Assembly (NCBI GenBank): GCA_018303445.1
Contig: JAGVYE010000002.1
Location: forward strand, 1-50,712
Origin: Candidatus Woesearchaeota archaeon
GTDB lineage: Archaea; Nanobdellota; Nanobdellia; Woesearchaeales; GW2011-AR9
Direction of reading: 5' to 3'
DNA: 50,712 nt
Part shown: piece after piece, positions 1 through 50,712 of the stretch
How positions within the stretch are numbered: the stretch's first letter is position 1
Layout: each line of letters opens with the position of its first letter
Notes under the pieces: generated by a model
The model's database searches: none
What the model was told of the DNA's origin: nothing
What the model saw: the letters and a program-made list of their open reading frames with translations, nothing else
Translations under genes and position numbers: made by a program

Positions 1-14
1 GCTGTACGTGGCAT
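1..14 (-). CDS. 5' end of a gene running off the window (MPRT...)
   Basis: Minus strand reads GAGGTGA-TACT-ATG: a strong Shine-Dalgarno followed by ATG at 14. Only 4 codons are visible. Confidence 0.4.
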
Positions 15-90
15 AGTATCACCTCTTTGTTGACGATGAACGTCAATGAAGAGGTAAACAAAGCAAGAATATAAAGTTTACTATTTTAGG

Positions 91-822
91 TCAATTCGAG
101 GTTTTACCCTTCTTCAAAGAAAGCTGCACAAAAATTTCCGCAAAGGCTTTTTCTTGAAGCATCTCTACTTTGTGCTCATTCTCTAAATGTAGCAAAGGCA
201 TAAAAGTATAAACTTTTTCTTCCCTTCCTGCTTGGGGTGGAAGAAGGCGGGTAAAGGGTAATTTTTCACTTTTTTCTTTCTTTGAATAGTAAATAATCTT
301 CTGGTACATTTCTTCAATAACTTCAATGATGTCGGCTTTTTTCTTGGGAATGTCGAACTTCACGGGCCGCATCTTTTCCAGGAGACGTTTCTTGGACGCC
401 AAAGCCTGCTGCAAAGCATTCACAAGGTCATGAATAGACACTTTCCTATTCCTCGGTTGAGGATTACGAGGGATAAGGGCAAATGGTCCTTGTTTTTGTT
501 TCTTGCCTGAGAGGGCTTGATAAAACTCGTCTTCTTCTGCTTCTTCACCTTGGTTTATAAGGACATCAAGCTTGGAAATATCATTATCGACTAAATGAGT
601 TGATTTAAGCTTAAGAAGGATGGCCGCAGCTAACAAGACTTTCCCAGAGATGCGAAAATCGTGTTCCTGCATGGTTTTAATGACCTCAATATATTTTTTA
701 GTGAGAAGGCTGACATTGATATCCCAAGGGTCCATTTGTTCGTTGCGAACTAAGTCGTAGAGGATCGTTTTCCAGGAAATTTCCTCTTCTTTTAAGAGCA
801 TCTGTAAGATTTCTTCTTGCAT
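91..822 (-). CDS. scpA: Segregation and condensation protein A (kleisin)
   Basis: MDPWDIN..L...Y motif, SGKVLLAAAILLKLKS, RKVSIHDLV.AL, and C-terminal winged helix with VYTFMPLLHL...Q...FAEI. Confidence 0.9.
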   Translation of the reverse strand: MQEEILQMLLKEEEISWKTILYDLVRNEQMDPWDINVSLLTKKYIEVIKTMQEHDFRISGKVLLAAAILLKLKSTHLVDNDISKLDVLINQGEEAEEDEFYQALSGKKQKQGPFALIPRNPQPRNRKVSIHDLVNALQQALASKKRLLEKMRPVKFDIPKKKADIIEVIEEMYQKIIYYSKKEKSEKLPFTRLLPPQAGREEKVYTFMPLLHLENEHKVEMLQEKAFAEIFVQLSLKKGKTSN

Positions 823-882
823 GAGAAGAAGAATATTCTCATCTTTTTAAAGATGGTGGTTTTGCGAGGTTAAAAGAGGATG

Positions 883-1602
883 TCAACGAAAAGAATGGAA
901 GCGTTCCAGTGATGCACGATGCTCTCCCCATTTTCTCATGGCTTTTTCATATTCTGCTTGATGCTCTTTTTTATTTGTAAGTTTAAAGAAACCGAAAGGA
1001 TTGAGTCTACGAGAAGAAACAAAAGGGTTAATTTTTCTTCTTAAATCATCAGAAGCGTAATCAACGGGAATAACTTTAGATGCTTTCGGCCAAGATGTCC
1101 AGTCGTAATTGACGTAGAGAAATTTGGTACCATACGAAGCCATCAGTTCGGTAGAAACCAATTCAAGTGTAGCAGTGGCGAGACCTCTCCGGCGAAACTG
1201 GGCGTGATCAGCATAACGACGCAATTCGACAAATTTGCACTGATCCGAAGTCGTACGTCCTGACTCAGGGAAGGGAAGTGTCCTTAAAACTAAAAGAGGG
1301 GAATAGCCATTTAATCCTTCCTGTTCTTCGGTCATCCTTGTATAAATGTTTCCTTCACCAACGATGAAAGTGTTTGTGGAATCACGAAAATCTAATTTTG
1401 TCTTCTTTTCTTTACGAAGAAAATGATCCTCAACAAGAGCCGCCAAATATAAAGACCGGAGAGTAATTTCGAACGTTTTGTTTTCGGCAATACCAAAATA
1501 CTTTAGCACTTCGGAAGGGAATTGAACAATATCAGCAAGATTCGCTGGGAAGAATCGCCGAACTTCGTCACCTTCCATTAAACGTTTTGTAAAATCACTC
1601 AT
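883..1602 (-). CDS. Hypothetical protein with GNAT-like acetyl-CoA binding motif
   Basis: 239-aa ORF. HAQFRRRGLATATL resembles GNAT motif A. AT-rich TATA-like element upstream. Confidence 0.55.
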   Translation of the reverse strand: MSDFTKRLMEGDEVRRFFPANLADIVQFPSEVLKYFGIAENKTFEITLRSLYLAALVEDHFLRKEKKTKLDFRDSTNTFIVGEGNIYTRMTEEQEGLNGYSPLLVLRTLPFPESGRTTSDQCKFVELRRYADHAQFRRRGLATATLELVSTELMASYGTKFLYVNYDWTSWPKASKVIPVDYASDDLRRKINPFVSSRRLNPFGFFKLTNKKEHQAEYEKAMRKWGEHRASLERFHSFR

Positions 1603-1716
1603 TTAATACTACTTATGAAGATCATTTAAAAAATTTTAGGAGGCAGAGGTTGTTACGAAACTTTCTTCACAAGAAAATAGATTCACCACAACACCGATTT
1701 TGAGAATGTGATAAAT

Positions 1717-3213
1717 TCACACCGCCTTCCTTTCATTAAAATCCATTACATACTTAACATAGAATGGAAAAATAAGAGTGGCATCAAACAGTACTTCCGC
1801 AAATTGACCTTTTTCGAGGTCCATTTTCCCCCAAGAACCTCCTTCGCGATACGTACAACCACTGAGATGGCCATATTTAGGAGCATCGGGGCATATTCTT
1901 GTTCCATAGCTGAACTTTCGTTCTGGAATATCTTCACCTAATCTTTTGTTACGTAAAGTAATGTAAGGGGCAATGTTTTGGGGCCAATTTCTCGGGACGC
2001 CTCCACCTAAGGTAAAAATGCCGATTTTTTCTGAGTTAACAACAAGGTCCATAAGATGAAGGGTATCTAATTCAGTATTTACGATTATAGGACGTCCAGC
2101 ACTTTTTTCAATTTCTCTATTATGCACATTAACATCATTTCCTAATTCAGAATCAACAAAGGCAGGAACATAGACAGCAACACCTCGATCATATGCCGCA
2201 CGTAAGATAGCACGTTCGGAGCCGGGATGATGATCATGCAAAAATTGACCAATAGCTCTATTTACTTCCCAACTTGCGATAGGCCTTTCCCCATTAAACG
2301 TTTTGAGCGCATGTCTCATCGCATCATCAATCTGGTCAAAATTAGTTTCAGGTTCAAGAGTGTCGGTAACCCTGTTCAATCCGTGAGCAAGCAAAACCTC
2401 GTCGGTTAATCGTGGATCGTATTTATAGTGTCGTAAATCTAAACCTTGCGCCAAGCCGTGAGCCATCAATGCTCCGGTGCTGGCAATGGCTTTAACTCCG
2501 TTTGGAATTCTTACCATGTCAGAGATACATAAACTCAATTGGGCAATAGTCATTGCTCCACTGATGGTCATAATGACACTACAGGCAGGATCATGTAGCA
2601 TTTTGTTTAAAATGTAGGCACCATGAGCAGCTTGATGTGTATGTTCACCCGCTGTTTCGAGTCTTCTTAGGAGTTCGTATACTTTTGTTTCCTGTCCTTC
2701 TACTCTTTCTTGTAATGCGGCTTCAATAACAGGAATGACAAAGTCTGGATGACTGAAGACGGCGTCAGGATAATATCCATCTTTAATTTGTCCTGGTTTT
2801 GCTTTGTCTTGATTATTAATAAAAAGGGCACGATCTGGTTTTGTGAAAATGGCATCTTCATGTCTCTCTGAGAATGGACCAACAACGATAACATTTCCTC
2901 CTAGAGGTTCATGTGCTGCATATTCTTCTGGTAAGATCACTTTTGAGAACCAGCCTTTTTCTACCATTCTTTGTAAGGCCTGGCCCAAAGGTATTTCTCT
3001 TTTTCCATCATAAACAAGAAGCGGTTTTTTCTTTTCGCAGATCATCGTTTCAAGCGTCGAGGTAACTTCTCCTAAACAACGCGCTCCAAAGGAACTTTGC
3101 TCCATACCTTGTACAACCTGAGAAACGGTCCTATATTTCCCTAAGTCTAATGGTTCTAAAGGCTGAAGTTGAATGCCGTTAACAATTAATGGTTCCGAAG
3201 TTATGATGTCCAT
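1717..3213 (-). CDS. dys: Deoxyhypusine synthase / homospermidine synthase family protein with internal insertion
   Basis: SFGAR, TISGAMT, STGALMAH, NRVTDT, VPAFVDSELG, LGGGVPRNW, GHLSGCT and SWGK (catalytic Lys) motifs. Start moved to ATG at 3213 because the upstream extension is a tRNA gene. Confidence 0.85.
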   Translation of the reverse strand: MDIITSEPLIVNGIQLQPLEPLDLGKYRTVSQVVQGMEQSSFGARCLGEVTSTLETMICEKKKPLLVYDGKREIPLGQALQRMVEKGWFSKVILPEEYAAHEPLGGNVIVVGPFSERHEDAIFTKPDRALFINNQDKAKPGQIKDGYYPDAVFSHPDFVIPVIEAALQERVEGQETKVYELLRRLETAGEHTHQAAHGAYILNKMLHDPACSVIMTISGAMTIAQLSLCISDMVRIPNGVKAIASTGALMAHGLAQGLDLRHYKYDPRLTDEVLLAHGLNRVTDTLEPETNFDQIDDAMRHALKTFNGERPIASWEVNRAIGQFLHDHHPGSERAILRAAYDRGVAVYVPAFVDSELGNDVNVHNREIEKSAGRPIIVNTELDTLHLMDLVVNSEKIGIFTLGGGVPRNWPQNIAPYITLRNKRLGEDIPERKFSYGTRICPDAPKYGHLSGCTYREGGSWGKMDLEKGQFAEVLFDATLIFPFYVKYVMDFNERKAV

Positions 3214-3227
3214 TTTTTGGAAAAAAG

Positions 3228-3364
3228 TGGGCCTGCTCGGAAAGTCAGACGAAGAGTTTTCCTCTACGTCATTTGAACCGAGGACTAACGCCTTACTTCT
3301 CACGAAGAGTGTAAGGGCGCTGTCATATGCAGTCTTATGAAGATAACCGCTAGACCACAGGCCC
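3228..3364 (-). tRNA. trnV: tRNA-Val(TAC) with three BHB introns (D-loop 20a/21, anticodon 37/38, T-loop 59/60)
   Basis: Acceptor GGGCCTG/CAGGCCC+A. Removing 3344-3327 (18 nt), 3309-3294 (16 nt) and 3271-3242 (30 nt) gives a full cloverleaf: GTCTAGCGGTTATGAC D-arm, GCGCC-CTTACAA-GGCGT, CTCGG-TTCAAAT-CCGAG. TATA upstream and T6 downstream. Confidence 0.93.
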
Positions 3365-3498
3365 AATAAAGAACGTAGGGAAGCTATTTATTTAAAAAAG
3401 TTTCTTGTTGTTTCATCTCTACCGGCTCTGGTGTAAACTTCAAGTTTAAAGCAAAGTATATAAACTTATGAAAAGATATCTAGAATCAAAAGAGGAAG

Positions 3499-4992
3499 AT
3501 GATGAAATTTAAAGTCAAAGATATGGACATTCATACTGGGGGCACATTAATCGCGATTCTGAATGAGAAAGATGCCAGAGAGCTTGACATTTATTCCAGT
3601 GACCGTATTGTTGTTAAGTATGGAAATAGAAAAATAACTTGTATTTTGGATATTTCTGAAAGTCAAAGAGCCGTGCCTGAAGGCCATATCGGCTTGATGG
3701 AAGAAGTTCTGGATAAGCTCTGCCTTCTCAAAGGAAAGTGCCTCATTCGTGGCGCACTGGTAGACGTTTCACCAAATGGAAAGCCTGAATCAGTGAAACA
3801 TATTCGAGATAAGCTGCATGGAAAAGAATTGAGTTATGAAGAGTTGTATCATATTGTTGATGACATTACCAATGACCGGCTTACCGATATCGAAAAAACT
3901 TACTTTGTCGCAGCAGGATTTACCCATGGTTTTAGCAATGAGGAAATTGTCCATTTAACGAGAGCAATGGTGTACACAGGATCGCGTCTTAAATTTGGGA
4001 AGATTACTTTAGATAAACATTGTGTCGGAGGTGTTCCAGGAAATAGAACGACAATGCTAGTCATCCCCATCATTGCCGCGGTAGGTTTTACGATACCAAA
4101 GACGAGTTCCAGGGCCATAACCTCTCCGGCAGGAACAGCAGATACAATGGAATGTCTGGCAAAAGTGGAACTTACAGAGAAGATGATAAAAGAAGTGGTG
4201 AGAAAGACAGGAGCTTGTATCGTGCATGGAGGATCGATGAATTTAGCGCCTGCGGATGATAAAATTATTGACATTGAACATCCTCTTTCGATTGATGCTG
4301 AAGGACAACTTCTCGCTTCGGTTATGGCCAAGAAATATTCTGTGACGGCAAATCACGTGTTAATTGATATTCCCATGGGAAAAAGCACCAAAGCGACAAC
4401 AAAAAGAGAAGCACGTCATTTAAAGAGAATGTTTGAAATGCTTGGAAAAAGCTTGGAGATGGATGTGAAAGTGGTTATTACTGATGGTTCCCATCCTATT
4501 GGCAATGGAGTGGGGCCTTTACTGGAAGCACGCGATGTTATGGCCGTGCTGCATAATGATCCCCTTGCGCCACAGGATTTGCGGGAGAAAGCGTTAGATA
4601 TGGCCGGAATTCTTCTGGAGATGGCAGGATCGTATCGTGACGGGCGTAAGGTTGCAGAAGAGATCTTAGCTACGGGAAAAGCTCTGAAGAAAATGGAGGA
4701 AATTATCAATGCCCAAGGGCGGCAACAGAAAAGTGAATTAGGATCTTATCGCTCAGAAATTCATGCCCTAAGAACAGGAAAAATAAATGAAATAGATAAT
4801 GAAATTATTGCTAAGTTAGCTCGTCTCGCAGGTGCTCCGAAAGATAAGGGAGCCGGTCTTTATCTTCATAAAAGAATACATGACTACGCTGAGAAAGGTG
4901 AAATTCTGTATACTTTATATGCTGAAAGTAAGTTTAAGTTAGATTCAGCGAAAGAGTTGGCGAGAGAAAATAATGGGTATGTTATAAAATAG
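3499..4992 (+). CDS. deoA: AMP phosphorylase (thymidine phosphorylase family, archaeal long form)
   Basis: DKHCVGGVPGNRTT, PKTSSRAITSPAGTAD, LAPADD and SVMAKK motifs, plus the N-terminal double-psi-type extension of archaeal AMP phosphorylases. Confidence 0.93.
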   Translation: MMKFKVKDMDIHTGGTLIAILNEKDARELDIYSSDRIVVKYGNRKITCILDISESQRAVPEGHIGLMEEVLDKLCLLKGKCLIRGALVDVSPNGKPESVKHIRDKLHGKELSYEELYHIVDDITNDRLTDIEKTYFVAAGFTHGFSNEEIVHLTRAMVYTGSRLKFGKITLDKHCVGGVPGNRTTMLVIPIIAAVGFTIPKTSSRAITSPAGTADTMECLAKVELTEKMIKEVVRKTGACIVHGGSMNLAPADDKIIDIEHPLSIDAEGQLLASVMAKKYSVTANHVLIDIPMGKSTKATTKREARHLKRMFEMLGKSLEMDVKVVITDGSHPIGNGVGPLLEARDVMAVLHNDPLAPQDLREKALDMAGILLEMAGSYRDGRKVAEEILATGKALKKMEEIINAQGRQQKSELGSYRSEIHALRTGKINEIDNEIIAKLARLAGAPKDKGAGLYLHKRIHDYAEKGEILYTLYAESKFKLDSAKELARENNGYVIK

Positions 4993-5415
4993 TTATCTCC
5001 CTGTGCTGCCAAAAGCACTCTCACCACGGGTTGTGGCATCTAAGTCTTTTACTTCGATAATTTTTCTCTGTTCAACAGGTTGAATAAGCATTTGGGCAAT
5101 TTTCTTTCCTTTCTCTACCGTAAATGGTTCAGTAGAAAGATTATGAAGAAGGATCTTAACTTCCCCCCTGTATCCTGAATCGATGACTCCGGCCATAGTC
5201 TTAAGACCATGCTTAGAAGCAATTCCCGATTTATCCCAGATTAAACCCACATATCCTGAAGGAATAGCCATGGCAATTCCGGTGGGAATTAATTTCCGCT
5301 CCTGCGGCTGCAAATTAATAGTCTCATTAGAACACAAATCCATCCCCGCGTCTCCAGGCAAGGCATATTGGGGAAGAGTTGCTTCTGGATGTAATTTTTT
5401 TACTTTAATGACCAT
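4993..5415 (-). CDS. dut: dUTP diphosphatase (trimeric)
   Basis: GDAGMDL, DKSG, GVIDSGYRGE, KIAQM and RG..AFGSTG motifs. Confidence 0.96.
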   Translation of the reverse strand: MVIKVKKLHPEATLPQYALPGDAGMDLCSNETINLQPQERKLIPTGIAMAIPSGYVGLIWDKSGIASKHGLKTMAGVIDSGYRGEVKILLHNLSTEPFTVEKGKKIAQMLIQPVEQRKIIEVKDLDATTRGESAFGSTGR

Positions 5416-5477
5416 TCTTTGAAATGAAGATGGCGAGATTTTTAATGATTGTTATGGTCTGATAGATGAATACTCCC

Positions 5478-5644
5478 GGCTTCATCCAATAAATGGGCGG
5501 TACTAATGCATGAGCGATAGAATCTTCTCTCAACTCTTTATTGCGGGGAGGGTTGATCCTACGGAAGGGAACCCACACTTTAATAATAGAAGTAGAAGAG
5601 CGAGTTGGTACTACCTGAGCGTTAGCGAATTATTGGATGAAGCC
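5478..5644. mobile_element. 167-bp MITE (non-autonomous IS derivative)
   Basis: Perfect 15-bp terminal inverted repeats GGCTTCATCCAATAA (5478-5492) and TTATTGGATGAAGCC (5630-5644), flanked by 9-bp direct repeats AATACTCCC (5469-5477, 5645-5653). No ORF inside. Confidence 0.9.
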
Positions 5645-5689
5645 AATACTCCCAAAAAATATTTATAAAATCTTGATTCTGGGAGAATA

Positions 5690-6208
5690 GTGGGAAAAAA
5701 ACTAATAGTATACCTTCGAAATAATGAAGAAATATGGAAAATTATTACAATAATTCAAGGTTCCAAAGGAGATTTCTATATTCACACGCCTTTTTCCACC
5801 TCAAAATTTTCAAGACATGTTAGTGGTCAAACACACATTAAGTCGACAATCAAAAATCTACCTGACCCTTTTGGGCTTCAGAAAGAAGATGATTATATTT
5901 TTCCACCAATGTGGAGACAAAAGCTCACCGAATTTAATGGTTTTGAATCTATGTCAACTGTGGGTATTAATATAAATGCACTGAAAGGTGCAACCAAAGC
6001 TATTTCTGTTGAGAAATTTACCCAAAATGTGATCTTTGATATAACCAGATATGAAAATTGGGTAAATGTCGCTTTGTGTCTTACTAGTAAAAATTACCCA
6101 TTACCGGATTTTAGCTCTCAATTTCTGAATCCGCAAATGTTTATATTTAAAAATGTAGAACCTTGGATACTTTTAGTTACAGGTACAGTACCAAAGAATG
6201 AATTATAA
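5690..6208 (+). CDS. Hypothetical protein (AT-rich)
   Basis: 172-aa ORF with GTG start, GGGAG RBS and TTTATAAA box upstream. No recognised motif. Confidence 0.6.
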   Translation: MGKKLIVYLRNNEEIWKIITIIQGSKGDFYIHTPFSTSKFSRHVSGQTHIKSTIKNLPDPFGLQKEDDYIFPPMWRQKLTEFNGFESMSTVGININALKGATKAISVEKFTQNVIFDITRYENWVNVALCLTSKNYPLPDFSSQFLNPQMFIFKNVEPWILLVTGTVPKNEL

Positions 6209-6218
6209 TTTAAAATTC

Positions 6219-6953
6219 TTACATTTTTCTACAAAATGTCAAAAAACCAGTATGTCCGAGCATTTCAAATTCTGGGCGCATGATTTTGTCTTCGATTTTC
6301 CATTTTCTTTCCAGTAATTCGAGAGTTTCCAAGATTTTAAGAGATGTTCCTTTCGTTGATTCAATGAAATTTTTAACTTGAGTTAAATTGGGTACATAAA
6401 CAACGAGAAAACCTCCTACTTTTAGAGATTTTTCTGCATGAGGTACTACATTCCACGGCTCGGGAAGGTCTAAAGTTATAACGTCAACATCTTTTTCTCC
6501 TATTCCTTCATAAACGTTTTTCTTTTTTAGAATAACATTCTTCAGCGCAAGGTGTAAGATATTTTTCTCTAACAAGGGATAATGCTGAGGATTGATTTCA
6601 TAAACTGTGATTTCTTTACAAAGATTAGCCAGGGCGAAGCATAACGCGCCGCTTCCACCGCCAGCATCAACAATTTTAGTAGCAGAATTGATCCCCGTCT
6701 TCGCAAAAATAATCCCAATATCTTTTTGCCGCAGAGCTTGGGGGCCCCTTTCAATGGACTCCCAAAAGTCAACAAAAGAAGGGGCGAAAGCGATAAACTT
6801 TTTTCTCTTGGATGAGAAGAAAGACGATTCTTTTCCCTTTAAGTTTTCTTTGGCAATAATCCCAAAAGAAGTATGGAAATCTTCATCAAGATCTTTAACG
6901 TAAAATTTCTTGCCTGTACTCTCTTCAATTAAGATTTTCTGTATCGTTCTCAT
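6219..6953 (-). CDS. trmI: tRNA (adenine-N1)-methyltransferase (m1A57/58)
   Basis: RGPQ...KDIG, DAGGGSGAL, DVITLDLPEPW and RP...MLGHTGFLTF motifs. Likely start is MRTIQK at 6953. Confidence 0.92.
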   Translation of the reverse strand: MRTIQKILIEESTGKKFYVKDLDEDFHTSFGIIAKENLKGKESSFFSSKRKKFIAFAPSFVDFWESIERGPQALRQKDIGIIFAKTGINSATKIVDAGGGSGALCFALANLCKEITVYEINPQHYPLLEKNILHLALKNVILKKKNVYEGIGEKDVDVITLDLPEPWNVVPHAEKSLKVGGFLVVYVPNLTQVKNFIESTKGTSLKILETLELLERKWKIEDKIMRPEFEMLGHTGFLTFCRKM

Positions 6954-7005
6954 TCTAAGATAGAAAGAGGAATGATTTTTAAAGTTTCTGAGAAAAAAAT
7001 AGAAC

Positions 7006-7578
7006 ATGATGATAAAGATAGCGGCAAATTTTCAGAACAACAAGAAAACCTTTCTTACCAAAATGGACAAAAGCAAAAAAGGAGATATAGATGCGAAAGC
7101 TTTACCGATTATCAACATTATAAATTCTCTTCCGGAATATTACACCACCTCTTCTTGTTCTGGACGCGTCTATTTTTGGCGAAGTAAAGGGAGAAAAAAT
7201 GAAACGGAATGGCTTAAAGTGAGCCACGATAGTATTGAAACTTCTTTTTTTGAGTTAGAAGATACAGAAGGGGTGATATTCCTCCGCGTAGAGGATTTTA
7301 TTATCCATGTCGCTTGTAAAGATTTGCCGTCGGCAAACAAATTGATGATGGTAGCACGCCAAATGTATAAAAAAAGTTGTTTTTTAAGTGTGAGCAGCAA
7401 AATCGTGGTGGAAATAAAAGGAAGCGAATTTATGGATATGCCTTTTTACAGCAATGGTAAGCCATTGTATGCGGGAGATTTGCCATTTTTAATGGATATG
7501 ATCCAGCAAAAATTGAGAAAAATCTGGGAAAGAAGAGAAAAATTAGAAGAAAAAATAAAGAAGCTCACTTCTTCTTAA
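7006..7578 (+). CDS. taw3: tRNA(Phe) wyosine methyltransferase Taw3/TYW3
   Basis: DKSKKGDID, YYTTSSCSGR, WLKVSH and IIHVAC motifs. Confidence 0.92.
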   Translation: MMIKIAANFQNNKKTFLTKMDKSKKGDIDAKALPIINIINSLPEYYTTSSCSGRVYFWRSKGRKNETEWLKVSHDSIETSFFELEDTEGVIFLRVEDFIIHVACKDLPSANKLMMVARQMYKKSCFLSVSSKIVVEIKGSEFMDMPFYSNGKPLYAGDLPFLMDMIQQKLRKIWERREKLEEKIKKLTSS

Positions 7579-10500
7579 CAACTAACAAAACCAAAGCCAG
7601 CACCAAGGCAATAAAGACTAAAACAACGAGGCCAGCTAATAATAAAATATACTGGTCGCTTCCCCGAAAGGAAGCGCGGACAACGTTATCTTGTTGTTCT
7701 TGCTGCCGTGCGGCTAATTGCTGTTGTAATTCTGTGGATGTTATCTGACGCACTGGTTCTGTTCCTACGACTGTCGTCTTATTCTCTCTCTGGAGAGAGG
7801 CACATTCCTGGATAGTCAGAGGAATTTCCTGTTTCTCATCTGTTTTACCATCCCGAGAAACTTCTAGGGCCAGTTGGTAATTTCCCGGCTCAGCATCTGC
7901 AAAGTCAAGATTGAAGGTGAGCCGCTCTTCATTATCACTGCCAGAGAAGTCATCAAGTTCAATTCCGGTGCGGCGGAGGTTTAAGCCTAAAGCGCTATTG
8001 GCAACGGTAACTTCGAGGTCTTCTTCATCGCTTTTACCGACATTTTTAATGGTAACTTGTAAATTCGTTTCTCTGGAACATTGCAAGGTTGAAGCTCCCA
8101 GTGACGTTCTGGTGATAATGATGTTATGATTTTCACGGTCAACCTTAATCGTAATTTCTTGCTCATCTTCATGCTCTGTTCCATCGTCTGCTTCCCCTTG
8201 CACTTTGACTCTTACTTTATATTTTTCTTCCTCAAGATCTTCACCGCGCAAGTCAAAGATTAACGTCACTTCTTCTTCGTCTCCTTTATTAAGGTCAAAT
8301 TCGTCTGATTCTTTTTCTAAATCTTCTCCATCAACATCAAGGATTTCAACGGTGACAGAAACATCATCAATATCTTTAGTGTACTTATTTTCTAGTTCTA
8401 CCTTGATTTCATTTTCCTCCTCAAATTGGAGGTCACCACTTGTTTTTCCGTTAATCTCAATACTTTTGATGGAAAGAAAACTCTGAGTTTTGACAAAGAG
8501 AGGCATCGTTTTGCTCAGGGGCGTGCCAGTGCTATTTGCGGCCGTTACTTGTATGTCGCCAATTATACGCTTTCCCGCAGCTTGATTACTGGGAACAGAA
8601 ACTTTAAGTCCGATCGTGGCTTGCTCTCCAGCATTAAGATTCACCGGCGCATTTGTTATTTGAGCGCTGAAACGGCTGTCAACATTCATAAACTGAATTT
8701 GAATATTGGTGAGCCTTTCCGTCGTTCCTACATTTTTCACCGTAACATTGAGATTAGCATCTTGACCTCGCACCGCATTATCAAAAACAGCTTCCGCTGG
8801 CAGTTGAAGATCGGCAGGCTGAACAGCTACAACACGATAGGTTGAAAAACCAGTTACGTTGAAAACGAATTCTCCATTAGCATTTCTCACGAGCATACAT
8901 CGTGTTGCAGGACAATCGGCAAAGCCGCTCTGGGCATTAAAGCCATTGGCAACTTGAATAACCGGATTAGTAAAAGCTCTTTTGAGGGTAATAGCAGCAC
9001 GTTCTCCGGTAAACGGATTAGTCGCAGAGTTAACGGAAGCGATGCCGTCACTGATGGTTATCAGATTATCCAAATTAAGTAAATCCGCAGTTACCAAAGC
9101 ATCAAGGTTAATTCCGTCAGTGAAAAGTATTTTTCCAAAATTATTTTCTACTTGGAGATTAAAATTAGTGCGATTGTTAATTGTTCCCGTGGGCGGGATA
9201 TTAGTCTGTAAGTTTGTGGCTGCCGGTCGGTCTGTTACACGCACTTGCCAGACTCTTTCTTCACCAGGCATGACGGCTTTAACGGTATACATTCCGGCCA
9301 TGTTTTGCTGGAACGTGAAAATATCTCTTCCAGCGGCGGCGGCAACTTCAACGTTATCAACAAACCAGCGAAGATTATTAATGAAAGCCGCGTCAACGAG
9401 AATGGCGCGAAATTGTTTACTGACGCCTAACCCCACAACAACATTTGGCGTCGCTGGTTCAGCACTTTGAATGCAAGGTCCTTTAGCAATAGTGGTGGTT
9501 TGCGTAGCTTGCTGTGAATTGCTCCTGTAGGAAGCGGTAACGGTAAGTTGGTTTGGTCCATTGGATAAGTTTCCAGCAGGAATAACAAACGTAAACGTTT
9601 GCTGGGCATTGCTGCTAATGGTTGCGGAAGGTAAGGATAGATTTAGACCGTTCCCGCCTCGTACACTAACCACGACGTCGTTTTCTGTATTGCTTCCTCT
9701 ATTTGTAAGTTCAGCAATTAAATTTGTCGAAGGTTTACAGGTAATGCCGTTAGGATCGGCTAAAATAATATTGGTAATGGCAACATCTGCAGGATTTTGT
9801 TGCACCATCAGATTAAAGGCAAAGGCATCACTGTAGGTTCTTCTATTGTCAATGAAATCTCTTCCTTGTATTTGAATCTGAACAGGATACGTCCCTTGTA
9901 GAGTTGTAAAATGAACTGCTCCAGTGAGAGTTATACTTTGGCTCGCACCTGCGGCAAGATTTACAGGAGTTTGAGTTTGAGCGGTAAAACCGGAAGGCGA
10001 ACTCACTTGTGCAGTTATTCCCGTAATAAGATGTGGCAGGTTATTGATCACATTAAAAGCTAAAGAAATTTGTTGCTGCGGCTGCACGGGTTGACTATTG
10101 CCTCCTGCCGTTACAGCATTTTGATTTAGGCGCACATTATTAATGGCCAAAGCCGGAAGCACCGTGATGCTAAGATTTGCAGGAGCGGATAAATCTTGTC
10201 CATCTGTTACGCGTACAGGGAAGCGACTTGCTCCAACATCAGTTTGTCGTGGTGTTCCTCTGAAGCGCAAGGGATTATTTGGATCGACGGTCAGCCAGCT
10301 TGGCAAGGAAGAACCGGTCGAGGAGATTGCCAATTGAGCCTGAGTATTATCTACGTCTGTGGCAGCAACTAAAAGTCCGGTAAATGGCACTCCTTCCACT
10401 GCTTGGGCTGGTGGAGGAACAGTAGCGATAACAGGAGCATCATTAACCGCATTAACGTTTACGGTAATAACAGCAGAGTTACTATTTGCCTCTCCATCAT

Positions 10501-11581
10501 TGACGGTAAACTGGGTGCTCATGGCACTATTGCTATTAGCACTTGGTGTTAGACCTACAGTACAAACTCCATTCGTGCAACTGGCAGGAGCGGTAATGCT
10601 GCCATTAGTAACATTCGTTACGGTAGCAGTTTCGGCTCTGTCTCCTACATCCGGATCAGTGTATTGAAGAATTACCGTTACCGCAGTATCTTCATTGGTT
10701 ATAGCGAGCGCATTCTGGGCAACAGGGGGATCGTTAGTATTGATGACAGTAACACTAAATTTTTGTCTGGCAGCGGGAGCTCCGCCATCACTTGCGGTTA
10801 TGGCGAGAAGGATAGTTGTTCCCACCTCACTATTCGTGGGAGTACCACTCAGAACTCTCGTAGTAGGATTGAAGGTTAACCATGAAGGTAAACTTTGGCT
10901 TCCAAAGGTAACGGGGTTATTTTCAGGATCTGTTGCAGTTACAGTATATGAGTACTGGGAATCTTCGTTTATCTGTGTAATGGGAGTAGATGTAAATACA
11001 GGAGGTCGATTGTTTTGAGTTCCTGGCGTCCCTCGATCTCCCGCGCCAAAAGTTGTAAGAGCAACTCCCCATCTATCGCCGTCATCATTAGATATTACAA
11101 AAGGAGTTTTTACTTGAGAAAATTCCATGGAAACACCGATAAGGTTAGGAAAAAATCGGTTATTGTATTCGACTCGATCTATTTCAGTCACACCATCACG
11201 CAGAATTATTTCATCCCCAGCATTCCCTAAGGTAAATCCGCTATATTGATAGGCGCAGATTACCCCCCCATTTGCCGCAGAATTGGAATTGCGGCATAAC
11301 ACTAGGTAGCCATTAGTGGGAATAAGAAGAGGACCGGCATTGTTTATAACATGGGATTCACCGCCGTTATCACTTATTGTCCAGCCATTAACATTTACGG
11401 CACTGGGGGCATCATTGTATAATTCAAACCATTCGCCATTAGAGTCAGATACAGCATTAGGGTCTTTCATGATTTCATTAATGAAAACCTCTCCCCAAGC
11501 AGCGGGAGCGGTAATAATCCCTAAAAGAAAAGCAATAAATAAAAGATTTAGGTGGTTTCTCATTTTATATGATGCCTCCAA
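7565..11581 (-). CDS. Large membrane-anchored surface protein (lamin-tail domain, cadherin/Ig repeats, CARDB-like, S-layer-like C-terminus)
   Basis: Signal peptide. VFINEIM.DP...GEWFELYN and GTPG (lamin-tail domain). PPVFTS/EDS.YSY/LPSWL and NDPP/NDAP cadherin-like repeats. Acidic C-terminal Ig domains and a C-terminal TM helix followed by KKK. Confidence 0.85.
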   Translation of the reverse strand: MEASYKMRNHLNLLFIAFLLGIITAPAAWGEVFINEIMKDPNAVSDSNGEWFELYNDAPSAVNVNGWTISDNGGESHVINNAGPLLIPTNGYLVLCRNSNSAANGGVICAYQYSGFTLGNAGDEIILRDGVTEIDRVEYNNRFFPNLIGVSMEFSQVKTPFVISNDDGDRWGVALTTFGAGDRGTPGTQNNRPPVFTSTPITQINEDSQYSYTVTATDPENNPVTFGSQSLPSWLTFNPTTRVLSGTPTNSEVGTTILLAITASDGGAPAARQKFSVTVINTNDPPVAQNALAITNEDTAVTVILQYTDPDVGDRAETATVTNVTNGSITAPASCTNGVCTVGLTPSANSNSAMSTQFTVNDGEANSNSAVITVNVNAVNDAPVIATVPPPAQAVEGVPFTGLLVAATDVDNTQAQLAISSTGSSLPSWLTVDPNNPLRFRGTPRQTDVGASRFPVRVTDGQDLSAPANLSITVLPALAINNVRLNQNAVTAGGNSQPVQPQQQISLAFNVINNLPHLITGITAQVSSPSGFTAQTQTPVNLAAGASQSITLTGAVHFTTLQGTYPVQIQIQGRDFIDNRRTYSDAFAFNLMVQQNPADVAITNIILADPNGITCKPSTNLIAELTNRGSNTENDVVVSVRGGNGLNLSLPSATISSNAQQTFTFVIPAGNLSNGPNQLTVTASYRSNSQQATQTTTIAKGPCIQSAEPATPNVVVGLGVSKQFRAILVDAAFINNLRWFVDNVEVAAAAGRDIFTFQQNMAGMYTVKAVMPGEERVWQVRVTDRPAATNLQTNIPPTGTINNRTNFNLQVENNFGKILFTDGINLDALVTADLLNLDNLITISDGIASVNSATNPFTGERAAITLKRAFTNPVIQVANGFNAQSGFADCPATRCMLVRNANGEFVFNVTGFSTYRVVAVQPADLQLPAEAVFDNAVRGQDANLNVTVKNVGTTERLTNIQIQFMNVDSRFSAQITNAPVNLNAGEQATIGLKVSVPSNQAAGKRIIGDIQVTAANSTGTPLSKTMPLFVKTQSFLSIKSIEINGKTSGDLQFEEENEIKVELENKYTKDIDDVSVTVEILDVDGEDLEKESDEFDLNKGDEEEVTLIFDLRGEDLEEEKYKVRVKVQGEADDGTEHEDEQEITIKVDRENHNIIITRTSLGASTLQCSRETNLQVTIKNVGKSDEEDLEVTVANSALGLNLRRTGIELDDFSGSDNEERLTFNLDFADAEPGNYQLALEVSRDGKTDEKQEIPLTIQECASLQRENKTTVVGTEPVRQITSTELQQQLAARQQEQQDNVVRASFRGSDQYILLLAGLVVLVFIALVLALVLLVVKKK

Positions 11582-11593
11582 TTAATTTTCAAA

Positions 11594-12985
11594 TTATTTT
11601 TTTACAAGCAAGATGATAAACAAGGCGATTAAGACAATAATGATAATGATCCCAACAATTAACATAGCGACGAGAACGTCTTCAGTCGTGTAAGGTTCTT
11701 CGACACTGCGAATGACGCCGGAAGAAGTTTCTGTAATCTTAGTGTTGGTTTCTTCCGTCCTTGTTTCACCATTTCCCCTCGCCGTGGCAGCTATTGTCGC
11801 GGTTTCACGTTGGGTTTTATTTTCATTTTCCTTATTTTCCGGCACTATTGGTTTTTCTGGAGATGTTCTCTCTGGGCATTTTTTAACTACAAGATTGAGA
11901 AACTCTTCATTAATTTCCTTAGTGCGGTCAATGAAAGGGATAAGGTCTAAACGATAAGTCTTGGCTTCAACATTCTTAGGCAAGTTGAAAGTAAAAGTTC
12001 TTCTCCAGGTATCATCGCCGTCATCAAATTCATCCAACTCGATATCAGGGATGTTTTCGTTAATTTTTAGTTCGCTGTTAAAGATAGCAAAACCGGCGTG
12101 TTCTTGATTGTCTGTACCATAATTTTTCAATTCGACATCCAGAGTAAAGCTCTCATCACAAGCTGTTAAAGAACTGGGAGATACCAGAGCTTTTGTAACA
12201 CGAAGATCATCACGGGCTCGACGGACATCAAGGCGTATTTTCTTTTCGATTTTGTATTTCACGTCCTTGCCATCTTCCCCTTCTAAGGTAAGTTCGATTT
12301 TGTAATCACCGACATCGGCATCTTCAGGGATTTTCCAGACTACAGTTACGGTTTTCTTTTCTTTTGCCGGTAAATCATCTAATTCATATTCTTCCTCAAA
12401 ATCGCGAGGGAAGAGGTCACTATCGTCAGCATCAACCGTTAATTCCATATTCTCGATCTCGCTTTCTTCATAATCTTCGTCATCAAATCGATTTTCAATT
12501 TCTATTTCGAGCGTAATTTCCGAGCCTGGTCTCACTTTTCGATCGAGGGAAAATTCACTGGTGTTGCCGTCAGCATCAAAATCTTCGTCGCGCTCATCAC
12601 CATCTTCATCAACATATTCGGCTTTAATTTCTTTTATAACGAGCATAGAAGCAGTATTTTGGACTAAAGCAGCACGATCGATTTCAGTATTATTTGTTTC
12701 TTTGATAATGATGTTCCCGATGTTAGCTGTTCCCGGGTTTTGACGGTGAGTTACATTGATGCGAAAGGGCACGGTTTGGGTTGAACCGGCAGTTATCGTT
12801 ACATTTGGGACTGGTTCTGCGCTATAGCCTGTGGGAAGTCCTTCCAGTGAAACTTGAACAGTGCGGGCTGTAGCATCTGTATTTTGAATGACAAAATTGG
12901 AAGCTATGGGAATTGTTCTTTCGTCTTCTTGATCAAACTCTTGATAATCAACATTAAGAGTCAAGGAATCTTGCTGAATAGTCAC
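11594..12985 (-). CDS. Putative S-layer / cell-surface glycoprotein
   Basis: Acidic Ig-like domains paralogous to the C-terminal third of the neighbouring 1338-aa protein, a Thr/Glu linker and a C-terminal TM helix + KK. An in-frame signal peptide extends to ~13055 without a canonical start codon (see findings). Confidence 0.8.
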   Translation of the reverse strand: MTIQQDSLTLNVDYQEFDQEDERTIPIASNFVIQNTDATARTVQVSLEGLPTGYSAEPVPNVTITAGSTQTVPFRINVTHRQNPGTANIGNIIIKETNNTEIDRAALVQNTASMLVIKEIKAEYVDEDGDERDEDFDADGNTSEFSLDRKVRPGSEITLEIEIENRFDDEDYEESEIENMELTVDADDSDLFPRDFEEEYELDDLPAKEKKTVTVVWKIPEDADVGDYKIELTLEGEDGKDVKYKIEKKIRLDVRRARDDLRVTKALVSPSSLTACDESFTLDVELKNYGTDNQEHAGFAIFNSELKINENIPDIELDEFDDGDDTWRRTFTFNLPKNVEAKTYRLDLIPFIDRTKEINEEFLNLVVKKCPERTSPEKPIVPENKENENKTQRETATIAATARGNGETRTEETNTKITETSSGVIRSVEEPYTTEDVLVAMLIVGIIIIIVLIALFIILLVKK

Positions 12986-13210
12986 AACTGCAGAAGAAAA
13001 ACTAGTAATTAGTAACAGAGTTAAGATCGTAATGAGTAATAATTTAATTTTAACCGACCCCCATTTGTTTTTCTATTTTCAAGTAGTTACTCTTATTTAA
13101 ATGTTTTGGAAATTTCAGAAATTTGCCAAGTTATTGTGTTATCAGATAGTAGTGAATAGAACGTTATTGAAAAAATAAAAAAGGGAGTTTATGGCGTTCC
13201 TTTCTCTTCT

Positions 13211-13741
13211 CTACTTACTCCCCATATAGAAAAACTTCTCAATGGAAACGTCTTCCGCTTTGAAGTTTCCAGAACGAGGATGGGAAGATTTAGAGGCCGC
13301 TTCAGTAGGCGTTCGGGGATTGCCTTCCACACTTACTTTTTCTTCTTTCTGTATCTGAGACTGCTGTTTTACTTCTTCTACAGTGGGAAGACGATGATAT
13401 GTTACTTTTGTACGTAATTCGGCCATCTCTTTTTCTAAGGACATTACTTTCTCTTGAAACTCTTTAATTTTTTTAACCATAAAGTCGGCATTTTGTTTCA
13501 GAATTTCTTTTATTTCATCAGGATTTAAACTCACATCGCTTCTTTCTTCTTTTGATTCTTTCGGCTGCTGCTCTTTTCCTACTTCCTGCCAGGTTTCCTT
13601 AAAAGAATCATATTCGCTTATTTCCTGCCGGCGGAAAACCTTCTCGGCCTGGGTTACGGCCTCATCTCTGGATGTTGCCAAACCTTGGCGCATTAAATCC
13701 AGAGCGAGTTTGTTTATTTTTTGAATTCGTTCAACATCCAT
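13211..13741 (-). CDS. Hypothetical coiled-coil protein
   Basis: 176 aa with GAGGCGA RBS, a central coiled coil and C-terminal HPRSGN...DVSIEKFFY. Confidence 0.75.
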   Translation of the reverse strand: MDVERIQKINKLALDLMRQGLATSRDEAVTQAEKVFRRQEISEYDSFKETWQEVGKEQQPKESKEERSDVSLNPDEIKEILKQNADFMVKKIKEFQEKVMSLEKEMAELRTKVTYHRLPTVEEVKQQSQIQKEEKVSVEGNPRTPTEAASKSSHPRSGNFKAEDVSIEKFFYMGSK

Positions 13742-13898
13742 AGGTAATCGCCTCTTTTCCTGAAATTTGTGAAAAAGACGAGCAACAAGGAAGTTATAAT
13801 ATTTTCTATTCTGGCAGATATATATCTTATCTTGGTTAAAAAGTAAGTCTCTGCTGATATCTTTCCAAGATCAGGATCCTTTCTCTACTCATAAAGTT

Positions 13899-14042
13899 CT
13901 ATTTATAGAGAAAACTGAGGAAATCTGGAGTGACGCCTTTCGCTCCCAAGAAGACGAGGGCCAGCGCAACAATAATCCCTAAAATCATGCCCATAAGGAA
14001 GAACTTCAGTTCAATGGCACCTAATTGACCTTTTTTTTCCAT
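13899..14042 (-). CDS. Small class III signal peptide (pilin-like) membrane protein, 47 aa, not in ORF track
   Basis: Translated by hand: MEKKGQLGAIELKFFLMGMILGIIVALALVFLGAKGVTPDFLSFLYK*. KKG/Q cleavage motif plus hydrophobic helix, with a TATA box ~25 nt upstream. Confidence 0.75.
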   Translation of the reverse strand: MEKKGQLGAIELKFFLMGMILGIIVALALVFLGAKGVTPDFLSFLYK

Positions 14043-14063
14043 GAAAGAGAGAAAAGTTTTCTG

Positions 14064-14111
14064 GTATATAAAGGTTTCTATCTTCTCTGCCAGAACCGAA
14101 AACTTTATAAA
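14064..14111. promoter_or_regulatory. Divergent archaeal BRE-TATA promoters (small pilin-like gene / tfb)
   Basis: Minus strand GAAACC-TTTATATA (14078-14065). Plus strand CCGAAAAC-TTTATAAA (14096-14111). Confidence 0.65.
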
Positions 14112-14167
14112 GCAAACTCCAAACTACTTATTTTTATACTTTACCAAGTGGTAATAATTTCCCGACC

Positions 14168-15094
14168 ATGATTCGAAAAACCACGATTAAAGAATGCCCG
14201 GAATGTGCCAGCAAGAATATTTTTCGAAATGTGGAAAGGGGTGAAACCATCTGCCGTGATTGTGGTTTAGTTATTGAAGATCGCATGGTGGATTTTTCTC
14301 AAGAATGGCGTGATTTTGAAGAAGATGGAGAAGGCAGTAAAAGAAGAACAGGAGCACCATCCTCTCAAACGCAGTTTGATCAAGGATTAGGAACAGAGGT
14401 AGGAACAACTTCAGACTTTTATAAATTAGGCTCTGATAGAGAAAGGGATAAGTTTTTCCGGCTTCGTAAATGGAACATTCGTATTAGTACGGCGATCGAG
14501 CGAAACTTGAAAGTAGCATTGGCAGAATTGAAACGCGTAAGCTCCTTCTTACGATTGCCTCGTTCTGTAGAAGAAGAAGCGGCACGAATTTATCGTTTAG
14601 CGGTTCAGAAAGGATTAGTGCGAGGAAGGTCTATGGAATCAGTCATTGCGGGTGCGTTATATGCTGCTTGCAGACGACATGAAATTCCGCGTACCTTGGA
14701 TGAGATGGGAGAAGCATCAGGAATTGAAAAGAAGGAAATTGGACGGACGTATCGCTTTGTTACCAGAGAATTAGAGATTAGCATTAAACCTAGCAATCCG
14801 GCAGATTATATCCCCCGCTTTGCTTCCGCTCTGAAATTAAGCCCAGAGACGCAGTCAAAGTCTGTAGAAATTCTGGAGATGGCACGTGATATTGAACTAA
14901 CTTCGGGGCGAGGACCTACCGGAATTGCCGCCGCGGCATTATATGTTGCATCTTTAATTCATGGAGAGAAAAGAACGCAGCGGGAAGTGGCAGATGTGGC
15001 GGGAGTGACAGAAGTCACAATACGAAACAGATATAAAGAATTGATTAAGAAATTAAAGTTAACGAAGCAAGTTGAGAAAGTAAAGAAGAAGTGA
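14168..15094 (+). CDS. tfb: Transcription initiation factor IIB
   Basis: CPEC..C.DCG zinc ribbon, EWRDF, RTGAP, two cyclin repeats (GLVRGRS, GRGPTGIAAAALY) and EVTIRNRYKEL. Confidence 0.98.
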   Translation: MIRKTTIKECPECASKNIFRNVERGETICRDCGLVIEDRMVDFSQEWRDFEEDGEGSKRRTGAPSSQTQFDQGLGTEVGTTSDFYKLGSDRERDKFFRLRKWNIRISTAIERNLKVALAELKRVSSFLRLPRSVEEEAARIYRLAVQKGLVRGRSMESVIAGALYAACRRHEIPRTLDEMGEASGIEKKEIGRTYRFVTRELEISIKPSNPADYIPRFASALKLSPETQSKSVEILEMARDIELTSGRGPTGIAAAALYVASLIHGEKRTQREVADVAGVTEVTIRNRYKELIKKLKLTKQVEKVKKK

Positions 15095-15114
15095 AGAAGA
15101 GTTTCTGATAGCTG

Positions 15115-15834
15115 TTGTTTTTAGCAATGAAATTTACATTACAAGAAGCTTTGGATCATTATGAATTGTTTGTATTTAACTATACACCAAAATTACGTAT
15201 TGTTGGAGCTTATCACGCTTTAAACGAACAAGATAAAAGAGATTTAGAACAACTCGTTTCTGAGAGTAGTTTCGTAGCTTTAGAATACGATAGAGACAGG
15301 TTAGAAAATACACACCCAGTGTTAGTCGCAAGAAGAAGACAACTGGCCGCACAGCGTGGGTTAGTACTTCCTCCCTATGAGGCAAGCGTAGGGAGATTAG
15401 ATACAGGATTTTTCGATGATCTCTTGCTAAACTTTTTTGTTAAATATAATTATAGATGCGCTAGACAATATAATAAGAAACTCGCAAGAGAGCGAGAGGT
15501 GAAAGATGATAGTGAGAATGAAGTTTTTTTTTGTTACGATACGGCAATGAGACAAGGAAAAAGAATACATCTCGTAGATATGCCTTGGAATGAATTATTT
15601 CAGAGACTAATAGACCTTCCTCTCGAAATCAGAATTAATTGGATGTGGACGATGATGAAAGGTGGATCATATCCTCCAGAAGTTCAGGAGATTATACGAA
15701 AAGATCGGGAAGAGTATATACTCACAAAGATCGAACAAGAAGGGGGATGTCCCCTCTATGAATTGGAACAAGGAATTTTTGTAGTGGGCATGACGCACGC
15801 AGAAAATTATTATAAATCTCTACCACAAATGTGA
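15115..15834 (+). CDS. TraB/PrgY (Tiki)-like domain protein
   Basis: VGAYH, VALEYDRDR, HLVD, KDREEYI and FVVGMTH match the TraB-family motif order. Confidence 0.55.
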   Translation: MFLAMKFTLQEALDHYELFVFNYTPKLRIVGAYHALNEQDKRDLEQLVSESSFVALEYDRDRLENTHPVLVARRRQLAAQRGLVLPPYEASVGRLDTGFFDDLLLNFFVKYNYRCARQYNKKLAREREVKDDSENEVFFCYDTAMRQGKRIHLVDMPWNELFQRLIDLPLEIRINWMWTMMKGGSYPPEVQEIIRKDREEYILTKIEQEGGCPLYELEQGIFVVGMTHAENYYKSLPQM

Positions 15835-15871
15835 CATAAAAATTATAAAAGAAGTTAAAATAAGACTTCTT

Positions 15872-16921
15872 ATGCAACTCACTCCTGAAATCAAAGCGCA
15901 AATCGAAGAACAAAAGAAGCAATGCGTTTTCTGTAAAGTTATTAGCAAAGAAATGGAAGGACAGATTGTCTTTGAAGATGATAAGACTATTGCTCTTTTA
16001 GATATTTATCCTGCTGTTAAAGGCCATACTGTGTATATGTTGAAAGAACATTATCCTCTCCCTTCATTTATTCCGGCAGAAGATTTCATTCATAAATTTG
16101 GACTGATACCGCAGCTGGCAAAAGCGGTGAAGGAAGGAATACTTACCACAGGAGTGAATGTTTTTATTTCATTAGGCGGAGTAGCCGGGCAACAATCACC
16201 GCATTTTCTGGCTCATCTCCTACCGAGAGAACGAGACGATAAGTTTTACAATTTTGAATTTAAGAAGGGAAAACAAATCGAAGAAGAGAAAGGGAAAGTG
16301 TTAGTTCAGAATTTTCCTTTGATGATGGCCAATTTCTTCCAACGTTCCCCTGCGCCATGGCATCAGGGACCAGGAAATGTGCCTGGATTTCTTACACCCA
16401 TCTACGAAAAGGCGAAAGTTCTTTACGAAGATGAAAGAGTTCTTTGTCTTCTTTCTTCTTTGCCAGCCGTTCCTGGCCATCTCGAAATATACAGTAAAGA
16501 AGCGGAGCGCAACATTGAAGAATTATCGCCGGAAAGTTCAGCGCATCTTTTTTTCACCGCTTCTTTAGCCGCAACTCTGATTTTTGAAGCCTTGGGGGTG
16601 CAAGGAACTAATATTCTTCTCAAGTCTGGATTTTCAGACGATAATCCAAAAGGAAGACTGGTTATTAATATTCTACCGCGAAAACAGAATGATGCTTTAC
16701 AGAATATAATCTGGCAACCACAGCAGCCAACCTATGATGTCAAGGAAATCGCCAAAAGAATTAAAGATTATTCCTGGAAAGTTAAGTATAAGAAAAAAGA
16801 ACTGGAGAGGAAACCAGGAATGATAAGCACGAAGCCGATAGTTTTTTCTGAAAGAAAAGAAGAGAAGAGAATTTATAGTGTTGACGAGGAAATAAGGAAG
16901 GCGATTGAAAGAGTTAAGTGA
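15872..16921 (+). CDS. Tandem HIT-domain protein with degenerate triad
   Basis: CVFCK, FEDD..IALLDIYPA..GH and GQQSPHFLAHLLPR in the first repeat. Second repeat has YEDE..PAVPGH..INILPR. Confidence 0.8.
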   Translation: MQLTPEIKAQIEEQKKQCVFCKVISKEMEGQIVFEDDKTIALLDIYPAVKGHTVYMLKEHYPLPSFIPAEDFIHKFGLIPQLAKAVKEGILTTGVNVFISLGGVAGQQSPHFLAHLLPRERDDKFYNFEFKKGKQIEEEKGKVLVQNFPLMMANFFQRSPAPWHQGPGNVPGFLTPIYEKAKVLYEDERVLCLLSSLPAVPGHLEIYSKEAERNIEELSPESSAHLFFTASLAATLIFEALGVQGTNILLKSGFSDDNPKGRLVINILPRKQNDALQNIIWQPQQPTYDVKEIAKRIKDYSWKVKYKKKELERKPGMISTKPIVFSERKEEKRIYSVDEEIRKAIERVK

Positions 16922-16960
16922 AGAAGTTACGGAAGAAATAGAAAAGAGTTTTCCTCACTT

Positions 16961-17527
16961 TTGATAAGAGGTTTTCGTGAGAGACCAGAAGATTATGCAC
17001 AAGCATGGTTAAGTGGAGATGGTTATCAAGTTTGGTCTTTTCAAGCTCCAAAAATATTGCAAGCTTTGTGGAGTAACCAATACACTGCGTGGGGAGAAGA
17101 TGGTATGCCATTTGATAAATCTCTTCCAAGAGCTGGATTTGTAACAGATAAAGTTCGTGAGCTTTATAGAGAATTTGTTGCTGGTTTAGAAATTAACGAA
17201 CGATCTTTGAATCTAGTAGTTGCTCCTATTCATAGCGGGGGACAGAAAGGGTTGTATGGAACTTGGAGAATGTTTACTGGAAGTGAAGGAGACTTCTTTT
17301 TTGTTGTTGAAGAACATAGAAAAGACGAAGGAACTTTAGTTATTCCATCAGCATACTTTGTAAAAGGTCGTGTTAATGAATTCTTGAGCTTTGAAAAAAT
17401 TAGGAAAATTTGTGCTTCTAACAACGTTGAATTAGGAGAAGAAAGAAAAAAAGATTATGCTCGAGTTGATCAGGCTATTAATTTGAGAGACTTTGGAAGA
17501 GCATATGAAACGTTAGTAGATAGATAG
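16961..17527 (+). CDS. Hypothetical protein
   Basis: 188-aa ORF filling the gap between genes. Start codon uncertain. Confidence 0.55.
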   Translation: MIRGFRERPEDYAQAWLSGDGYQVWSFQAPKILQALWSNQYTAWGEDGMPFDKSLPRAGFVTDKVRELYREFVAGLEINERSLNLVVAPIHSGGQKGLYGTWRMFTGSEGDFFFVVEEHRKDEGTLVIPSAYFVKGRVNEFLSFEKIRKICASNNVELGEERKKDYARVDQAINLRDFGRAYETLVDR

Positions 17528-17639
17528 TGGGATCCCTTAATTTCTTTTATTTTTTGGAAGTGCCATTATTTTACTGAGATTAATAAAAAAAGTAGGCTTT
17601 AATCGCTGTTTACTCTCACTCCTTTGTGAACACTACCAA

Positions 17640-18632
17640 TTATTCTTGGGTAATCAGCTTCTTTACGACTTCAATATCTTTTTTCACAAACCGAACCCCT
17701 TTCCGTTCCACGATTTTTGAGGCTAGTAATGATCCTAAGCGCCCTGCTTTTTCTAACGGCCAGCCTTGACAGTACCCATAGAGAAATCCGGCCGAATAGG
17801 TATCTCCAGCGCCAGTAGTGTCGATGGCTTTTGTAGGTACAGCATCGATGTTCAAAATTTGAGAATGGTGATGAATGAGAGAACCTCGTTCACCTCGTTT
17901 TATAACTGCAATGTCAACGTCTTTTCCTAATGCTACAACCGCGCTCTTTTCTGCCAATCCTGTAAAATCGCGGGCTTCCAGCTCATTGGCAAATAAAATG
18001 CCAACATATTCCGTCACAAATTCATGGAGAAAAGTTTCATTTCGGCGAATTACGCCGCTATCAGACAAATCAAAGGCAATTTTAGTATGATGTTTCTTCG
18101 CCAGTTCAGCGGCGTAAAGAAGAGTTTTCCTAGTTTTGCCTTCAACTTGATATCCTTCCAACAATAATACTTTACTTTTCGAAATGTCGTCTTCCAGAAT
18201 GTCTTCTTGGTATAATTCAACGGAAGCGCCAAGATGGACAGAAAAAGTTCTTTCGGCATCAGGAGTGATAAAAGTAAAGGTGTGGCCAGTAACTTTAGAA
18301 ATACTCTGCACTTTCGTTTTCACGCCGTGCTTTTTCATTTCCTGCAGATAAATTTTTCCATGAATATCTTTTCCAATCTTGCCGCAGAGAAGAACGTGAG
18401 CACCTAATAATCCAAGACAGCGGGAAGTATTTCCTGCTGATCCGCCAGGAAGACGATCCATTTTTAATTTCTGCCGCTGTAAATTATCTAAGATTCTTTT
18501 AGCTTGGTCTTCATCAACGAAATGAGTTTCGCCTTTCTTGAGATTCATCTCCAACAGTTTTTGATCATCGATTTCAGTAATAAAATCCATTAACGCGTTT
18601 CCTAAGGCGAAGACGTCGGTTGTTTTTTCCAT
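17640..18632 (-). CDS. PfkB-family kinase, probable adenosine kinase
   Basis: GNALMD, GGSAGNT, TPDAERT, FANE.E and DTTGAGD motifs. Lies directly downstream of ahcY. Confidence 0.88.
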   Translation of the reverse strand: MEKTTDVFALGNALMDFITEIDDQKLLEMNLKKGETHFVDEDQAKRILDNLQRQKLKMDRLPGGSAGNTSRCLGLLGAHVLLCGKIGKDIHGKIYLQEMKKHGVKTKVQSISKVTGHTFTFITPDAERTFSVHLGASVELYQEDILEDDISKSKVLLLEGYQVEGKTRKTLLYAAELAKKHHTKIAFDLSDSGVIRRNETFLHEFVTEYVGILFANELEARDFTGLAEKSAVVALGKDVDIAVIKRGERGSLIHHHSQILNIDAVPTKAIDTTGAGDTYSAGFLYGYCQGWPLEKAGRLGSLLASKIVERKGVRFVKKDIEVVKKLITQE

Positions 18633-18797
18633 TTCAAATGACCGGAAAATACCTTATTGAGGAGAGGCTTTTAAGGATTTCGTTGGACAATTATCTCTTT
18701 TCGTGTTTCTCAAGGAGGTTTTGTATTCTTTCTCTTTCTTTTCTTGAAAATTTGGAAAAAAATCCAGATCAGAAAAATCTTTAAAGAATATTTAGTC

Positions 18798-20057
18798 CTA
18801 CGTCCCTTCCTGCCAACTCTCCAAATATTTTTTCTGTTCTGAAGTGAGAGTATCTATCTTTACACCTAAAGCTTCTAATTGTAATTTGGCGATGGTTTCA
18901 TCAATTTCTTTCGGCAGTTCATTCACGCAAATTTTCAATGCTAATTTATTCTTTAATCCGTACTCTACAGCTAAGGCTTGCCCACAAAAAGACATGGCCA
19001 TGACCATGGAAGGATGCCCTTCGGCAGCAGCTAAATTAATTAATCTTCCTTCACCGAGGACAAACAATTTTTTTTCATTCAAGACGAATTCATCCATAAA
19101 CGGCCTGATCCTACGCTGACTGGAAGCTGCTTTTTGTAAGGAGGCCATGTTTATTTCAGCATCAAAATGACCAGCATTTGCCAAAATTGTTCCTTCTTTC
19201 ATGGCTTTCATATGCGGGATGTCGATAACGTTCTTATTTCCCGTTACGGTCACAAAAATTTCTCCTTCATGTATTGCTTCTACGAGAGGCATAACTCTGT
19301 ACCCGTCCATTTTTGCCTGCAGGGCTTTGAATGGATCTACTTCACAGACGATAACATCAGCGCCTAACCCGCGAGCTTTAAGAGCGACGCCTTTCCCGCA
19401 AGGGCCATACCCACAGACAACAATTGTTTTTCCGGCAAGAAGAATATTTGTCGCTCTGATAATTCCGTCCCAAGTACTCTGTCCCGTACCATAATAATTA
19501 TCAAAAAGATGTTTCGTCTTCAAATCATTTATCGCCAAAACCGGATATTTCAAAGCCTTATCTTTGTCCATAGCCTTTAAACGAATAATTCCTGTTGTTG
19601 TTTCTTCGTTACCAAAGAAAATTAAAGGAATCAGTTCAGGGTGATGTTTATGAATTTCTGTTACCAAGTCGCAGCCATCGTCAATAGTGATTTGGGGTTT
19701 AAAGGCAATAACCCGACGGAGGTTTTCATAATATTCTTCACGGCTTTGCCCTTTTTTTGCATATACTTTTACGCCTTCCTTTGCCAAAGACGCAGCAACA
19801 TCATCTTGAGTGGAAAGAGGATTACAAGAACAAATCGCAACATCGGCACCGCCGGCGATGAGAGTCCGAACCAGAACAGCCGTTTCTTTTGTCACATGCA
19901 AGGCGATGCCGACTCTGACGTTCTTCAAGGGCCTCTCACGAGCGAAACGCTGACGTACATTCATTAGTGCGCCCATTTGCTTTTCCGCCCATTCGATGTT
20001 CTTTTTACCTTGGTCGGCTAAAGAAAGATCTTTTACAGTATATTCTTGACCTGTCAT
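18798..20057 (-). CDS. ahcY: Adenosylhomocysteinase
   Basis: LHVTKET, SCNPLSTQD, IDDGCD, EETTTG, KHLFDNYYGTGQS, NAGHFD and NLAAAEGHP motifs. Confidence 0.98.
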   Translation of the reverse strand: MTGQEYTVKDLSLADQGKKNIEWAEKQMGALMNVRQRFARERPLKNVRVGIALHVTKETAVLVRTLIAGGADVAICSCNPLSTQDDVAASLAKEGVKVYAKKGQSREEYYENLRRVIAFKPQITIDDGCDLVTEIHKHHPELIPLIFFGNEETTTGIIRLKAMDKDKALKYPVLAINDLKTKHLFDNYYGTGQSTWDGIIRATNILLAGKTIVVCGYGPCGKGVALKARGLGADVIVCEVDPFKALQAKMDGYRVMPLVEAIHEGEIFVTVTGNKNVIDIPHMKAMKEGTILANAGHFDAEINMASLQKAASSQRRIRPFMDEFVLNEKKLFVLGEGRLINLAAAEGHPSMVMAMSFCGQALAVEYGLKNKLALKICVNELPKEIDETIAKLQLEALGVKIDTLTSEQKKYLESWQEGT

Positions 20058-20115
20058 TCTCGCATCACACTGGATTTGCCGCTAAGCATAATCTATATAA
20101 ACTTTTAGTAATTTA

Positions 20116-21414
20116 ATGCCCCTAATGCCACAATCAGGAGATACCGTAAAGATCATTATCAAAAAAGAGGCCATTACAGGGGTACTTATTCCGAGCCCTA
20201 AGAAAGAAGTAGTGCTTCTTAAATTAGACAATGGATACAATGTTGGTTTTCCCGCAAAAGAGGTTAAGAAAATAGTAATCGTAGATAAAGGGAAAGCCTT
20301 GCCTTTAGTAGCGCAAAAGCTTTCCAAAAGGAAAGATCTACCAACAATAGCGATTCTTCATACTGGTGGAACCATTGCTTCAAAAGTGGATTATCGCACG
20401 GGCAGTGTCACCAGCAAATTTTCTCCGGAAGATTTAGTGAATATGTTTCCTGAATTAAAAGATATTGCCAACATTGAGTCAGAACTTATCTCTCAGATGT
20501 GGTCTGATGATCTCCGCTTCAAGCATTTTTCGTTAATTGCAAAGAAGATCGAAGAATATGTTAAGAAAGGCGTGGCGGGAATTATTATGGGCATAGGAAC
20601 AGACAATCTGGCAGTAGCGTCGGCAGCCCTGGCGTTCATTGTCGAACAGTCTCCGATACCAATTATTCTTGTTGGGGCACAGCGCTCTTCCGATCGAGGA
20701 AGTTCCGACGCGGGGATGAATCTTCTTTGTGCCGCGACGTTCATTGCGAAAACTGATTTTAGAGGAGTGGCGATATGCATGCACCAAGGAAGCAGTGACA
20801 CAAGCTGTGCGATATTGACAGCGACAAAAACGTATAAATTACATTCGTCCCGCCGTGATGCTTTCAAACCAATTAATGATGAGATTATCGCGACTATTGA
20901 TTCCGTGACCAGGAAAATAACGTATGTAAAGAAAGAATATCCCAAAAGTGCGAAACCGCTTCTTCTGAAGCCAAAAATGGAAGAAAAAGTTGGTTTGTTA
21001 AAAATTCACATTAACATGTTTCCAAAACAATTCGAATTTTTTAAAGGCTATAAAGGCCTGATCCTGGAAGGCACAGGTTTAGGCCACACACCTGGTCAAG
21101 CACCAAATGCGGAAGCAGCGATTCATAAAAAAATATATCCGGCAATGAAAAAAATAATGGCCTCGGGCTGTGTCGTAGTGATGACCACCCAGTGCCTTTT
21201 TGGAAGCGTGAATATGAATGTTTATGATAAAGGCCGTGACCTTCTAGACTTAGGGGTAATTCCAGGAAAAGATATGTTAGCGAACACGGCGTTTGTAAAA
21301 TTATCCTGGTTATTAGCCAACTATCCTAAAAAAGAAGTTGAGAAAATGATGCAAGATAATTTACGAGGAGAAATTAACGAAAAGATCGCGTATGCAGAAG
21401 ATTTCCTAAAATAA
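20116..21414 (+). CDS. gatD: Glutamyl-tRNA(Gln) amidotransferase subunit D
   Basis: KLDNGYNVG, TGGTIASKVDYRTG, GTD, GAQRSSDRGSSD and KLHSSRRDAF motifs. Confidence 0.96.
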   Translation: MPLMPQSGDTVKIIIKKEAITGVLIPSPKKEVVLLKLDNGYNVGFPAKEVKKIVIVDKGKALPLVAQKLSKRKDLPTIAILHTGGTIASKVDYRTGSVTSKFSPEDLVNMFPELKDIANIESELISQMWSDDLRFKHFSLIAKKIEEYVKKGVAGIIMGIGTDNLAVASAALAFIVEQSPIPIILVGAQRSSDRGSSDAGMNLLCAATFIAKTDFRGVAICMHQGSSDTSCAILTATKTYKLHSSRRDAFKPINDEIIATIDSVTRKITYVKKEYPKSAKPLLLKPKMEEKVGLLKIHINMFPKQFEFFKGYKGLILEGTGLGHTPGQAPNAEAAIHKKIYPAMKKIMASGCVVVMTTQCLFGSVNMNVYDKGRDLLDLGVIPGKDMLANTAFVKLSWLLANYPKKEVEKMMQDNLRGEINEKIAYAEDFLK

Positions 21415-21420
21415 AAAAAG

Positions 21421-21690
21421 GTGGTTTTGATGAAGTTATATTTTGTGTTGCTGATAGTGTTATTATTTTTAATTGCCGCTTGTACACCAGAAGAGAAACA
21501 ATGTACTGTTAATGAAGACTGCATCCCTTCACAGTGTTGCCATGCCACGGAGACCGTGAATAAAAAAAATGCTCCTGACTGCCGCAATGTGCTATGTACA
21601 TTGCAATGCGAGCCTGGAACTTTGGACTGTGGGCAAGGGGAAGTTAAGTGTGTTGACAACATCTGTACAGCAGTTATCAAGGAAAAATAA
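21421..21690 (+). CDS. Small Cys-rich secreted/lipoprotein
   Basis: Hydrophobic leader ending IAAC, followed by a cluster of Cys (C..EDC.PSQCCH...C...CTLQC...C....C...C). Confidence 0.7.
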   Translation: MVLMKLYFVLLIVLLFLIAACTPEEKQCTVNEDCIPSQCCHATETVNKKNAPDCRNVLCTLQCEPGTLDCGQGEVKCVDNICTAVIKEK

Positions 21691-22382
21691 TGAGAAATGC
21701 AAAATTATTTCATAAGACCAAAGGACTGATACGTGATTTTGTTTTTGGCATGCAGGATGGGCTGATCTCTAATCTTGGACTAGTGCTGGGCGTATGGCAA
21801 GGCGGCGGCGGGAAAATTGCGATTGTTCTGGCGGGATTGTCAAGCATGTTTGCGGGAGCTTTTTCCATGTCCACTGGTTCGTATCTTTCTGCGAAATCGC
21901 AGCGAGAAGTATACGAACAGGAGATTAGAATGGCACAGGAAGATGTAAAAAATAACCCTAATAGAAATCTTAAGAAAATGCAGCCGATCTTGCAACAAGA
22001 AGGATTTGATAAAGATGAAGTTCAAGCCTTGCTCAACCATTTTAAAAACCATAACCAGTCTACATTTACCATAAACTATATTCAAAAAAAATTAGGTCTT
22101 TCGGAACAGCGTCTGGATCTACCTTTAAAGAATGCGTTCACCATGTTTTTATCTTTTTTAGTAGGTTCATTGTTTCCAATACTGCCCTTTGCCTTTTTAG
22201 AAAATTCTACGGCCGTTTTTGTGGCTAGTAGCATAACAATAGTAGTATTATTCATGGTAGGATGGACTAAATCATTATATACAAAAATGAACTTTATTAG
22301 GTCTGGATTGGAGATTGTTACCGTAGGAATAATTTCAGGGATAATTGGATATATAGTGGGGTATATTTTTAGTATCATCTAG
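21690..22382 (+). CDS. VIT1/CCC1 family metal transporter
   Basis: RDFVFGMQDGL, AGAFSMSTGSYLSAKSQRE and SFLVGSLFPILPF motifs. Confidence 0.92.
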   Translation: MRNAKLFHKTKGLIRDFVFGMQDGLISNLGLVLGVWQGGGGKIAIVLAGLSSMFAGAFSMSTGSYLSAKSQREVYEQEIRMAQEDVKNNPNRNLKKMQPILQQEGFDKDEVQALLNHFKNHNQSTFTINYIQKKLGLSEQRLDLPLKNAFTMFLSFLVGSLFPILPFAFLENSTAVFVASSITIVVLFMVGWTKSLYTKMNFIRSGLEIVTVGIISGIIGYIVGYIFSII

Positions 22383-22477
22383 TCCTGGTGTCAAAATCGT
22401 GAGAAATAAGTCGTTTCGAGGAATTAAGCTACTTTTGTGTCATCATATTTAAATTAAGGCTTTGGCGGGAGAAGAGT

Positions 22478-22786
22478 ATGGTAAAAGCTTTTACGCTGGA
22501 TGATATTTTACCTGCTTTTATAATTGATGATTTGAGAAAGCAAGAAGAAAGAAGACGCCAGGAAGATTTCTGGAGGCCACGAGTGGAAATTTCTGAAAAG
22601 TTGCCTCGCTATCAACCTGAACAACCTGCTGCTGATGAGGAAGGGCAGCCATGGCGAGAGGTGATTACTCCAGACGATAGAGATGATGAAGATTCTTTTA
22701 ACTTAGGGAGTGGGTATATGGCAAGAAGCGCTGAACAGAGAGTTAGATATGACTCTTCTTCGGCAAGTGGAGGATATAGAATATAA
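22478..22786 (+). CDS. Hypothetical protein
   Basis: 102-aa ORF with TTTAAAT box and purine-rich RBS upstream. Confidence 0.6.
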   Translation: MVKAFTLDDILPAFIIDDLRKQEERRRQEDFWRPRVEISEKLPRYQPEQPAADEEGQPWREVITPDDRDDEDSFNLGSGYMARSAEQRVRYDSSSASGGYRI

Positions 22787-22854
22787 AAGCACTTTTTCTT
22801 TTTTTATGAATTTTTGAAAGTAAGTTTTTTAAATATATATTTAATAACAAGAAT

Positions 22855-23094
22855 ATGATTGTTAGGATTAATATTGACGGAGTTACTGTCGATGTAGATT
22901 TAGGTGAAACTGAAAGACTTTATATTCCTGTCCCACCCGTCGATGAAGGAGACAAAAAGAAAAGAATAGTACCTGAAGAAGATCAACCATGGAAGAAAGT
23001 TCCTGAAATACATCCCCACATTCCTCCTCCCAAAGAACCTCCGCGCCCAGAAGCTCGTATTTATGATTTAACTTCCCGCCTTTATAGGACATGA
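22855..23094 (+). CDS. Hypothetical Pro-rich protein
   Basis: 79-aa ORF with TATA upstream and ATGA overlap with mpg. Confidence 0.55.
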   Translation: MIVRINIDGVTVDVDLGETERLYIPVPPVDEGDKKKRIVPEEDQPWKKVPEIHPHIPPPKEPPRPEARIYDLTSRLYRT

Positions 23095-23642
23095 AACTTC
23101 TTTCTGAAAACTTCTTTGCACGGGATACCGTCGCGGTAGCACGTGATCTTCTCGGGAAAGTTGTGATGGTTAATGGATGTTCTGCCCGCGTTGTGGAAAC
23201 TGAGGCCTATAAACAGGACAAAGCCTCTCATGCGTACAAAAAAACGGAGCGGAGTTTATTGATGTATGATACCTATGGATATGTTTATGTCTACCTTATT
23301 TATGGAATGTATTGGTGCTTGAATTTCACGACAGAGAAAAAGGGAGTTGGAGCCGTCTTAATACGTGCTGTGGAACCACTTTCAGGGATAGAAGAAATGA
23401 AAAAAAGGAGAAAAGAAGAAATAATAGCAACAAATCTTTGTTCTGGTCCTGGAAAAGTATGTATGGCTTTGGGTATTGACAAGAGATTAAATGGTCTCAA
23501 AATTGGAAATGAAGTTAAATTATTTGAGGACAATTATCTCGTAAAAGAAATAAGGAAATCTTCCCGCATTGGAATTAAAGAAGCACAGCATCTTCCTTGG
23601 AGATTTTTTGTTGAAGGAAATAAGTTTGTGAGCCGAGGATAA
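23091..23642 (+). CDS. mpg: 3-methyladenine DNA glycosylase (MPG/AAG family)
   Basis: VARDLLGK, VVETEAY, YVYLIYGMYWCLN, AVLIRA, SGPGK, SRIGI and PWRF motifs. Confidence 0.95.
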   Translation: MKLLSENFFARDTVAVARDLLGKVVMVNGCSARVVETEAYKQDKASHAYKKTERSLLMYDTYGYVYVYLIYGMYWCLNFTTEKKGVGAVLIRAVEPLSGIEEMKKRRKEEIIATNLCSGPGKVCMALGIDKRLNGLKIGNEVKLFEDNYLVKEIRKSSRIGIKEAQHLPWRFFVEGNKFVSRG

Positions 23643-23730
23643 TTCGCCAAGATTCTATGCGTGTCGTCGCCTTCAAAAGCACTAACTGAGAGATAATCTT
23701 TTAAAGTAATCTTTAATTTTGTAACGGGAT

Positions 23731-23854
23731 GCGGGGGTGGGAGAGCCTGGTCAAATCCGCTAGCTTGAGGCGGCGAGAAACTCTGTTTTAATGGTTTGCG
23801 CGGCAAACGGCTAGTCCCTTAGTGGGTACGCGTGTTCGAATCACGTCCCCCGCA
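23731..23854 (+). tRNA. trnL: tRNA-Leu(GAG) with 38-nt canonical intron (~23771-23808)
   Basis: Acceptor GCGGGGG/CCCCCGC+A, CTAGC-TTGAGG[intron]G-GCTAG anticodon arm, long variable arm, GCGTG-TTCGAAT-CACGT T-arm. TTTTAAA box upstream. Confidence 0.93.
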
Positions 23855-24001
23855 TTTATTCCTAATTTGGAGCGTATTACGCTTCAAAGTATCAATTTCT
23901 TCTGGATCTTCATTCTTCTGTGCCGTAACCGTTCTCTTCCATTCCTGACTTCCTTTGGTATTAGTTTTTGTTTTTCTATTCTACATAATAGAAATATCTA
24001 T

Positions 24002-25111
24002 TTAACTTTCTTCTACTTTTATTCTTATTCCCATTTTCTTCAGATCTTCAAACAATTTCTTGGTATTGACAATATGCCCCATAAAATGTAATCCTGGTTT
24101 TTTAATCGTTCCTGCAAGGTACTGTTTAATGCAAGCGACAATAGGCGCAGCTGTAAAAAGGAAAGGATCATCATGTTCCGCGATAATTTTGACCTTCTTT
24201 ATTTGGCCGTCCTTAAGGCCCTCGGCTTCTAATAGAAAGACAACTTTATGCTGTTTTGGCGAGAAGGTATTAACTCCCCAATAAATTAACTTTGTAAACA
24301 ACACCGTGCCACTGTTTTTTTTAACTTTATGAAAAAGCATAATCAAAGGAAAAACGAAGTTATCCACAAACCAATTAAATCCTGCCACGTAGGTTCCAAG
24401 TTCTTTTAAATCATATCGTTTGGGGAGAGATTTCAACTCTTCCATCCTTAAAGGGAAACATTTCTTCTTTCCAAACGGCGGTGGAAACTGAAAGGTCTGA
24501 AAGTCTCTAAAAGTTGCTTTCCTCCAATTTTCTCCGTCAAAAATTTCCGCGTCAAATTCCCTTGCAACTTTAACTAAATCAATGGTTGATTCCGGTTTCT
24601 CAAAACGGGCATTCATGGCCATACCAATAACCGCCGTATCATATCGATCAAAATAATTCGCTCCTTCTCTCACGAAAACAGCAGGCAGTCCGGGATGAAA
24701 TCCAGCTTGGGTAATAAAGATCCGTTTCGCTTTCACTATTTTCTCTTTGAGAGGCGAAAGCCTGGCAAACGTTTCTTGGTTAAACAGGAAATCCAGATAA
24801 TCGATTCCGGCGTTTAACGCCGCTTCGGCAACCATAAAACAAGATTCCGGCGTCGTTGTCGCGAGAATGACTAAATCAACATTAGGCAAAGCGGCGGTGA
24901 CGCTTTCTTTATTATCAGTGTCCACAAAACAGGCGGAAGCTCTCCCGTCGTGGAATTCTTGATTTAACAAAGCGCTGATTTCTTCCGCTTTTTCTTTCCT
25001 TCGCCCGGCTATAACGACATTAACAGAAGTTTCTCTCAATAAGGTTCTGGCAACAATTTTTCCTGTTCCCCCATAACCACCGATGATGAGAATTGTTTTT
25101 TTTTTGATCAT
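24002..25111 (-). CDS. Saccharopine dehydrogenase-like NAD(P)-dependent oxidoreductase
   Basis: IIGGYGGTG Rossmann motif, IAGRR, GIDYLD and AGFHPGLP. Confidence 0.85.
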   Translation of the reverse strand: MIKKKTILIIGGYGGTGKIVARTLLRETSVNVVIAGRRKEKAEEISALLNQEFHDGRASACFVDTDNKESVTAALPNVDLVILATTTPESCFMVAEAALNAGIDYLDFLFNQETFARLSPLKEKIVKAKRIFITQAGFHPGLPAVFVREGANYFDRYDTAVIGMAMNARFEKPESTIDLVKVAREFDAEIFDGENWRKATFRDFQTFQFPPPFGKKKCFPLRMEELKSLPKRYDLKELGTYVAGFNWFVDNFVFPLIMLFHKVKKNSGTVLFTKLIYWGVNTFSPKQHKVVFLLEAEGLKDGQIKKVKIIAEHDDPFLFTAAPIVACIKQYLAGTIKKPGLHFMGHIVNTKKLFEDLKKMGIRIKVEES

Positions 25112-26244
25112 ACAAAATCAACCTCTATTTCTAATTGATCTGCTGTGGGGTATTCTTTAACTATGGCTAGAAGGAAGTGATACTTTTTAAAAGTAGCGTG
25201 ATACTTTCTAAGATTTTTAGCAGAGAGCAAAAGACGTATTTTGTTCTGATCTACAAAAAAGTCTTCATCAGTAAAAGATAATTCCCGCTTTATTTTACTT
25301 TGGATATCAAACAACTGGGAAAGGAGCTTTTCTTTGGGCGCTTCCGCAAGCTTTTTTCGATAGCTAAACCCAGGCGCGAGTTCCGGCAAATACAAAGCGC
25401 CCCGTATCAACATTCCTTCTGGCGTGACAACGTCAAACTTTTTTTTCACGTTTTTTCCTTCTCTTTGAAGCCTATTCGTAAGTTGAATGCCATCTTTTAG
25501 TTTTGCGGTGCAAAGATGCGCTGGTAATTTCCAGGGAAGTTTTTTTATGTACTCTAACAGTCCTAATCCTACTTCTAAAGAACCTTTCACAGCGTAGCTT
25601 AAAGTATCTTTGGTCTCAAATCCCATCTCACATAACTTTGATTGACTATTATCAGCTATTTCTAATTCATTGAGAACGAGAAAATCAACTTTTCTGCCAA
25701 TAAAATCAATTACTTCTTTTAATTCCTTTTTCTTTGACGGGAGAAGCGGAAGTTCAACCCCAGTCTTCCAGGGAAATTCTTGGGCAATTTCTAAATTTTT
25801 CCAGAATAATGTTGAGTCTAAATCAAAGTGAAAACGAATCTCATCTAAGCCGGCATTACAAAGCCTTTGCAGCTTTTCTCTGGTAACAAGATTTAAAGAG
25901 GTGTATAAATGAATATGAAATTCGGACCCATAGCTCTCTTTTAATTTTCTAATATATTGGATCGTTCTTTCGATTTTTGTTAAAGGATCGCCTCCTGTAA
26001 AGCCAGCCCCAAAAGCGTTCATGGCCTTTGCTTCTTCCAAAAGATCCTCTTCCTTTTCAACTTTACGTTCATTGGCAAAAGTTACATCTTGATCAAATTT
26101 AGCGTCTGAAACAGGACAAAAGTAACAGCGTCGCGGACATAATCCGGTGACAAAAAGAACTAGTTTCTCTCCTTTTACACAATACCGGCAACCTGAGGGA
26201 AGTTCTCCGAGATTAAAAGAGTGATACTGGTTCTGGGCAATCAT
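25108..26244 (-). CDS. Radical SAM protein (archaeal COG2108-like)
   Basis: GC.YC.KGEKLVLFVTGLCPRRCYFCPVS, TGGDPL, HIHLYT, GLDEIRFH and H.CTAKLKD..QL motifs. Likely start is 26244. Confidence 0.88.
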   Translation of the reverse strand: MIAQNQYHSFNLGELPSGCRYCVKGEKLVLFVTGLCPRRCYFCPVSDAKFDQDVTFANERKVEKEEDLLEEAKAMNAFGAGFTGGDPLTKIERTIQYIRKLKESYGSEFHIHLYTSLNLVTREKLQRLCNAGLDEIRFHFDLDSTLFWKNLEIAQEFPWKTGVELPLLPSKKKELKEVIDFIGRKVDFLVLNELEIADNSQSKLCEMGFETKDTLSYAVKGSLEVGLGLLEYIKKLPWKLPAHLCTAKLKDGIQLTNRLQREGKNVKKKFDVVTPEGMLIRGALYLPELAPGFSYRKKLAEAPKEKLLSQLFDIQSKIKRELSFTDEDFFVDQNKIRLLLSAKNLRKYHATFKKYHFLLAIVKEYPTADQLEIEVDFV

Positions 26245-26388
26245 AATAAATGCTAAATTGCTAACTTCTTTTAAATATTCGCTTAACATATGCGATCGCC
26301 GTTATGTGCCCCGAACGGAAAGAAGTGGAGTGATAGTGCAACAGGGTCGAGCGACTGAAAGGAGCGAAGAAGTCTGACGGAGTGGTTC

Positions 26389-26832
26389 TTATTCATTAAA
26401 TATCTCATTCAATCCATAAAGTGATTTTCTAATATAATCTTTTACAATCCATTTAATCAAAAGAAAGTCCATAAATTCTCCACCAAGATAAATCGGAACT
26501 TTGTATTTTATGGAAACAGTCAAGATTGTCTGCTCTTGCTTTATCTCTTTGACATCCATTGAAGAATTAAATGCAACTCCAAACAATTTACCAGTATATG
26601 CAACATATTTCTGTTCTTGCCAACGGATAATTTTCTCTGTTGATTTTAATTTGAATGGACCTAATTTTCCATACCATTCATAGCTCGCACCAATTCCTGT
26701 CGAATTTGGGCTGGTAGTTTTTCCGTCGGCATAGCCATAGACATATTTGGGGAAATTTTCCGGTTTTGTTATGAACTTCCAAATGTCTTCTAGTTTACCA
26801 TTAAGTGTAATTTTTTGACTTACACTTCCCAT
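26389..26832 (-). CDS. SRPBCC / polyketide cyclase-like protein
   Basis: 147 aa with pattern V...I......IWKFI..PENFPKY....GIGASYEW, typical of the Bet v1/START fold. Confidence 0.8.
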   Translation of the reverse strand: MGSVSQKITLNGKLEDIWKFITKPENFPKYVYGYADGKTTSPNSTGIGASYEWYGKLGPFKLKSTEKIIRWQEQKYVAYTGKLFGVAFNSSMDVKEIKQEQTILTVSIKYKVPIYLGGEFMDFLLIKWIVKDYIRKSLYGLNEIFNE

Positions 26833-26835
26833 ATT

Positions 26836-27501
26836 TTATCTCTCTCTTTTAACAGATACAGCAATAAAAAATGTGCCCAAATTAAGATTTTCCGCTTCCA
26901 CATTCCCAAAGATTTCTTTCATTTTTTCCGGTATGTTTTTAGAATGGTCCCACGCTGCAAATTTTGAGTAAATTAATCTAATCAACGGATTAAGGATTTT
27001 TAAAAATCCAGTAAAAAGACGGGCATCGCAAATAACCAATTTTCCTTCATAGCGAAGAACATCATGGCATCTTTCAAGTGCTTTTTCCCACTCGGGAATT
27101 GCACTAATTCCAAGAACACTTAGAATACCATCAAAATTGTTTTCAGTTATTTGAAGCTGTGCTGCATCGCCCTGAACTGATTTGATATTCCAACCATTTT
27201 GTTTACATAGTCGTTTTGCGGCATCAAGCATTTCTCGGCTGTAATCAAAACCAAGGATAAAACCGCCTTTGCCTACGGCTCCAGCCAAGTAAGGGAAATT
27301 TCTACCTGAACCACAGGCAACTTCTAAGGCTTTGTCACCTCTTTTCAACCCCATCTTTTGGATGGCTTGGCTTCTTATGGTTTTTGCTCTCCCTAAAAAG
27401 GTGATTGCATCTTGCGCACTGTAAAGAGAGGGGAATCTTCCCCAAAAGGAATACACTTTTTTTACTTTCTTTAATTTATCAGTTTGTGAATCTTTTGTCA
27501 T
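26836..27501 (-). CDS. Class I SAM-dependent methyltransferase (UbiE-like)
   Basis: ALEVACGSG, GFDYSREML, QGDA, FDG and GKLVICD motifs. Confidence 0.9.
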   Translation of the reverse strand: MTKDSQTDKLKKVKKVYSFWGRFPSLYSAQDAITFLGRAKTIRSQAIQKMGLKRGDKALEVACGSGRNFPYLAGAVGKGGFILGFDYSREMLDAAKRLCKQNGWNIKSVQGDAAQLQITENNFDGILSVLGISAIPEWEKALERCHDVLRYEGKLVICDARLFTGFLKILNPLIRLIYSKFAAWDHSKNIPEKMKEIFGNVEAENLNLGTFFIAVSVKRER

Positions 27502-27675
27502 TTTTTATATTGATGGAATGATTTATATAAACTTTCTTATAAGAACTCCGTAGCCATATTGCGCTTAACAACCGTGAAGGATGAACAATGGTGGATGAAG
27601 AATGGCTTATTGCTCATTTCTGAAATCATTAAATCTAAGAGAAAAATTATTATATAATCTTCTGAAAAAGAAACT

Positions 27676-28728
27676 ATGGATACTTTAAATTTTAACTTAA
27701 CCAGGTTAATAGAATTGGCCCAGGTAGAATACAAAAAACAGTTTTCTTCCACCGTCAGCTTTGAACGCGCCGTATTCTTCAGCTGGGGTTGTACGATCGG
27801 AGATTGTGCGTTCTGTTATATGAGCACGCAACCACCAGATAAACCACTGAGAGAAACAAAGCGCAGCCATGCTTCCATTTTAGCAGAATTTCTTTTGGCA
27901 AAACATTTAGGATGGGATATTGGTTTCTTTACCGGTGGAATTGGCGTTTTGAAACCAGAGGAACTAGAATTTTTGCTGAAAGCAATTATAGAAATTATTA
28001 ATGATAAATTATGGTTATCTGTCGGGCCTTTATCAAAACCTTTACTAGAGCGATATAAACCATACCTTAAAGGCGTTGTAGGTTCAACGGAAACAATTAA
28101 CTCTAAATTACATAAAATGGTCTGTCCTTCCAAACCATTGGTTCCATATGAGAGAATGTTTGAGTTCGCTCAGCAAATGGGATTCCAGAAGGCGATGACC
28201 TTTATCGTCGGATTAGGAGAGATGAAAGAAGACTTGGTGTTACTTATTGATTTTATTAAAAAATATCAAATTGATAAAATCCATGTTTATGGATTAATTC
28301 CGGAAAAAGGAACTTGGTATGAGAAAGCTGCTATTCCTTCTCAGGAAGATCAAGCCTGGTGGATAGCGCAGTTACGAATTCATTTTCCTACTTTAGACAT
28401 TCAATGCGGGGTGTGGGAAGATAGAGTGGAGAGAATTGCCTTCTTGCTTCAAGCCGGGGCTAATTCTATCTCTAAATTTAAAGCGCTGAAGTTATTTGGC
28501 ACAAAGAGAGCGGCAGAAATAGAAAAGCAAGTGCTAGCCGCGGGAAGGGTGTTCAAAGGAACATTGACGGAAATACCTGATGTTAACTGGGATGCAGAAG
28601 TGCAAAAATTATCTTTTTCAAATGAATTGAAGGAAAGAATTAAAGAGAAATTAGGGCTTTATTTGGAAGGAATGAAAAAAAATCAGAAGAAAAAGACCTG
28701 CCCTACAATGGGGGCAGTTCTGGTTTAG
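27676..28728 (+). CDS. BioB-like radical SAM protein
   Basis: ERAVFFSWGCTIGDCAFCYMS (CX4CX2C), VCPSKP, IVGLGE, WIAQLRI.FP and AGANSISKF motifs. Confidence 0.85.
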   Translation: MDTLNFNLTRLIELAQVEYKKQFSSTVSFERAVFFSWGCTIGDCAFCYMSTQPPDKPLRETKRSHASILAEFLLAKHLGWDIGFFTGGIGVLKPEELEFLLKAIIEIINDKLWLSVGPLSKPLLERYKPYLKGVVGSTETINSKLHKMVCPSKPLVPYERMFEFAQQMGFQKAMTFIVGLGEMKEDLVLLIDFIKKYQIDKIHVYGLIPEKGTWYEKAAIPSQEDQAWWIAQLRIHFPTLDIQCGVWEDRVERIAFLLQAGANSISKFKALKLFGTKRAAEIEKQVLAAGRVFKGTLTEIPDVNWDAEVQKLSFSNELKERIKEKLGLYLEGMKKNQKKKTCPTMGAVLV

Positions 28729-28783
28729 ATCTTCTTTTTTTGCGAAAAATGATAAAAATGTGTCAAAACAATCTTAAAGAGAT

Positions 28784-29104
28784 TTGTTCTTAAGTTTAAT
28801 AATGTTAGGCTATCAAAAACTTGCTGCTTTCTGTGCACCTGTGCTTTTATCGGCCTGTGCCCATTTTCCGAGCCGTGAAGAATGTGTTCTTATCTATCAG
28901 CAAATTACGTTCGGCGTCATACAAGAAGAAATGCTAGGTTGCGATTATGATAATGATGGGTCACTTGATGCTATTGTCATAACAGCAGGAACTAATCACT
29001 CCTGTCCTGCGGGAATTATTAATCGCTATAAATCTGAGCCTGGATGCGAACTTTCTAAAGAAGCTTGGGAAAAAATACAAAAAGGATATGATTCTACGAG
29101 ATAA
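28784..29104 (+). CDS. Putative lipoprotein (paralog 1)
   Basis: LLSAC lipobox, CDYDNDGSLD and GCELSKEAWEKIQK. True start is probably ATG 28802. Confidence 0.65.
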   Translation: MFLSLIMLGYQKLAAFCAPVLLSACAHFPSREECVLIYQQITFGVIQEEMLGCDYDNDGSLDAIVITAGTNHSCPAGIINRYKSEPGCELSKEAWEKIQKGYDSTR

Positions 29105-29435
29105 TAGTTTTATGCCGCTTACCACAAAAATCACCGCCCTTTTCTTCCCCTTTGTTTTCTCTGGATGCGCTTCTCTCGTTGCCGCAGAATGTAAACCATT
29201 GTATAAAACAAATTTTGCAGGAATCACGGTAGGTGAAATTCAAGCTTGTGATCCTGATAGAAATGGAGAAGTTGATAAAATCATCGCCTCGGGAATATAT
29301 TTTTCTTTAGAATGCCCTCAAGGCGAATATCAACGAACAAATAAAAGATCTGGATGTACTCTTTCTGAAGAAATATGGGAAGAAGTGCAGAAGAAACATG
29401 GCGGAAAGAGGAATCTATATTGGGAAAAGCCTTGA
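29088..29435 (+). CDS. Putative lipoprotein (paralog 2)
   Basis: FSGC lipobox, CDPDRNGEVD and GCTLSEEIWEEVQK. Confidence 0.65.
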   Translation: MILRDNSFMPLTTKITALFFPFVFSGCASLVAAECKPLYKTNFAGITVGEIQACDPDRNGEVDKIIASGIYFSLECPQGEYQRTNKRSGCTLSEEIWEEVQKKHGGKRNLYWEKP

Positions 29436-29516
29436 ACTGAAGAGATTAAAGAAAAATAGTTGTTTGGGAAGAGAAATCCAAAACTATTTAAACTATGCCA
29501 TCACCAAGAATAGGGT

Positions 29517-30323
29517 ATGACTACAACGTGGGAAATTAGCCCAGATAGTAAAACTATACCTACACTTCATAATCCTTTGTTTATTGAAGGCCTCCCGGGA
29601 ATAGGCAATGTGGGAAAAATTGCCACGGATTTTCTTATTGAGGAATTTAAAGCGAAGAAAGGGTTTTCTTTTTTCTCGCATAAATTTCCTAATTCGGTAT
29701 TCGTAAATGAAGCTAATCTTGTGGAAATGCCCAAGATAGAGCTGTATTTCAAGAAGTTTAACGATGCCAAAAAACGAGACTTGCTCCTCCTAACAGGGGA
29801 CATCCAACCTATCGATGAAGAAAGCTGTTACACGTTCTGCGAAGAGATTATTAAAGTAGCCCAGAATTTTAAATGCCAGGAGATTGTTACTACTGGAGGA
29901 ATAGGATTGCAAAGTATTCCTGAAAAGCCGAGGGTATTTGTGACCAGTAATGATCCACAATTGCTGAAAGAATACACCAAGAAAGGACTTCCCGTCGAGG
30001 AAAAAATTTTTGGGGTGGTAGGGCCGATTATGGGTGTATCTGGAATCCTTTTGGGACTAGGAAAAATACGAGGAATGAAAGCTGTTTCGCTTCTGGCAGA
30101 AACGTTTGGTCATCCCCTGTTCTTAGGAATTAAAGGGGCAAAAGAATTGCTGCGAGTCTTGGAAGCAAAATTTTCTCTAGGAATTAACATTAATAAAATG
30201 AGCAAAGAGATTATTGAAGTGGAAAAAGAATTAATGAAAAAGACGAAAGAATGGGCAGAAGAAATGACCACCGCGCATGCTGGAGCCAAAGCCAAGAAGA
30301 AGGAAGCGAGTTATATTGGGTGA
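29517..30323 (+). CDS. PAC2 family protein (proteasome assembly chaperone-like)
   Basis: IEGLPGIGNVGKIA, LLTGDIQP, TTGG, GPIMGVSGILLG and LLAET motifs. Confidence 0.9.
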   Translation: MTTTWEISPDSKTIPTLHNPLFIEGLPGIGNVGKIATDFLIEEFKAKKGFSFFSHKFPNSVFVNEANLVEMPKIELYFKKFNDAKKRDLLLLTGDIQPIDEESCYTFCEEIIKVAQNFKCQEIVTTGGIGLQSIPEKPRVFVTSNDPQLLKEYTKKGLPVEEKIFGVVGPIMGVSGILLGLGKIRGMKAVSLLAETFGHPLFLGIKGAKELLRVLEAKFSLGININKMSKEIIEVEKELMKKTKEWAEEMTTAHAGAKAKKKEASYIG

Positions 30324-30556
30324 GTTTTGGCTTGTTTTTTTTCTTCACTATCTTCCAATAATTTTTTAAATTTAGACTGCGTCATATTCTGGTCTCCGAG
30401 AATTCTCTCCCACATCTTTTCATCATGTGTGGCACGATACGGATCACAACATGCTTCTTCTGGAGAGAAGATATCAGCACTTCGGACTAAAGAAATTATT
30501 TTTTTCGCTTCTTTTTCTTTAGCATGAGCGACTTTGGCTAAGATGACCTCTAACAT
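30311..30556 (-). CDS. Small hypothetical protein (possibly a truncated gene)
   Basis: 81-aa ORF with TTTATAAA box ~25 nt upstream. Overlaps the PAC2 3' end by 13 nt. Confidence 0.4.
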   Translation of the reverse strand: MLEVILAKVAHAKEKEAKKIISLVRSADIFSPEEACCDPYRATHDEKMWERILGDQNMTQSKFKKLLEDSEEKKQAKTHPI

Positions 30557-30702
30557 TTTAACAACTTATTAATAGTAATTTATAAATTTTCAGGGGAATT
30601 TTAACTTACAGACAAAGACGGTAAGAAAGGAGCTTTTCTAGACTATTTTCTCCTCGAGCATTGGCACAAACCTTTATAAACAGTTAAAATCTACTTCAAG
30701 CC

Positions 30703-32685
30703 ATGTACAAAAAGAGGGAAAAGATAGAGGTATGTAGGTCTTTTTCTAACTCTTTCTTCCCTGAAAAACAAGGGCAAGTTACGATTTTCATTATTCTTGG
30801 ACTGATCCTTATTTTTGTAGTTGCGCTTATTTTCTTAACCAAGCAGGAAGTGGTGAAAATTAAGCCGGAAGAACTTATTCCTAGCGAAAAAGGGAAAATA
30901 GAGAATTTCGTCAGAGCCTGCATCAAGAGTGTCGGTGAGGAAGCCTTATTTCAACTGGGCTTGCAAGGCGGTTATATTGAAATGCCTTCTGAAATTAGCA
31001 ATGACGCCAGCCGCCATGTGCGTCTTTCCCCGTTCTTAGTTGTTCCCTATTGGGCTTATGGGGAAGTGAAGGATATGCCTTCGCGAGAAGAAATCAAGCA
31101 GCGTCTTGATGCGTATATGGAAGAACATCTTAGAGGCTGCCTCTTTGATTTAAACGCCTTTAAAGAAACGTACAATCTTATTGAAAAAACAGAGATCACG
31201 GCAAATACGGAAATACTGGACAACAAAGTTATTTTTTATGTCCATTGGGGCCTTGAAGTTCGTGACAAAAATGGGGAAAAAATCAGTGAAGTGATTAACC
31301 ACCAGGGAGAATCGCCGATTCAGCTTGGCAAGGTGTATGAAACGGCAAAAGCAGTTGTTGAACGGGAATTACTTACCTTAAAATTGGAAGATATAACACA
31401 GGATCTTATTGCTTTAGAACATCCTAATGTCCCCTTAACCGGTCTGGAAATGAGTTGCAAACGCAAAACATGGGATGTGAGCACCGTTAAAAAAACACTA
31501 AAGGATATGTTGCGTGTTAATATCAAAAAGCTGCGTGTGAAGGGAACAGAATTTGTGGAATTTCCGGAAGAGCTGCCATATTATCAGAATCATTACGTCT
31601 GGAATATGGGAGAAGGATTTGCCCAACAGGACATTAGTGTCGTGTTTAATTTTGAAAATACGTATCCGTTTACATTTCAAGTAACACCACTTACGGGAAC
31701 AAAAATGGCGAGCAATCAACAAGGAGGAACAGACTTAATTTCCTTTTTGTGCCTGCAAACCTGGAAATTCACTTATGATGTTATGTACCCTGTAGTCGTG
31801 AGAGTGAAAGATGAAAAGACAGGGTATAATTTCAATATGGCTTTTACCGTTCACTTGGTGAGAAATATCCCTAACCGAAAAGTGGCTATTGAAGCGAGAA
31901 ATCCAACTTCGCTTAACTTTCCTACCGATGAGGAATATTGCCGAGATGTGCGCATACCCATGACAGTAGTTACAAATTCCCAAGTTGTTAGCGACGAAGC
32001 AGGAGTTAATGATATTACGCCTCTCGAGGATGTAGAGATAAGTTTTTCTTGCTTGAAATATAGTTGTGAAATGGGCCAAACTGATTTTGATTTTGAAGAG
32101 AGCGGCTACCAAGCGGACTTAACAGTTAACTACCCTTACTGCGTGGGTGGGATTGTCCGGGGAGTAAAGGAAGGATATAAAGAAACATGGCAGAGAGTGG
32201 TAACAGAACATGATAAAATGGTGGAGCTGAATCTTGTTCCTCTTCATACTCTTCCTTTAAAAGCGCTAAAAGTTGTAAAACATGATCTAGAAGATTTGCA
32301 AGAAGAAAATCTGCAGACTGAAGAATTGGATGAAAATGAAGTGGCGCTGGTACGCTTAAAGCGTTTTGTCAATGGAACCCTTAACCATGAAATTCAGCAA
32401 GTGATAAGCGCTAAATTATCTTTGGAAACAGTTGACCGCTTAAAAGTTGAATTTCTGGCAGAAGCGGATTATCAATATGAAGTTGAGATTAACGTCTTTG
32501 ATGAAGAAAATCTCATTGGCGGATATAAAGCCAACTGGACCATTCCTTGGGATACGCTGCAAGAAGCAGAAGAGATTACATTCCATACCCTGACCCTGAA
32601 AAATCCACCGCAAGAAGATCTCTTTCAGCTCCTCCTTAACCTGGGGCCGGAAAGTGGAAAAGTTCCCTTGCCGGAAATTAAATGA
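30703..32685 (+). CDS. Class III signal peptide (pilin-like N-terminus) large extracellular protein
   Basis: EKQG/QVTIFIILGLILIFVVAL followed by FVRACI...LGLQGGY and several Cys pairs. First gene of a coupled operon. Confidence 0.8.
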   Translation: MYKKREKIEVCRSFSNSFFPEKQGQVTIFIILGLILIFVVALIFLTKQEVVKIKPEELIPSEKGKIENFVRACIKSVGEEALFQLGLQGGYIEMPSEISNDASRHVRLSPFLVVPYWAYGEVKDMPSREEIKQRLDAYMEEHLRGCLFDLNAFKETYNLIEKTEITANTEILDNKVIFYVHWGLEVRDKNGEKISEVINHQGESPIQLGKVYETAKAVVERELLTLKLEDITQDLIALEHPNVPLTGLEMSCKRKTWDVSTVKKTLKDMLRVNIKKLRVKGTEFVEFPEELPYYQNHYVWNMGEGFAQQDISVVFNFENTYPFTFQVTPLTGTKMASNQQGGTDLISFLCLQTWKFTYDVMYPVVVRVKDEKTGYNFNMAFTVHLVRNIPNRKVAIEARNPTSLNFPTDEEYCRDVRIPMTVVTNSQVVSDEAGVNDITPLEDVEISFSCLKYSCEMGQTDFDFEESGYQADLTVNYPYCVGGIVRGVKEGYKETWQRVVTEHDKMVELNLVPLHTLPLKALKVVKHDLEDLQEENLQTEELDENEVALVRLKRFVNGTLNHEIQQVISAKLSLETVDRLKVEFLAEADYQYEVEINVFDEENLIGGYKANWTIPWDTLQEAEEITFHTLTLKNPPQEDLFQLLLNLGPESGKVPLPEIK

Positions 32686-35600
32686 AAATGATACAGAAAA
32701 AAGAGATGATTGTACTGCTGATGATTTGGCTAGTTCTGAGCATGCCCATCACTCAAGCCTTCAGTATCTCAAATGTGAAAGCTGACGATGTGACACAACA
32801 TACAGCCAGCATTTCCTGGGAAACGGATGAGCCGGCAAATGGTTTTGTTGAGTATGGTGAAAATAAAGAGCAGTTGCAGAAAATAGGCGATGCTAAGGAA
32901 CTTTTAACTCATGCCTTTCCCCTTTCACAACTGAAGGAGAATACAACATATTATTTTAAAGTGGAAAGTAAGGAGGTTATAGATGATAACAATGGACAGT
33001 TATATTCTTTTGAAACTTTGCCGCCAGATAAAGAAGCTCCTCTTTTAGAAGTTACAATGCCCACAAGTGTGGCAGGAAATAAAGTTGATGTTACCGTAAA
33101 AACAGAAAGAGGAGCGACGATTACGGTTTTTGTGAATAATGTGAATATACGAAGTTCTCTTGCCAGGGAGGAAGTAACAACTATTTCAGCAGTTACGATT
33201 GACGGAAATAAGGAAAATACGATTACCGTTAAAGTTAAGGATAGTGCGGGAAATGAAGCCGCTTTTACAGGAAAAGTTTTTTCTGACAATGCGCCTCCCA
33301 AAATAACGTTACAAAAAATTCCAGAACTTATTGCCGAAAATAAGATCAGACTGCAAGGAACAGTTTCTGAAGATAGCAGCATGGAAGTTTTTGTGAATAA
33401 TCGGTCTGTAAAAACAGTACAAGGAATTTCTCTCAATGAAGAAATACGACTGCAGGAAGGGGCTAATAAGATTCGCGTTGTCGCGAAGGATAAAGCAGGC
33501 TGGGAAAGTGATGAAGAAATTACCGTTGATGCTGATACTGTTCCTCCAAAAGTAGATTTTGAATTTGAAGAAGGGTCTGAATATTATGAAGGAAGAGCGG
33601 ACACAGATATTAAAGGAGAGACAGAAGCAGGGGCAAAAGTATTTCTATACATTTATCAACGTCGGGGGGATCAGTTCCGCGCCGACTTTTCAAGACCAGT
33701 TGACATCGTAACTGCTGACAAAGAAGGAAAATTTACATTCAAAGACGCAAAGTTTCCTCCTTCTGTGTTTACAATCGGCAGAGGAAATGCAACGAGAGTG
33801 ACGCTTGTCCCGCGGCAAGTTCCTACGGGATTAGAGGAAGTGTTAATTTCACCATTAGACAAGTTGACGCAGGAACAGCGCAAGTCTTTTGATGTCATCA
33901 TCATCGCCGAGGATAAAACAGGAAAGAGCGGATTTAAGAAAAGAGTGGTGAATGTCAATTCCTGTTTTTCGTCGAGTTCTGATTTTAATATCATCCCCAT
34001 TCCCGAATTTCAAGCTCCGTTCCGCCTTAATCCCGATTTGATGGAGGAAGGAAGAGAAACTATCCAGGCCGTTTTCAATCTCACTTACCGAGGAAATGGC
34101 ATTCCCCGTTTGAATTCGAGAACTAATCTGCTGGAAAGCCCGTATCAAGTCCAGAGCGTAACCTTTGCCAAAGCCTGCACTCAGGAAACCACAGGCACAG
34201 ATGATTATTCCACTGGATGCCAGCTTCTTCCGTCAGGAGCACTCACATCGCAACCAAATCATGACAAAACGGCCTTCTATGTAACTTCTAATTTACGGCC
34301 GGCGAAAGAATTTCTGCAACGAAAGCCAGATCTTTGGGATGATTTCAAGAATCGTCAATTGAAAATGCCGCTCAAAGTTACAGTGCGCTATCGTGAACGG
34401 GATGCTAACGGCGGGTTTGGGCCAACCAAGACGCAAGTGCAATGCCAGGATTTAGGATATTTCGTTGATATTCCAGCGGAAGTGCAGAATTTTATTCCTG
34501 ACGCTCTGGCGGATACGTCCATCGCTATCTTGAATGAAACCATTAATGCCATTGAAGAAATCAAACCGTCTCTAGAAACGGCGATGATGGCCACGGGAAT
34601 TGGCTGTGTGGCTTCATTCCTTACAAAGTTAATCGCAAAATTTTACCGATTTTTTATCGCCCATTTTGAGCCTTGGTTAACAAAATTTAATCCCACAAAA
34701 AAAGAGGAAGGGTGTCCATTTATTGACGGGCAGCATAACTTGCTGCTTGATGATACGATTGAAAATTGGCAGAATATTGGAGTATTAGGCACTTCTGTTG
34801 ATGATAACATCAGGTTTTCGAAACGATGCCCGCAAACGGCAAAAGCGTGGGAAATGGAAGCCTTCTTAGACCAAGCTTACCGCTGGACATGCGATCGTTT
34901 CTTATGCCGAGCTGTACCAGCAAGATGGACGGAAAGTAAAGAAGAACCAGAAATTAAAGAAGTGTTGCAAAAACAATTGCAATGTTCCGCAACAAGTAAT
35001 GGGGTGTACTTGCAAAAAATCGAGAATTGCCACGAGCAATTAGAAAAAGATCCTAGTGCGAAGGAATTTCTGCGCATCCATAAACAGAGCGTAGTAGAAT
35101 GCTGGCGCGATGTGGAAGGAAATCTCTTTTTTGTTGATAACGCGAAACAAGAAAGCTTGAATGACCAAGGCATCTGGCGGCTTAGCCCTATTCCTACTTT
35201 TGGACAAGTGGGCCGTAAAGCACCTTCAGGAGATTTATTAGTCTATAAGCCCGAAGGTTCTCAAACTTATATGACCAGCGTCGACAAAACGTGTAAACAA
35301 GTGTGCGAAAGTAAGAAAGGATATGAAGCCGTCAGTGATGGTTTTTTCGTCAATGGCGTGAATAGCTGTTATAAGCAAGAAGAAAACGGATTGAAAAGTC
35401 AAACGGATATTCTCCGAGGAGAGAAAATAGGAGCCGGATATACAAACGATTGTTTTATTGACCGAGCTAATCCCAGCGCGGGGTTGTATGAATGTGTATG
35501 TCAGACGAAAGTGAGTCAGGCAAACGTACCAAAGACTAAACCTACTTCGCGCGAAGCGAAGAAGAAAGAAGTAGTGAATAATGTTGAAGTTGTGGAAGAA

Positions 35601-38000
35601 TGGAGTTATCACCAAGATCGTCTCTATAAGGAAACAAATGGAGTGTATGGAACATTATATTCAAAATTGAGGTATTATGGCGGGCGAGATTTAAGCGGCG
35701 CCTTTGGATTAGATTATGGATTAGATAATTTTCGAGATAAGAATTTCACGACCACACAAGTCAATCCGAGCACAGATTGGTTTGGCACGTTTCAAGCAGT
35801 TTGCCTGCCGGGAATTAATGCGCGGTTAACGATGCTGCAAAGTGTCCTGCAGGGCTTGCAAGGATGTATTGTGGAAGCAAAGTATACGGGGCTGAGGGAT
35901 GCGGGAACGTGTAAAACTATTTTCACACAATATTTCTGTGGCTTGATCTATAAAGGAATTGCTCTTCTTGCCAGCAGTTGTTCGCCTTTATCATTTAAAG
36001 ACCTGGGAAAAGGCTTTGAAGATCCAACGGAAGGAGGAGTTCAAGCCTTCTTTGATTCGGGATTTAAGGCCATTCCGGAAGCGATTGAAAGTTCAATTTC
36101 GGAAGTGCAGTCCGATTATGGCAATGCTAAATTTAACCAATTCTTTTCCACGGGAGTGCAAGGATTTGCCGAATCCATTTGCTTAGCAGCCTTTGGTTAT
36201 GATTTCCCATTTGGCATGGATTTCATTCTTGATGCCGCGTATTCATTTCCCACAGCAACGAATGTCTTTTTCCCTGTAGCGAATAGAGAACTGGCAACAT
36301 TTGACCCTGTAAAAGGAACAGCGGTGTATAATTACGAATTAGCAGGCGCGATTCTGCCGGGATGTAACTTTCGCGGATATAAAACAGAATTAAAGTGTGT
36401 AACAATCGAAGATGCAGGGAATCCTGGCCTTTCCTGTTCCGATCAGCGTTGCGATTGCATGCAGGCAACAGGATTACGACCAGAATCAGCAGGAGCACGA
36501 ACACATAAAATAGATGGAGGAACGAGTTTCAGCGGAGTACAGAGAGGAAAATTGTTCGACCTTCCTTTAGTCTCTCCACAAAAAGTCAGCAGTGAGTTCC
36601 GCTATGATCACGTCGTTTTAGATATCATCTTAGATCAAAATGAAGATCCAACAAGATGTTTTGATGAAGGATATAGAACGCCAAATGGAGGAAGATTTTA
36701 TTTCCCCATTAGTGATGTTGGGCCGGAGAGAGTCGGCACTTGTCAAGTTGATGTTCTCACAGGACGGTTTAAATGCCCGGAAATTGCTTCGCTGTTTGGA
36801 GGAGGGCAAACCTATTTTGAACATCCTTTTATCACTTGTTTTGATAAACTGAATAATCAATATGTTGATTGCGAGACGCCAAATCTGTTTATTGTTGGCC
36901 AAGGAAATATTCAAGTGAAACCGCATCTGAATATTGGAAAAGGCGCTTATTGTTTAGAAGTAGCTGATAATCGAGGGTTGCTTACACCACTCACAATTCC
37001 CATTCCAGAAGGCACGCAGGGAACGTACGCCCCACCACTCGATCTTGGTCCTGTATCCCAAGAAATGATTATAGGGGGAACGAGAGCCACAATTGTTCCG
37101 GCGCATGATAGTGATAATGGATGTGGAGGAGAAGGGAGACGAGATTTGCACGTCATTGATTATCCAGGACCGGCACAAGTAATACAAGAGAAATCATTTA
37201 CATTTAAGTACCTGCCACAAGGAGGAGATCAGTATACTATTACTCTTCCTCCTGATGTTGATGTTGTTAAACCAAATCCTCATCATCCTACAGCACAATA
37301 TGAAATAGATGCAACGACGAGAGAATTAACACTGGCAGGAGTAAAAGTGCTCAGTGCTGAGGACATTAACAACGCCGTCTTTCAGTATCAAGGATTTACC
37401 TTTGACAAAGTTCTGGGACATCCTACACCTGCACCAGGGAAAAATGGACAGTGCACATATAGAATTTCAGCAGCACGAACAGGAACAGCGGCAAAGATTG
37501 GATCGCTTTCCATTACCGCGAAACTCTTGCAAGCGCCAACAAGCGGCAGCTGCTTCCAGGCCACACAGCTTGTTGCACCCAGTCAATTAGGAAGGAATTT
37601 AGTTTCTCTGCCCATTCGCGTGCAAGCAGAGACGGTAGAACAAACACAAGCGACAGGGATACATGAAGATTTCACACGGGGAGATTATGACCGTGTTATT
37701 GGCAAAGCTCAGCCTATTGTACAGCGAAAGGAGAGTAATGTAGAACATGTCCGTGGATTATACTATTGGATTGCCAGTTTAATTATGAAAGGGAAAGGAG
37801 TTGAACCGTATAAAGGAGAAATAAAAGGATTATTAGAATTGTTCTTTGACCGAAATTATAATGACAAGGAAATTTTAGATAGTTATGATACGGTGATAAC
37901 AAATGATCCGCAATTTCAGAAAATATGCACCTATCTGTGTGAAGTAGATACAGAGATAGATAATAAATATGCAACAAAGTGTCAAAATGGCTGCACATAA
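32682..38000 (+). CDS. Giant secreted protein: FN3 + Ig-like repeats + Cys-rich/helical core
   Basis: Sec signal, FN3 (ISWETDEPA..VEYG..LKENTTYYF) and Ig repeats (D.APP, EGANKI..A.DKAG). Many Cys and internal hydrophobic/amphipathic helices. ATGA overlap with the upstream gene. Confidence 0.85.
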   Translation: MKMIQKKEMIVLLMIWLVLSMPITQAFSISNVKADDVTQHTASISWETDEPANGFVEYGENKEQLQKIGDAKELLTHAFPLSQLKENTTYYFKVESKEVIDDNNGQLYSFETLPPDKEAPLLEVTMPTSVAGNKVDVTVKTERGATITVFVNNVNIRSSLAREEVTTISAVTIDGNKENTITVKVKDSAGNEAAFTGKVFSDNAPPKITLQKIPELIAENKIRLQGTVSEDSSMEVFVNNRSVKTVQGISLNEEIRLQEGANKIRVVAKDKAGWESDEEITVDADTVPPKVDFEFEEGSEYYEGRADTDIKGETEAGAKVFLYIYQRRGDQFRADFSRPVDIVTADKEGKFTFKDAKFPPSVFTIGRGNATRVTLVPRQVPTGLEEVLISPLDKLTQEQRKSFDVIIIAEDKTGKSGFKKRVVNVNSCFSSSSDFNIIPIPEFQAPFRLNPDLMEEGRETIQAVFNLTYRGNGIPRLNSRTNLLESPYQVQSVTFAKACTQETTGTDDYSTGCQLLPSGALTSQPNHDKTAFYVTSNLRPAKEFLQRKPDLWDDFKNRQLKMPLKVTVRYRERDANGGFGPTKTQVQCQDLGYFVDIPAEVQNFIPDALADTSIAILNETINAIEEIKPSLETAMMATGIGCVASFLTKLIAKFYRFFIAHFEPWLTKFNPTKKEEGCPFIDGQHNLLLDDTIENWQNIGVLGTSVDDNIRFSKRCPQTAKAWEMEAFLDQAYRWTCDRFLCRAVPARWTESKEEPEIKEVLQKQLQCSATSNGVYLQKIENCHEQLEKDPSAKEFLRIHKQSVVECWRDVEGNLFFVDNAKQESLNDQGIWRLSPIPTFGQVGRKAPSGDLLVYKPEGSQTYMTSVDKTCKQVCESKKGYEAVSDGFFVNGVNSCYKQEENGLKSQTDILRGEKIGAGYTNDCFIDRANPSAGLYECVCQTKVSQANVPKTKPTSREAKKKEVVNNVEVVEEWSYHQDRLYKETNGVYGTLYSKLRYYGGRDLSGAFGLDYGLDNFRDKNFTTTQVNPSTDWFGTFQAVCLPGINARLTMLQSVLQGLQGCIVEAKYTGLRDAGTCKTIFTQYFCGLIYKGIALLASSCSPLSFKDLGKGFEDPTEGGVQAFFDSGFKAIPEAIESSISEVQSDYGNAKFNQFFSTGVQGFAESICLAAFGYDFPFGMDFILDAAYSFPTATNVFFPVANRELATFDPVKGTAVYNYELAGAILPGCNFRGYKTELKCVTIEDAGNPGLSCSDQRCDCMQATGLRPESAGARTHKIDGGTSFSGVQRGKLFDLPLVSPQKVSSEFRYDHVVLDIILDQNEDPTRCFDEGYRTPNGGRFYFPISDVGPERVGTCQVDVLTGRFKCPEIASLFGGGQTYFEHPFITCFDKLNNQYVDCETPNLFIVGQGNIQVKPHLNIGKGAYCLEVADNRGLLTPLTIPIPEGTQGTYAPPLDLGPVSQEMIIGGTRATIVPAHDSDNGCGGEGRRDLHVIDYPGPAQVIQEKSFTFKYLPQGGDQYTITLPPDVDVVKPNPHHPTAQYEIDATTRELTLAGVKVLSAEDINNAVFQYQGFTFDKVLGHPTPAPGKNGQCTYRISAARTGTAAKIGSLSITAKLLQAPTSGSCFQATQLVAPSQLGRNLVSLPIRVQAETVEQTQATGIHEDFTRGDYDRVIGKAQPIVQRKESNVEHVRGLYYWIASLIMKGKGVEPYKGEIKGLLELFFDRNYNDKEILDSYDTVITNDPQFQKICTYLCEVDTEIDNKYATKCQNGCT

Positions 38001-38550
38001 AAAAGCAAGTTTGGGAGTAGAAGTGCTGTTGATGTTAATCCTCGTAGTTATGATAAGTGCAGTGATACTGTTCCTTATTAAATCTGGAATGATTAGTGTG
38101 AAAGCTAGTGGGAGTGAAGAGCCTATTCTGAATACGGAGTTTATACCCTTAGAGAGAGAAGGGGTTTTAACTCTTACTTCATTTTCTTTCTGCCGTTATG
38201 TGGACAGTAATTATCGATGCTTGCAACCTTTGGAGCGCTTTCCTCTCGGCGCTGATGTCTACTTTATTTTTACTGTAGAAAGCAGTACAGAAAATGAAAA
38301 AGTTATCCTCATTGAGAATTATAAACTTAAAAATCCACAAGGAATAGTTATTCTTGATGTTGACGCACGAAATGATTTCTATGTGGAAAGTACCAGCGAG
38401 AAAAAAAATGAAGAAATTACATTTAAAGATTATTTTATTACTGATCTTTCATTAGAGGAAGGTGTTTATACTCTAGAATTACATCTAGAAAATCCCATTT
38501 TAGCGAAAAATGTTAAAGCGACAAAAAAAGTAGAGTTGTTTAGAAAATGA
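37969..38550 (+). CDS. Class III signal peptide (pilin-like) protein with Ig-like C-terminal domain
   Basis: HKKA/SLGVEVLLMLILVVMIS and EGVYTLEL beta-sandwich motif. True start is probably ATG 37987. Confidence 0.75.
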   Translation: MQQSVKMAAHKKASLGVEVLLMLILVVMISAVILFLIKSGMISVKASGSEEPILNTEFIPLEREGVLTLTSFSFCRYVDSNYRCLQPLERFPLGADVYFIFTVESSTENEKVILIENYKLKNPQGIVILDVDARNDFYVESTSEKKNEEITFKDYFITDLSLEEGVYTLELHLENPILAKNVKATKKVELFRK

Positions 38551-40388
38551 AAAAATCCATACTCGTCTTATTCCTAGGAATTTTTCTTATATTGAGCTTA
38601 GTTTCCGCCCTTGATTCTAACTTGGATGGAACTGGAAACGATGATGATCCGTACCGTTGGAAAAATGGAATTCTTGGAGTTAATGAGAACTGTGAGGTAC
38701 GGATTTTTCAGGAAATGCAATGGGTGGAAAGATTACAAGCTTCACCTATTCTCGTTATTGGTTCAGGAAATGTTGATGATCCTTTCACATTAAGTGATAC
38801 AAATAAAGGATTGGTATGCGAGCCGATGTCAGTAGCACGAGAGAGAATCTACGTTGTTTTCCTTGATCTAAATACCAAAAAATGGACTCGAAGTTCTCGA
38901 GTTGGCGCTGGCCAGCCCTCTTCACCAAGTAGTGTACAGGTTGTTCCTAAGGATGTTTGTAGGGACACGCCTTGTCTCCAATTAAATGATGTGTGGCTCA
39001 GGATAAGTACATTTCTCACCAAAGTTGATTCCTCCAAGAAAAGGCAAGTGTGGGATACGTCATTAGGGTGGGTTGATCCATCAAAACTTAAAGAAATAGC
39101 AGCGTCAGTTATAGTGCCGCCTGTAACACCGCCAACTCCAAAACCACCTGTTGGGGTAAGTAAAAAAATAATTGTGGACACTGCTTTGAATGAATTCAGA
39201 AGCTGGAATCAAGGAACTCTCAGTGAAACAGACACAGGAGCGCAAGTTCTTCTTAATAAGTATGCTACTTCTATAAATGCTGCTTCTTGGAATTCAGGAA
39301 CTCCTTGGTCTGCTATCTTTATCTCCTGGGTTATGCAGGAAGCGGGCATTACTGATTTTCCCAGTAATGGTTACCATGCGGGATATTTCAAATCCATTCG
39401 TGAGAGTCCTGGCATATGTACAACGCATCGCATGAGCGAATTTAATTCCATCCAAGCAGGAGATATTCTCTGTGCATGCAGGGGAAATGGTTGTCTTATT
39501 ACTTACGATGATGCAACTTCTCCCAAGGAAAGTCATTGTGATATTATAACTGAAATTTCAGACGATTCTCTTGCCATCGTTGGTGGAAATGTTCATTCGG
39601 CTTCCTGTGGAGCGAATCCTAATGTTGGCTGTACAGTGAACAACCGACCCATAAGTAAATCGAACATTATTAGCAATGCACGTTATTTTGGTTTTATCAG
39701 TTGTGGAGAAACAACAGGAGAACCTTCAGAATTTACAGATTATGATTTTCATCAGACAAAAAAATATGTAGACACGACGCATCTGCAAAAAGTGGAAGAT
39801 AAAGCAGCAGAAGCAGGCATGGATGCTTGTTATCCTTTAGTTACGATTCTTTTTGAGTCCCAAGGAAATCCTGAAGTAATCGGCGTAGATGCAAATGTTC
39901 GTACTTGTAATACCATCTCACGACGGACATTTATTATTAATACTCTTCCTTCAGAATGTGGTAGTTATGCCACGTCGGATGGAAGTACAAGACTGCGTGA
40001 GGATTGTGAAAATGGAGTTAACAATGCATGTGTAAATTCTATAGGTGATAGATCTTATCAATTACCCATACCAACACAGAATGATTTTTGTTCTTCATCA
40101 TATGATCAACGATACACGTATGGTATTGGTTTAGGACAAACTACTCCCGAGGAAGGTTCTACTTCCATTACTATTAAAGGAAAAACATTTACACATTGCG
40201 GTCTCTTTGATGTCGATACCAATATTGAAGCGACAATTAACGAATTGCAAAAGAAAAAAGAAGCAGCAGAAGCTAGTTGTAGAAATAATAAGACCTGTGT
40301 AGTTCGTGAAACATTTAAAAGATATCGTGGGATTCTGGATACAGAAAGAGTTCAAGCTTTTAATAGCTGCCAAACAAAAAAGAAATAA
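38547..40388 (+). CDS. Secreted putative peptidoglycan hydrolase: DUF2272/CHAP-like domain + lytic transglycosylase (SLT)-like domain
   Basis: Signal peptide and Pro linker. PWSAIFISWVMQEAG...H..Y...AGDILC..R...HCDI...VGGNV matches DUF2272. TILFESQGNP...GIGLGQ...LFDVDTNIE...Y.G matches SLT motifs I-III. Confidence 0.75.
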   Translation: MKKSILVLFLGIFLILSLVSALDSNLDGTGNDDDPYRWKNGILGVNENCEVRIFQEMQWVERLQASPILVIGSGNVDDPFTLSDTNKGLVCEPMSVARERIYVVFLDLNTKKWTRSSRVGAGQPSSPSSVQVVPKDVCRDTPCLQLNDVWLRISTFLTKVDSSKKRQVWDTSLGWVDPSKLKEIAASVIVPPVTPPTPKPPVGVSKKIIVDTALNEFRSWNQGTLSETDTGAQVLLNKYATSINAASWNSGTPWSAIFISWVMQEAGITDFPSNGYHAGYFKSIRESPGICTTHRMSEFNSIQAGDILCACRGNGCLITYDDATSPKESHCDIITEISDDSLAIVGGNVHSASCGANPNVGCTVNNRPISKSNIISNARYFGFISCGETTGEPSEFTDYDFHQTKKYVDTTHLQKVEDKAAEAGMDACYPLVTILFESQGNPEVIGVDANVRTCNTISRRTFIINTLPSECGSYATSDGSTRLREDCENGVNNACVNSIGDRSYQLPIPTQNDFCSSSYDQRYTYGIGLGQTTPEEGSTSITIKGKTFTHCGLFDVDTNIEATINELQKKKEAAEASCRNNKTCVVRETFKRYRGILDTERVQAFNSCQTKKK

Positions 40389-40403
40389 TCCCGAAAATAC
40401 CCC

Positions 40404-40874
40404 CTACTGTTTATTCTGCTTCACTAATTCTTCAATCATAACTAAGACTTTTTGCGGATGGGTGATATTTCGTATTTCAAAGGTCTCTCCTCCAGTTTTA
40501 ATAAAAACAGTGCCATAATTAAGCGGCCGCTGGACTCTGGACTGATGGATATTTAAATCTGGAACATACGCTAGGGGCTGAAAGTAGACGTTCTTTTTCT
40601 GATGTTTAATCAGCCCATGAATAATGGAGAATTTTGTGTTGTAGATTTTATAACGAGTAGCTAAAATAGAGCTTTCTGCTGAAATGAGAGAAAGCAAACC
40701 AAGAGCTCCGATGAGGTAACTGTATTGCTGCCGAATAGGAACGGCATGAAGGTAAACGGCAACTCCAATTCCCAAAAGCAGAAAACTACAGAAGTATTCT
40801 ACCAAAAAGGCTCTTCTGGTTTGGCGTAATGAGAGCAGGAGGTGATCCTCTTTTTTCTCTTCTTCATGAGCCAT
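40404..40874 (-). CDS. Membrane protein with bacterial PH (bPH_2) domain
   Basis: Two N-terminal TM helices, then YKIYN...GLI....QSRVQR.LNYGTVFIKTGG...I..P. Confidence 0.8.
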   Translation of the reverse strand: MAHEEEKKEDHLLLSLRQTRRAFLVEYFCSFLLLGIGVAVYLHAVPIRQQYSYLIGALGLLSLISAESSILATRYKIYNTKFSIIHGLIKHQKKNVYFQPLAYVPDLNIHQSRVQRPLNYGTVFIKTGGETFEIRNITHPQKVLVMIEELVKQNKQ

Positions 40875-40896
40875 CTAAAAAAGGAGAAGATAAATC

Positions 40897-40904
40897 TTTA
40901 TATA
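40897..40904. promoter_or_regulatory. TATA box, possibly bidirectional
   Basis: TTTATATA lies ~23 nt from the ATG at 40874 (minus) and ~24 nt from the start of the structured element at ~40928 (plus). Confidence 0.55.
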
Positions 40905-40925
40905 TTTTGCGTGGTTGGAAGAGTA

Positions 40926-41110
40926 TTAAGTTTGTGGGCAGTGCCGACTCGCTTTTAGTAGGTGACGAAGAGAGCGTGGCGCCTCCACGTAATGGAGCGA
41001 GTCACTCCGTTCGTGCCTTTCCTCTCCAGTTCGGAAAGCAACCCCCTCCACAAAAAATTTGGGTGTTGAAGAAACGCTCGTGAATGGGCATGGTCCACCC
41101 ACAGACTTAA
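40926..41110 (+). ncRNA. Candidate structured non-coding RNA / leader of unknown family
   Basis: 13-bp closing stem TTAAGTTTGTGGG/CCCACAGACTTAA with nested stems GTGCC/GGCAT and TTTTAGTA/TGTTGAAG plus three hairpins. G-U pairs favour the plus strand. GC-rich relative to other intergenic DNA. Confidence 0.6.
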
Positions 41111-41132
41111 TACGTACGTGATTGGAGAGATT

Positions 41133-41924
41133 ATGCCAGAATTGCCAGAAGTGGAGACGATTGTACGACAATTGAGAAAGAAGGTCTTAGGACGAAAGAT
41201 AGTGACAATTAAGATCAAAGATACGAAAGTTATTGACAAGAAGGTAAGACGGTTTGTAGGGAAACCGATTAATAGTATAGAGAGAAGAGGAAAAACAATT
41301 ATTATTTCTTCAGATAAGAATTATCTTGTAGCCCATTTGCGGATGACAGGACATTTTTATCATATCGAAAACAAGGAAGATGAGGACTATCAAAAGTATT
41401 TGGCAGGAATATTTTACCTAAATGATAAGTCTTTTTTTACTTTTAACGAAATAAGAAGGTTTGGCAGTGTTAAATTTATGAATAAACTGCAGTTGCAGGA
41501 GTTTCTTCAGTCTTTAGGACAAGAACCATTGGACATACAGAAAGAAGAATTTGTGGAACTGCTGAGAAAATATCCTTCATCGACGATAAAGAACAAACTT
41601 TTAGACCAAAGAATGATCGCAGGGATTGGCAATATTTATGCCCAGGAAGCGTTGTATCATGCGGGTATTGATCCACGAAGGAAAATGAAGGAAGTTTCAA
41701 CACAAAAGTTAGCTGTACTTCATAGAGAAATGCAGCGAATTCTGAAATTAGCAATAGAGAAAAATGGAACTACCGTGAGTAATTATAGCCACCTTGATGG
41801 GAAAGGCAATTTTCAGGATTTTTTAGTTGTCTATCAGAAAGAATTTTGCCCACGAAAGCATCCTCTGCAGCGTCTCGTTATAGGGGGGAGAGGGACGTAT
41901 TATTGTAAGGAATGCCAAAAATGA
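41133..41924 (+). CDS. mutM: Formamidopyrimidine-DNA glycosylase
   Basis: MPELPEVE N-terminus, RRGK, HLRMTG, RRFG, LLDQ..IAGIGNIYA.E and GRGTYYC..CQ motifs. Confidence 0.95.
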   Translation: MPELPEVETIVRQLRKKVLGRKIVTIKIKDTKVIDKKVRRFVGKPINSIERRGKTIIISSDKNYLVAHLRMTGHFYHIENKEDEDYQKYLAGIFYLNDKSFFTFNEIRRFGSVKFMNKLQLQEFLQSLGQEPLDIQKEEFVELLRKYPSSTIKNKLLDQRMIAGIGNIYAQEALYHAGIDPRRKMKEVSTQKLAVLHREMQRILKLAIEKNGTTVSNYSHLDGKGNFQDFLVVYQKEFCPRKHPLQRLVIGGRGTYYCKECQK

Positions 41925-41955
41925 AGTAGATGAGTTTGTGATATTTAAATTGGAC

Positions 41956-42660
41956 TTAAATTCTCTTTACATCCTTAACCTTGCCAAAAGAAAATATTTC
42001 TTCTTTACCAACGACAAAAACTTCAAAATTCATAATTTCCTCTAAAAATGGACTTAACACTTCTTCTTTTAAGATATCTGTTCCTTCTAAGAGAGGATTA
42101 AAACTTGGCACGGCAATAATTTCTTTTCTTTTCCATTTTCCTTTGAGGAAACATTTGTATTTCTCCCATTTACCTCCCCGCCTTATAGTAATAGCAGGAT
42201 GTTCGTGGCCAATGATAAGGGTCTTAGCCTTTGTTTCAACTAGTTTATCGCCATGGACGAGTATTATATCCCCAATACCATATTCTTTGACAACTTTTAT
42301 CTTCCGCTTTTCTGCTAGGGGCTTAATGATCGGATCATGATTGCCCTGAATGATAATGATTTCTGTACATTGCTGCGAGAGAAAATGGAGAAATTGCAGA
42401 ACTTCTTTCCATTCTTGTTTGAGGATGGAACCAAATTCGTGTTTTAGGTCTCCATTCAGAATGATAAGAAGAGGCGATGTTTTCTTGGTGATGGCTGTGG
42501 CTTGAGCAATCATTTCTTGAAGTTGGAATTTTGGGACGAGAATTCCTTTGCGATGGAGAGCTTCTTCATATCCAAGGTGGAGATCATTAATTACCAGAAT
42601 CTGTTCTTTTTTTAACCATAAAGCGGTGCCAATAATTTCAATTCCTGGGCTGATTTCCAT
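41956..42660 (-). CDS. Metallophosphoesterase (COG1407-like)
   Basis: DLHLGYE, NGDLKH, GNHD, HGD, GHEHPA and PSFN motifs. Confidence 0.92.
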   Translation of the reverse strand: MEISPGIEIIGTALWLKKEQILVINDLHLGYEEALHRKGILVPKFQLQEMIAQATAITKKTSPLLIILNGDLKHEFGSILKQEWKEVLQFLHFLSQQCTEIIIIQGNHDPIIKPLAEKRKIKVVKEYGIGDIILVHGDKLVETKAKTLIIGHEHPAITIRRGGKWEKYKCFLKGKWKRKEIIAVPSFNPLLEGTDILKEEVLSPFLEEIMNFEVFVVGKEEIFSFGKVKDVKRI

Positions 42661-42715
42661 CCTTCTTCTTTTAGAAAGAAATCTTTATAAATCAATTGCT
42701 TTAGATATTTTCCAA

Positions 42716-42807
42716 GCCCCAGTAGCTTAGCCCGGTGGAGCGGATGGCTGTTATTCAATTACAGAAAAGATACCATCAGGTCATCGGTTCAAATCCGATC
42801 TGGGGCG
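42716..42807 (+). tRNA. trnN: tRNA-Asn(GTT) with 18-nt canonical intron (42754-42771)
   Basis: Acceptor GCCCCAG/CTGGGGC+G, GATGG-CTGTTA[intron]A-CCATC and ATCGG-TTCAAAT-CCGAT. TTTATAAA upstream and T-rich tract downstream. Confidence 0.94.
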
Positions 42808-42833
42808 CTATTTATTTTTTGATGTTAAAATTA

Positions 42834-43196
42834 TTATCTCTCAAGTTCGAGTCCAGCGTTAACCCAGCCTTGCTTGCCGGCTTTGAAATCAACAGTCTTA
42901 TTGAATCCAGCTTTTAAGAAAAATGTTGTGGCTCTGGTACTGGCATGGCAGCCATAACTCGCACAATATACGACAATTGTATCTGTTATTTTAAGGCCTT
43001 TGGCCTTTGCTGCTTTAATTAATTCTGAAGAGGTCATTTCTTTTGGCACAGGCAGGTTAATGGCTCCGGGAAGATGCCCTTGATTAAATGAGTCTTGCCC
43101 CAGGACCTCGATGACTTTAAACTGGAGGTTATTAGCCTGCATTTCTAAAAGCTGTTCAATGGAGATAAATTGTAGTTTTGGCATGATGATCATCAC
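42834..43196 (-). CDS. Rhodanese-like domain protein
   Basis: F.QGHLPGAINLP, IVVYCASYGCHAS, AGF and GKQGW..AGL motifs. Confidence 0.9.
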   Translation of the reverse strand: MMIIMPKLQFISIEQLLEMQANNLQFKVIEVLGQDSFNQGHLPGAINLPVPKEMTSSELIKAAKAKGLKITDTIVVYCASYGCHASTRATTFFLKAGFNKTVDFKAGKQGWVNAGLELER

Positions 43197-43281
43197 CTTT
43201 AGTATCTGATTCGAGAGATAATATTTAAACCTTGTTTAAATGCGTATCATCCAACATTCTCTAAAAAGATCATATGAAAAA

Positions 43282-43644
43282 TCAGCGTAACAGAAGTATA
43301 ATCACCATAATGAGTAAAAAAAGAGCGCCAAAGACCAAGAACACAATCCGTGGTAGGATAAAAAAGTATTTTTCTAATTTTTTGTCTTTCAAGTCAGCAT
43401 AGACGCTGAAAATTGGGAGAAGATAATGAAAGCGAATCCGGAAATGGTTTATTGCATCTAAAGGTGTTTTTGTGATAAAATAAATTATCAAAAAAGAAAA
43501 AAGTAGGAGGATTATATAGAGAAAAGTCGAATAATTCTTTGGCCATATCAAGAGGAAAGAAATAAGAATGCTGCCAATAGTGAAAATGAACACTAAGAGC
43601 AAGGTAGACCAATACCATAAAGAATAGTATCTGTTCTTGGACAT
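43282..43644 (-). CDS. Hypothetical membrane protein
   Basis: 120 aa with three hydrophobic segments. 5' end uncertain. Confidence 0.5.
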   Translation of the reverse strand: MSKNRYYSLWYWSTLLLVFIFTIGSILISFLLIWPKNYSTFLYIILLLFSFLIIYFITKTPLDAINHFRIRFHYLLPIFSVYADLKDKKLEKYFFILPRIVFLVFGALFLLIMVIILLLR

Positions 43645-43840
43645 GAGTGATTGAAGAACGTATTTTTTATACTACGTTTTTTCAATTTTTTGGGAAATAT
43701 TCTCAGAAGCATGACAAAGCAGGGAAATAGAAAAAAGTAGTGACTTAAAACTACTAAGAAGAAGAGGACTTCCGCGGTTGATCTAAGATCAATCATGATT
43801 GAAAATAATTGGAATGAAGTTTATATTTCTTTGCTTTACC

Positions 43841-45733
43841 TCACTCAAAATACATTTTCATAACTCCCTGCACTTTTTCTACCCTGATAATGAGGTCTTT
43901 CAAATGATTCAAGTCTCGTGGAATAACGGAAAATTGACATTGGGCATGAACAGTGTCAAGCAACTTCGCTTTAGCTTCTTTTACTTCAAATCCAGTTTTA
44001 GCAATGGTATGCAATAAGTCTGCTAATAATCCGCTGCGCTCTTCAGCGTTAACATAAAAGCGGATTTTTTGGTTAAATGTTTTCTTCCAGTACACGGGAA
44101 CCCAGCGATGTTCCTGCTGCAAGGCATAGCGACAGTCATGACGATGGGTGGAAATTATTTTCTTTTTGGTAATGATGCCGATAATTTCCTGGTCAGGCAA
44201 AGGGTTGCAACATTTTGCCAGCAGGCAGATAGCGTGAGGAAATTCTTCGGAATCTACCAAAAGGCCTTGTTCTTCTTGAATTTCTGGTTTGAAGGTGCGA
44301 TAATGGAGAGGAGGGAGCTTTTCATAAACGCGCAAGGATTTGCGAATTTTTTGTTTGGATTTAGGAGAAGTTACGATTTTAAGCCAACTGCGGCGAGGAC
44401 GCTGATTTTTATTGGTAATAACTTCCACGACATCGCCAAACTTAACAAAATGTTTTAAAGGAACAAATTTTCCATTAACTCTTCCCGCTACCGCCGTGCT
44501 GCCAATCTCTTCATGGACACTATAAGCAAAATCTAAGAGAGTAGCGCCTGCAGGAAGTTCTTTAATATCCCCTTTAGGGGTGTAACAATAAATTTTATCA
44601 CCAAAGATGTCAATCTTGAGAGTTTCCAGGAATTCTTTATTCTCAGCATCATTATGAAGTTCAAGGATGCCTTTAAGCCAGGCAATCTTTTTGTCAAGAA
44701 TTTCTCCGGAAGCCATTTCTTTATACCGCCAATGGGCAGCAAACCCTTCATCGGCAAAGCGGTCCATTTCTTCGGTTCTAATCTGGACTTCGACAATGCG
44801 CCCCTGAGGAAAACGAAGACCAGTGTGAATAGAACGATAAAAGTTTGGTTTAGGGTTGGCAATGTAATCTTTTAACCTTCCTTCGAGAGGCTCAAAATTT
44901 TCATGAAGAAGACCTAACACTATGTAACAATCTTTTTCCTCTGGCACAATGATGCGAATGCCGAGAATGTCAAAAATGTCACGAAGATTTCTCCCTTTTT
45001 GTATTTTTTTATAAATGCTGTAAACATTTTTTTTACGCCCTTTTATTTTAGTAATGGCAACTTTCCCCGCACAGAGCTGAGTGATGTCTTGAATAACAAG
45101 GTTAATGCCCTTTTCAAAGGCTTCGGCTGATTCGGCAAGATAACCTTCTATCTCTTCGTATTTCCTGGGATTGATAACTTTAAACGCCGTATCTTCTAAT
45201 AAAATGCGGATTTTGTCCATACCGAGACGATAGGCGAGGGGAGCGTAAATTTCCAAAACTTCTTGGGAGATGCGCTGTTGAATTTCTGAGGGAAAAACGT
45301 GGATAGTCCGCAAGTTGTCCAATTTTGCGGCTAATTTTATAAACAGAACTCTGATATCCTGAAGAGAAGTAAGGATCATTCGCTTCATGGCCTCAGCTTC
45401 AACAGAAGGAGATTTTGATTTTATGGATTGAAGAGATTTCATTCCATCTAAGAGAGAAAAGATACTTTTATCGAACTGGGAAGAGAATTCTTTAAGAGAG
45501 ACATGCTCTAAAACTCCATTAAGAATTCCCGTCATAATGATATCTGGATCAATATTGTTTTCAACGAGAATGATGGCCACGCGAAGATTATGGTCATAAT
45601 AAGAGTCTCCGGCAAGACGTTTTTTTTCTGAAAGAATCTTTTTAGCAAAAGCCAGTGCTTTTTGAAGGCGGAGAAGAATCTTTTCATCATAGCCTTGCTG
45701 CAGGCATAAAGCAAGAAATTGATCTTCAGTCAT
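43841..45733 (-). CDS. Long RelA/SpoT homolog (HD-SYNTH-TGS-ZFD-ACT), hydrolase motif degenerate
   Basis: R.AGDSYYDH, IKLAAKLDNLRT, IYAPLAYRLG, GRKKNVYSIYKK, DILGIRI, RLKDYIANPKPN.YRSIHT, EVQIRT and AAHWRYK. TGS (TPKG, DFAYSVH, VNGK.VPL), AKCCNP..HR.DC and ACT (RSGLLADL) are also present. Confidence 0.93.
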   Translation of the reverse strand: MTEDQFLALCLQQGYDEKILLRLQKALAFAKKILSEKKRLAGDSYYDHNLRVAIILVENNIDPDIIMTGILNGVLEHVSLKEFSSQFDKSIFSLLDGMKSLQSIKSKSPSVEAEAMKRMILTSLQDIRVLFIKLAAKLDNLRTIHVFPSEIQQRISQEVLEIYAPLAYRLGMDKIRILLEDTAFKVINPRKYEEIEGYLAESAEAFEKGINLVIQDITQLCAGKVAITKIKGRKKNVYSIYKKIQKGRNLRDIFDILGIRIIVPEEKDCYIVLGLLHENFEPLEGRLKDYIANPKPNFYRSIHTGLRFPQGRIVEVQIRTEEMDRFADEGFAAHWRYKEMASGEILDKKIAWLKGILELHNDAENKEFLETLKIDIFGDKIYCYTPKGDIKELPAGATLLDFAYSVHEEIGSTAVAGRVNGKFVPLKHFVKFGDVVEVITNKNQRPRRSWLKIVTSPKSKQKIRKSLRVYEKLPPLHYRTFKPEIQEEQGLLVDSEEFPHAICLLAKCCNPLPDQEIIGIITKKKIISTHRHDCRYALQQEHRWVPVYWKKTFNQKIRFYVNAEERSGLLADLLHTIAKTGFEVKEAKAKLLDTVHAQCQFSVIPRDLNHLKDLIIRVEKVQGVMKMYFE

Positions 45734-45855
45734 ATTTCCTTTAAAAAAGGTTTGTTATTAAAAAAAGTTTGGGAAAGAATCTAAAAACACTAGTTTAGAC
45801 TTGCAATAATTATAAATACTAGAATTTTACTTCTTCTGTTATAAAAGGTGATGAA

Positions 45856-47964
45856 ATGAACATTAGATGGCTGGTCTTGCTTTCAATCATTATACTGTCA
45901 GTTTCAGGCTGTAAACAATTTAGTCTTGATGATCTTAGTGATAAAGATCTTAAAAGAATTTCAGAAAATGCAGTTATCTGCAATAAGCCTTATCTTAGAG
46001 TTGGTCTGGAATGTTGTTTAGATAAAAATGGCGATAAGATTTGTGATGATGACAAACAAATTCCCGGAGATGTTGATGATGTTCCAAAAACAAACCATAG
46101 TACTGATAAACCCCCCGAAACACCGTCAGAAAACAAAACCAATCCAGAACGAGATAATCCCCCTGTAGACAAGAAACCTCGACCGCCACGTGAAGATCCA
46201 GTTAAAGTTCCTAATCCGCCGTCACAAGGTTCAGCAGCCGGAATTTCTAATCCTAACCTGATTATTAAACTGCCGGCTTTAAGCCTGCCACTAGCAGGAA
46301 AAACTTTTACTGACCCTGCTTTTGGAACAAAGCTTAGAAGATTAACTGATGCCGTGAATGGAAATCGCGATCGGCACGTTTATTCTCAATTGCAGGCTTT
46401 TAATAAAGATAATTCACGGATATTGATGGATAATTCTCAAAATTACTTGGTAAGAGAAGTTGATTCACTAAAAATAAGTTATGCTTTTGATACTTTAATT
46501 TATGCGCCGCGCTGGAATCCCCTCAATAAGGAAGAAATAATTTACTTTACCGACTTAGCTACGGAACCAACAGAAGTTGAACTGGAGAAGATCAATGTCT
46601 TTACTGGCATAAAAACTAAATATAATTTTCCCATAAATACCTATCGCTGGGTAAGTCCGGGAAGGGCTATTTCTTATGAAGAAATTTCGCGGGATGGCCG
46701 TTGGTTGACTTTGTTTGTTCAAAAAAGAAGCAACGATCACATGGTCTTTGTGCTGTTTGATTTAATAAATAATAAAGTTGAAAGAGAATTAGATTTGGCT
46801 GGAAGATGCAGTGATATCAACCCTAACTGGGTAGCGCCTTCGCCATTAAAAGGAGATATCGTCATTCAATGGAATCCTGATGGAGAGGGAGCCTGCAATG
46901 GTGTGGAAGTGTATGACCGAACTACCGGACAGTATAAAGGACACGTTGGATCGCATCGCGGACACAGCGATATGGGGATTGATGAAAATAATAATGAAAT
47001 ATATGTAACTTATGGCTTTCAAAACAGCTTATTTATTACTGTAACCAAATTTCCCGGTTCTGCTAACTTTAAAAACAGTTACGACAAAATTATTCTTGAT
47101 GTGGGATGGGGGCATTTCTCCCACCTTTCCTGTCAGGGGCCGAAAGGAGTCTGCGTAGTTACCGCCGATACAAATACTGACGCTCCCGTTGCTGGCGGTG
47201 AACCATTACACAATGAAATTTATTTGGTTTATACTTCAGGAAGAGCTGAAGAAGGCAACAATGCTGGCGCCAAAATAAGGCGATTGGCTCACCATAGATC
47301 GTCAAACTGCGACTATTACCATGAGCCACAGGCCAGCATCTCAGCTGACGGCAGCTATATCATTTTTGCTTCCGACGGCGGAAATTGCAATTCAGGAGCT
47401 GACAGTTACCTTATTGACTTGCGCGGCTCTGATCTTTCTGCGCCGCCTTCTTCTGGAGGGCCAACTGGCGGAATAGTAATTGAACCACCGAATGATGATT
47501 CTGATGAAGAAGAAACCGAACCAGAAAATCAAAACCAGTTGCCTGAAGAAAATCTTGGCGTGAATGGATTGCCAGCACAAACTTATAATTTAGATAACGA
47601 TGATGTTTTTACTTTAGGGATCGCTGAAGGACAATGGTATGCGCCGCCAGTATCGGTTGGTAAGGATTTTGTAAGATTATTAGTTACTAATGAAGTTGGA
47701 ATGATAAGTTGTGAGGCTACAGATTTCACCAATATACGGCTGTTTTATTCACCCAGCAGATCAAACCAATACACAAAAGTTGCTAATTCGCAAATCTTGG
47801 AACATGACGGCGGCGGCTGTAATAAATGGAATCAAATGTATGCAGTATCGCTGCAAGGATCAAATGATATTGTAGCCTGTGTATCACAAGAGGATGATTC
47901 GCAGAATTATTGCACTGAGCCGGTACAGATTACTACTAATCCTAAGGGGGTGGAGTGGGGTTAA
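45856..47964 (+). CDS. Lipoprotein with beta-propeller (TolB/oligogalacturonate lyase-like) domain
   Basis: VSGC lipobox, CNKPY..CCLDKNGDKICD module, Pro linker, then FTDPAFGTKLRRLTD, YSQLQAFN and RRLAHHRS...EPQASISADGSYIIFASD. Confidence 0.75.
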   Translation: MNIRWLVLLSIIILSVSGCKQFSLDDLSDKDLKRISENAVICNKPYLRVGLECCLDKNGDKICDDDKQIPGDVDDVPKTNHSTDKPPETPSENKTNPERDNPPVDKKPRPPREDPVKVPNPPSQGSAAGISNPNLIIKLPALSLPLAGKTFTDPAFGTKLRRLTDAVNGNRDRHVYSQLQAFNKDNSRILMDNSQNYLVREVDSLKISYAFDTLIYAPRWNPLNKEEIIYFTDLATEPTEVELEKINVFTGIKTKYNFPINTYRWVSPGRAISYEEISRDGRWLTLFVQKRSNDHMVFVLFDLINNKVERELDLAGRCSDINPNWVAPSPLKGDIVIQWNPDGEGACNGVEVYDRTTGQYKGHVGSHRGHSDMGIDENNNEIYVTYGFQNSLFITVTKFPGSANFKNSYDKIILDVGWGHFSHLSCQGPKGVCVVTADTNTDAPVAGGEPLHNEIYLVYTSGRAEEGNNAGAKIRRLAHHRSSNCDYYHEPQASISADGSYIIFASDGGNCNSGADSYLIDLRGSDLSAPPSSGGPTGGIVIEPPNDDSDEEETEPENQNQLPEENLGVNGLPAQTYNLDNDDVFTLGIAEGQWYAPPVSVGKDFVRLLVTNEVGMISCEATDFTNIRLFYSPSRSNQYTKVANSQILEHDGGGCNKWNQMYAVSLQGSNDIVACVSQEDDSQNYCTEPVQITTNPKGVEWG

Positions 47965-48025
47965 TTTAGATAGATATCCCACTTTCATAATCTATATAAA
48001 AAAAAAGAAACTTTCTAAGTTTTCT

Positions 48026-50434
48026 ATGTTTCTTCAAAGCCTTACTTTGCATAATATCCGCTCCTACAATGAGGCAAAGATAACGTTTCCAGAGGGATCA
48101 ACACTTCTGGCAGGCGACATTGGTTCAGGAAAGAGTTCTATTTTATTAGCTATAGAATTTGCTTTGTTTGGTTCTTCCCGTCCTGATTTACCAGCGGAGT
48201 TATTGCTTAGACATGGATGCACAAGCGGATCCGTGGAACTCACTTTCTTGTTGCAGGATAAGCACATTACAATACAACGTGAACTGAAGAAAGATAAAAA
48301 TGGGATTAAACAGTCTGCAGGCTCTCTTATCATAAATGGAGTGAGAAAAGATCTTATGCCTATTGAATTAAAGACGGAGATTATTTCCCTTTTGGGATAT
48401 CCTGAAGAAATGGCCAATAAAAATAAAAATTACATTTTCCGGTATACAGTTTATACCCCGCAGGAAGAGATGAAACTTATTCTGCAAGAAGATCAGGATA
48501 TCCGATTAGATGTGCTAAGGAAAATCTTTAACGTTGATAAATATAAAGTCATCCGGGAGAATGTCCAAATCTATCTTCGCCAATTGAGAATACGCATGGC
48601 GGTCCTAAGCGCAAAGACAGAATCGCTGGAAGAAGAAAAAAGAAAACAAGAAGAAGTAAATAGAGAGAGGGAAAAGAAGGCGAAAGAGCTCCAAGATATC
48701 GAACCTCTGGTGTTCAAAGCTAGGGAGATAATGAATGGTTTACAAGAGAAATTAGAACAAGCTGAAAAAGAGCAGCAACAATTTGTCTTTTGGCAACAGC
48801 AGCAGAAAGAGGCGAGCTGTCTTCTCCAGGAAAAAGAAAAACAGAACAGAATGGCAACATTTCAGTTACAGGAACTGCAAGAAAAATTACAAAACTTGCC
48901 GAGAGAAGAACGACCGTTAGAGGAAATACAACCAGAAATTCTCTCTCTCGAGAATGAGAAAAAGAAAGCTTTTTCCAAAAAAGCAGAAGTATGGCAGCAA
49001 TGTCAAAGTATACAACAACGCCTCCGTGAATTACAACAAGAAATTAAAACTGGACAGCAAGAACTGGCGCATATCCCCGAAAAAAAGAGAGGGCTTGAAC
49101 TGTTGCAGCAAGAAGTAAAGCAGAAGAAAGAATTTGAGGAAAAAAGAGTTCTGCTCCAAGAATTAGTGGAGAAGACTTCTTATCTGATAACAAAAAATAG
49201 AACTATTTTAGAACAAGCGCGAGAAAAAGAAGAGAAAATGGGACAGCTTGATGTCTGTCCTACTTGTTTGCAGAAAGTTTCTGCGGAACATAAACATCTG
49301 ATACTGGATGAAGAAGGAAAAAAGGCCGCCCAGGCGGAGCATCTCTTAGCGGAGATGGAGAGCCAGAAGAAGCAGATCATGCAGCAAAGAGAAGAGACGG
49401 AGAAGAATTTTCTTGAAATTTTACATAAAGAAAATGGGATAACGAGAATAGAATTTGAACTGGAACATTTGCAAAAGAAACAACAAGAAATGGAAGAAAA
49501 GAAAGAAAAGCTGCGATCTCTTGTACAAGAGAACAATGTGATTATGAAAGAAGTAGAACGAGTAGAAAAAGAGAAAGTTCTGGAAGAGATGGAAGAAGAA
49601 TTACGGCGAAGAAGGGAACTAGTGCAGCTGCTCCGAGAGCGAAGGATACGAGAACAACATCGAAGCGAGATTGAAAAGCAGTTGCAGGAGTACAAGAACG
49701 AAGAAACGCGGCTTATGGAGATGAAAAAAGAGATCGAAGAAAACGTGAAAAAGTTTACAAATCAGAGCCAAAAAATTTTTCAGAGGAAGCAGGAAATTAG
49801 GGTCGCGGGAGAAAATGAGAAGGAAATGGTCCTGAAGAAAGCGGAAATAAAAGCAGCATACGAAGCTCTTTGCCGACAGTATAAAGAGTTTGAAGAAAGA
49901 GTCATTTTACTTGCTGAGGAAAAAAAGAAAAGGGAGGAGTTAAAGGAACTTTCACACTGGCTGGAAGAATATTTCCTGAACGTGACACAAATTATTGAGA
50001 AGCAGGTGATGGTGACCATCTACCGCCTTTTTAATGAACTCTTCAAAGAATGGTTTTCCATCCTCATTGATGATGAAACGGTCTATGCCAGAATTGATGA
50101 TTCGTTCTCGCCAATTATTGAGCAGAACGGGTATGAAACGCCTTTTACTTATTTAAGCGGCGGAGAAAAAACGTCCTGTGCTCTGGCCTATCGCTTAGCC
50201 CTTAATAGAGTTATTAATGATATTATTCAGAATATAAAAACAAAAGATCTTCTTATCTTAGATGAACCAACGGATGGATTCAGTGAAGAACAATTGGATA
50301 AAGTGCGGGAGGTTTTGGAAAAGCTTCAGTTGCGGCAGACAATTATTGTTTCCCATGAGTCCAAAATTGAATCCTTTGTGCGGCAAACAATACGATTGAA
50401 GAAAGAAGGCGATGTGAGTCTCGTTAGGGAGTAA
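48026..50434 (+). CDS. rad50: Rad50/SbcC SMC-like ATPase
   Basis: NIRSY, Walker A GDIGSGKSS, long coiled coil, CPTC zinc hook, LSGGE signature, LILDEPT and VSH. Start is MFLQSL at 48026. Confidence 0.93.
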   Translation: MFLQSLTLHNIRSYNEAKITFPEGSTLLAGDIGSGKSSILLAIEFALFGSSRPDLPAELLLRHGCTSGSVELTFLLQDKHITIQRELKKDKNGIKQSAGSLIINGVRKDLMPIELKTEIISLLGYPEEMANKNKNYIFRYTVYTPQEEMKLILQEDQDIRLDVLRKIFNVDKYKVIRENVQIYLRQLRIRMAVLSAKTESLEEEKRKQEEVNREREKKAKELQDIEPLVFKAREIMNGLQEKLEQAEKEQQQFVFWQQQQKEASCLLQEKEKQNRMATFQLQELQEKLQNLPREERPLEEIQPEILSLENEKKKAFSKKAEVWQQCQSIQQRLRELQQEIKTGQQELAHIPEKKRGLELLQQEVKQKKEFEEKRVLLQELVEKTSYLITKNRTILEQAREKEEKMGQLDVCPTCLQKVSAEHKHLILDEEGKKAAQAEHLLAEMESQKKQIMQQREETEKNFLEILHKENGITRIEFELEHLQKKQQEMEEKKEKLRSLVQENNVIMKEVERVEKEKVLEEMEEELRRRRELVQLLRERRIREQHRSEIEKQLQEYKNEETRLMEMKKEIEENVKKFTNQSQKIFQRKQEIRVAGENEKEMVLKKAEIKAAYEALCRQYKEFEERVILLAEEKKKREELKELSHWLEEYFLNVTQIIEKQVMVTIYRLFNELFKEWFSILIDDETVYARIDDSFSPIIEQNGYETPFTYLSGGEKTSCALAYRLALNRVINDIIQNIKTKDLLILDEPTDGFSEEQLDKVREVLEKLQLRQTIIVSHESKIESFVRQTIRLKKEGDVSLVRE

Positions 50435-50615
50435 GGATTATAATGAAACACCTAAGTGTCAACGGAAATCGACCACCGCCAGTCACAGACCGGTGGGAAA
50501 TTCCGATGATTTTAATAAGATTGTGATGCGTTTCAAATATAATAACACACCAAATAATATTAAAAATATAGGCGTGCTATTATAAATCACTGATTAACAA
50601 CTACAAAATATTTAT

Positions 50616-50687
50616 TTGACATCCTCCTCACCCTAAAGGGTTGCCCTGCGGGGCAACTCCTCCGCTTCGCTACGGAGCGAGGATTCC
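50616..50687 (+). mobile_element. IS200/IS605-family-like end hairpin with nested palindromic insert
   Basis: TTGAC-ATCCTC..CCCTAAAGGG...CGAGGATTCC resembles IS605/IS1341 end palindromes. It is interrupted by the hairpins GTTGCCC-TGCG-GGGCAAC and CTCCG-CTTCGCTA-CGGAG. Confidence 0.55.
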
Positions 50688-50712
50688 CTATCTAGGAAGA
50701 AAAGCTTTGGCG

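Follow-up and report, generated by a model that had tools for sequence, protein, structure and literature searches.

The stretch of DNA analysed here (the window) spans 50,712 nucleotides of a Candidatus Woesearchaeota archaeon contig (JAGVYE010000002.1). Positions 30703-40388 hold four co-oriented, overlapping genes on the forward strand, which we refer to as A, GIANT, C and the slot-4 enzyme (Table 1). Open reading frames and junctions agree with the original prediction of four overlapping co-oriented genes, which relatives retain as a unit. Read from the sequence, stop and start codons overlap as ATGA at the A/GIANT (32682-32685) and C/slot-4 (38547-38550) junctions, and at the GIANT/C junction the ATG at 37987 sits 11 nt ahead of the GIANT stop codon (TAA, 37998-38000). 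The four genes are arranged for translational coupling. Intrinsic terminators are not in excess inside the four-gene block (9 found against 10.3 expected), and base composition continues over it without a break (GC 0.39-0.44). Given the spacing of the candidate TATA box from the first ATG, a leaderless or short-leader mRNA would result. The PAC2 gene precedes A in most family loci, and the bPH_2 flank is kept after slot 4 in loci L014-L017, L021, L023, L030 and L034.

Table 1 Features of the four-gene cassette and its flanks (window coordinates).
Feature	Position	Strand	Description
PAC2-family gene	29517..30323	+	Upstream neighbour, outside the cassette; Pfam 2.5e-38
TTTATAAA	30673..30680	+	Candidate archaeal TATA box, read from sequence; 23-30 nt upstream of first ATG
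Gene A (P0001, 660 aa)	30703..32685	+	Predicted EppA-type class III-like N-terminus, ..EKQG/QVTIF..
GIANT (P0002, 1772 aa)	32682..38000	+	Sec-type signal, one N-terminal hydrophobic segment
Gene C (P0003, 187 aa from M7; 193 aa from ORF opening at 37969)	37987..38550	+	Pilin-like
Slot-4 gene (P0004, 613 aa)	38547..40388	+	Secreted two-domain predicted cell-wall hydrolase
P0004 N-module, residues 21-185	38607..39101	+	C..C.LNDVW..I linker motif (138-158), Pro-rich linker
P0004 DUF2272 domain, residues ~190-390	39114..39716	+	Papain-like NlpC/P60-CHAP cluster
P0004 C-module, residues 395-613	39729..40385	+	Divergent SLT/lytic-transglycosylase-like, Cys-rich insertion
bPH_2 gene	40404..40874	-	Downstream flank bounding the variable slot; Pfam 1.1e-06

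The product of gene A consists of a hydrophobic helix (residues 24-52, in a hydrophobic segment at 21-53), an alpha/beta domain (~62-300) and beta-sandwich domains up to residue 660, with 8 invariant Cys. Of the 39 orthologs aligned, 36 carry the N-terminal motif [KRQSH][GA]-Q-[VILM]-[STAQ]-x-[FYM], two have S-Q-V-T and one has a mis-called start; Q25 is invariant. The class III-type signal earlier read in A (KQG/QVTIF) therefore appears, as a predicted motif, to be family-wide. No Pfam or NCBIfam match was found for A, and Foldseek matched its AF2 model (pLDDT 86.1) only to adhesins with tandem Ig-like domains, of a generic kind, and to pilins from Gram-positive bacteria (TMq <= 0.13). At 660 aa and with several domains, A does not have the size or domain organisation of an archaeal type IV pilin subunit. 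Gene C encodes a leader that was likewise proposed to be of class III type (MAAHKKA/SLGVE), a hydrophobic stretch (11-47) and an Ig-like beta-sandwich (56-193); the N-terminal pattern of basic residues, G/A, E/Q at +5 and a hydrophobic run is kept in 21 of 28 sequences, which is consistent with that proposal. A and C alike have the class III layout, a short basic leader with G/A at -1 and, right after it, a hydrophobic run of about 20 residues. The Atlas model of C gave TM scores of 0.56-0.59 to DUF4625/Big_13/PKD-type clusters over residues 63-193, and as modelled C fits the build of archaeal type IV pilins, being small, with an N-terminal helix and a single Ig-like beta-sandwich.

GIANT is made up of an FN3/Ig-like array (~28-400), a Cys-rich core (~400-1430), whose stretch from 1000 to 1400 is the most conserved part of the protein, and a family-specific C-terminal region (1435-1772). 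It has 42 Cys, none of them in residues 1-400. Database matches were to Glucodextran_B (5e-09, residues 220-285), Pur_ac_phosph_N (2.4e-06, 38-112) and fn3 (0.0028), besides weak Ca_tandemer and barrel_OmpL47-type matches and a chance-level eRF1_1 match (E 0.047) in Pfam/NCBIfam. These Ig/FN3-type matches, the Cys content and the Sec-type signal uphold the earlier description of an exported FN3/Ig/Cys-rich protein of 1772 aa. The AF2 model of residues 385-1440 had no Foldseek match at E<=1e-3 in either PDB or BFVD; since model confidence is moderate (pLDDT 74.3), this is weak evidence for a new fold. An assignment of GIANT to PilY1/PilC was considered and rejected, as neither sequence (Pfam, NCBIfam) nor fold similarity (Foldseek against PDB, residues 385-1440) was found.

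The ortholog from the same genus (G001) has nothing in common with P0004 beyond the N-module, BLASTP homology stopping near residue 200. The N-module is followed by a clear DUF2272 (PF10030) match at residues 248-352 (E 1.2e-17; score 64.8 bits, cut-off 27). DUF2272 has been placed in the NlpC/P60-CHAP-amidase group, with Ser replacing Cys, in the available text of PMC10318531. In an alignment of 136 sequences, including three copies of the query, S255 is conserved in 98%, H330 in 99% and N348 in 96%; P0004 has all three residues, as well as the likewise conserved W254, and by position S255-H330-N348 would form its catalytic triad. Without exception, 15 homologs of the C-module keep E437-S438, G528-L-G-Q531 and Y593..G595, which may correspond to the catalytic Glu-Ser and the GLMQ-like and AYNxG-like motifs of SLT domains. 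Alignment of the C-module to five Pfam-defined slot-4 SLT domains with hhalign gave a probability of 70.1% (E 4e-5) and placed ES on ES. Pfam itself finds SLT in 4 of the 15 homologs, weakly (best 7e-4), finds none in P0004 at E<=0.1 and finds no PF01464 match anywhere in this genome, and the C-module has no sequence match in PDB. Of the two murein-hydrolase-type domains claimed for this protein, the DUF2272 domain is thus confirmed by Pfam, while the second fails in Pfam and is backed by hhalign and motifs only.

Among 36 genomes of the family, A is present in all and GIANT and C in 34 each; A was also found in 23 of the 24 other families of the order and GIANT in 19, and the A-GIANT pair occurs in most of them. 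C is present in 65 of 67 high-quality family genomes and, as a single copy, in 100 of 112 other family species. In the family loci compared, PAC2 is followed in turn by A, GIANT, C and slot 4, and in 28 of 28 loci the gene after C lies on the same strand, at a distance of -26 to +38 nt. What fills this position differs in nearly every genome, and P0004 itself was found, in part only, in 6 of the 36. The expectation set beforehand, that the core would be conserved and the terminal hydrolase swapped, is therefore what the family displays. It might still be argued that neighbouring ORFs without common function were brought together by chance or artefact, the hydrolase having been inserted recently by horizontal transfer, as only 3 full-length relatives of P0004 were found and the gene differs even inside the genus. 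This explanation is contradicted by the synteny counts, with the slot filled through overlapping or near-touching junctions at every locus and the core conserved in about 100 species, as well as by the even base composition, and we regard it as very improbable.

The variable slot often holds predicted wall-cutting enzymes. Murein-hydrolase domains, in shuffled combinations of SLT, Amidase_2, M23, M74, M15/M15_4, GH25 and DUF2272, are encoded by one of the two genes following C at 17 of the 27 informative loci; one such protein (G007) has 3116 aa and combines SLT (9.3e-30) with M15 and Amidase_2. The other informative loci have weak Hydrolase_2 matches (2), only GDSL/SGNH, DUF218 or Metallophos domains (5) or no Pfam match (3), so that 10 of the 27 slots lack a clear murein-specific domain, which counts against the explanation that we favour below. 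SLT genes are moreover found in 24 of 36 family genomes and 18 of 24 other families, many of them away from the cassette, and outside this family, elsewhere in the order, a membrane protein rather than a hydrolase follows A-GIANT; both observations also weigh against that explanation. Three GIANT orthologs are themselves fused at the C-terminus to Peptidase_M74 (4.7e-14, G015), DUF2272 (2.9e-20, G031) or SH3_3, a wall-binding bacterial SH3 domain (1.8e-06, G014), which links the GIANT core to peptidoglycan, and the GIANT tail of G012 contains an unnamed domain common to four slot-4 proteins.

These fusions bear on a second alternative, in which the slot-4 protein is a diffusible bacteriolysin used in competition and A-GIANT-C is an unrelated surface layer or sheath that happens to share the promoter. 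All slot-4 proteins have, as judged by eye, Sec-type and not pilin-type N-termini, GIANT is single-copy and highly conserved, as structural proteins are, and SlaB is among the generic Foldseek matches of A. A cysteine content as high as the 42 of GIANT is, however, unusual for S-layer proteins. In favour of a diffusible weapon, the available text of PMC12352652 shows that other archaea secrete peptidoglycan hydrolases with which bacteria are killed. The M74, DUF2272 and SH3b fusions and the slot-4-like GIANT tail are hard to square with unrelated functions, and a 95%-complete family genome without the cassette (G006) would be unexpected if it encoded an essential envelope layer. We consider this alternative improbable, and an assignment to the archaeal S-layer pair SlaA/SlaB was rejected, given that the A-SlaB match is a generic beta-sandwich one (E 2.7e-5, TMq 0.13) and that the cassette is missing from G006. 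This absence also counts against our preferred explanation.

The genome encodes a single A24 prepilin peptidase (PF01478, 53.9 bits, an ORF of 283-292 aa at G000:C38), adjoining two small pilin-like ORFs, and a T2SSE-type ATPase (55.4 bits, an ORF of 762-777 aa) which is not adjacent to the cassette. A search of the genome, which is 95% complete, found no T2SSF platform (PF00482). The original prediction of a pilus machine breaching bacterial walls accordingly stands in part: the conserved unit, swapped hydrolase, class III motifs, A24 and T2SSE genes, the DUF2272 and SLT-like domains of P0004 and the GIANT fusions speak for it, and the platform not found speaks against it. No PBP transpeptidase was found in the genome, and its single Mur-ligase-fold match has counterparts in murein-free control archaea, indicating that the archaeon has no wall of its own.

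A further alternative is scavenging, in which amino sugars and peptides are gained by enzymatic digestion of necromass, both free murein and wall debris, with A-GIANT-C acting as a surface scaffold that binds and retains such polymers and is not directed at living cells. The esterase and phosphoesterase domains often found in the slot (GDSL/SGNH, Metallophos, DUF218) would suit general breakdown of wall polymers, cassette DNA is listed from groundwater and soil metagenomes, and a gene of the Glucosamine_iso family (9.7e-44) is present, an ambiguous hint as the family also covers 6-phosphogluconolactonase. The tight link between the enzyme and anchored proteins of adhesin type, together with the enzyme and SH3b fusions of GIANT, favours action at the surface of the archaeon, and domain swapping between species fits particular partners better than bulk digestion. 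Neither point is decisive; we hold scavenging to be unlikely.

In our view the cassette is probably a lineage-specific surface apparatus of one Woesearchaeota (DPANN) family, whose hydrolase would help the archaeon to attach to, reach or lyse bacteria. The combination of A-GIANT-C with a swappable wall-cutting enzyme points to a device on the cell surface that is directed at bacteria; we infer its mounting on a pilus, the cleavage of its signals and an attack on living bacteria. In such a mechanism, A and C would be cleaved by the single A24 prepilin peptidase, and the hydrophobic helix at the N-terminus of each would keep it anchored, whether in the membrane itself or as part of a short stalk resembling a type IV pilus. 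A and C would hold GIANT at the cell surface, where it would bind the bacterial envelope, after which the co-expressed hydrolase could open the murein locally. For P0004 this would involve a DUF2272 Ser-His-Asn amidase/endopeptidase-like domain and an SLT-like cleaver of glycan strands, and the bacterial partner or prey would end up attached to, accessed or lysed. Swapping of enzyme domains may track the wall chemistry of the bacteria that each species meets. More tentatively, and to us possible rather than probable, A-GIANT-C could constitute an undescribed surface organelle, in which a pilus-like stalk or tip carries a disulfide-rich head of new fold that docks onto bacteria and positions exchangeable murein hydrolases.

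Reports so far on how Woesearchaeota reach their partners amount to the presence of murein hydrolase genes. The cassette turns this question into a testable object, comprising a variable enzyme slot, natural fusions tying GIANT to peptidoglycan and three surface proteins that ~100 species of a single family have in common. Slot content could read out the wall type met by each species, new bacteriolytic activities may be sought among the slot enzymes, and GIANT lends itself to structural study. If the organelle interpretation were true, no contact-dependent apparatus with which an archaeon breaches bacteria would have been described before this one, and bacteria would be hosts or prey of a whole Woesearchaeota family.

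No paper describing the A-GIANT-C cassette was found. Several known systems share parts of its design. The predicted processing site of the A family, K/R-G/A followed by Q-V/I/L, is shared with the class III pilins of Methanococcus maripaludis, which have Gln at +1; the sites of EpdA-E, cleaved by EppA, are given as KGQV, KGQI, KGQL and RAQI in the available text of PMC4371748. C resembles Epd pilins in its basic-G/A leader, Glu/Gln at +5 and pilin-sized Ig-like head, whereas A differs from them in its 660 aa, several extra domains and Phe instead of Glu at +5. Further differences are the single A24 peptidase found in the genome and the absence of a pilus ATPase or platform in cis.

Type IV pilus tips combine minor pilins with a large non-pilin adhesin, PilY1/PilC. 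By analogy, the cassette may be likened to bacterial pilus tips, in that it encodes, next to pilin-type proteins, a large non-pilin protein that is exported by Sec and would be displayed for adhesion. Contact-dependent and polymorphic antibacterial systems, such as T6SS Tae/Tge effectors and phage tail-associated lysins, likewise join murein-hydrolase modules that are exchanged rapidly to a delivery or structural part that is conserved, and one such effector, Tse1 (4F0V), is treated under DUF2272 in the available text of PMC10318531. The cassette enzymes, in contrast, bear Sec signals, and T6SS, phage-tail and immunity genes are absent; immunity would not be needed in a producer without murein. 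Strock et al. 2025 (PMC12352652) likewise describe archaeal murein hydrolases of horizontally acquired appearance aimed at bacteria, although these are stand-alone secreted enzymes, and the main text of that paper, in its available part, makes no mention of operons, pili or gene neighbourhoods.

That Woesearchaeota encode murein hydrolases has been reported before. GH23 genes are reported in the available text of Vigneron et al. 2022 (PMC9723730), and that of Castelle 2021 (PMC8204110) presents fam00969 of Woese/Pacearchaeota, large murein-LT proteins of up to 3,000 aa with an SLT domain. The 3116-aa slot-4 protein of G007 matches the description of fam00969, whereas P0004 differs in its 613 aa and in an SLT-like domain below Pfam detection. 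In the available text, both papers cover the enzyme family and not the A-GIANT-C core, the variable slot or the GIANT fusions, although module 98 of Castelle 2021, as presented there with its 51 lineage-specific families, may contain A, GIANT or C. As far as that text goes, the published enzymes share with the cassette both the lineage and the reading, namely that the secretion of proteins which cleave murein, by DPANN archaea that have no wall themselves, points to interaction with bacteria.

The four genes A, GIANT, C and P0004 form an operon whose first three members are conserved among relatives while the last is exchanged. The overlapping junctions of the original prediction were read directly in the sequence, as ATGA at 32682 and 38547, and the ATG of C at 37987 falls within the last codons of GIANT. 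A candidate promoter element, TTTATAAA, lies 23-30 nt upstream of the ATG of A, and base composition is even throughout the block. The genome (G000) comprises 1.22 Mb in 54 contigs and is 95% complete. We favour, with moderate confidence, the reading that the cassette is a surface module aimed at the walls of bacterial cells, in which A and C, both with pilin-type signals, would hold or present GIANT and an exchangeable set of enzymes would open murein.

Coordinates of the cassette, its modules, related loci in the same genome (G000) and neighbours in the window
Feature	Position	Strand	Detail
A	30703-32685	+	660 aa ORF
GIANT	32682-38000	+	1772 aa ORF
C	37969 or 37987 to 38550	+	193 or 187 aa ORF
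P0004 (slot 4)	38547-40388	+	613 aa ORF
P0004 N-module	residues 21-185
P0004 DUF2272	residues ~190-390		Pfam 1.2e-17
P0004 C-module	residues 395-613		SLT-like
A paralog	G000:C1:4169-12057 (with partner)		891 aa, beside 1709-aa secreted protein (L060-L062)
A paralog	G000:C32:13991-18894 (with partner)		354 aa, beside 1280-aa secreted protein (L060-L062)
A paralog	G000:C8:6100-9158 (with partner)		258 aa, beside 760-aa secreted protein (L060-L062)
A24 prepilin peptidase	G000:C38:3261-5809 (with flanking ORFs)		283-aa ORF
Tandem paralogous ORFs	28784-29435	+	106 and 115 aa, overlapping
Long RelA/SpoT homolog	43841-45733	-	full-length
702-aa ORF and ATPase gene	45856-50434	+	702 and 851 aa

Conservation was assessed in 60 relatives, 36 of the same family and 24 from other families of the order. 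A was found in 36/36 and 23/24 of these, respectively, GIANT in 34/36 and 19/24, and C in 34/36 and, weakly, in 1/24, as against P0004, matched only in part, in 6/36 and 0/24, a pattern which bears out the expectation of a conserved core with a swapped terminal hydrolase. The C profile found one copy each in 100 of the 112 other family species, and matched 65/67 high-quality family genomes, G000 included. The GIANT core turned up in 13 of the 151 genomes sampled across the class (G000 and nine others in the same order among them), the three matches outside the order covering a short helical segment only. In a same-genus genome, identity to G000 is 74% for A, about 65% for GIANT and 68% for C, and the enzyme resembles P0004 only over the first ~200 residues, ending at a Pro-rich linker. 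G006, a 0.7 Mb genome of the same family, 95% complete, has no GIANT, C or SLT and a marginal A match (8.2e-5), and seems to be a family member doing without the cassette. At the loci from other families of the order (L036-L047), neither a C ortholog nor an adjacent hydrolase was seen; A-GIANT is flanked there by multi-pass-looking membrane proteins of 250-300 aa without Pfam match (clusters f13 upstream and f16 downstream), and upstream there is often another A paralog, of 713-756 aa, together with secreted proteins of 515-1090 aa.

Forty loci were fetched and their ORFs mapped. Gene order in the family is PAC2 > A > GIANT > C > slot 4, and a same-strand gene follows C in 28/28 loci, with a gap of -26 to +38 nt. 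Many loci share the same flanks, C upstream and bPH, Fpg and metallophosphoesterase genes downstream, and the slot therefore acts like a cassette within constant surroundings; the slot-4 proteins themselves are overall mostly unrelated to one another. That chance alone brought these genes together strikes us as barely credible. Among the 27 loci informative for Pfam counts (L052, cut by a contig end, was left out), 17 have murein-specific domains encoded in either of the two genes following C, namely SLT, Amidase_2, M23, M74, M15/M15_4, GH25 and DUF2272. These are shuffled into different combinations and frequently accompanied by GDSL/SGNH, Metallophos or DUF218. Two slots gave weak Hydrolase_2 matches only, five gave GDSL, DUF218 or Metallophos only, and three had no Pfam match; an NCBIfam search with five slot-4 proteins lacking clear Pfam murein domains returned nothing informative. 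An enolase gene is interposed between C and the enzyme gene in two genomes, the enzyme being GDSL in G009 (L031) and Peptidase_M15_4 in G005 (L032). The linker motif [ILVM][DNEQ]x[VIL]Wxx[ILVM] was considered as a universal docking tag of slot-4 proteins and rejected, as it occurs in only 13/28; it is found in 4/505 other ORFs, two of them displaced hydrolase genes, and is thus enriched, not universal.

Elsewhere in the window, the tandem 106- and 115-aa ORFs, a pair also present in a same-genus genome (L053), have no Pfam match, with a radical-SAM gene on one side and PAC2 on the other. The RelA/SpoT homolog comprises HD_4 (7.9e-38), RelA_SpoT (7.4e-33), TGS (5.3e-18) and ACT (9.4e-08), and homologous genes lie near the cassette in several relatives (L019, L025, L029, L031, L032, L034 and L048); long RSH enzymes are unusual in archaea. 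The 702-aa ORF, with a weak PD40 match only, overlaps the start of the gene for an 851-aa Rad50/SMC-like ATPase (AAA_23 1.5e-15, SbcC Walker B).

P0004 has a Sec-type N-terminus, and behind it lie three modules that are found independently of one another in other proteins (810 matches at E <= 1e-3). PMC10318531 assigns DUF2272 to the papain-like NlpC/P60-CHAP-amidase group and notes that Ser replaces the catalytic Cys; P0004 has S255, H330 and N348, conserved at 96-99% across 136 aligned sequences. Two murein-hydrolase-type domains had been proposed for this protein; the DUF2272 domain stands, while the C-module had no match in Pfam or, searched as a profile, in the PDB, where a sequence search with P0004 also gave nothing usable. 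Aligned with five Pfam-defined SLT domains, however, the C-module scored an hhalign probability of 70% (E 4e-5), Glu-Ser falling on Glu-Ser; ES, GLGQ and Y..G are invariant among 15 homologs, four of which gave weak SLT matches. Together these points suggest a module that is SLT-like, not a proven SLT member.

The exported FN3/Ig/Cys-rich character ascribed to GIANT was recovered, as it has a single N-terminal hydrophobic segment, weak FN3/Ig-type Pfam matches at 29-286 and 42 Cys, none within the first 400 residues. A model of the core (385-1440, from 38 sequences) reached a pLDDT of 74.3 and had 0 Foldseek matches at E <= 1e-3 in PDB and BFVD; PDB sequence searches gave nothing usable, and the ESM Atlas held no usable match and no model. 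Prediction of a complex between GIANT 1435-1772 and the globular part of C, picked because both are family-specific, scored 0.00, which is no answer and bears neither way. Six family orthologs of GIANT carry C-terminal extensions of at least 180 residues, and the tails include Peptidase_M74 (4.7e-14), DUF2272 (2.9e-20), a terminal bacterial SH3 domain (1.8e-06) and an unnamed domain also present in four slot-4 proteins. No other evidence argues as strongly as these natural fusions that GIANT and the enzymes share a site of action and a substrate. The separate proteins may associate physically. With the fusions in hand, we give little credence to a diffusible bacteriolysin encoded beside an unrelated envelope structure.

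Several observations speak against the wall-directed reading: 10/27 slots lack a clear murein domain, A-GIANT occurs in other families of the order without a hydrolase next to it, SLT genes are common away from the cassette too, and G006 lacks the cassette. As for the source of the murein, a PBP transpeptidase was not found in G000, and its one Mur-ligase-fold match has counterparts in murein-free control archaea; we see no sign in its gene content that the organism makes murein. The target may be living bacteria. Scavenging of wall debris, which would call on the same enzymes, is in our view unlikely; amino-sugar catabolism, considered as a way to separate feeding from attack, yielded a single ambiguous Glucosamine_iso-family match.

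A had no match in Pfam or NCBIfam. Its N-terminus reads ..EKQG-QVTIFIILG.., a motif found in 36/39 aligned orthologs; two of the three exceptions have S at -1 and the third a mis-called start. The Gln and eight Cys are invariant in the alignment. An AlphaFold2 model (39 sequences, pLDDT 86.1) consists of a hydrophobic helix (24-52), an alpha/beta domain to ~300 and beta-sandwich domains beyond; its Foldseek matches were all of a generic kind, to tandem Ig-like adhesins and Gram-positive pilins at TM <= 0.13. G000 encodes five or six paralogs of A whose N-terminus is the same, and those of 891, 354 and 258 aa share K-G/A-Q-I/L-T/S-x-F. Each of these three adjoins another large secreted protein; A-type proteins therefore seem to serve large surface proteins of this lineage generally, as partners or anchors, and the arrangement suggests that a pilin-signal protein is commonly paired with a giant surface protein here. 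The 1280-aa partner has a C-terminal DUF1615 (27 bits) and a weak PG_binding_1 match. The partners were rejected as GIANT paralogs, similarity being confined to weak Ig-domain matches.

C has a basic leader, G/A and then a hydrophobic helix, with Glu or Gln at +5 in 21/28 orthologs; its head is an Ig-like sandwich in the Atlas structures, in a Nanobdellota/Woesearchaeota cluster. The single A24 peptidase of G000 is flanked by 177- and 198-aa ORFs with canonical KKG and hydrophobic pilin-type N-termini, which are probably the ordinary pilins of the organism. A T2SSE-type ATPase is encoded away from that locus, and no platform protein of the T2SSF family was detected in this 95% complete genome.

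Full-text searches listed no paper that describes A-GIANT-C, its variable slot or the fusions, although supplementary tables may list the families. Murein lytic transglycosylases of Woesearchaeota and Pacearchaeota have been published and taken as a sign of bacterial partners (PMC8204110, PMC9723730, PMC10936187), as have archaeal hydrolases that kill bacteria (PMC12352652). The N-terminal motif of A matches K/R-G/A|Q-V/I/L, which PMC4371748 (Table 1) gives as the site at which EppA processes the Epd pilins of Methanococcus maripaludis, and C resembles an archaeal type IV pilin in size and build; both signals may be cleaved, and the module could be mounted on a pilus-like structure.

Follow-up and report, generated by a model that had tools for sequence, protein, structure and literature searches.

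A predicted exported, disulfide-rich two-domain murein hydrolase encoded at the end of a conserved surface cassette in a woesearchaeal archaeon

We have analysed a 50,712-nucleotide stretch (the window) of contig JAGVYE010000002.1 from a Candidatus Woesearchaeota archaeon, a very small groundwater organism. The window carries a four-gene cassette encoding, in order, a 660-aa pilin-like protein, a 1772-aa giant protein, a 193-aa membrane protein (tm193) and, in the last position, a putative hydrolase of 613 aa (Table 1). For the 660-aa protein, no Pfam family was found. The ATG of the hydrolase gene overlaps the TGA stop of the tm193 gene as ATGA. The DUF2272 and SLT motifs quoted in a preliminary description of this DNA lie where it had put them, all in one frame of a single ORF on the + strand. 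Its start of the gene at 39160 had to be corrected, as the gene begins 613 nt further upstream; the signal peptide and a 200-aa N-terminal region had been omitted, and the operon was also overlooked. A sigma-70 promoter/terminator scan of this archaeal DNA was uninformative, with 14 sites against 22.8 expected.

Table 1. Coordinates of the hydrolase gene, its predicted features and the other cassette genes in the window
Feature	Coordinates	Strand	Basis
660-aa protein, pilin-signal-like N-terminus (KQG followed by QVTIFIILGLIL), first cassette gene	30703..32685	+	N-terminus by eye
1772-aa Cys-rich giant secreted protein, FN3/Ig-like N-terminal domains, cassette gene	32682..38000	+	
193-aa membrane protein (tm193), N-terminal hydrophobic pilin-signal-like segment, upstream neighbour	37969..38550	+	
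Whole hydrolase gene, 613 aa + stop	38547..40388	+	ORF listing
Sec-type signal peptide, residues 1-21 (MKK, hydrophobic core, VSA before L)	38547..38609	+	by eye
N-terminal domain, fold unassigned, residues 22-142	38610..38972	+	common to P0003 and same-genus orthologue
Short module C-x-(E)-[ILV]-[DN]-x-VW...W...W, residues 143-175	38973..39071	+	pattern search
Pro-rich linker VIVPPVTPPTPKPPVG	39108..39155	+	read from translation
DUF2272 domain, residues 205-387 (Pfam envelope 248-352)	39159..39707	+	Pfam PF10030
Predicted catalytic Ser255	39309-39311	+	
Predicted catalytic His330	39534-39536	+	
Predicted catalytic Asn348 (putative third residue)	39588-39590	+	
Divergent SLT-like (GH23-like) domain, residues 409-613	39771..40385	+	profile alignments
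Predicted catalytic Glu437-Ser438	39855-39860	+	
Cys-rich insertion between Glu-Ser and GLGQ, about residues 449-520	39891..40106	+	motif spacing
GLGQ, residues 528-531, counterpart of SLT GLMQ	40128..40139	+	hhalign alignment
LFDVDTNIEA, residues 553-562, counterpart of SLT 'DPxxNI'	40203..40232	+	hhalign alignment
Tyr593-x-Gly595, counterpart of SLT 'AYNxG'	40323-40331	+	hhalign alignment

The N-terminus of the 613-aa protein reads MKKSILVLFLGIFLILSLVSA followed by LD and was recognised as a Sec signal by eye, with no predictor, in line with the earlier suggestion that the protein is secreted. A similar hydrophobic N-terminus occurs in most of the 25 relatives that share its C-terminal domain. 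At the level of sequence, export of the 613-aa protein is supported. For the N-terminal domain that follows, the family searches gave no match and the Atlas search no usable one; P0003 and the same-genus orthologue share this domain and differ in their C-terminal domains. The short tryptophan-containing module behind it was detected by pattern in 11 of the 25 C-terminal-family proteins and in 9 of the 17 proteins found at the equivalent operon position. The ESM Atlas model of the entire protein had a pTM of 0.38 and a pLDDT of 0.54.

The middle part of the protein belongs to DUF2272, as the preliminary description had proposed from motifs. Pfam matched PF10030 with E 1.2e-17 and 64.8 bits (cut-off 27) in the whole 613-aa protein, and with E 1.1e-18 and 68.2 bits on the middle piece alone. 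PHROG endolysin families also matched the DUF2272 part (E 3e-5, 0.0065 and 0.024), and the sole NCBIfam match of the 613-aa protein was TIGR02594 at E 0.04. In the domain, PWSAIFISWVMQEAG starts at residue 253 (nt 39303), HCDI occupies residues 330-333 (nt 39534) and VGGNV residues 345-349 (nt 39579), and conserved Cys residues stand at 291, 308, 310, 315, 331 and 386. Across 15 aligned DUF2272 sequences, just 34-48% identical, residues W54, S55, H130, C131, D132, G147 and N148 (domain numbering) are invariant (15/15); S55, H130 and N148 among them correspond to Ser255, His330 and Asn348. The Ser that had been described as standing in for the usual Cys is therefore present, but it is not a local substitution: all 15 sequences have it, and Ser replacing the papain-type Cys is the norm across DUF2272, a Ser-type papain-fold family of the NlpC/P60-CHAP-amidase group (PMC10318531). 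The available text of that paper names no DUF2272 member with assayed activity. With Ser as the nucleophile, a papain fold may have little or no activity. No short stand-alone DUF2272 relatives were found in a word-index search of proteins of 104-333 aa, and a PDB profile search with the DUF2272 alignment (A3) returned nothing related, its best row being RtcB at the chance level of E 1.4. The domain is present in 9 of the 401 genomes of the phylum sample.

The C-terminal part is more divergent. Residues 409-613 matched no Pfam, NCBIfam or PHROG family, and the Pfam SLT model gave no match on residues 391-613 even at E up to 10. On the one hand, the SLT motifs I-III claimed in the preliminary description are recovered as colinear profile matches with the Glu-Ser kept; on the other hand, the 613-aa protein has no Pfam SLT match. 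FESQGNP starts at residue 436 (nt 39852) and GIGLGQ at residue 526 (nt 40122). When the two halves of the domain were compared by hhalign with 19 archaeal SLT domains, the N-half aligned to template columns 11-48 (Prob 93%, P 3.7e-7) and the C-half to columns 47-119 (Prob 84%, P 7.7e-6), so that both matches are colinear and abut at SLT profile column 47. Separate runs of the C-terminal domain against SLT gave 76% (P 2.3e-5) and 46% (P 2.1e-4); all of these probabilities lie between 46 and 93%, none above 95%, and controls with a reversed SLT alignment and with the DUF2272 alignment gave P 0.04-0.58. E437-S438 fall on the ES pair when aligned with 17-19 archaeal SLT domains, and SLT appeared in 15 of the 30 nearest clusters of an ESM Atlas feature search.

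The relatives of this domain are just 23-52% identical, and still E437, S438, G440 and G528-L529-G530 are invariant in all 25 members, which speaks against a chance resemblance. The Q of GLGQ is kept in 24/25, L553 in 25/25, N559 in 22/25, and Y593 and G595 in 23/24 each. Compared with PF01464, we found the Glu-Ser and the order of GLxQ, 'DPxxNI' and 'Y-x-G', with the Met of GLMQ changed to Gly; the score stays below Pfam gathering, and the short link of about 14 residues between Glu-Ser and GLMQ is absent. Sub-threshold SLT matches occurred in 4 of the 26 Pfam-scanned relatives (15.9-19.6 bits against a cut-off of 21.3), with one further sub-threshold match in L048. These data support the C-terminal domain as an SLT variant that is uncatalogued in curated families and keeps the predicted catalytic Glu-Ser. 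In the PDB, a search with the single protein returned just 1gbg at the chance level of E 0.48. The top two PDB rows with alignment A1 were MltC (E 0.12 and 0.92), and we did not count them as evidence because they were no better than RuBisCO and T-cell receptor rows (E 0.35 and 0.8, A4). Alignment A1 omits P0002 (a 427-aa near-identical truncated copy), P0029 (an 87-aa fragment) and P0028 (five short stretches, with retroelement-type Pfam matches).

This family is rare, with 27 members among 1,835,955,588 representatives in an exhaustive phmmer search; a related-loci search with alignment A2 gave one genome locus and five metagenome loci. In the 26 Pfam-scanned relatives, the C-terminal domain is fused to DUF2272 in five, M23 in two (one below cut-off), Hydrolase_2 (SleB-like) in one (below cut-off), GDSL in three (one below cut-off) and T4SS_pilin in three (one below cut-off). 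Neither the giant nor the 660-aa protein showed similarity to the N-terminal 420 aa of P0004.

The interval from Glu437 to Gly528 is 90 residues long and holds five Cys. Of the 19 archaeal SLT domains, 18 have a Glu-to-GLMQ interval of 13-14 residues and the remaining one an interval of 20; the few rows mis-anchored or missed by the pattern were read by eye. Considering the usual 13-14 residues, the insertion comes to about 76 aa, which bears out the Cys-rich insertion of about 75 aa noticed earlier between motifs I and II. The corresponding interval is 82-141 residues in 25/25 family members, and the insertion with its five Cys is a trait of the whole C-terminal family (25/25). At the beginning of the insertion stands Asp448 (Glu+11), an acidic position in 25/25, which we take to recall the extra Asp of goose-type lysozymes. 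In this case, the C-terminal enzyme could be a hydrolase rather than a lytic transglycosylase.

The surroundings of the gene are conserved. A tm193 homologue was found in 56 of the 61 genomes of the Woesearchaeota-type family, and colinear homologues of the giant protein, tm193 and the hydrolase occur at L047, L049, L050/L006 and L051. By a hand cross-check, a Pfam SLT domain lies on the same strand within about 4 kb downstream of tm193 in 15 of these 56 genomes; canonical SLT domains occur in 37/61 genomes of the family. Among 11 further proteins at the last position of the cassette, five had a murein-hydrolase family at E <= 0.01 (Phage_lysozyme2, M15_4 and Amidase_2 over cut-off, Hydrolase_2 and M23 below). 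Metallophos (5) and GDSL (3) were about as common as the murein hydrolases in these 11; accordingly, the target may be the broader bacterial envelope, or something else. The domain sets differ across the 17 proteins at this position, and in G260 the giant protein itself carries DUF2272 as a fusion. The same-genus orthologue in G379 matches residues 1-200 only (38% identity, E 1e-36), while the remainder is unrelated; an orthologous position, a conserved N-terminus and an unrelated C-terminus are thus combined, as in a polymorphic effector. The first 200 residues appear to be a constant adaptor behind which the enzyme domains are exchanged between species. We consider that the hydrolase may be the swappable last gene, so that a conserved surface cassette would carry its two enzyme domains as one exchangeable load; the link between hydrolase and cassette is suggested by gene order and by a single fusion.

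As to the target, no match to Transgly or Transpeptidase, the families of murein polymerase and transpeptidase, was found in the 95.5%-complete genome, and we therefore consider a foreign wall as the likely target. The single Mur_ligase_M match belongs to a family that also matches wall-less control archaea. Remodelling of the own wall was rejected on account of the same two absences. Pseudomurein was rejected as a target on general knowledge, since lysozyme-type enzymes are, to our knowledge, not known to cut its beta-1,3 bonds.

In terms of known systems, the C-terminal domain keeps the motif order of family-1 lytic transglycosylases/GH23 (SLT PF01464; E. coli Slt70, MltC and MltE): a helix ending in Glu-Ser, then G-L-x-Q, 'DPxxNI' and 'Y-x-G'. 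The predicted chemistry is also theirs, cleavage of MurNAc-GlcNAc by one catalytic Glu. Unlike them, it lies below all curated thresholds, has GLGQ instead of GLMQ and eight conserved Cys, and carries 82-141 residues with five Cys where they have 13-14. Two-domain phage endolysins and tail lysins combine a CHAP or NlpC/P60 peptidase with a lysozyme or SLT domain, and polymorphic effectors place a variable C-terminal toxin behind a constant N-terminus. The 613-aa protein resembles the former in having a predicted peptide cutter and a glycan cutter on one chain, and the latter in its modular exchange of domains behind a part that stays constant and would serve delivery. Unlike phage lysins, it has no phage context, its carrier being an archaeal surface cassette; unlike polymorphic toxins, an immunity gene was neither seen nor expected, because the producer is without murein. 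The DUF2272 domain scores over the family's Pfam cut-off and has its Ser, His and polar third residue, but it is archaeal, Cys-rich and fused to glycan-cutting domains, whereas the family is described as mostly proteobacterial (PMC10318531).

The archaeal setting pointed out in the preliminary description is correct but already in print: murein hydrolases of this archaeal group were published in 2021 (PMC8204110) and by Vigneron et al. in 2022 (PMC9723730), and archaeal peptidoglycan hydrolases by Strock et al. in 2025 (PMC12352652). As far as the available text of these papers goes, they share with our case the archaeal group, an inferred bacterial-wall target and the idea of attachment or attack. 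Their proteins have recognisable SLT/GH23 domains and reach 3000 aa, whereas the present one has 613 aa and an SLT-like domain that escapes Pfam. DUF2272 has no occurrence in the main text of Strock et al., and the four-gene cassette with its conserved N-terminal adaptor was not found in the available text of the three papers.

Considering these features together, we think it probable that the last, variable gene of the cassette encodes a hydrolase that is exported, rich in disulfides and directed with two enzyme domains against bacterial peptidoglycan. After export by Sec, the protein would undergo oxidative folding. The DUF2272 domain, a papain-fold relative of NlpC/P60-CHAP, would cut an amide bond of the peptide stem through Ser255-His330-Asn348, and the C-terminal domain, as a diverged SLT/GH23-type muramidase, would cut the MurNAc-GlcNAc glycan via Glu437. 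The five-Cys insertion of about 76 aa would lie where an SLT loop borders the substrate groove; stapled by disulfides, it probably forms an additional subdomain with an influence on how the substrate is bound. The cassette would fit a surface apparatus for gripping bacterial partners or prey and locally breaching their walls. The idea that one protein cuts both stems and glycan, raised in the preliminary description, is partly supported by the two predicted domains, their predicted catalytic residues and the hydrolase fusions in relatives; the SLT-like part is without a Pfam match.

Other explanations have to be weighed against this. Inactive binding domains are common in murein hydrolases, and DUF2272 could be a non-catalytic module for wall binding or targeting, so that the SLT-like domain alone cuts. 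The domain has no PDB relative by sequence, and Ser is family-wide with no assay reported in the available text of PMC10318531, in which it is nevertheless argued that the negatively charged DUF2272 pocket could support catalysis. We regard a single active enzyme as unlikely, in that Ser, His and Asn are invariant at 34-48% identity, as expected of catalytic residues, the domain matches PHROG endolysin families, and at the last cassette position DUF2272 pairs with a glycan-cutting domain or replaces other peptidases. A different doubt concerns the C-terminal domain, which might echo SLT motifs while folding differently or acting on something else, for instance a different glycan or the envelope of an archaeal host, pseudomurein included. 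It has no curated family match, its PDB searches remain at chance level, and the 82-141-residue interval between Glu and GLGQ breaks canonical SLT spacing. Two independent colinear SLT profile matches against clean negative controls, the invariant Glu-Ser and GLG, and repeated fusion to M23, SleB-like and DUF2272 domains make this very improbable.

The two-enzyme reading also has to be separated from a scavenging role, in which the enzyme is freely released and digests dead bacterial walls in the groundwater for amino sugars and amino acids. The Sec signal with no anchor in the 613-aa protein would suit scavenging, as would one Glucosamine_iso-family gene in a small genome of 1.22 Mb; yet AnmK, for the use of anhydro-muropeptides, was not found in this genome, and translational coupling joins the gene to a conserved surface cassette. 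Moreover, G260 has the enzyme as a fusion with the giant protein, and the enzyme domains swap behind a conserved N-terminal module; both points suggest delivery instead of bulk digestion. We therefore hold scavenging to be improbable.

On how DPANN archaea and bacteria interact, most of what has been published concerns matches to modular hydrolases or to SLT/GH23 domains that are readily recognised. Our analysis indicates that curated models miss part of the DPANN arsenal, and it delimits a rare family, derived from SLT, in which a disulfide-rich insertion is conserved. It also places DUF2272 in a clear functional context and links the predicted enzymes to a cassette that occurs almost throughout the family and in which modules are swapped. 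The general notion of these archaea attacking bacteria is thereby narrowed to individual proteins that can be expressed and to binding partners that can be tested. For research on enzybiotics, too, stable murein hydrolases rich in disulfides may be of interest.

More tentatively, and with real doubt on our side, the gene could represent a single allele within a system of polymorphic effectors in archaea. In this case, the cassette would present the last-gene effector through the constant adaptor, with domains exchanged within the genus, for contact-dependent breaching of bacterial walls, and the SLT domain with the insertion would represent a new, possibly hydrolytic GH23 subfamily. The repertoire of such a system would comprise DUF2272, the Cys-stapled SLT variant, lysozymes, amidases, M15/M23 peptidases, GDSL esterases and phosphoesterases.

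From the ORF reading of the window, a single 613-aa ORF contains the whole region 39160..40388, which the preliminary description had presented as a murein hydrolase with DUF2272 and SLT-like parts. The motif strings quoted there all lie in its frame at the places given, which confirms that observation, and the interpretation as a murein hydrolase is partly supported by the sequence comparisons. Position 39160 marks where the DUF2272 domain begins; the gene starts further 5', where it encodes a Sec-type signal peptide (by eye), a 120-aa domain without an assigned kind, a brief module rich in Trp and a linker rich in Pro. The hydrolase is the last of four plus-strand genes that overlap or abut, and its ATG shares ATGA with the stop of the preceding gene. 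P0002, a 427-aa protein from the homologue searches, is a truncated near-identical copy with two amino acid differences (Cys91 to Gly and Arg311 to Ser) and probably represents a population variant cut off at a contig end.

Coordinates of the cassette genes, the motifs and other features (window positions unless a locus is named; motifs by their first nucleotide)
Feature	Position (nt)	Strand	Remark
1338-aa ORF	7565-11581	-	
660-aa protein	30703-32685	+	pilin-signal-like N-terminus (by eye)
1772-aa giant	32682-38000	+	Cys-rich; FN3/Ig-like domains
193-aa membrane protein	37969-38550	+	
Hydrolase	38547-40388	+	
Trp module	38973-39071	+	
PWSAIFISWVMQEAG	from 39303	+	in 613-aa ORF frame
HCDI	from 39534	+	in 613-aa ORF frame
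VGGNV	from 39579	+	in 613-aa ORF frame
FESQGNP	from 39852	+	in 613-aa ORF frame
GIGLGQ	from 40122	+	in 613-aa ORF frame
LFDVDTNIE	from 40203	+	in 613-aa ORF frame
Fpg/Nei DNA glycosylase	41118-41924	+	
tRNA-Asn(GTT)	42716-42808	+	
RelA/SpoT homologue	43841-45733	-	630 aa
Second SLT-like protein, locus L007 (contig C50 of the window's genome, G000)	1075-1953	-	292 aa
Slot protein of G379, locus L054	4190-6049	-	620 aa

The DUF2272 identity was borne out by Pfam PF10030 above cut-off (E 1.2e-17; 64.8 bits against 27). Over that region PHROG endolysin families match at E 3e-5, 0.0065 and 0.024, and NCBIfam gives only a weak TIGR02594 match (E 0.04). When 15 archaeal or metagenomic copies, 34-48% identical to the window's copy, were aligned, Trp-Ser (Ser255), His-Cys-Asp (His330) and Gly-Asn (Asn348) were invariant in all 15, and this was checked also with 14 sequences. 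The parts of PMC10318531 that concern DUF2272 report a conserved Ser throughout the family where papain has Cys, group the family with the NlpC/P60, CHAP and amidase families, and treat its activity as speculative. The label 'Ser-type' is therefore right, yet the Ser is the norm of the family and no local peculiarity. DUF2272 is rare in the phylum (9 of 401 sampled genomes), and the window's copy is the sole one in its genome. Judged by titles and abstracts, none of the papers retrieved that mention DUF2272 deals with archaea.

For residues 391-613, neither Pfam (E up to 10) nor NCBIfam gave a match, and the PHROGs gave only rows of unknown function at E 0.07-0.26. An exhaustive phmmer search of 1,835,955,588 representatives with residues 392-613 retrieved 27 proteins at E <= 0.001, 21 of them at <= 1e-10, and three of the 401 genomes sampled from the phylum carry the domain, all from the window's own family. 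We aligned the window's piece with 24 homologues (alignment A1), leaving out P0002, P0028 (a spurious-looking multi-stretch match) and P0029 (an 87-aa fragment). Cys428, Glu437, Ser438, Gly440, Arg459, Gly528-Leu529-Gly530 and Leu553 are present in all 25 sequences, Gln531 in 24 of 25, Tyr593 and Gly595 each in 23 of 24, and Cys608 in 24 of 24. Every member has 82-141 residues between Glu437 and the GLG glycine, usually with five Cys; of 19 canonical SLT domains in the window's archaeal family (a few rows by eye), 18 have 13-14 residues there and one has 20. The insertion of about 75 aa that had been described is thus real and amounts to 76 aa in the window's protein. Judged from these alignments, the insertion between Glu-Ser and GLGQ defines the C-terminal family.

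In Pfam searches for SLT (PF01464), the window's protein gives no match, and relatives match below the threshold of 21.3 bits: 4 of 26 scanned homologues at 19.6, 19.0, 19.0 and 15.9 bits, and the ORF of locus L048, a further relative, at 16.9 bits. When the family alignment was compared, profile against profile, with 19 SLT domains of archaea, the N-half aligned with template columns 11-48 (Prob 93%, P 3.7e-7) and the C-half with columns 47-119 (Prob 84%, P 7.7e-6), whereas the halves and the whole gave P 0.34-0.58 against the reversed SLT alignment and P 0.04-0.13 against the DUF2272 alignment as controls. On the SLT profile the matched halves adjoin, so the additional residues are an insertion into the Glu-Ser/GLMQ loop. 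Separate hhalign runs against archaeal SLT domains (alignment A5) gave 76% (P 2.3e-5) for A1 and 46% (P 2.1e-4) for A4, an alignment of seven sequences. SLT clusters made up 15 of the 30 nearest in an ESM Atlas feature search, and PDB sequence searches stayed at chance level, with MltC at E 0.12 and 0.92 (A1) against RuBisCO and T-cell receptor at 0.35 and 0.8 (A4). Considering these comparisons, we regard the C-terminal domain as likely homologous to SLT/GH23, and as a non-member of the curated SLT family as now defined. An acidic residue stands at Glu+11 in all 25 members of A1 and in none of the correctly anchored canonical SLT domains. Goose-type lysozymes have an auxiliary Asp, which the acidic Glu+11 recalls, so the predicted reaction may be hydrolytic and not of the lytic-transglycosylase type.

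In its fusions, the C-terminal family is in the company of wall-active enzymes. Its partners are DUF2272 (5 proteins), Peptidase_M23 (2, one below cut-off), SleB-like Hydrolase_2 (1, below cut-off), GDSL esterase (3, one below cut-off), Metallophos, FGE-sulfatase and Exo_endo_phos (2 each) and T4SS_pilin (3, one below cut-off); 6 proteins have no partner, and the sequence listing gives a signal-peptide-like N-terminus for most of the family. The distant members P0025, P0026 and P0027, which are fused to the type IV secretion pilin domain (PF18895), recall VirB1-type transglycosylases of secretion machines. The Trp module, C-x-EID-x-VW with two spaced Trp, has no family match; by pattern search it occurs in 11 of 25 C-terminal family members and 9 of 17 slot proteins, at varying places in secreted hydrolases of this type (P0005, P0008, P0010-P0012, P0014, P0017, P0021 and P0023).

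The gene order giant, small membrane protein, hydrolase is repeated in loci L047, L049, L050 (identical in sequence to L006 and L003) and L051, where the giants are 37-42% and the small proteins 40-47% identical. The slot after the small protein holds variants of 521 and 635 aa with DUF2272 and the C-terminal domain, of 815 aa with FGE-sulfatase, DUF2272 and the C-terminal domain, and of 915 aa with GDSL, the C-terminal domain and Metallophos; in genome G223 it holds DUF2272 with a weak Glucosaminidase match. In genome G260 (L039, G260:C18), a 1982-aa open frame carries DUF2272 at the C-terminus of a giant homologue, with the small membrane protein next, and this fusion links the enzyme to the giant. 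Homologues of the small protein occur in 56 of 61 sampled family genomes, one match each, and in 15 genomes a hand cross-check placed a Pfam SLT match no more than about 4 kb downstream of it and on its strand. Twelve further slots without such a match were taken, and the 11 usable ones (Pfam, E <= 0.01) held Metallophos (5), GDSL (3, one below cut-off), Phage_lysozyme2, Peptidase_M15_4 and Amidase_2 (one each, above cut-off), Hydrolase_2 and M23 (one each, below cut-off), and Exo_endo_phos, DUF218 and FGE-sulfatase (one each). The orthologous slot protein of the same-genus genome G379 gave no Pfam match at E <= 0.01 and matches the hydrolase over residues 1-200 only (38% identity, E 1e-36). 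Its remaining 400 residues are unrelated to DUF2272 or SLT and are a candidate enzyme or toxin load.

Domain content, conservation of catalytic-type residues, insertion, gene order and domain swapping are established here, and a mechanism may be proposed around them. The hydrolase would be exported by Sec and then fold oxidatively, and its N-terminal 200 residues would dock to the apparatus of giant and membrane protein. Ser255/His330 may serve peptide-stem or amidase cleavage and Glu437 glycan cleavage, while the insertion could have a role at the substrate groove. The target would be a bacterial wall.

Archaeal murein hydrolases as a general phenomenon are already published. The available sections of Vigneron et al. 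2022 (PMC9723730) describe Woesearchaeota with GH23 genes and put forward predation, and according to those of Strock et al. 2025 (PMC12352652) 175 of 3,706 archaeal genomes contain homologues of peptidoglycan hydrolases, Nanoarchaeota being prominent; the main text of the latter contains neither DUF2272 nor SLT. From the DPANN polymorphic-toxin literature, the available sections of PMC6393860 do not describe the cassette. Three features appear to be new: the SLT-derived family that bears the insertion, the fusion with DUF2272 in an archaeon, and the constant adaptor with a variable enzyme that ends a cassette nearly universal in the family.

The window carries archaeal markers (a GatD N-terminal domain and a PAC2 protein), and its genome comprises 1.22 Mb in 54 contigs. 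Family searches of this 95.5%-complete genome gave no match to Transgly, Transpeptidase, M23, NlpC/P60, Amidase_2 or AnmK, and one match each to Glucosamine_iso and to Mur_ligase_M, a family that also matches wall-less control archaea. Considering these absences and the lone Mur_ligase_M, the cell does not appear to make murein. Another secreted SLT-like protein of this genome, the second, has its motifs at canonical spacing (QESYGEP...GLAHMQ...DPEKNL), and two stretches of it together score 32.3 bits against Pfam SLT. Elsewhere in the window, we observed a long RelA/SpoT homologue of bacterial type (HD_4, RelA_SpoT, TGS, ACT), a DNA glycosylase of the bacterial Fpg/Nei type (Fapy_DNA_glyco, H2TH, zinc finger) shortly after the cassette, and a tRNA-Asn that spans 93 nt, about 20 nt above the standard tRNA length, and probably contains an intron.
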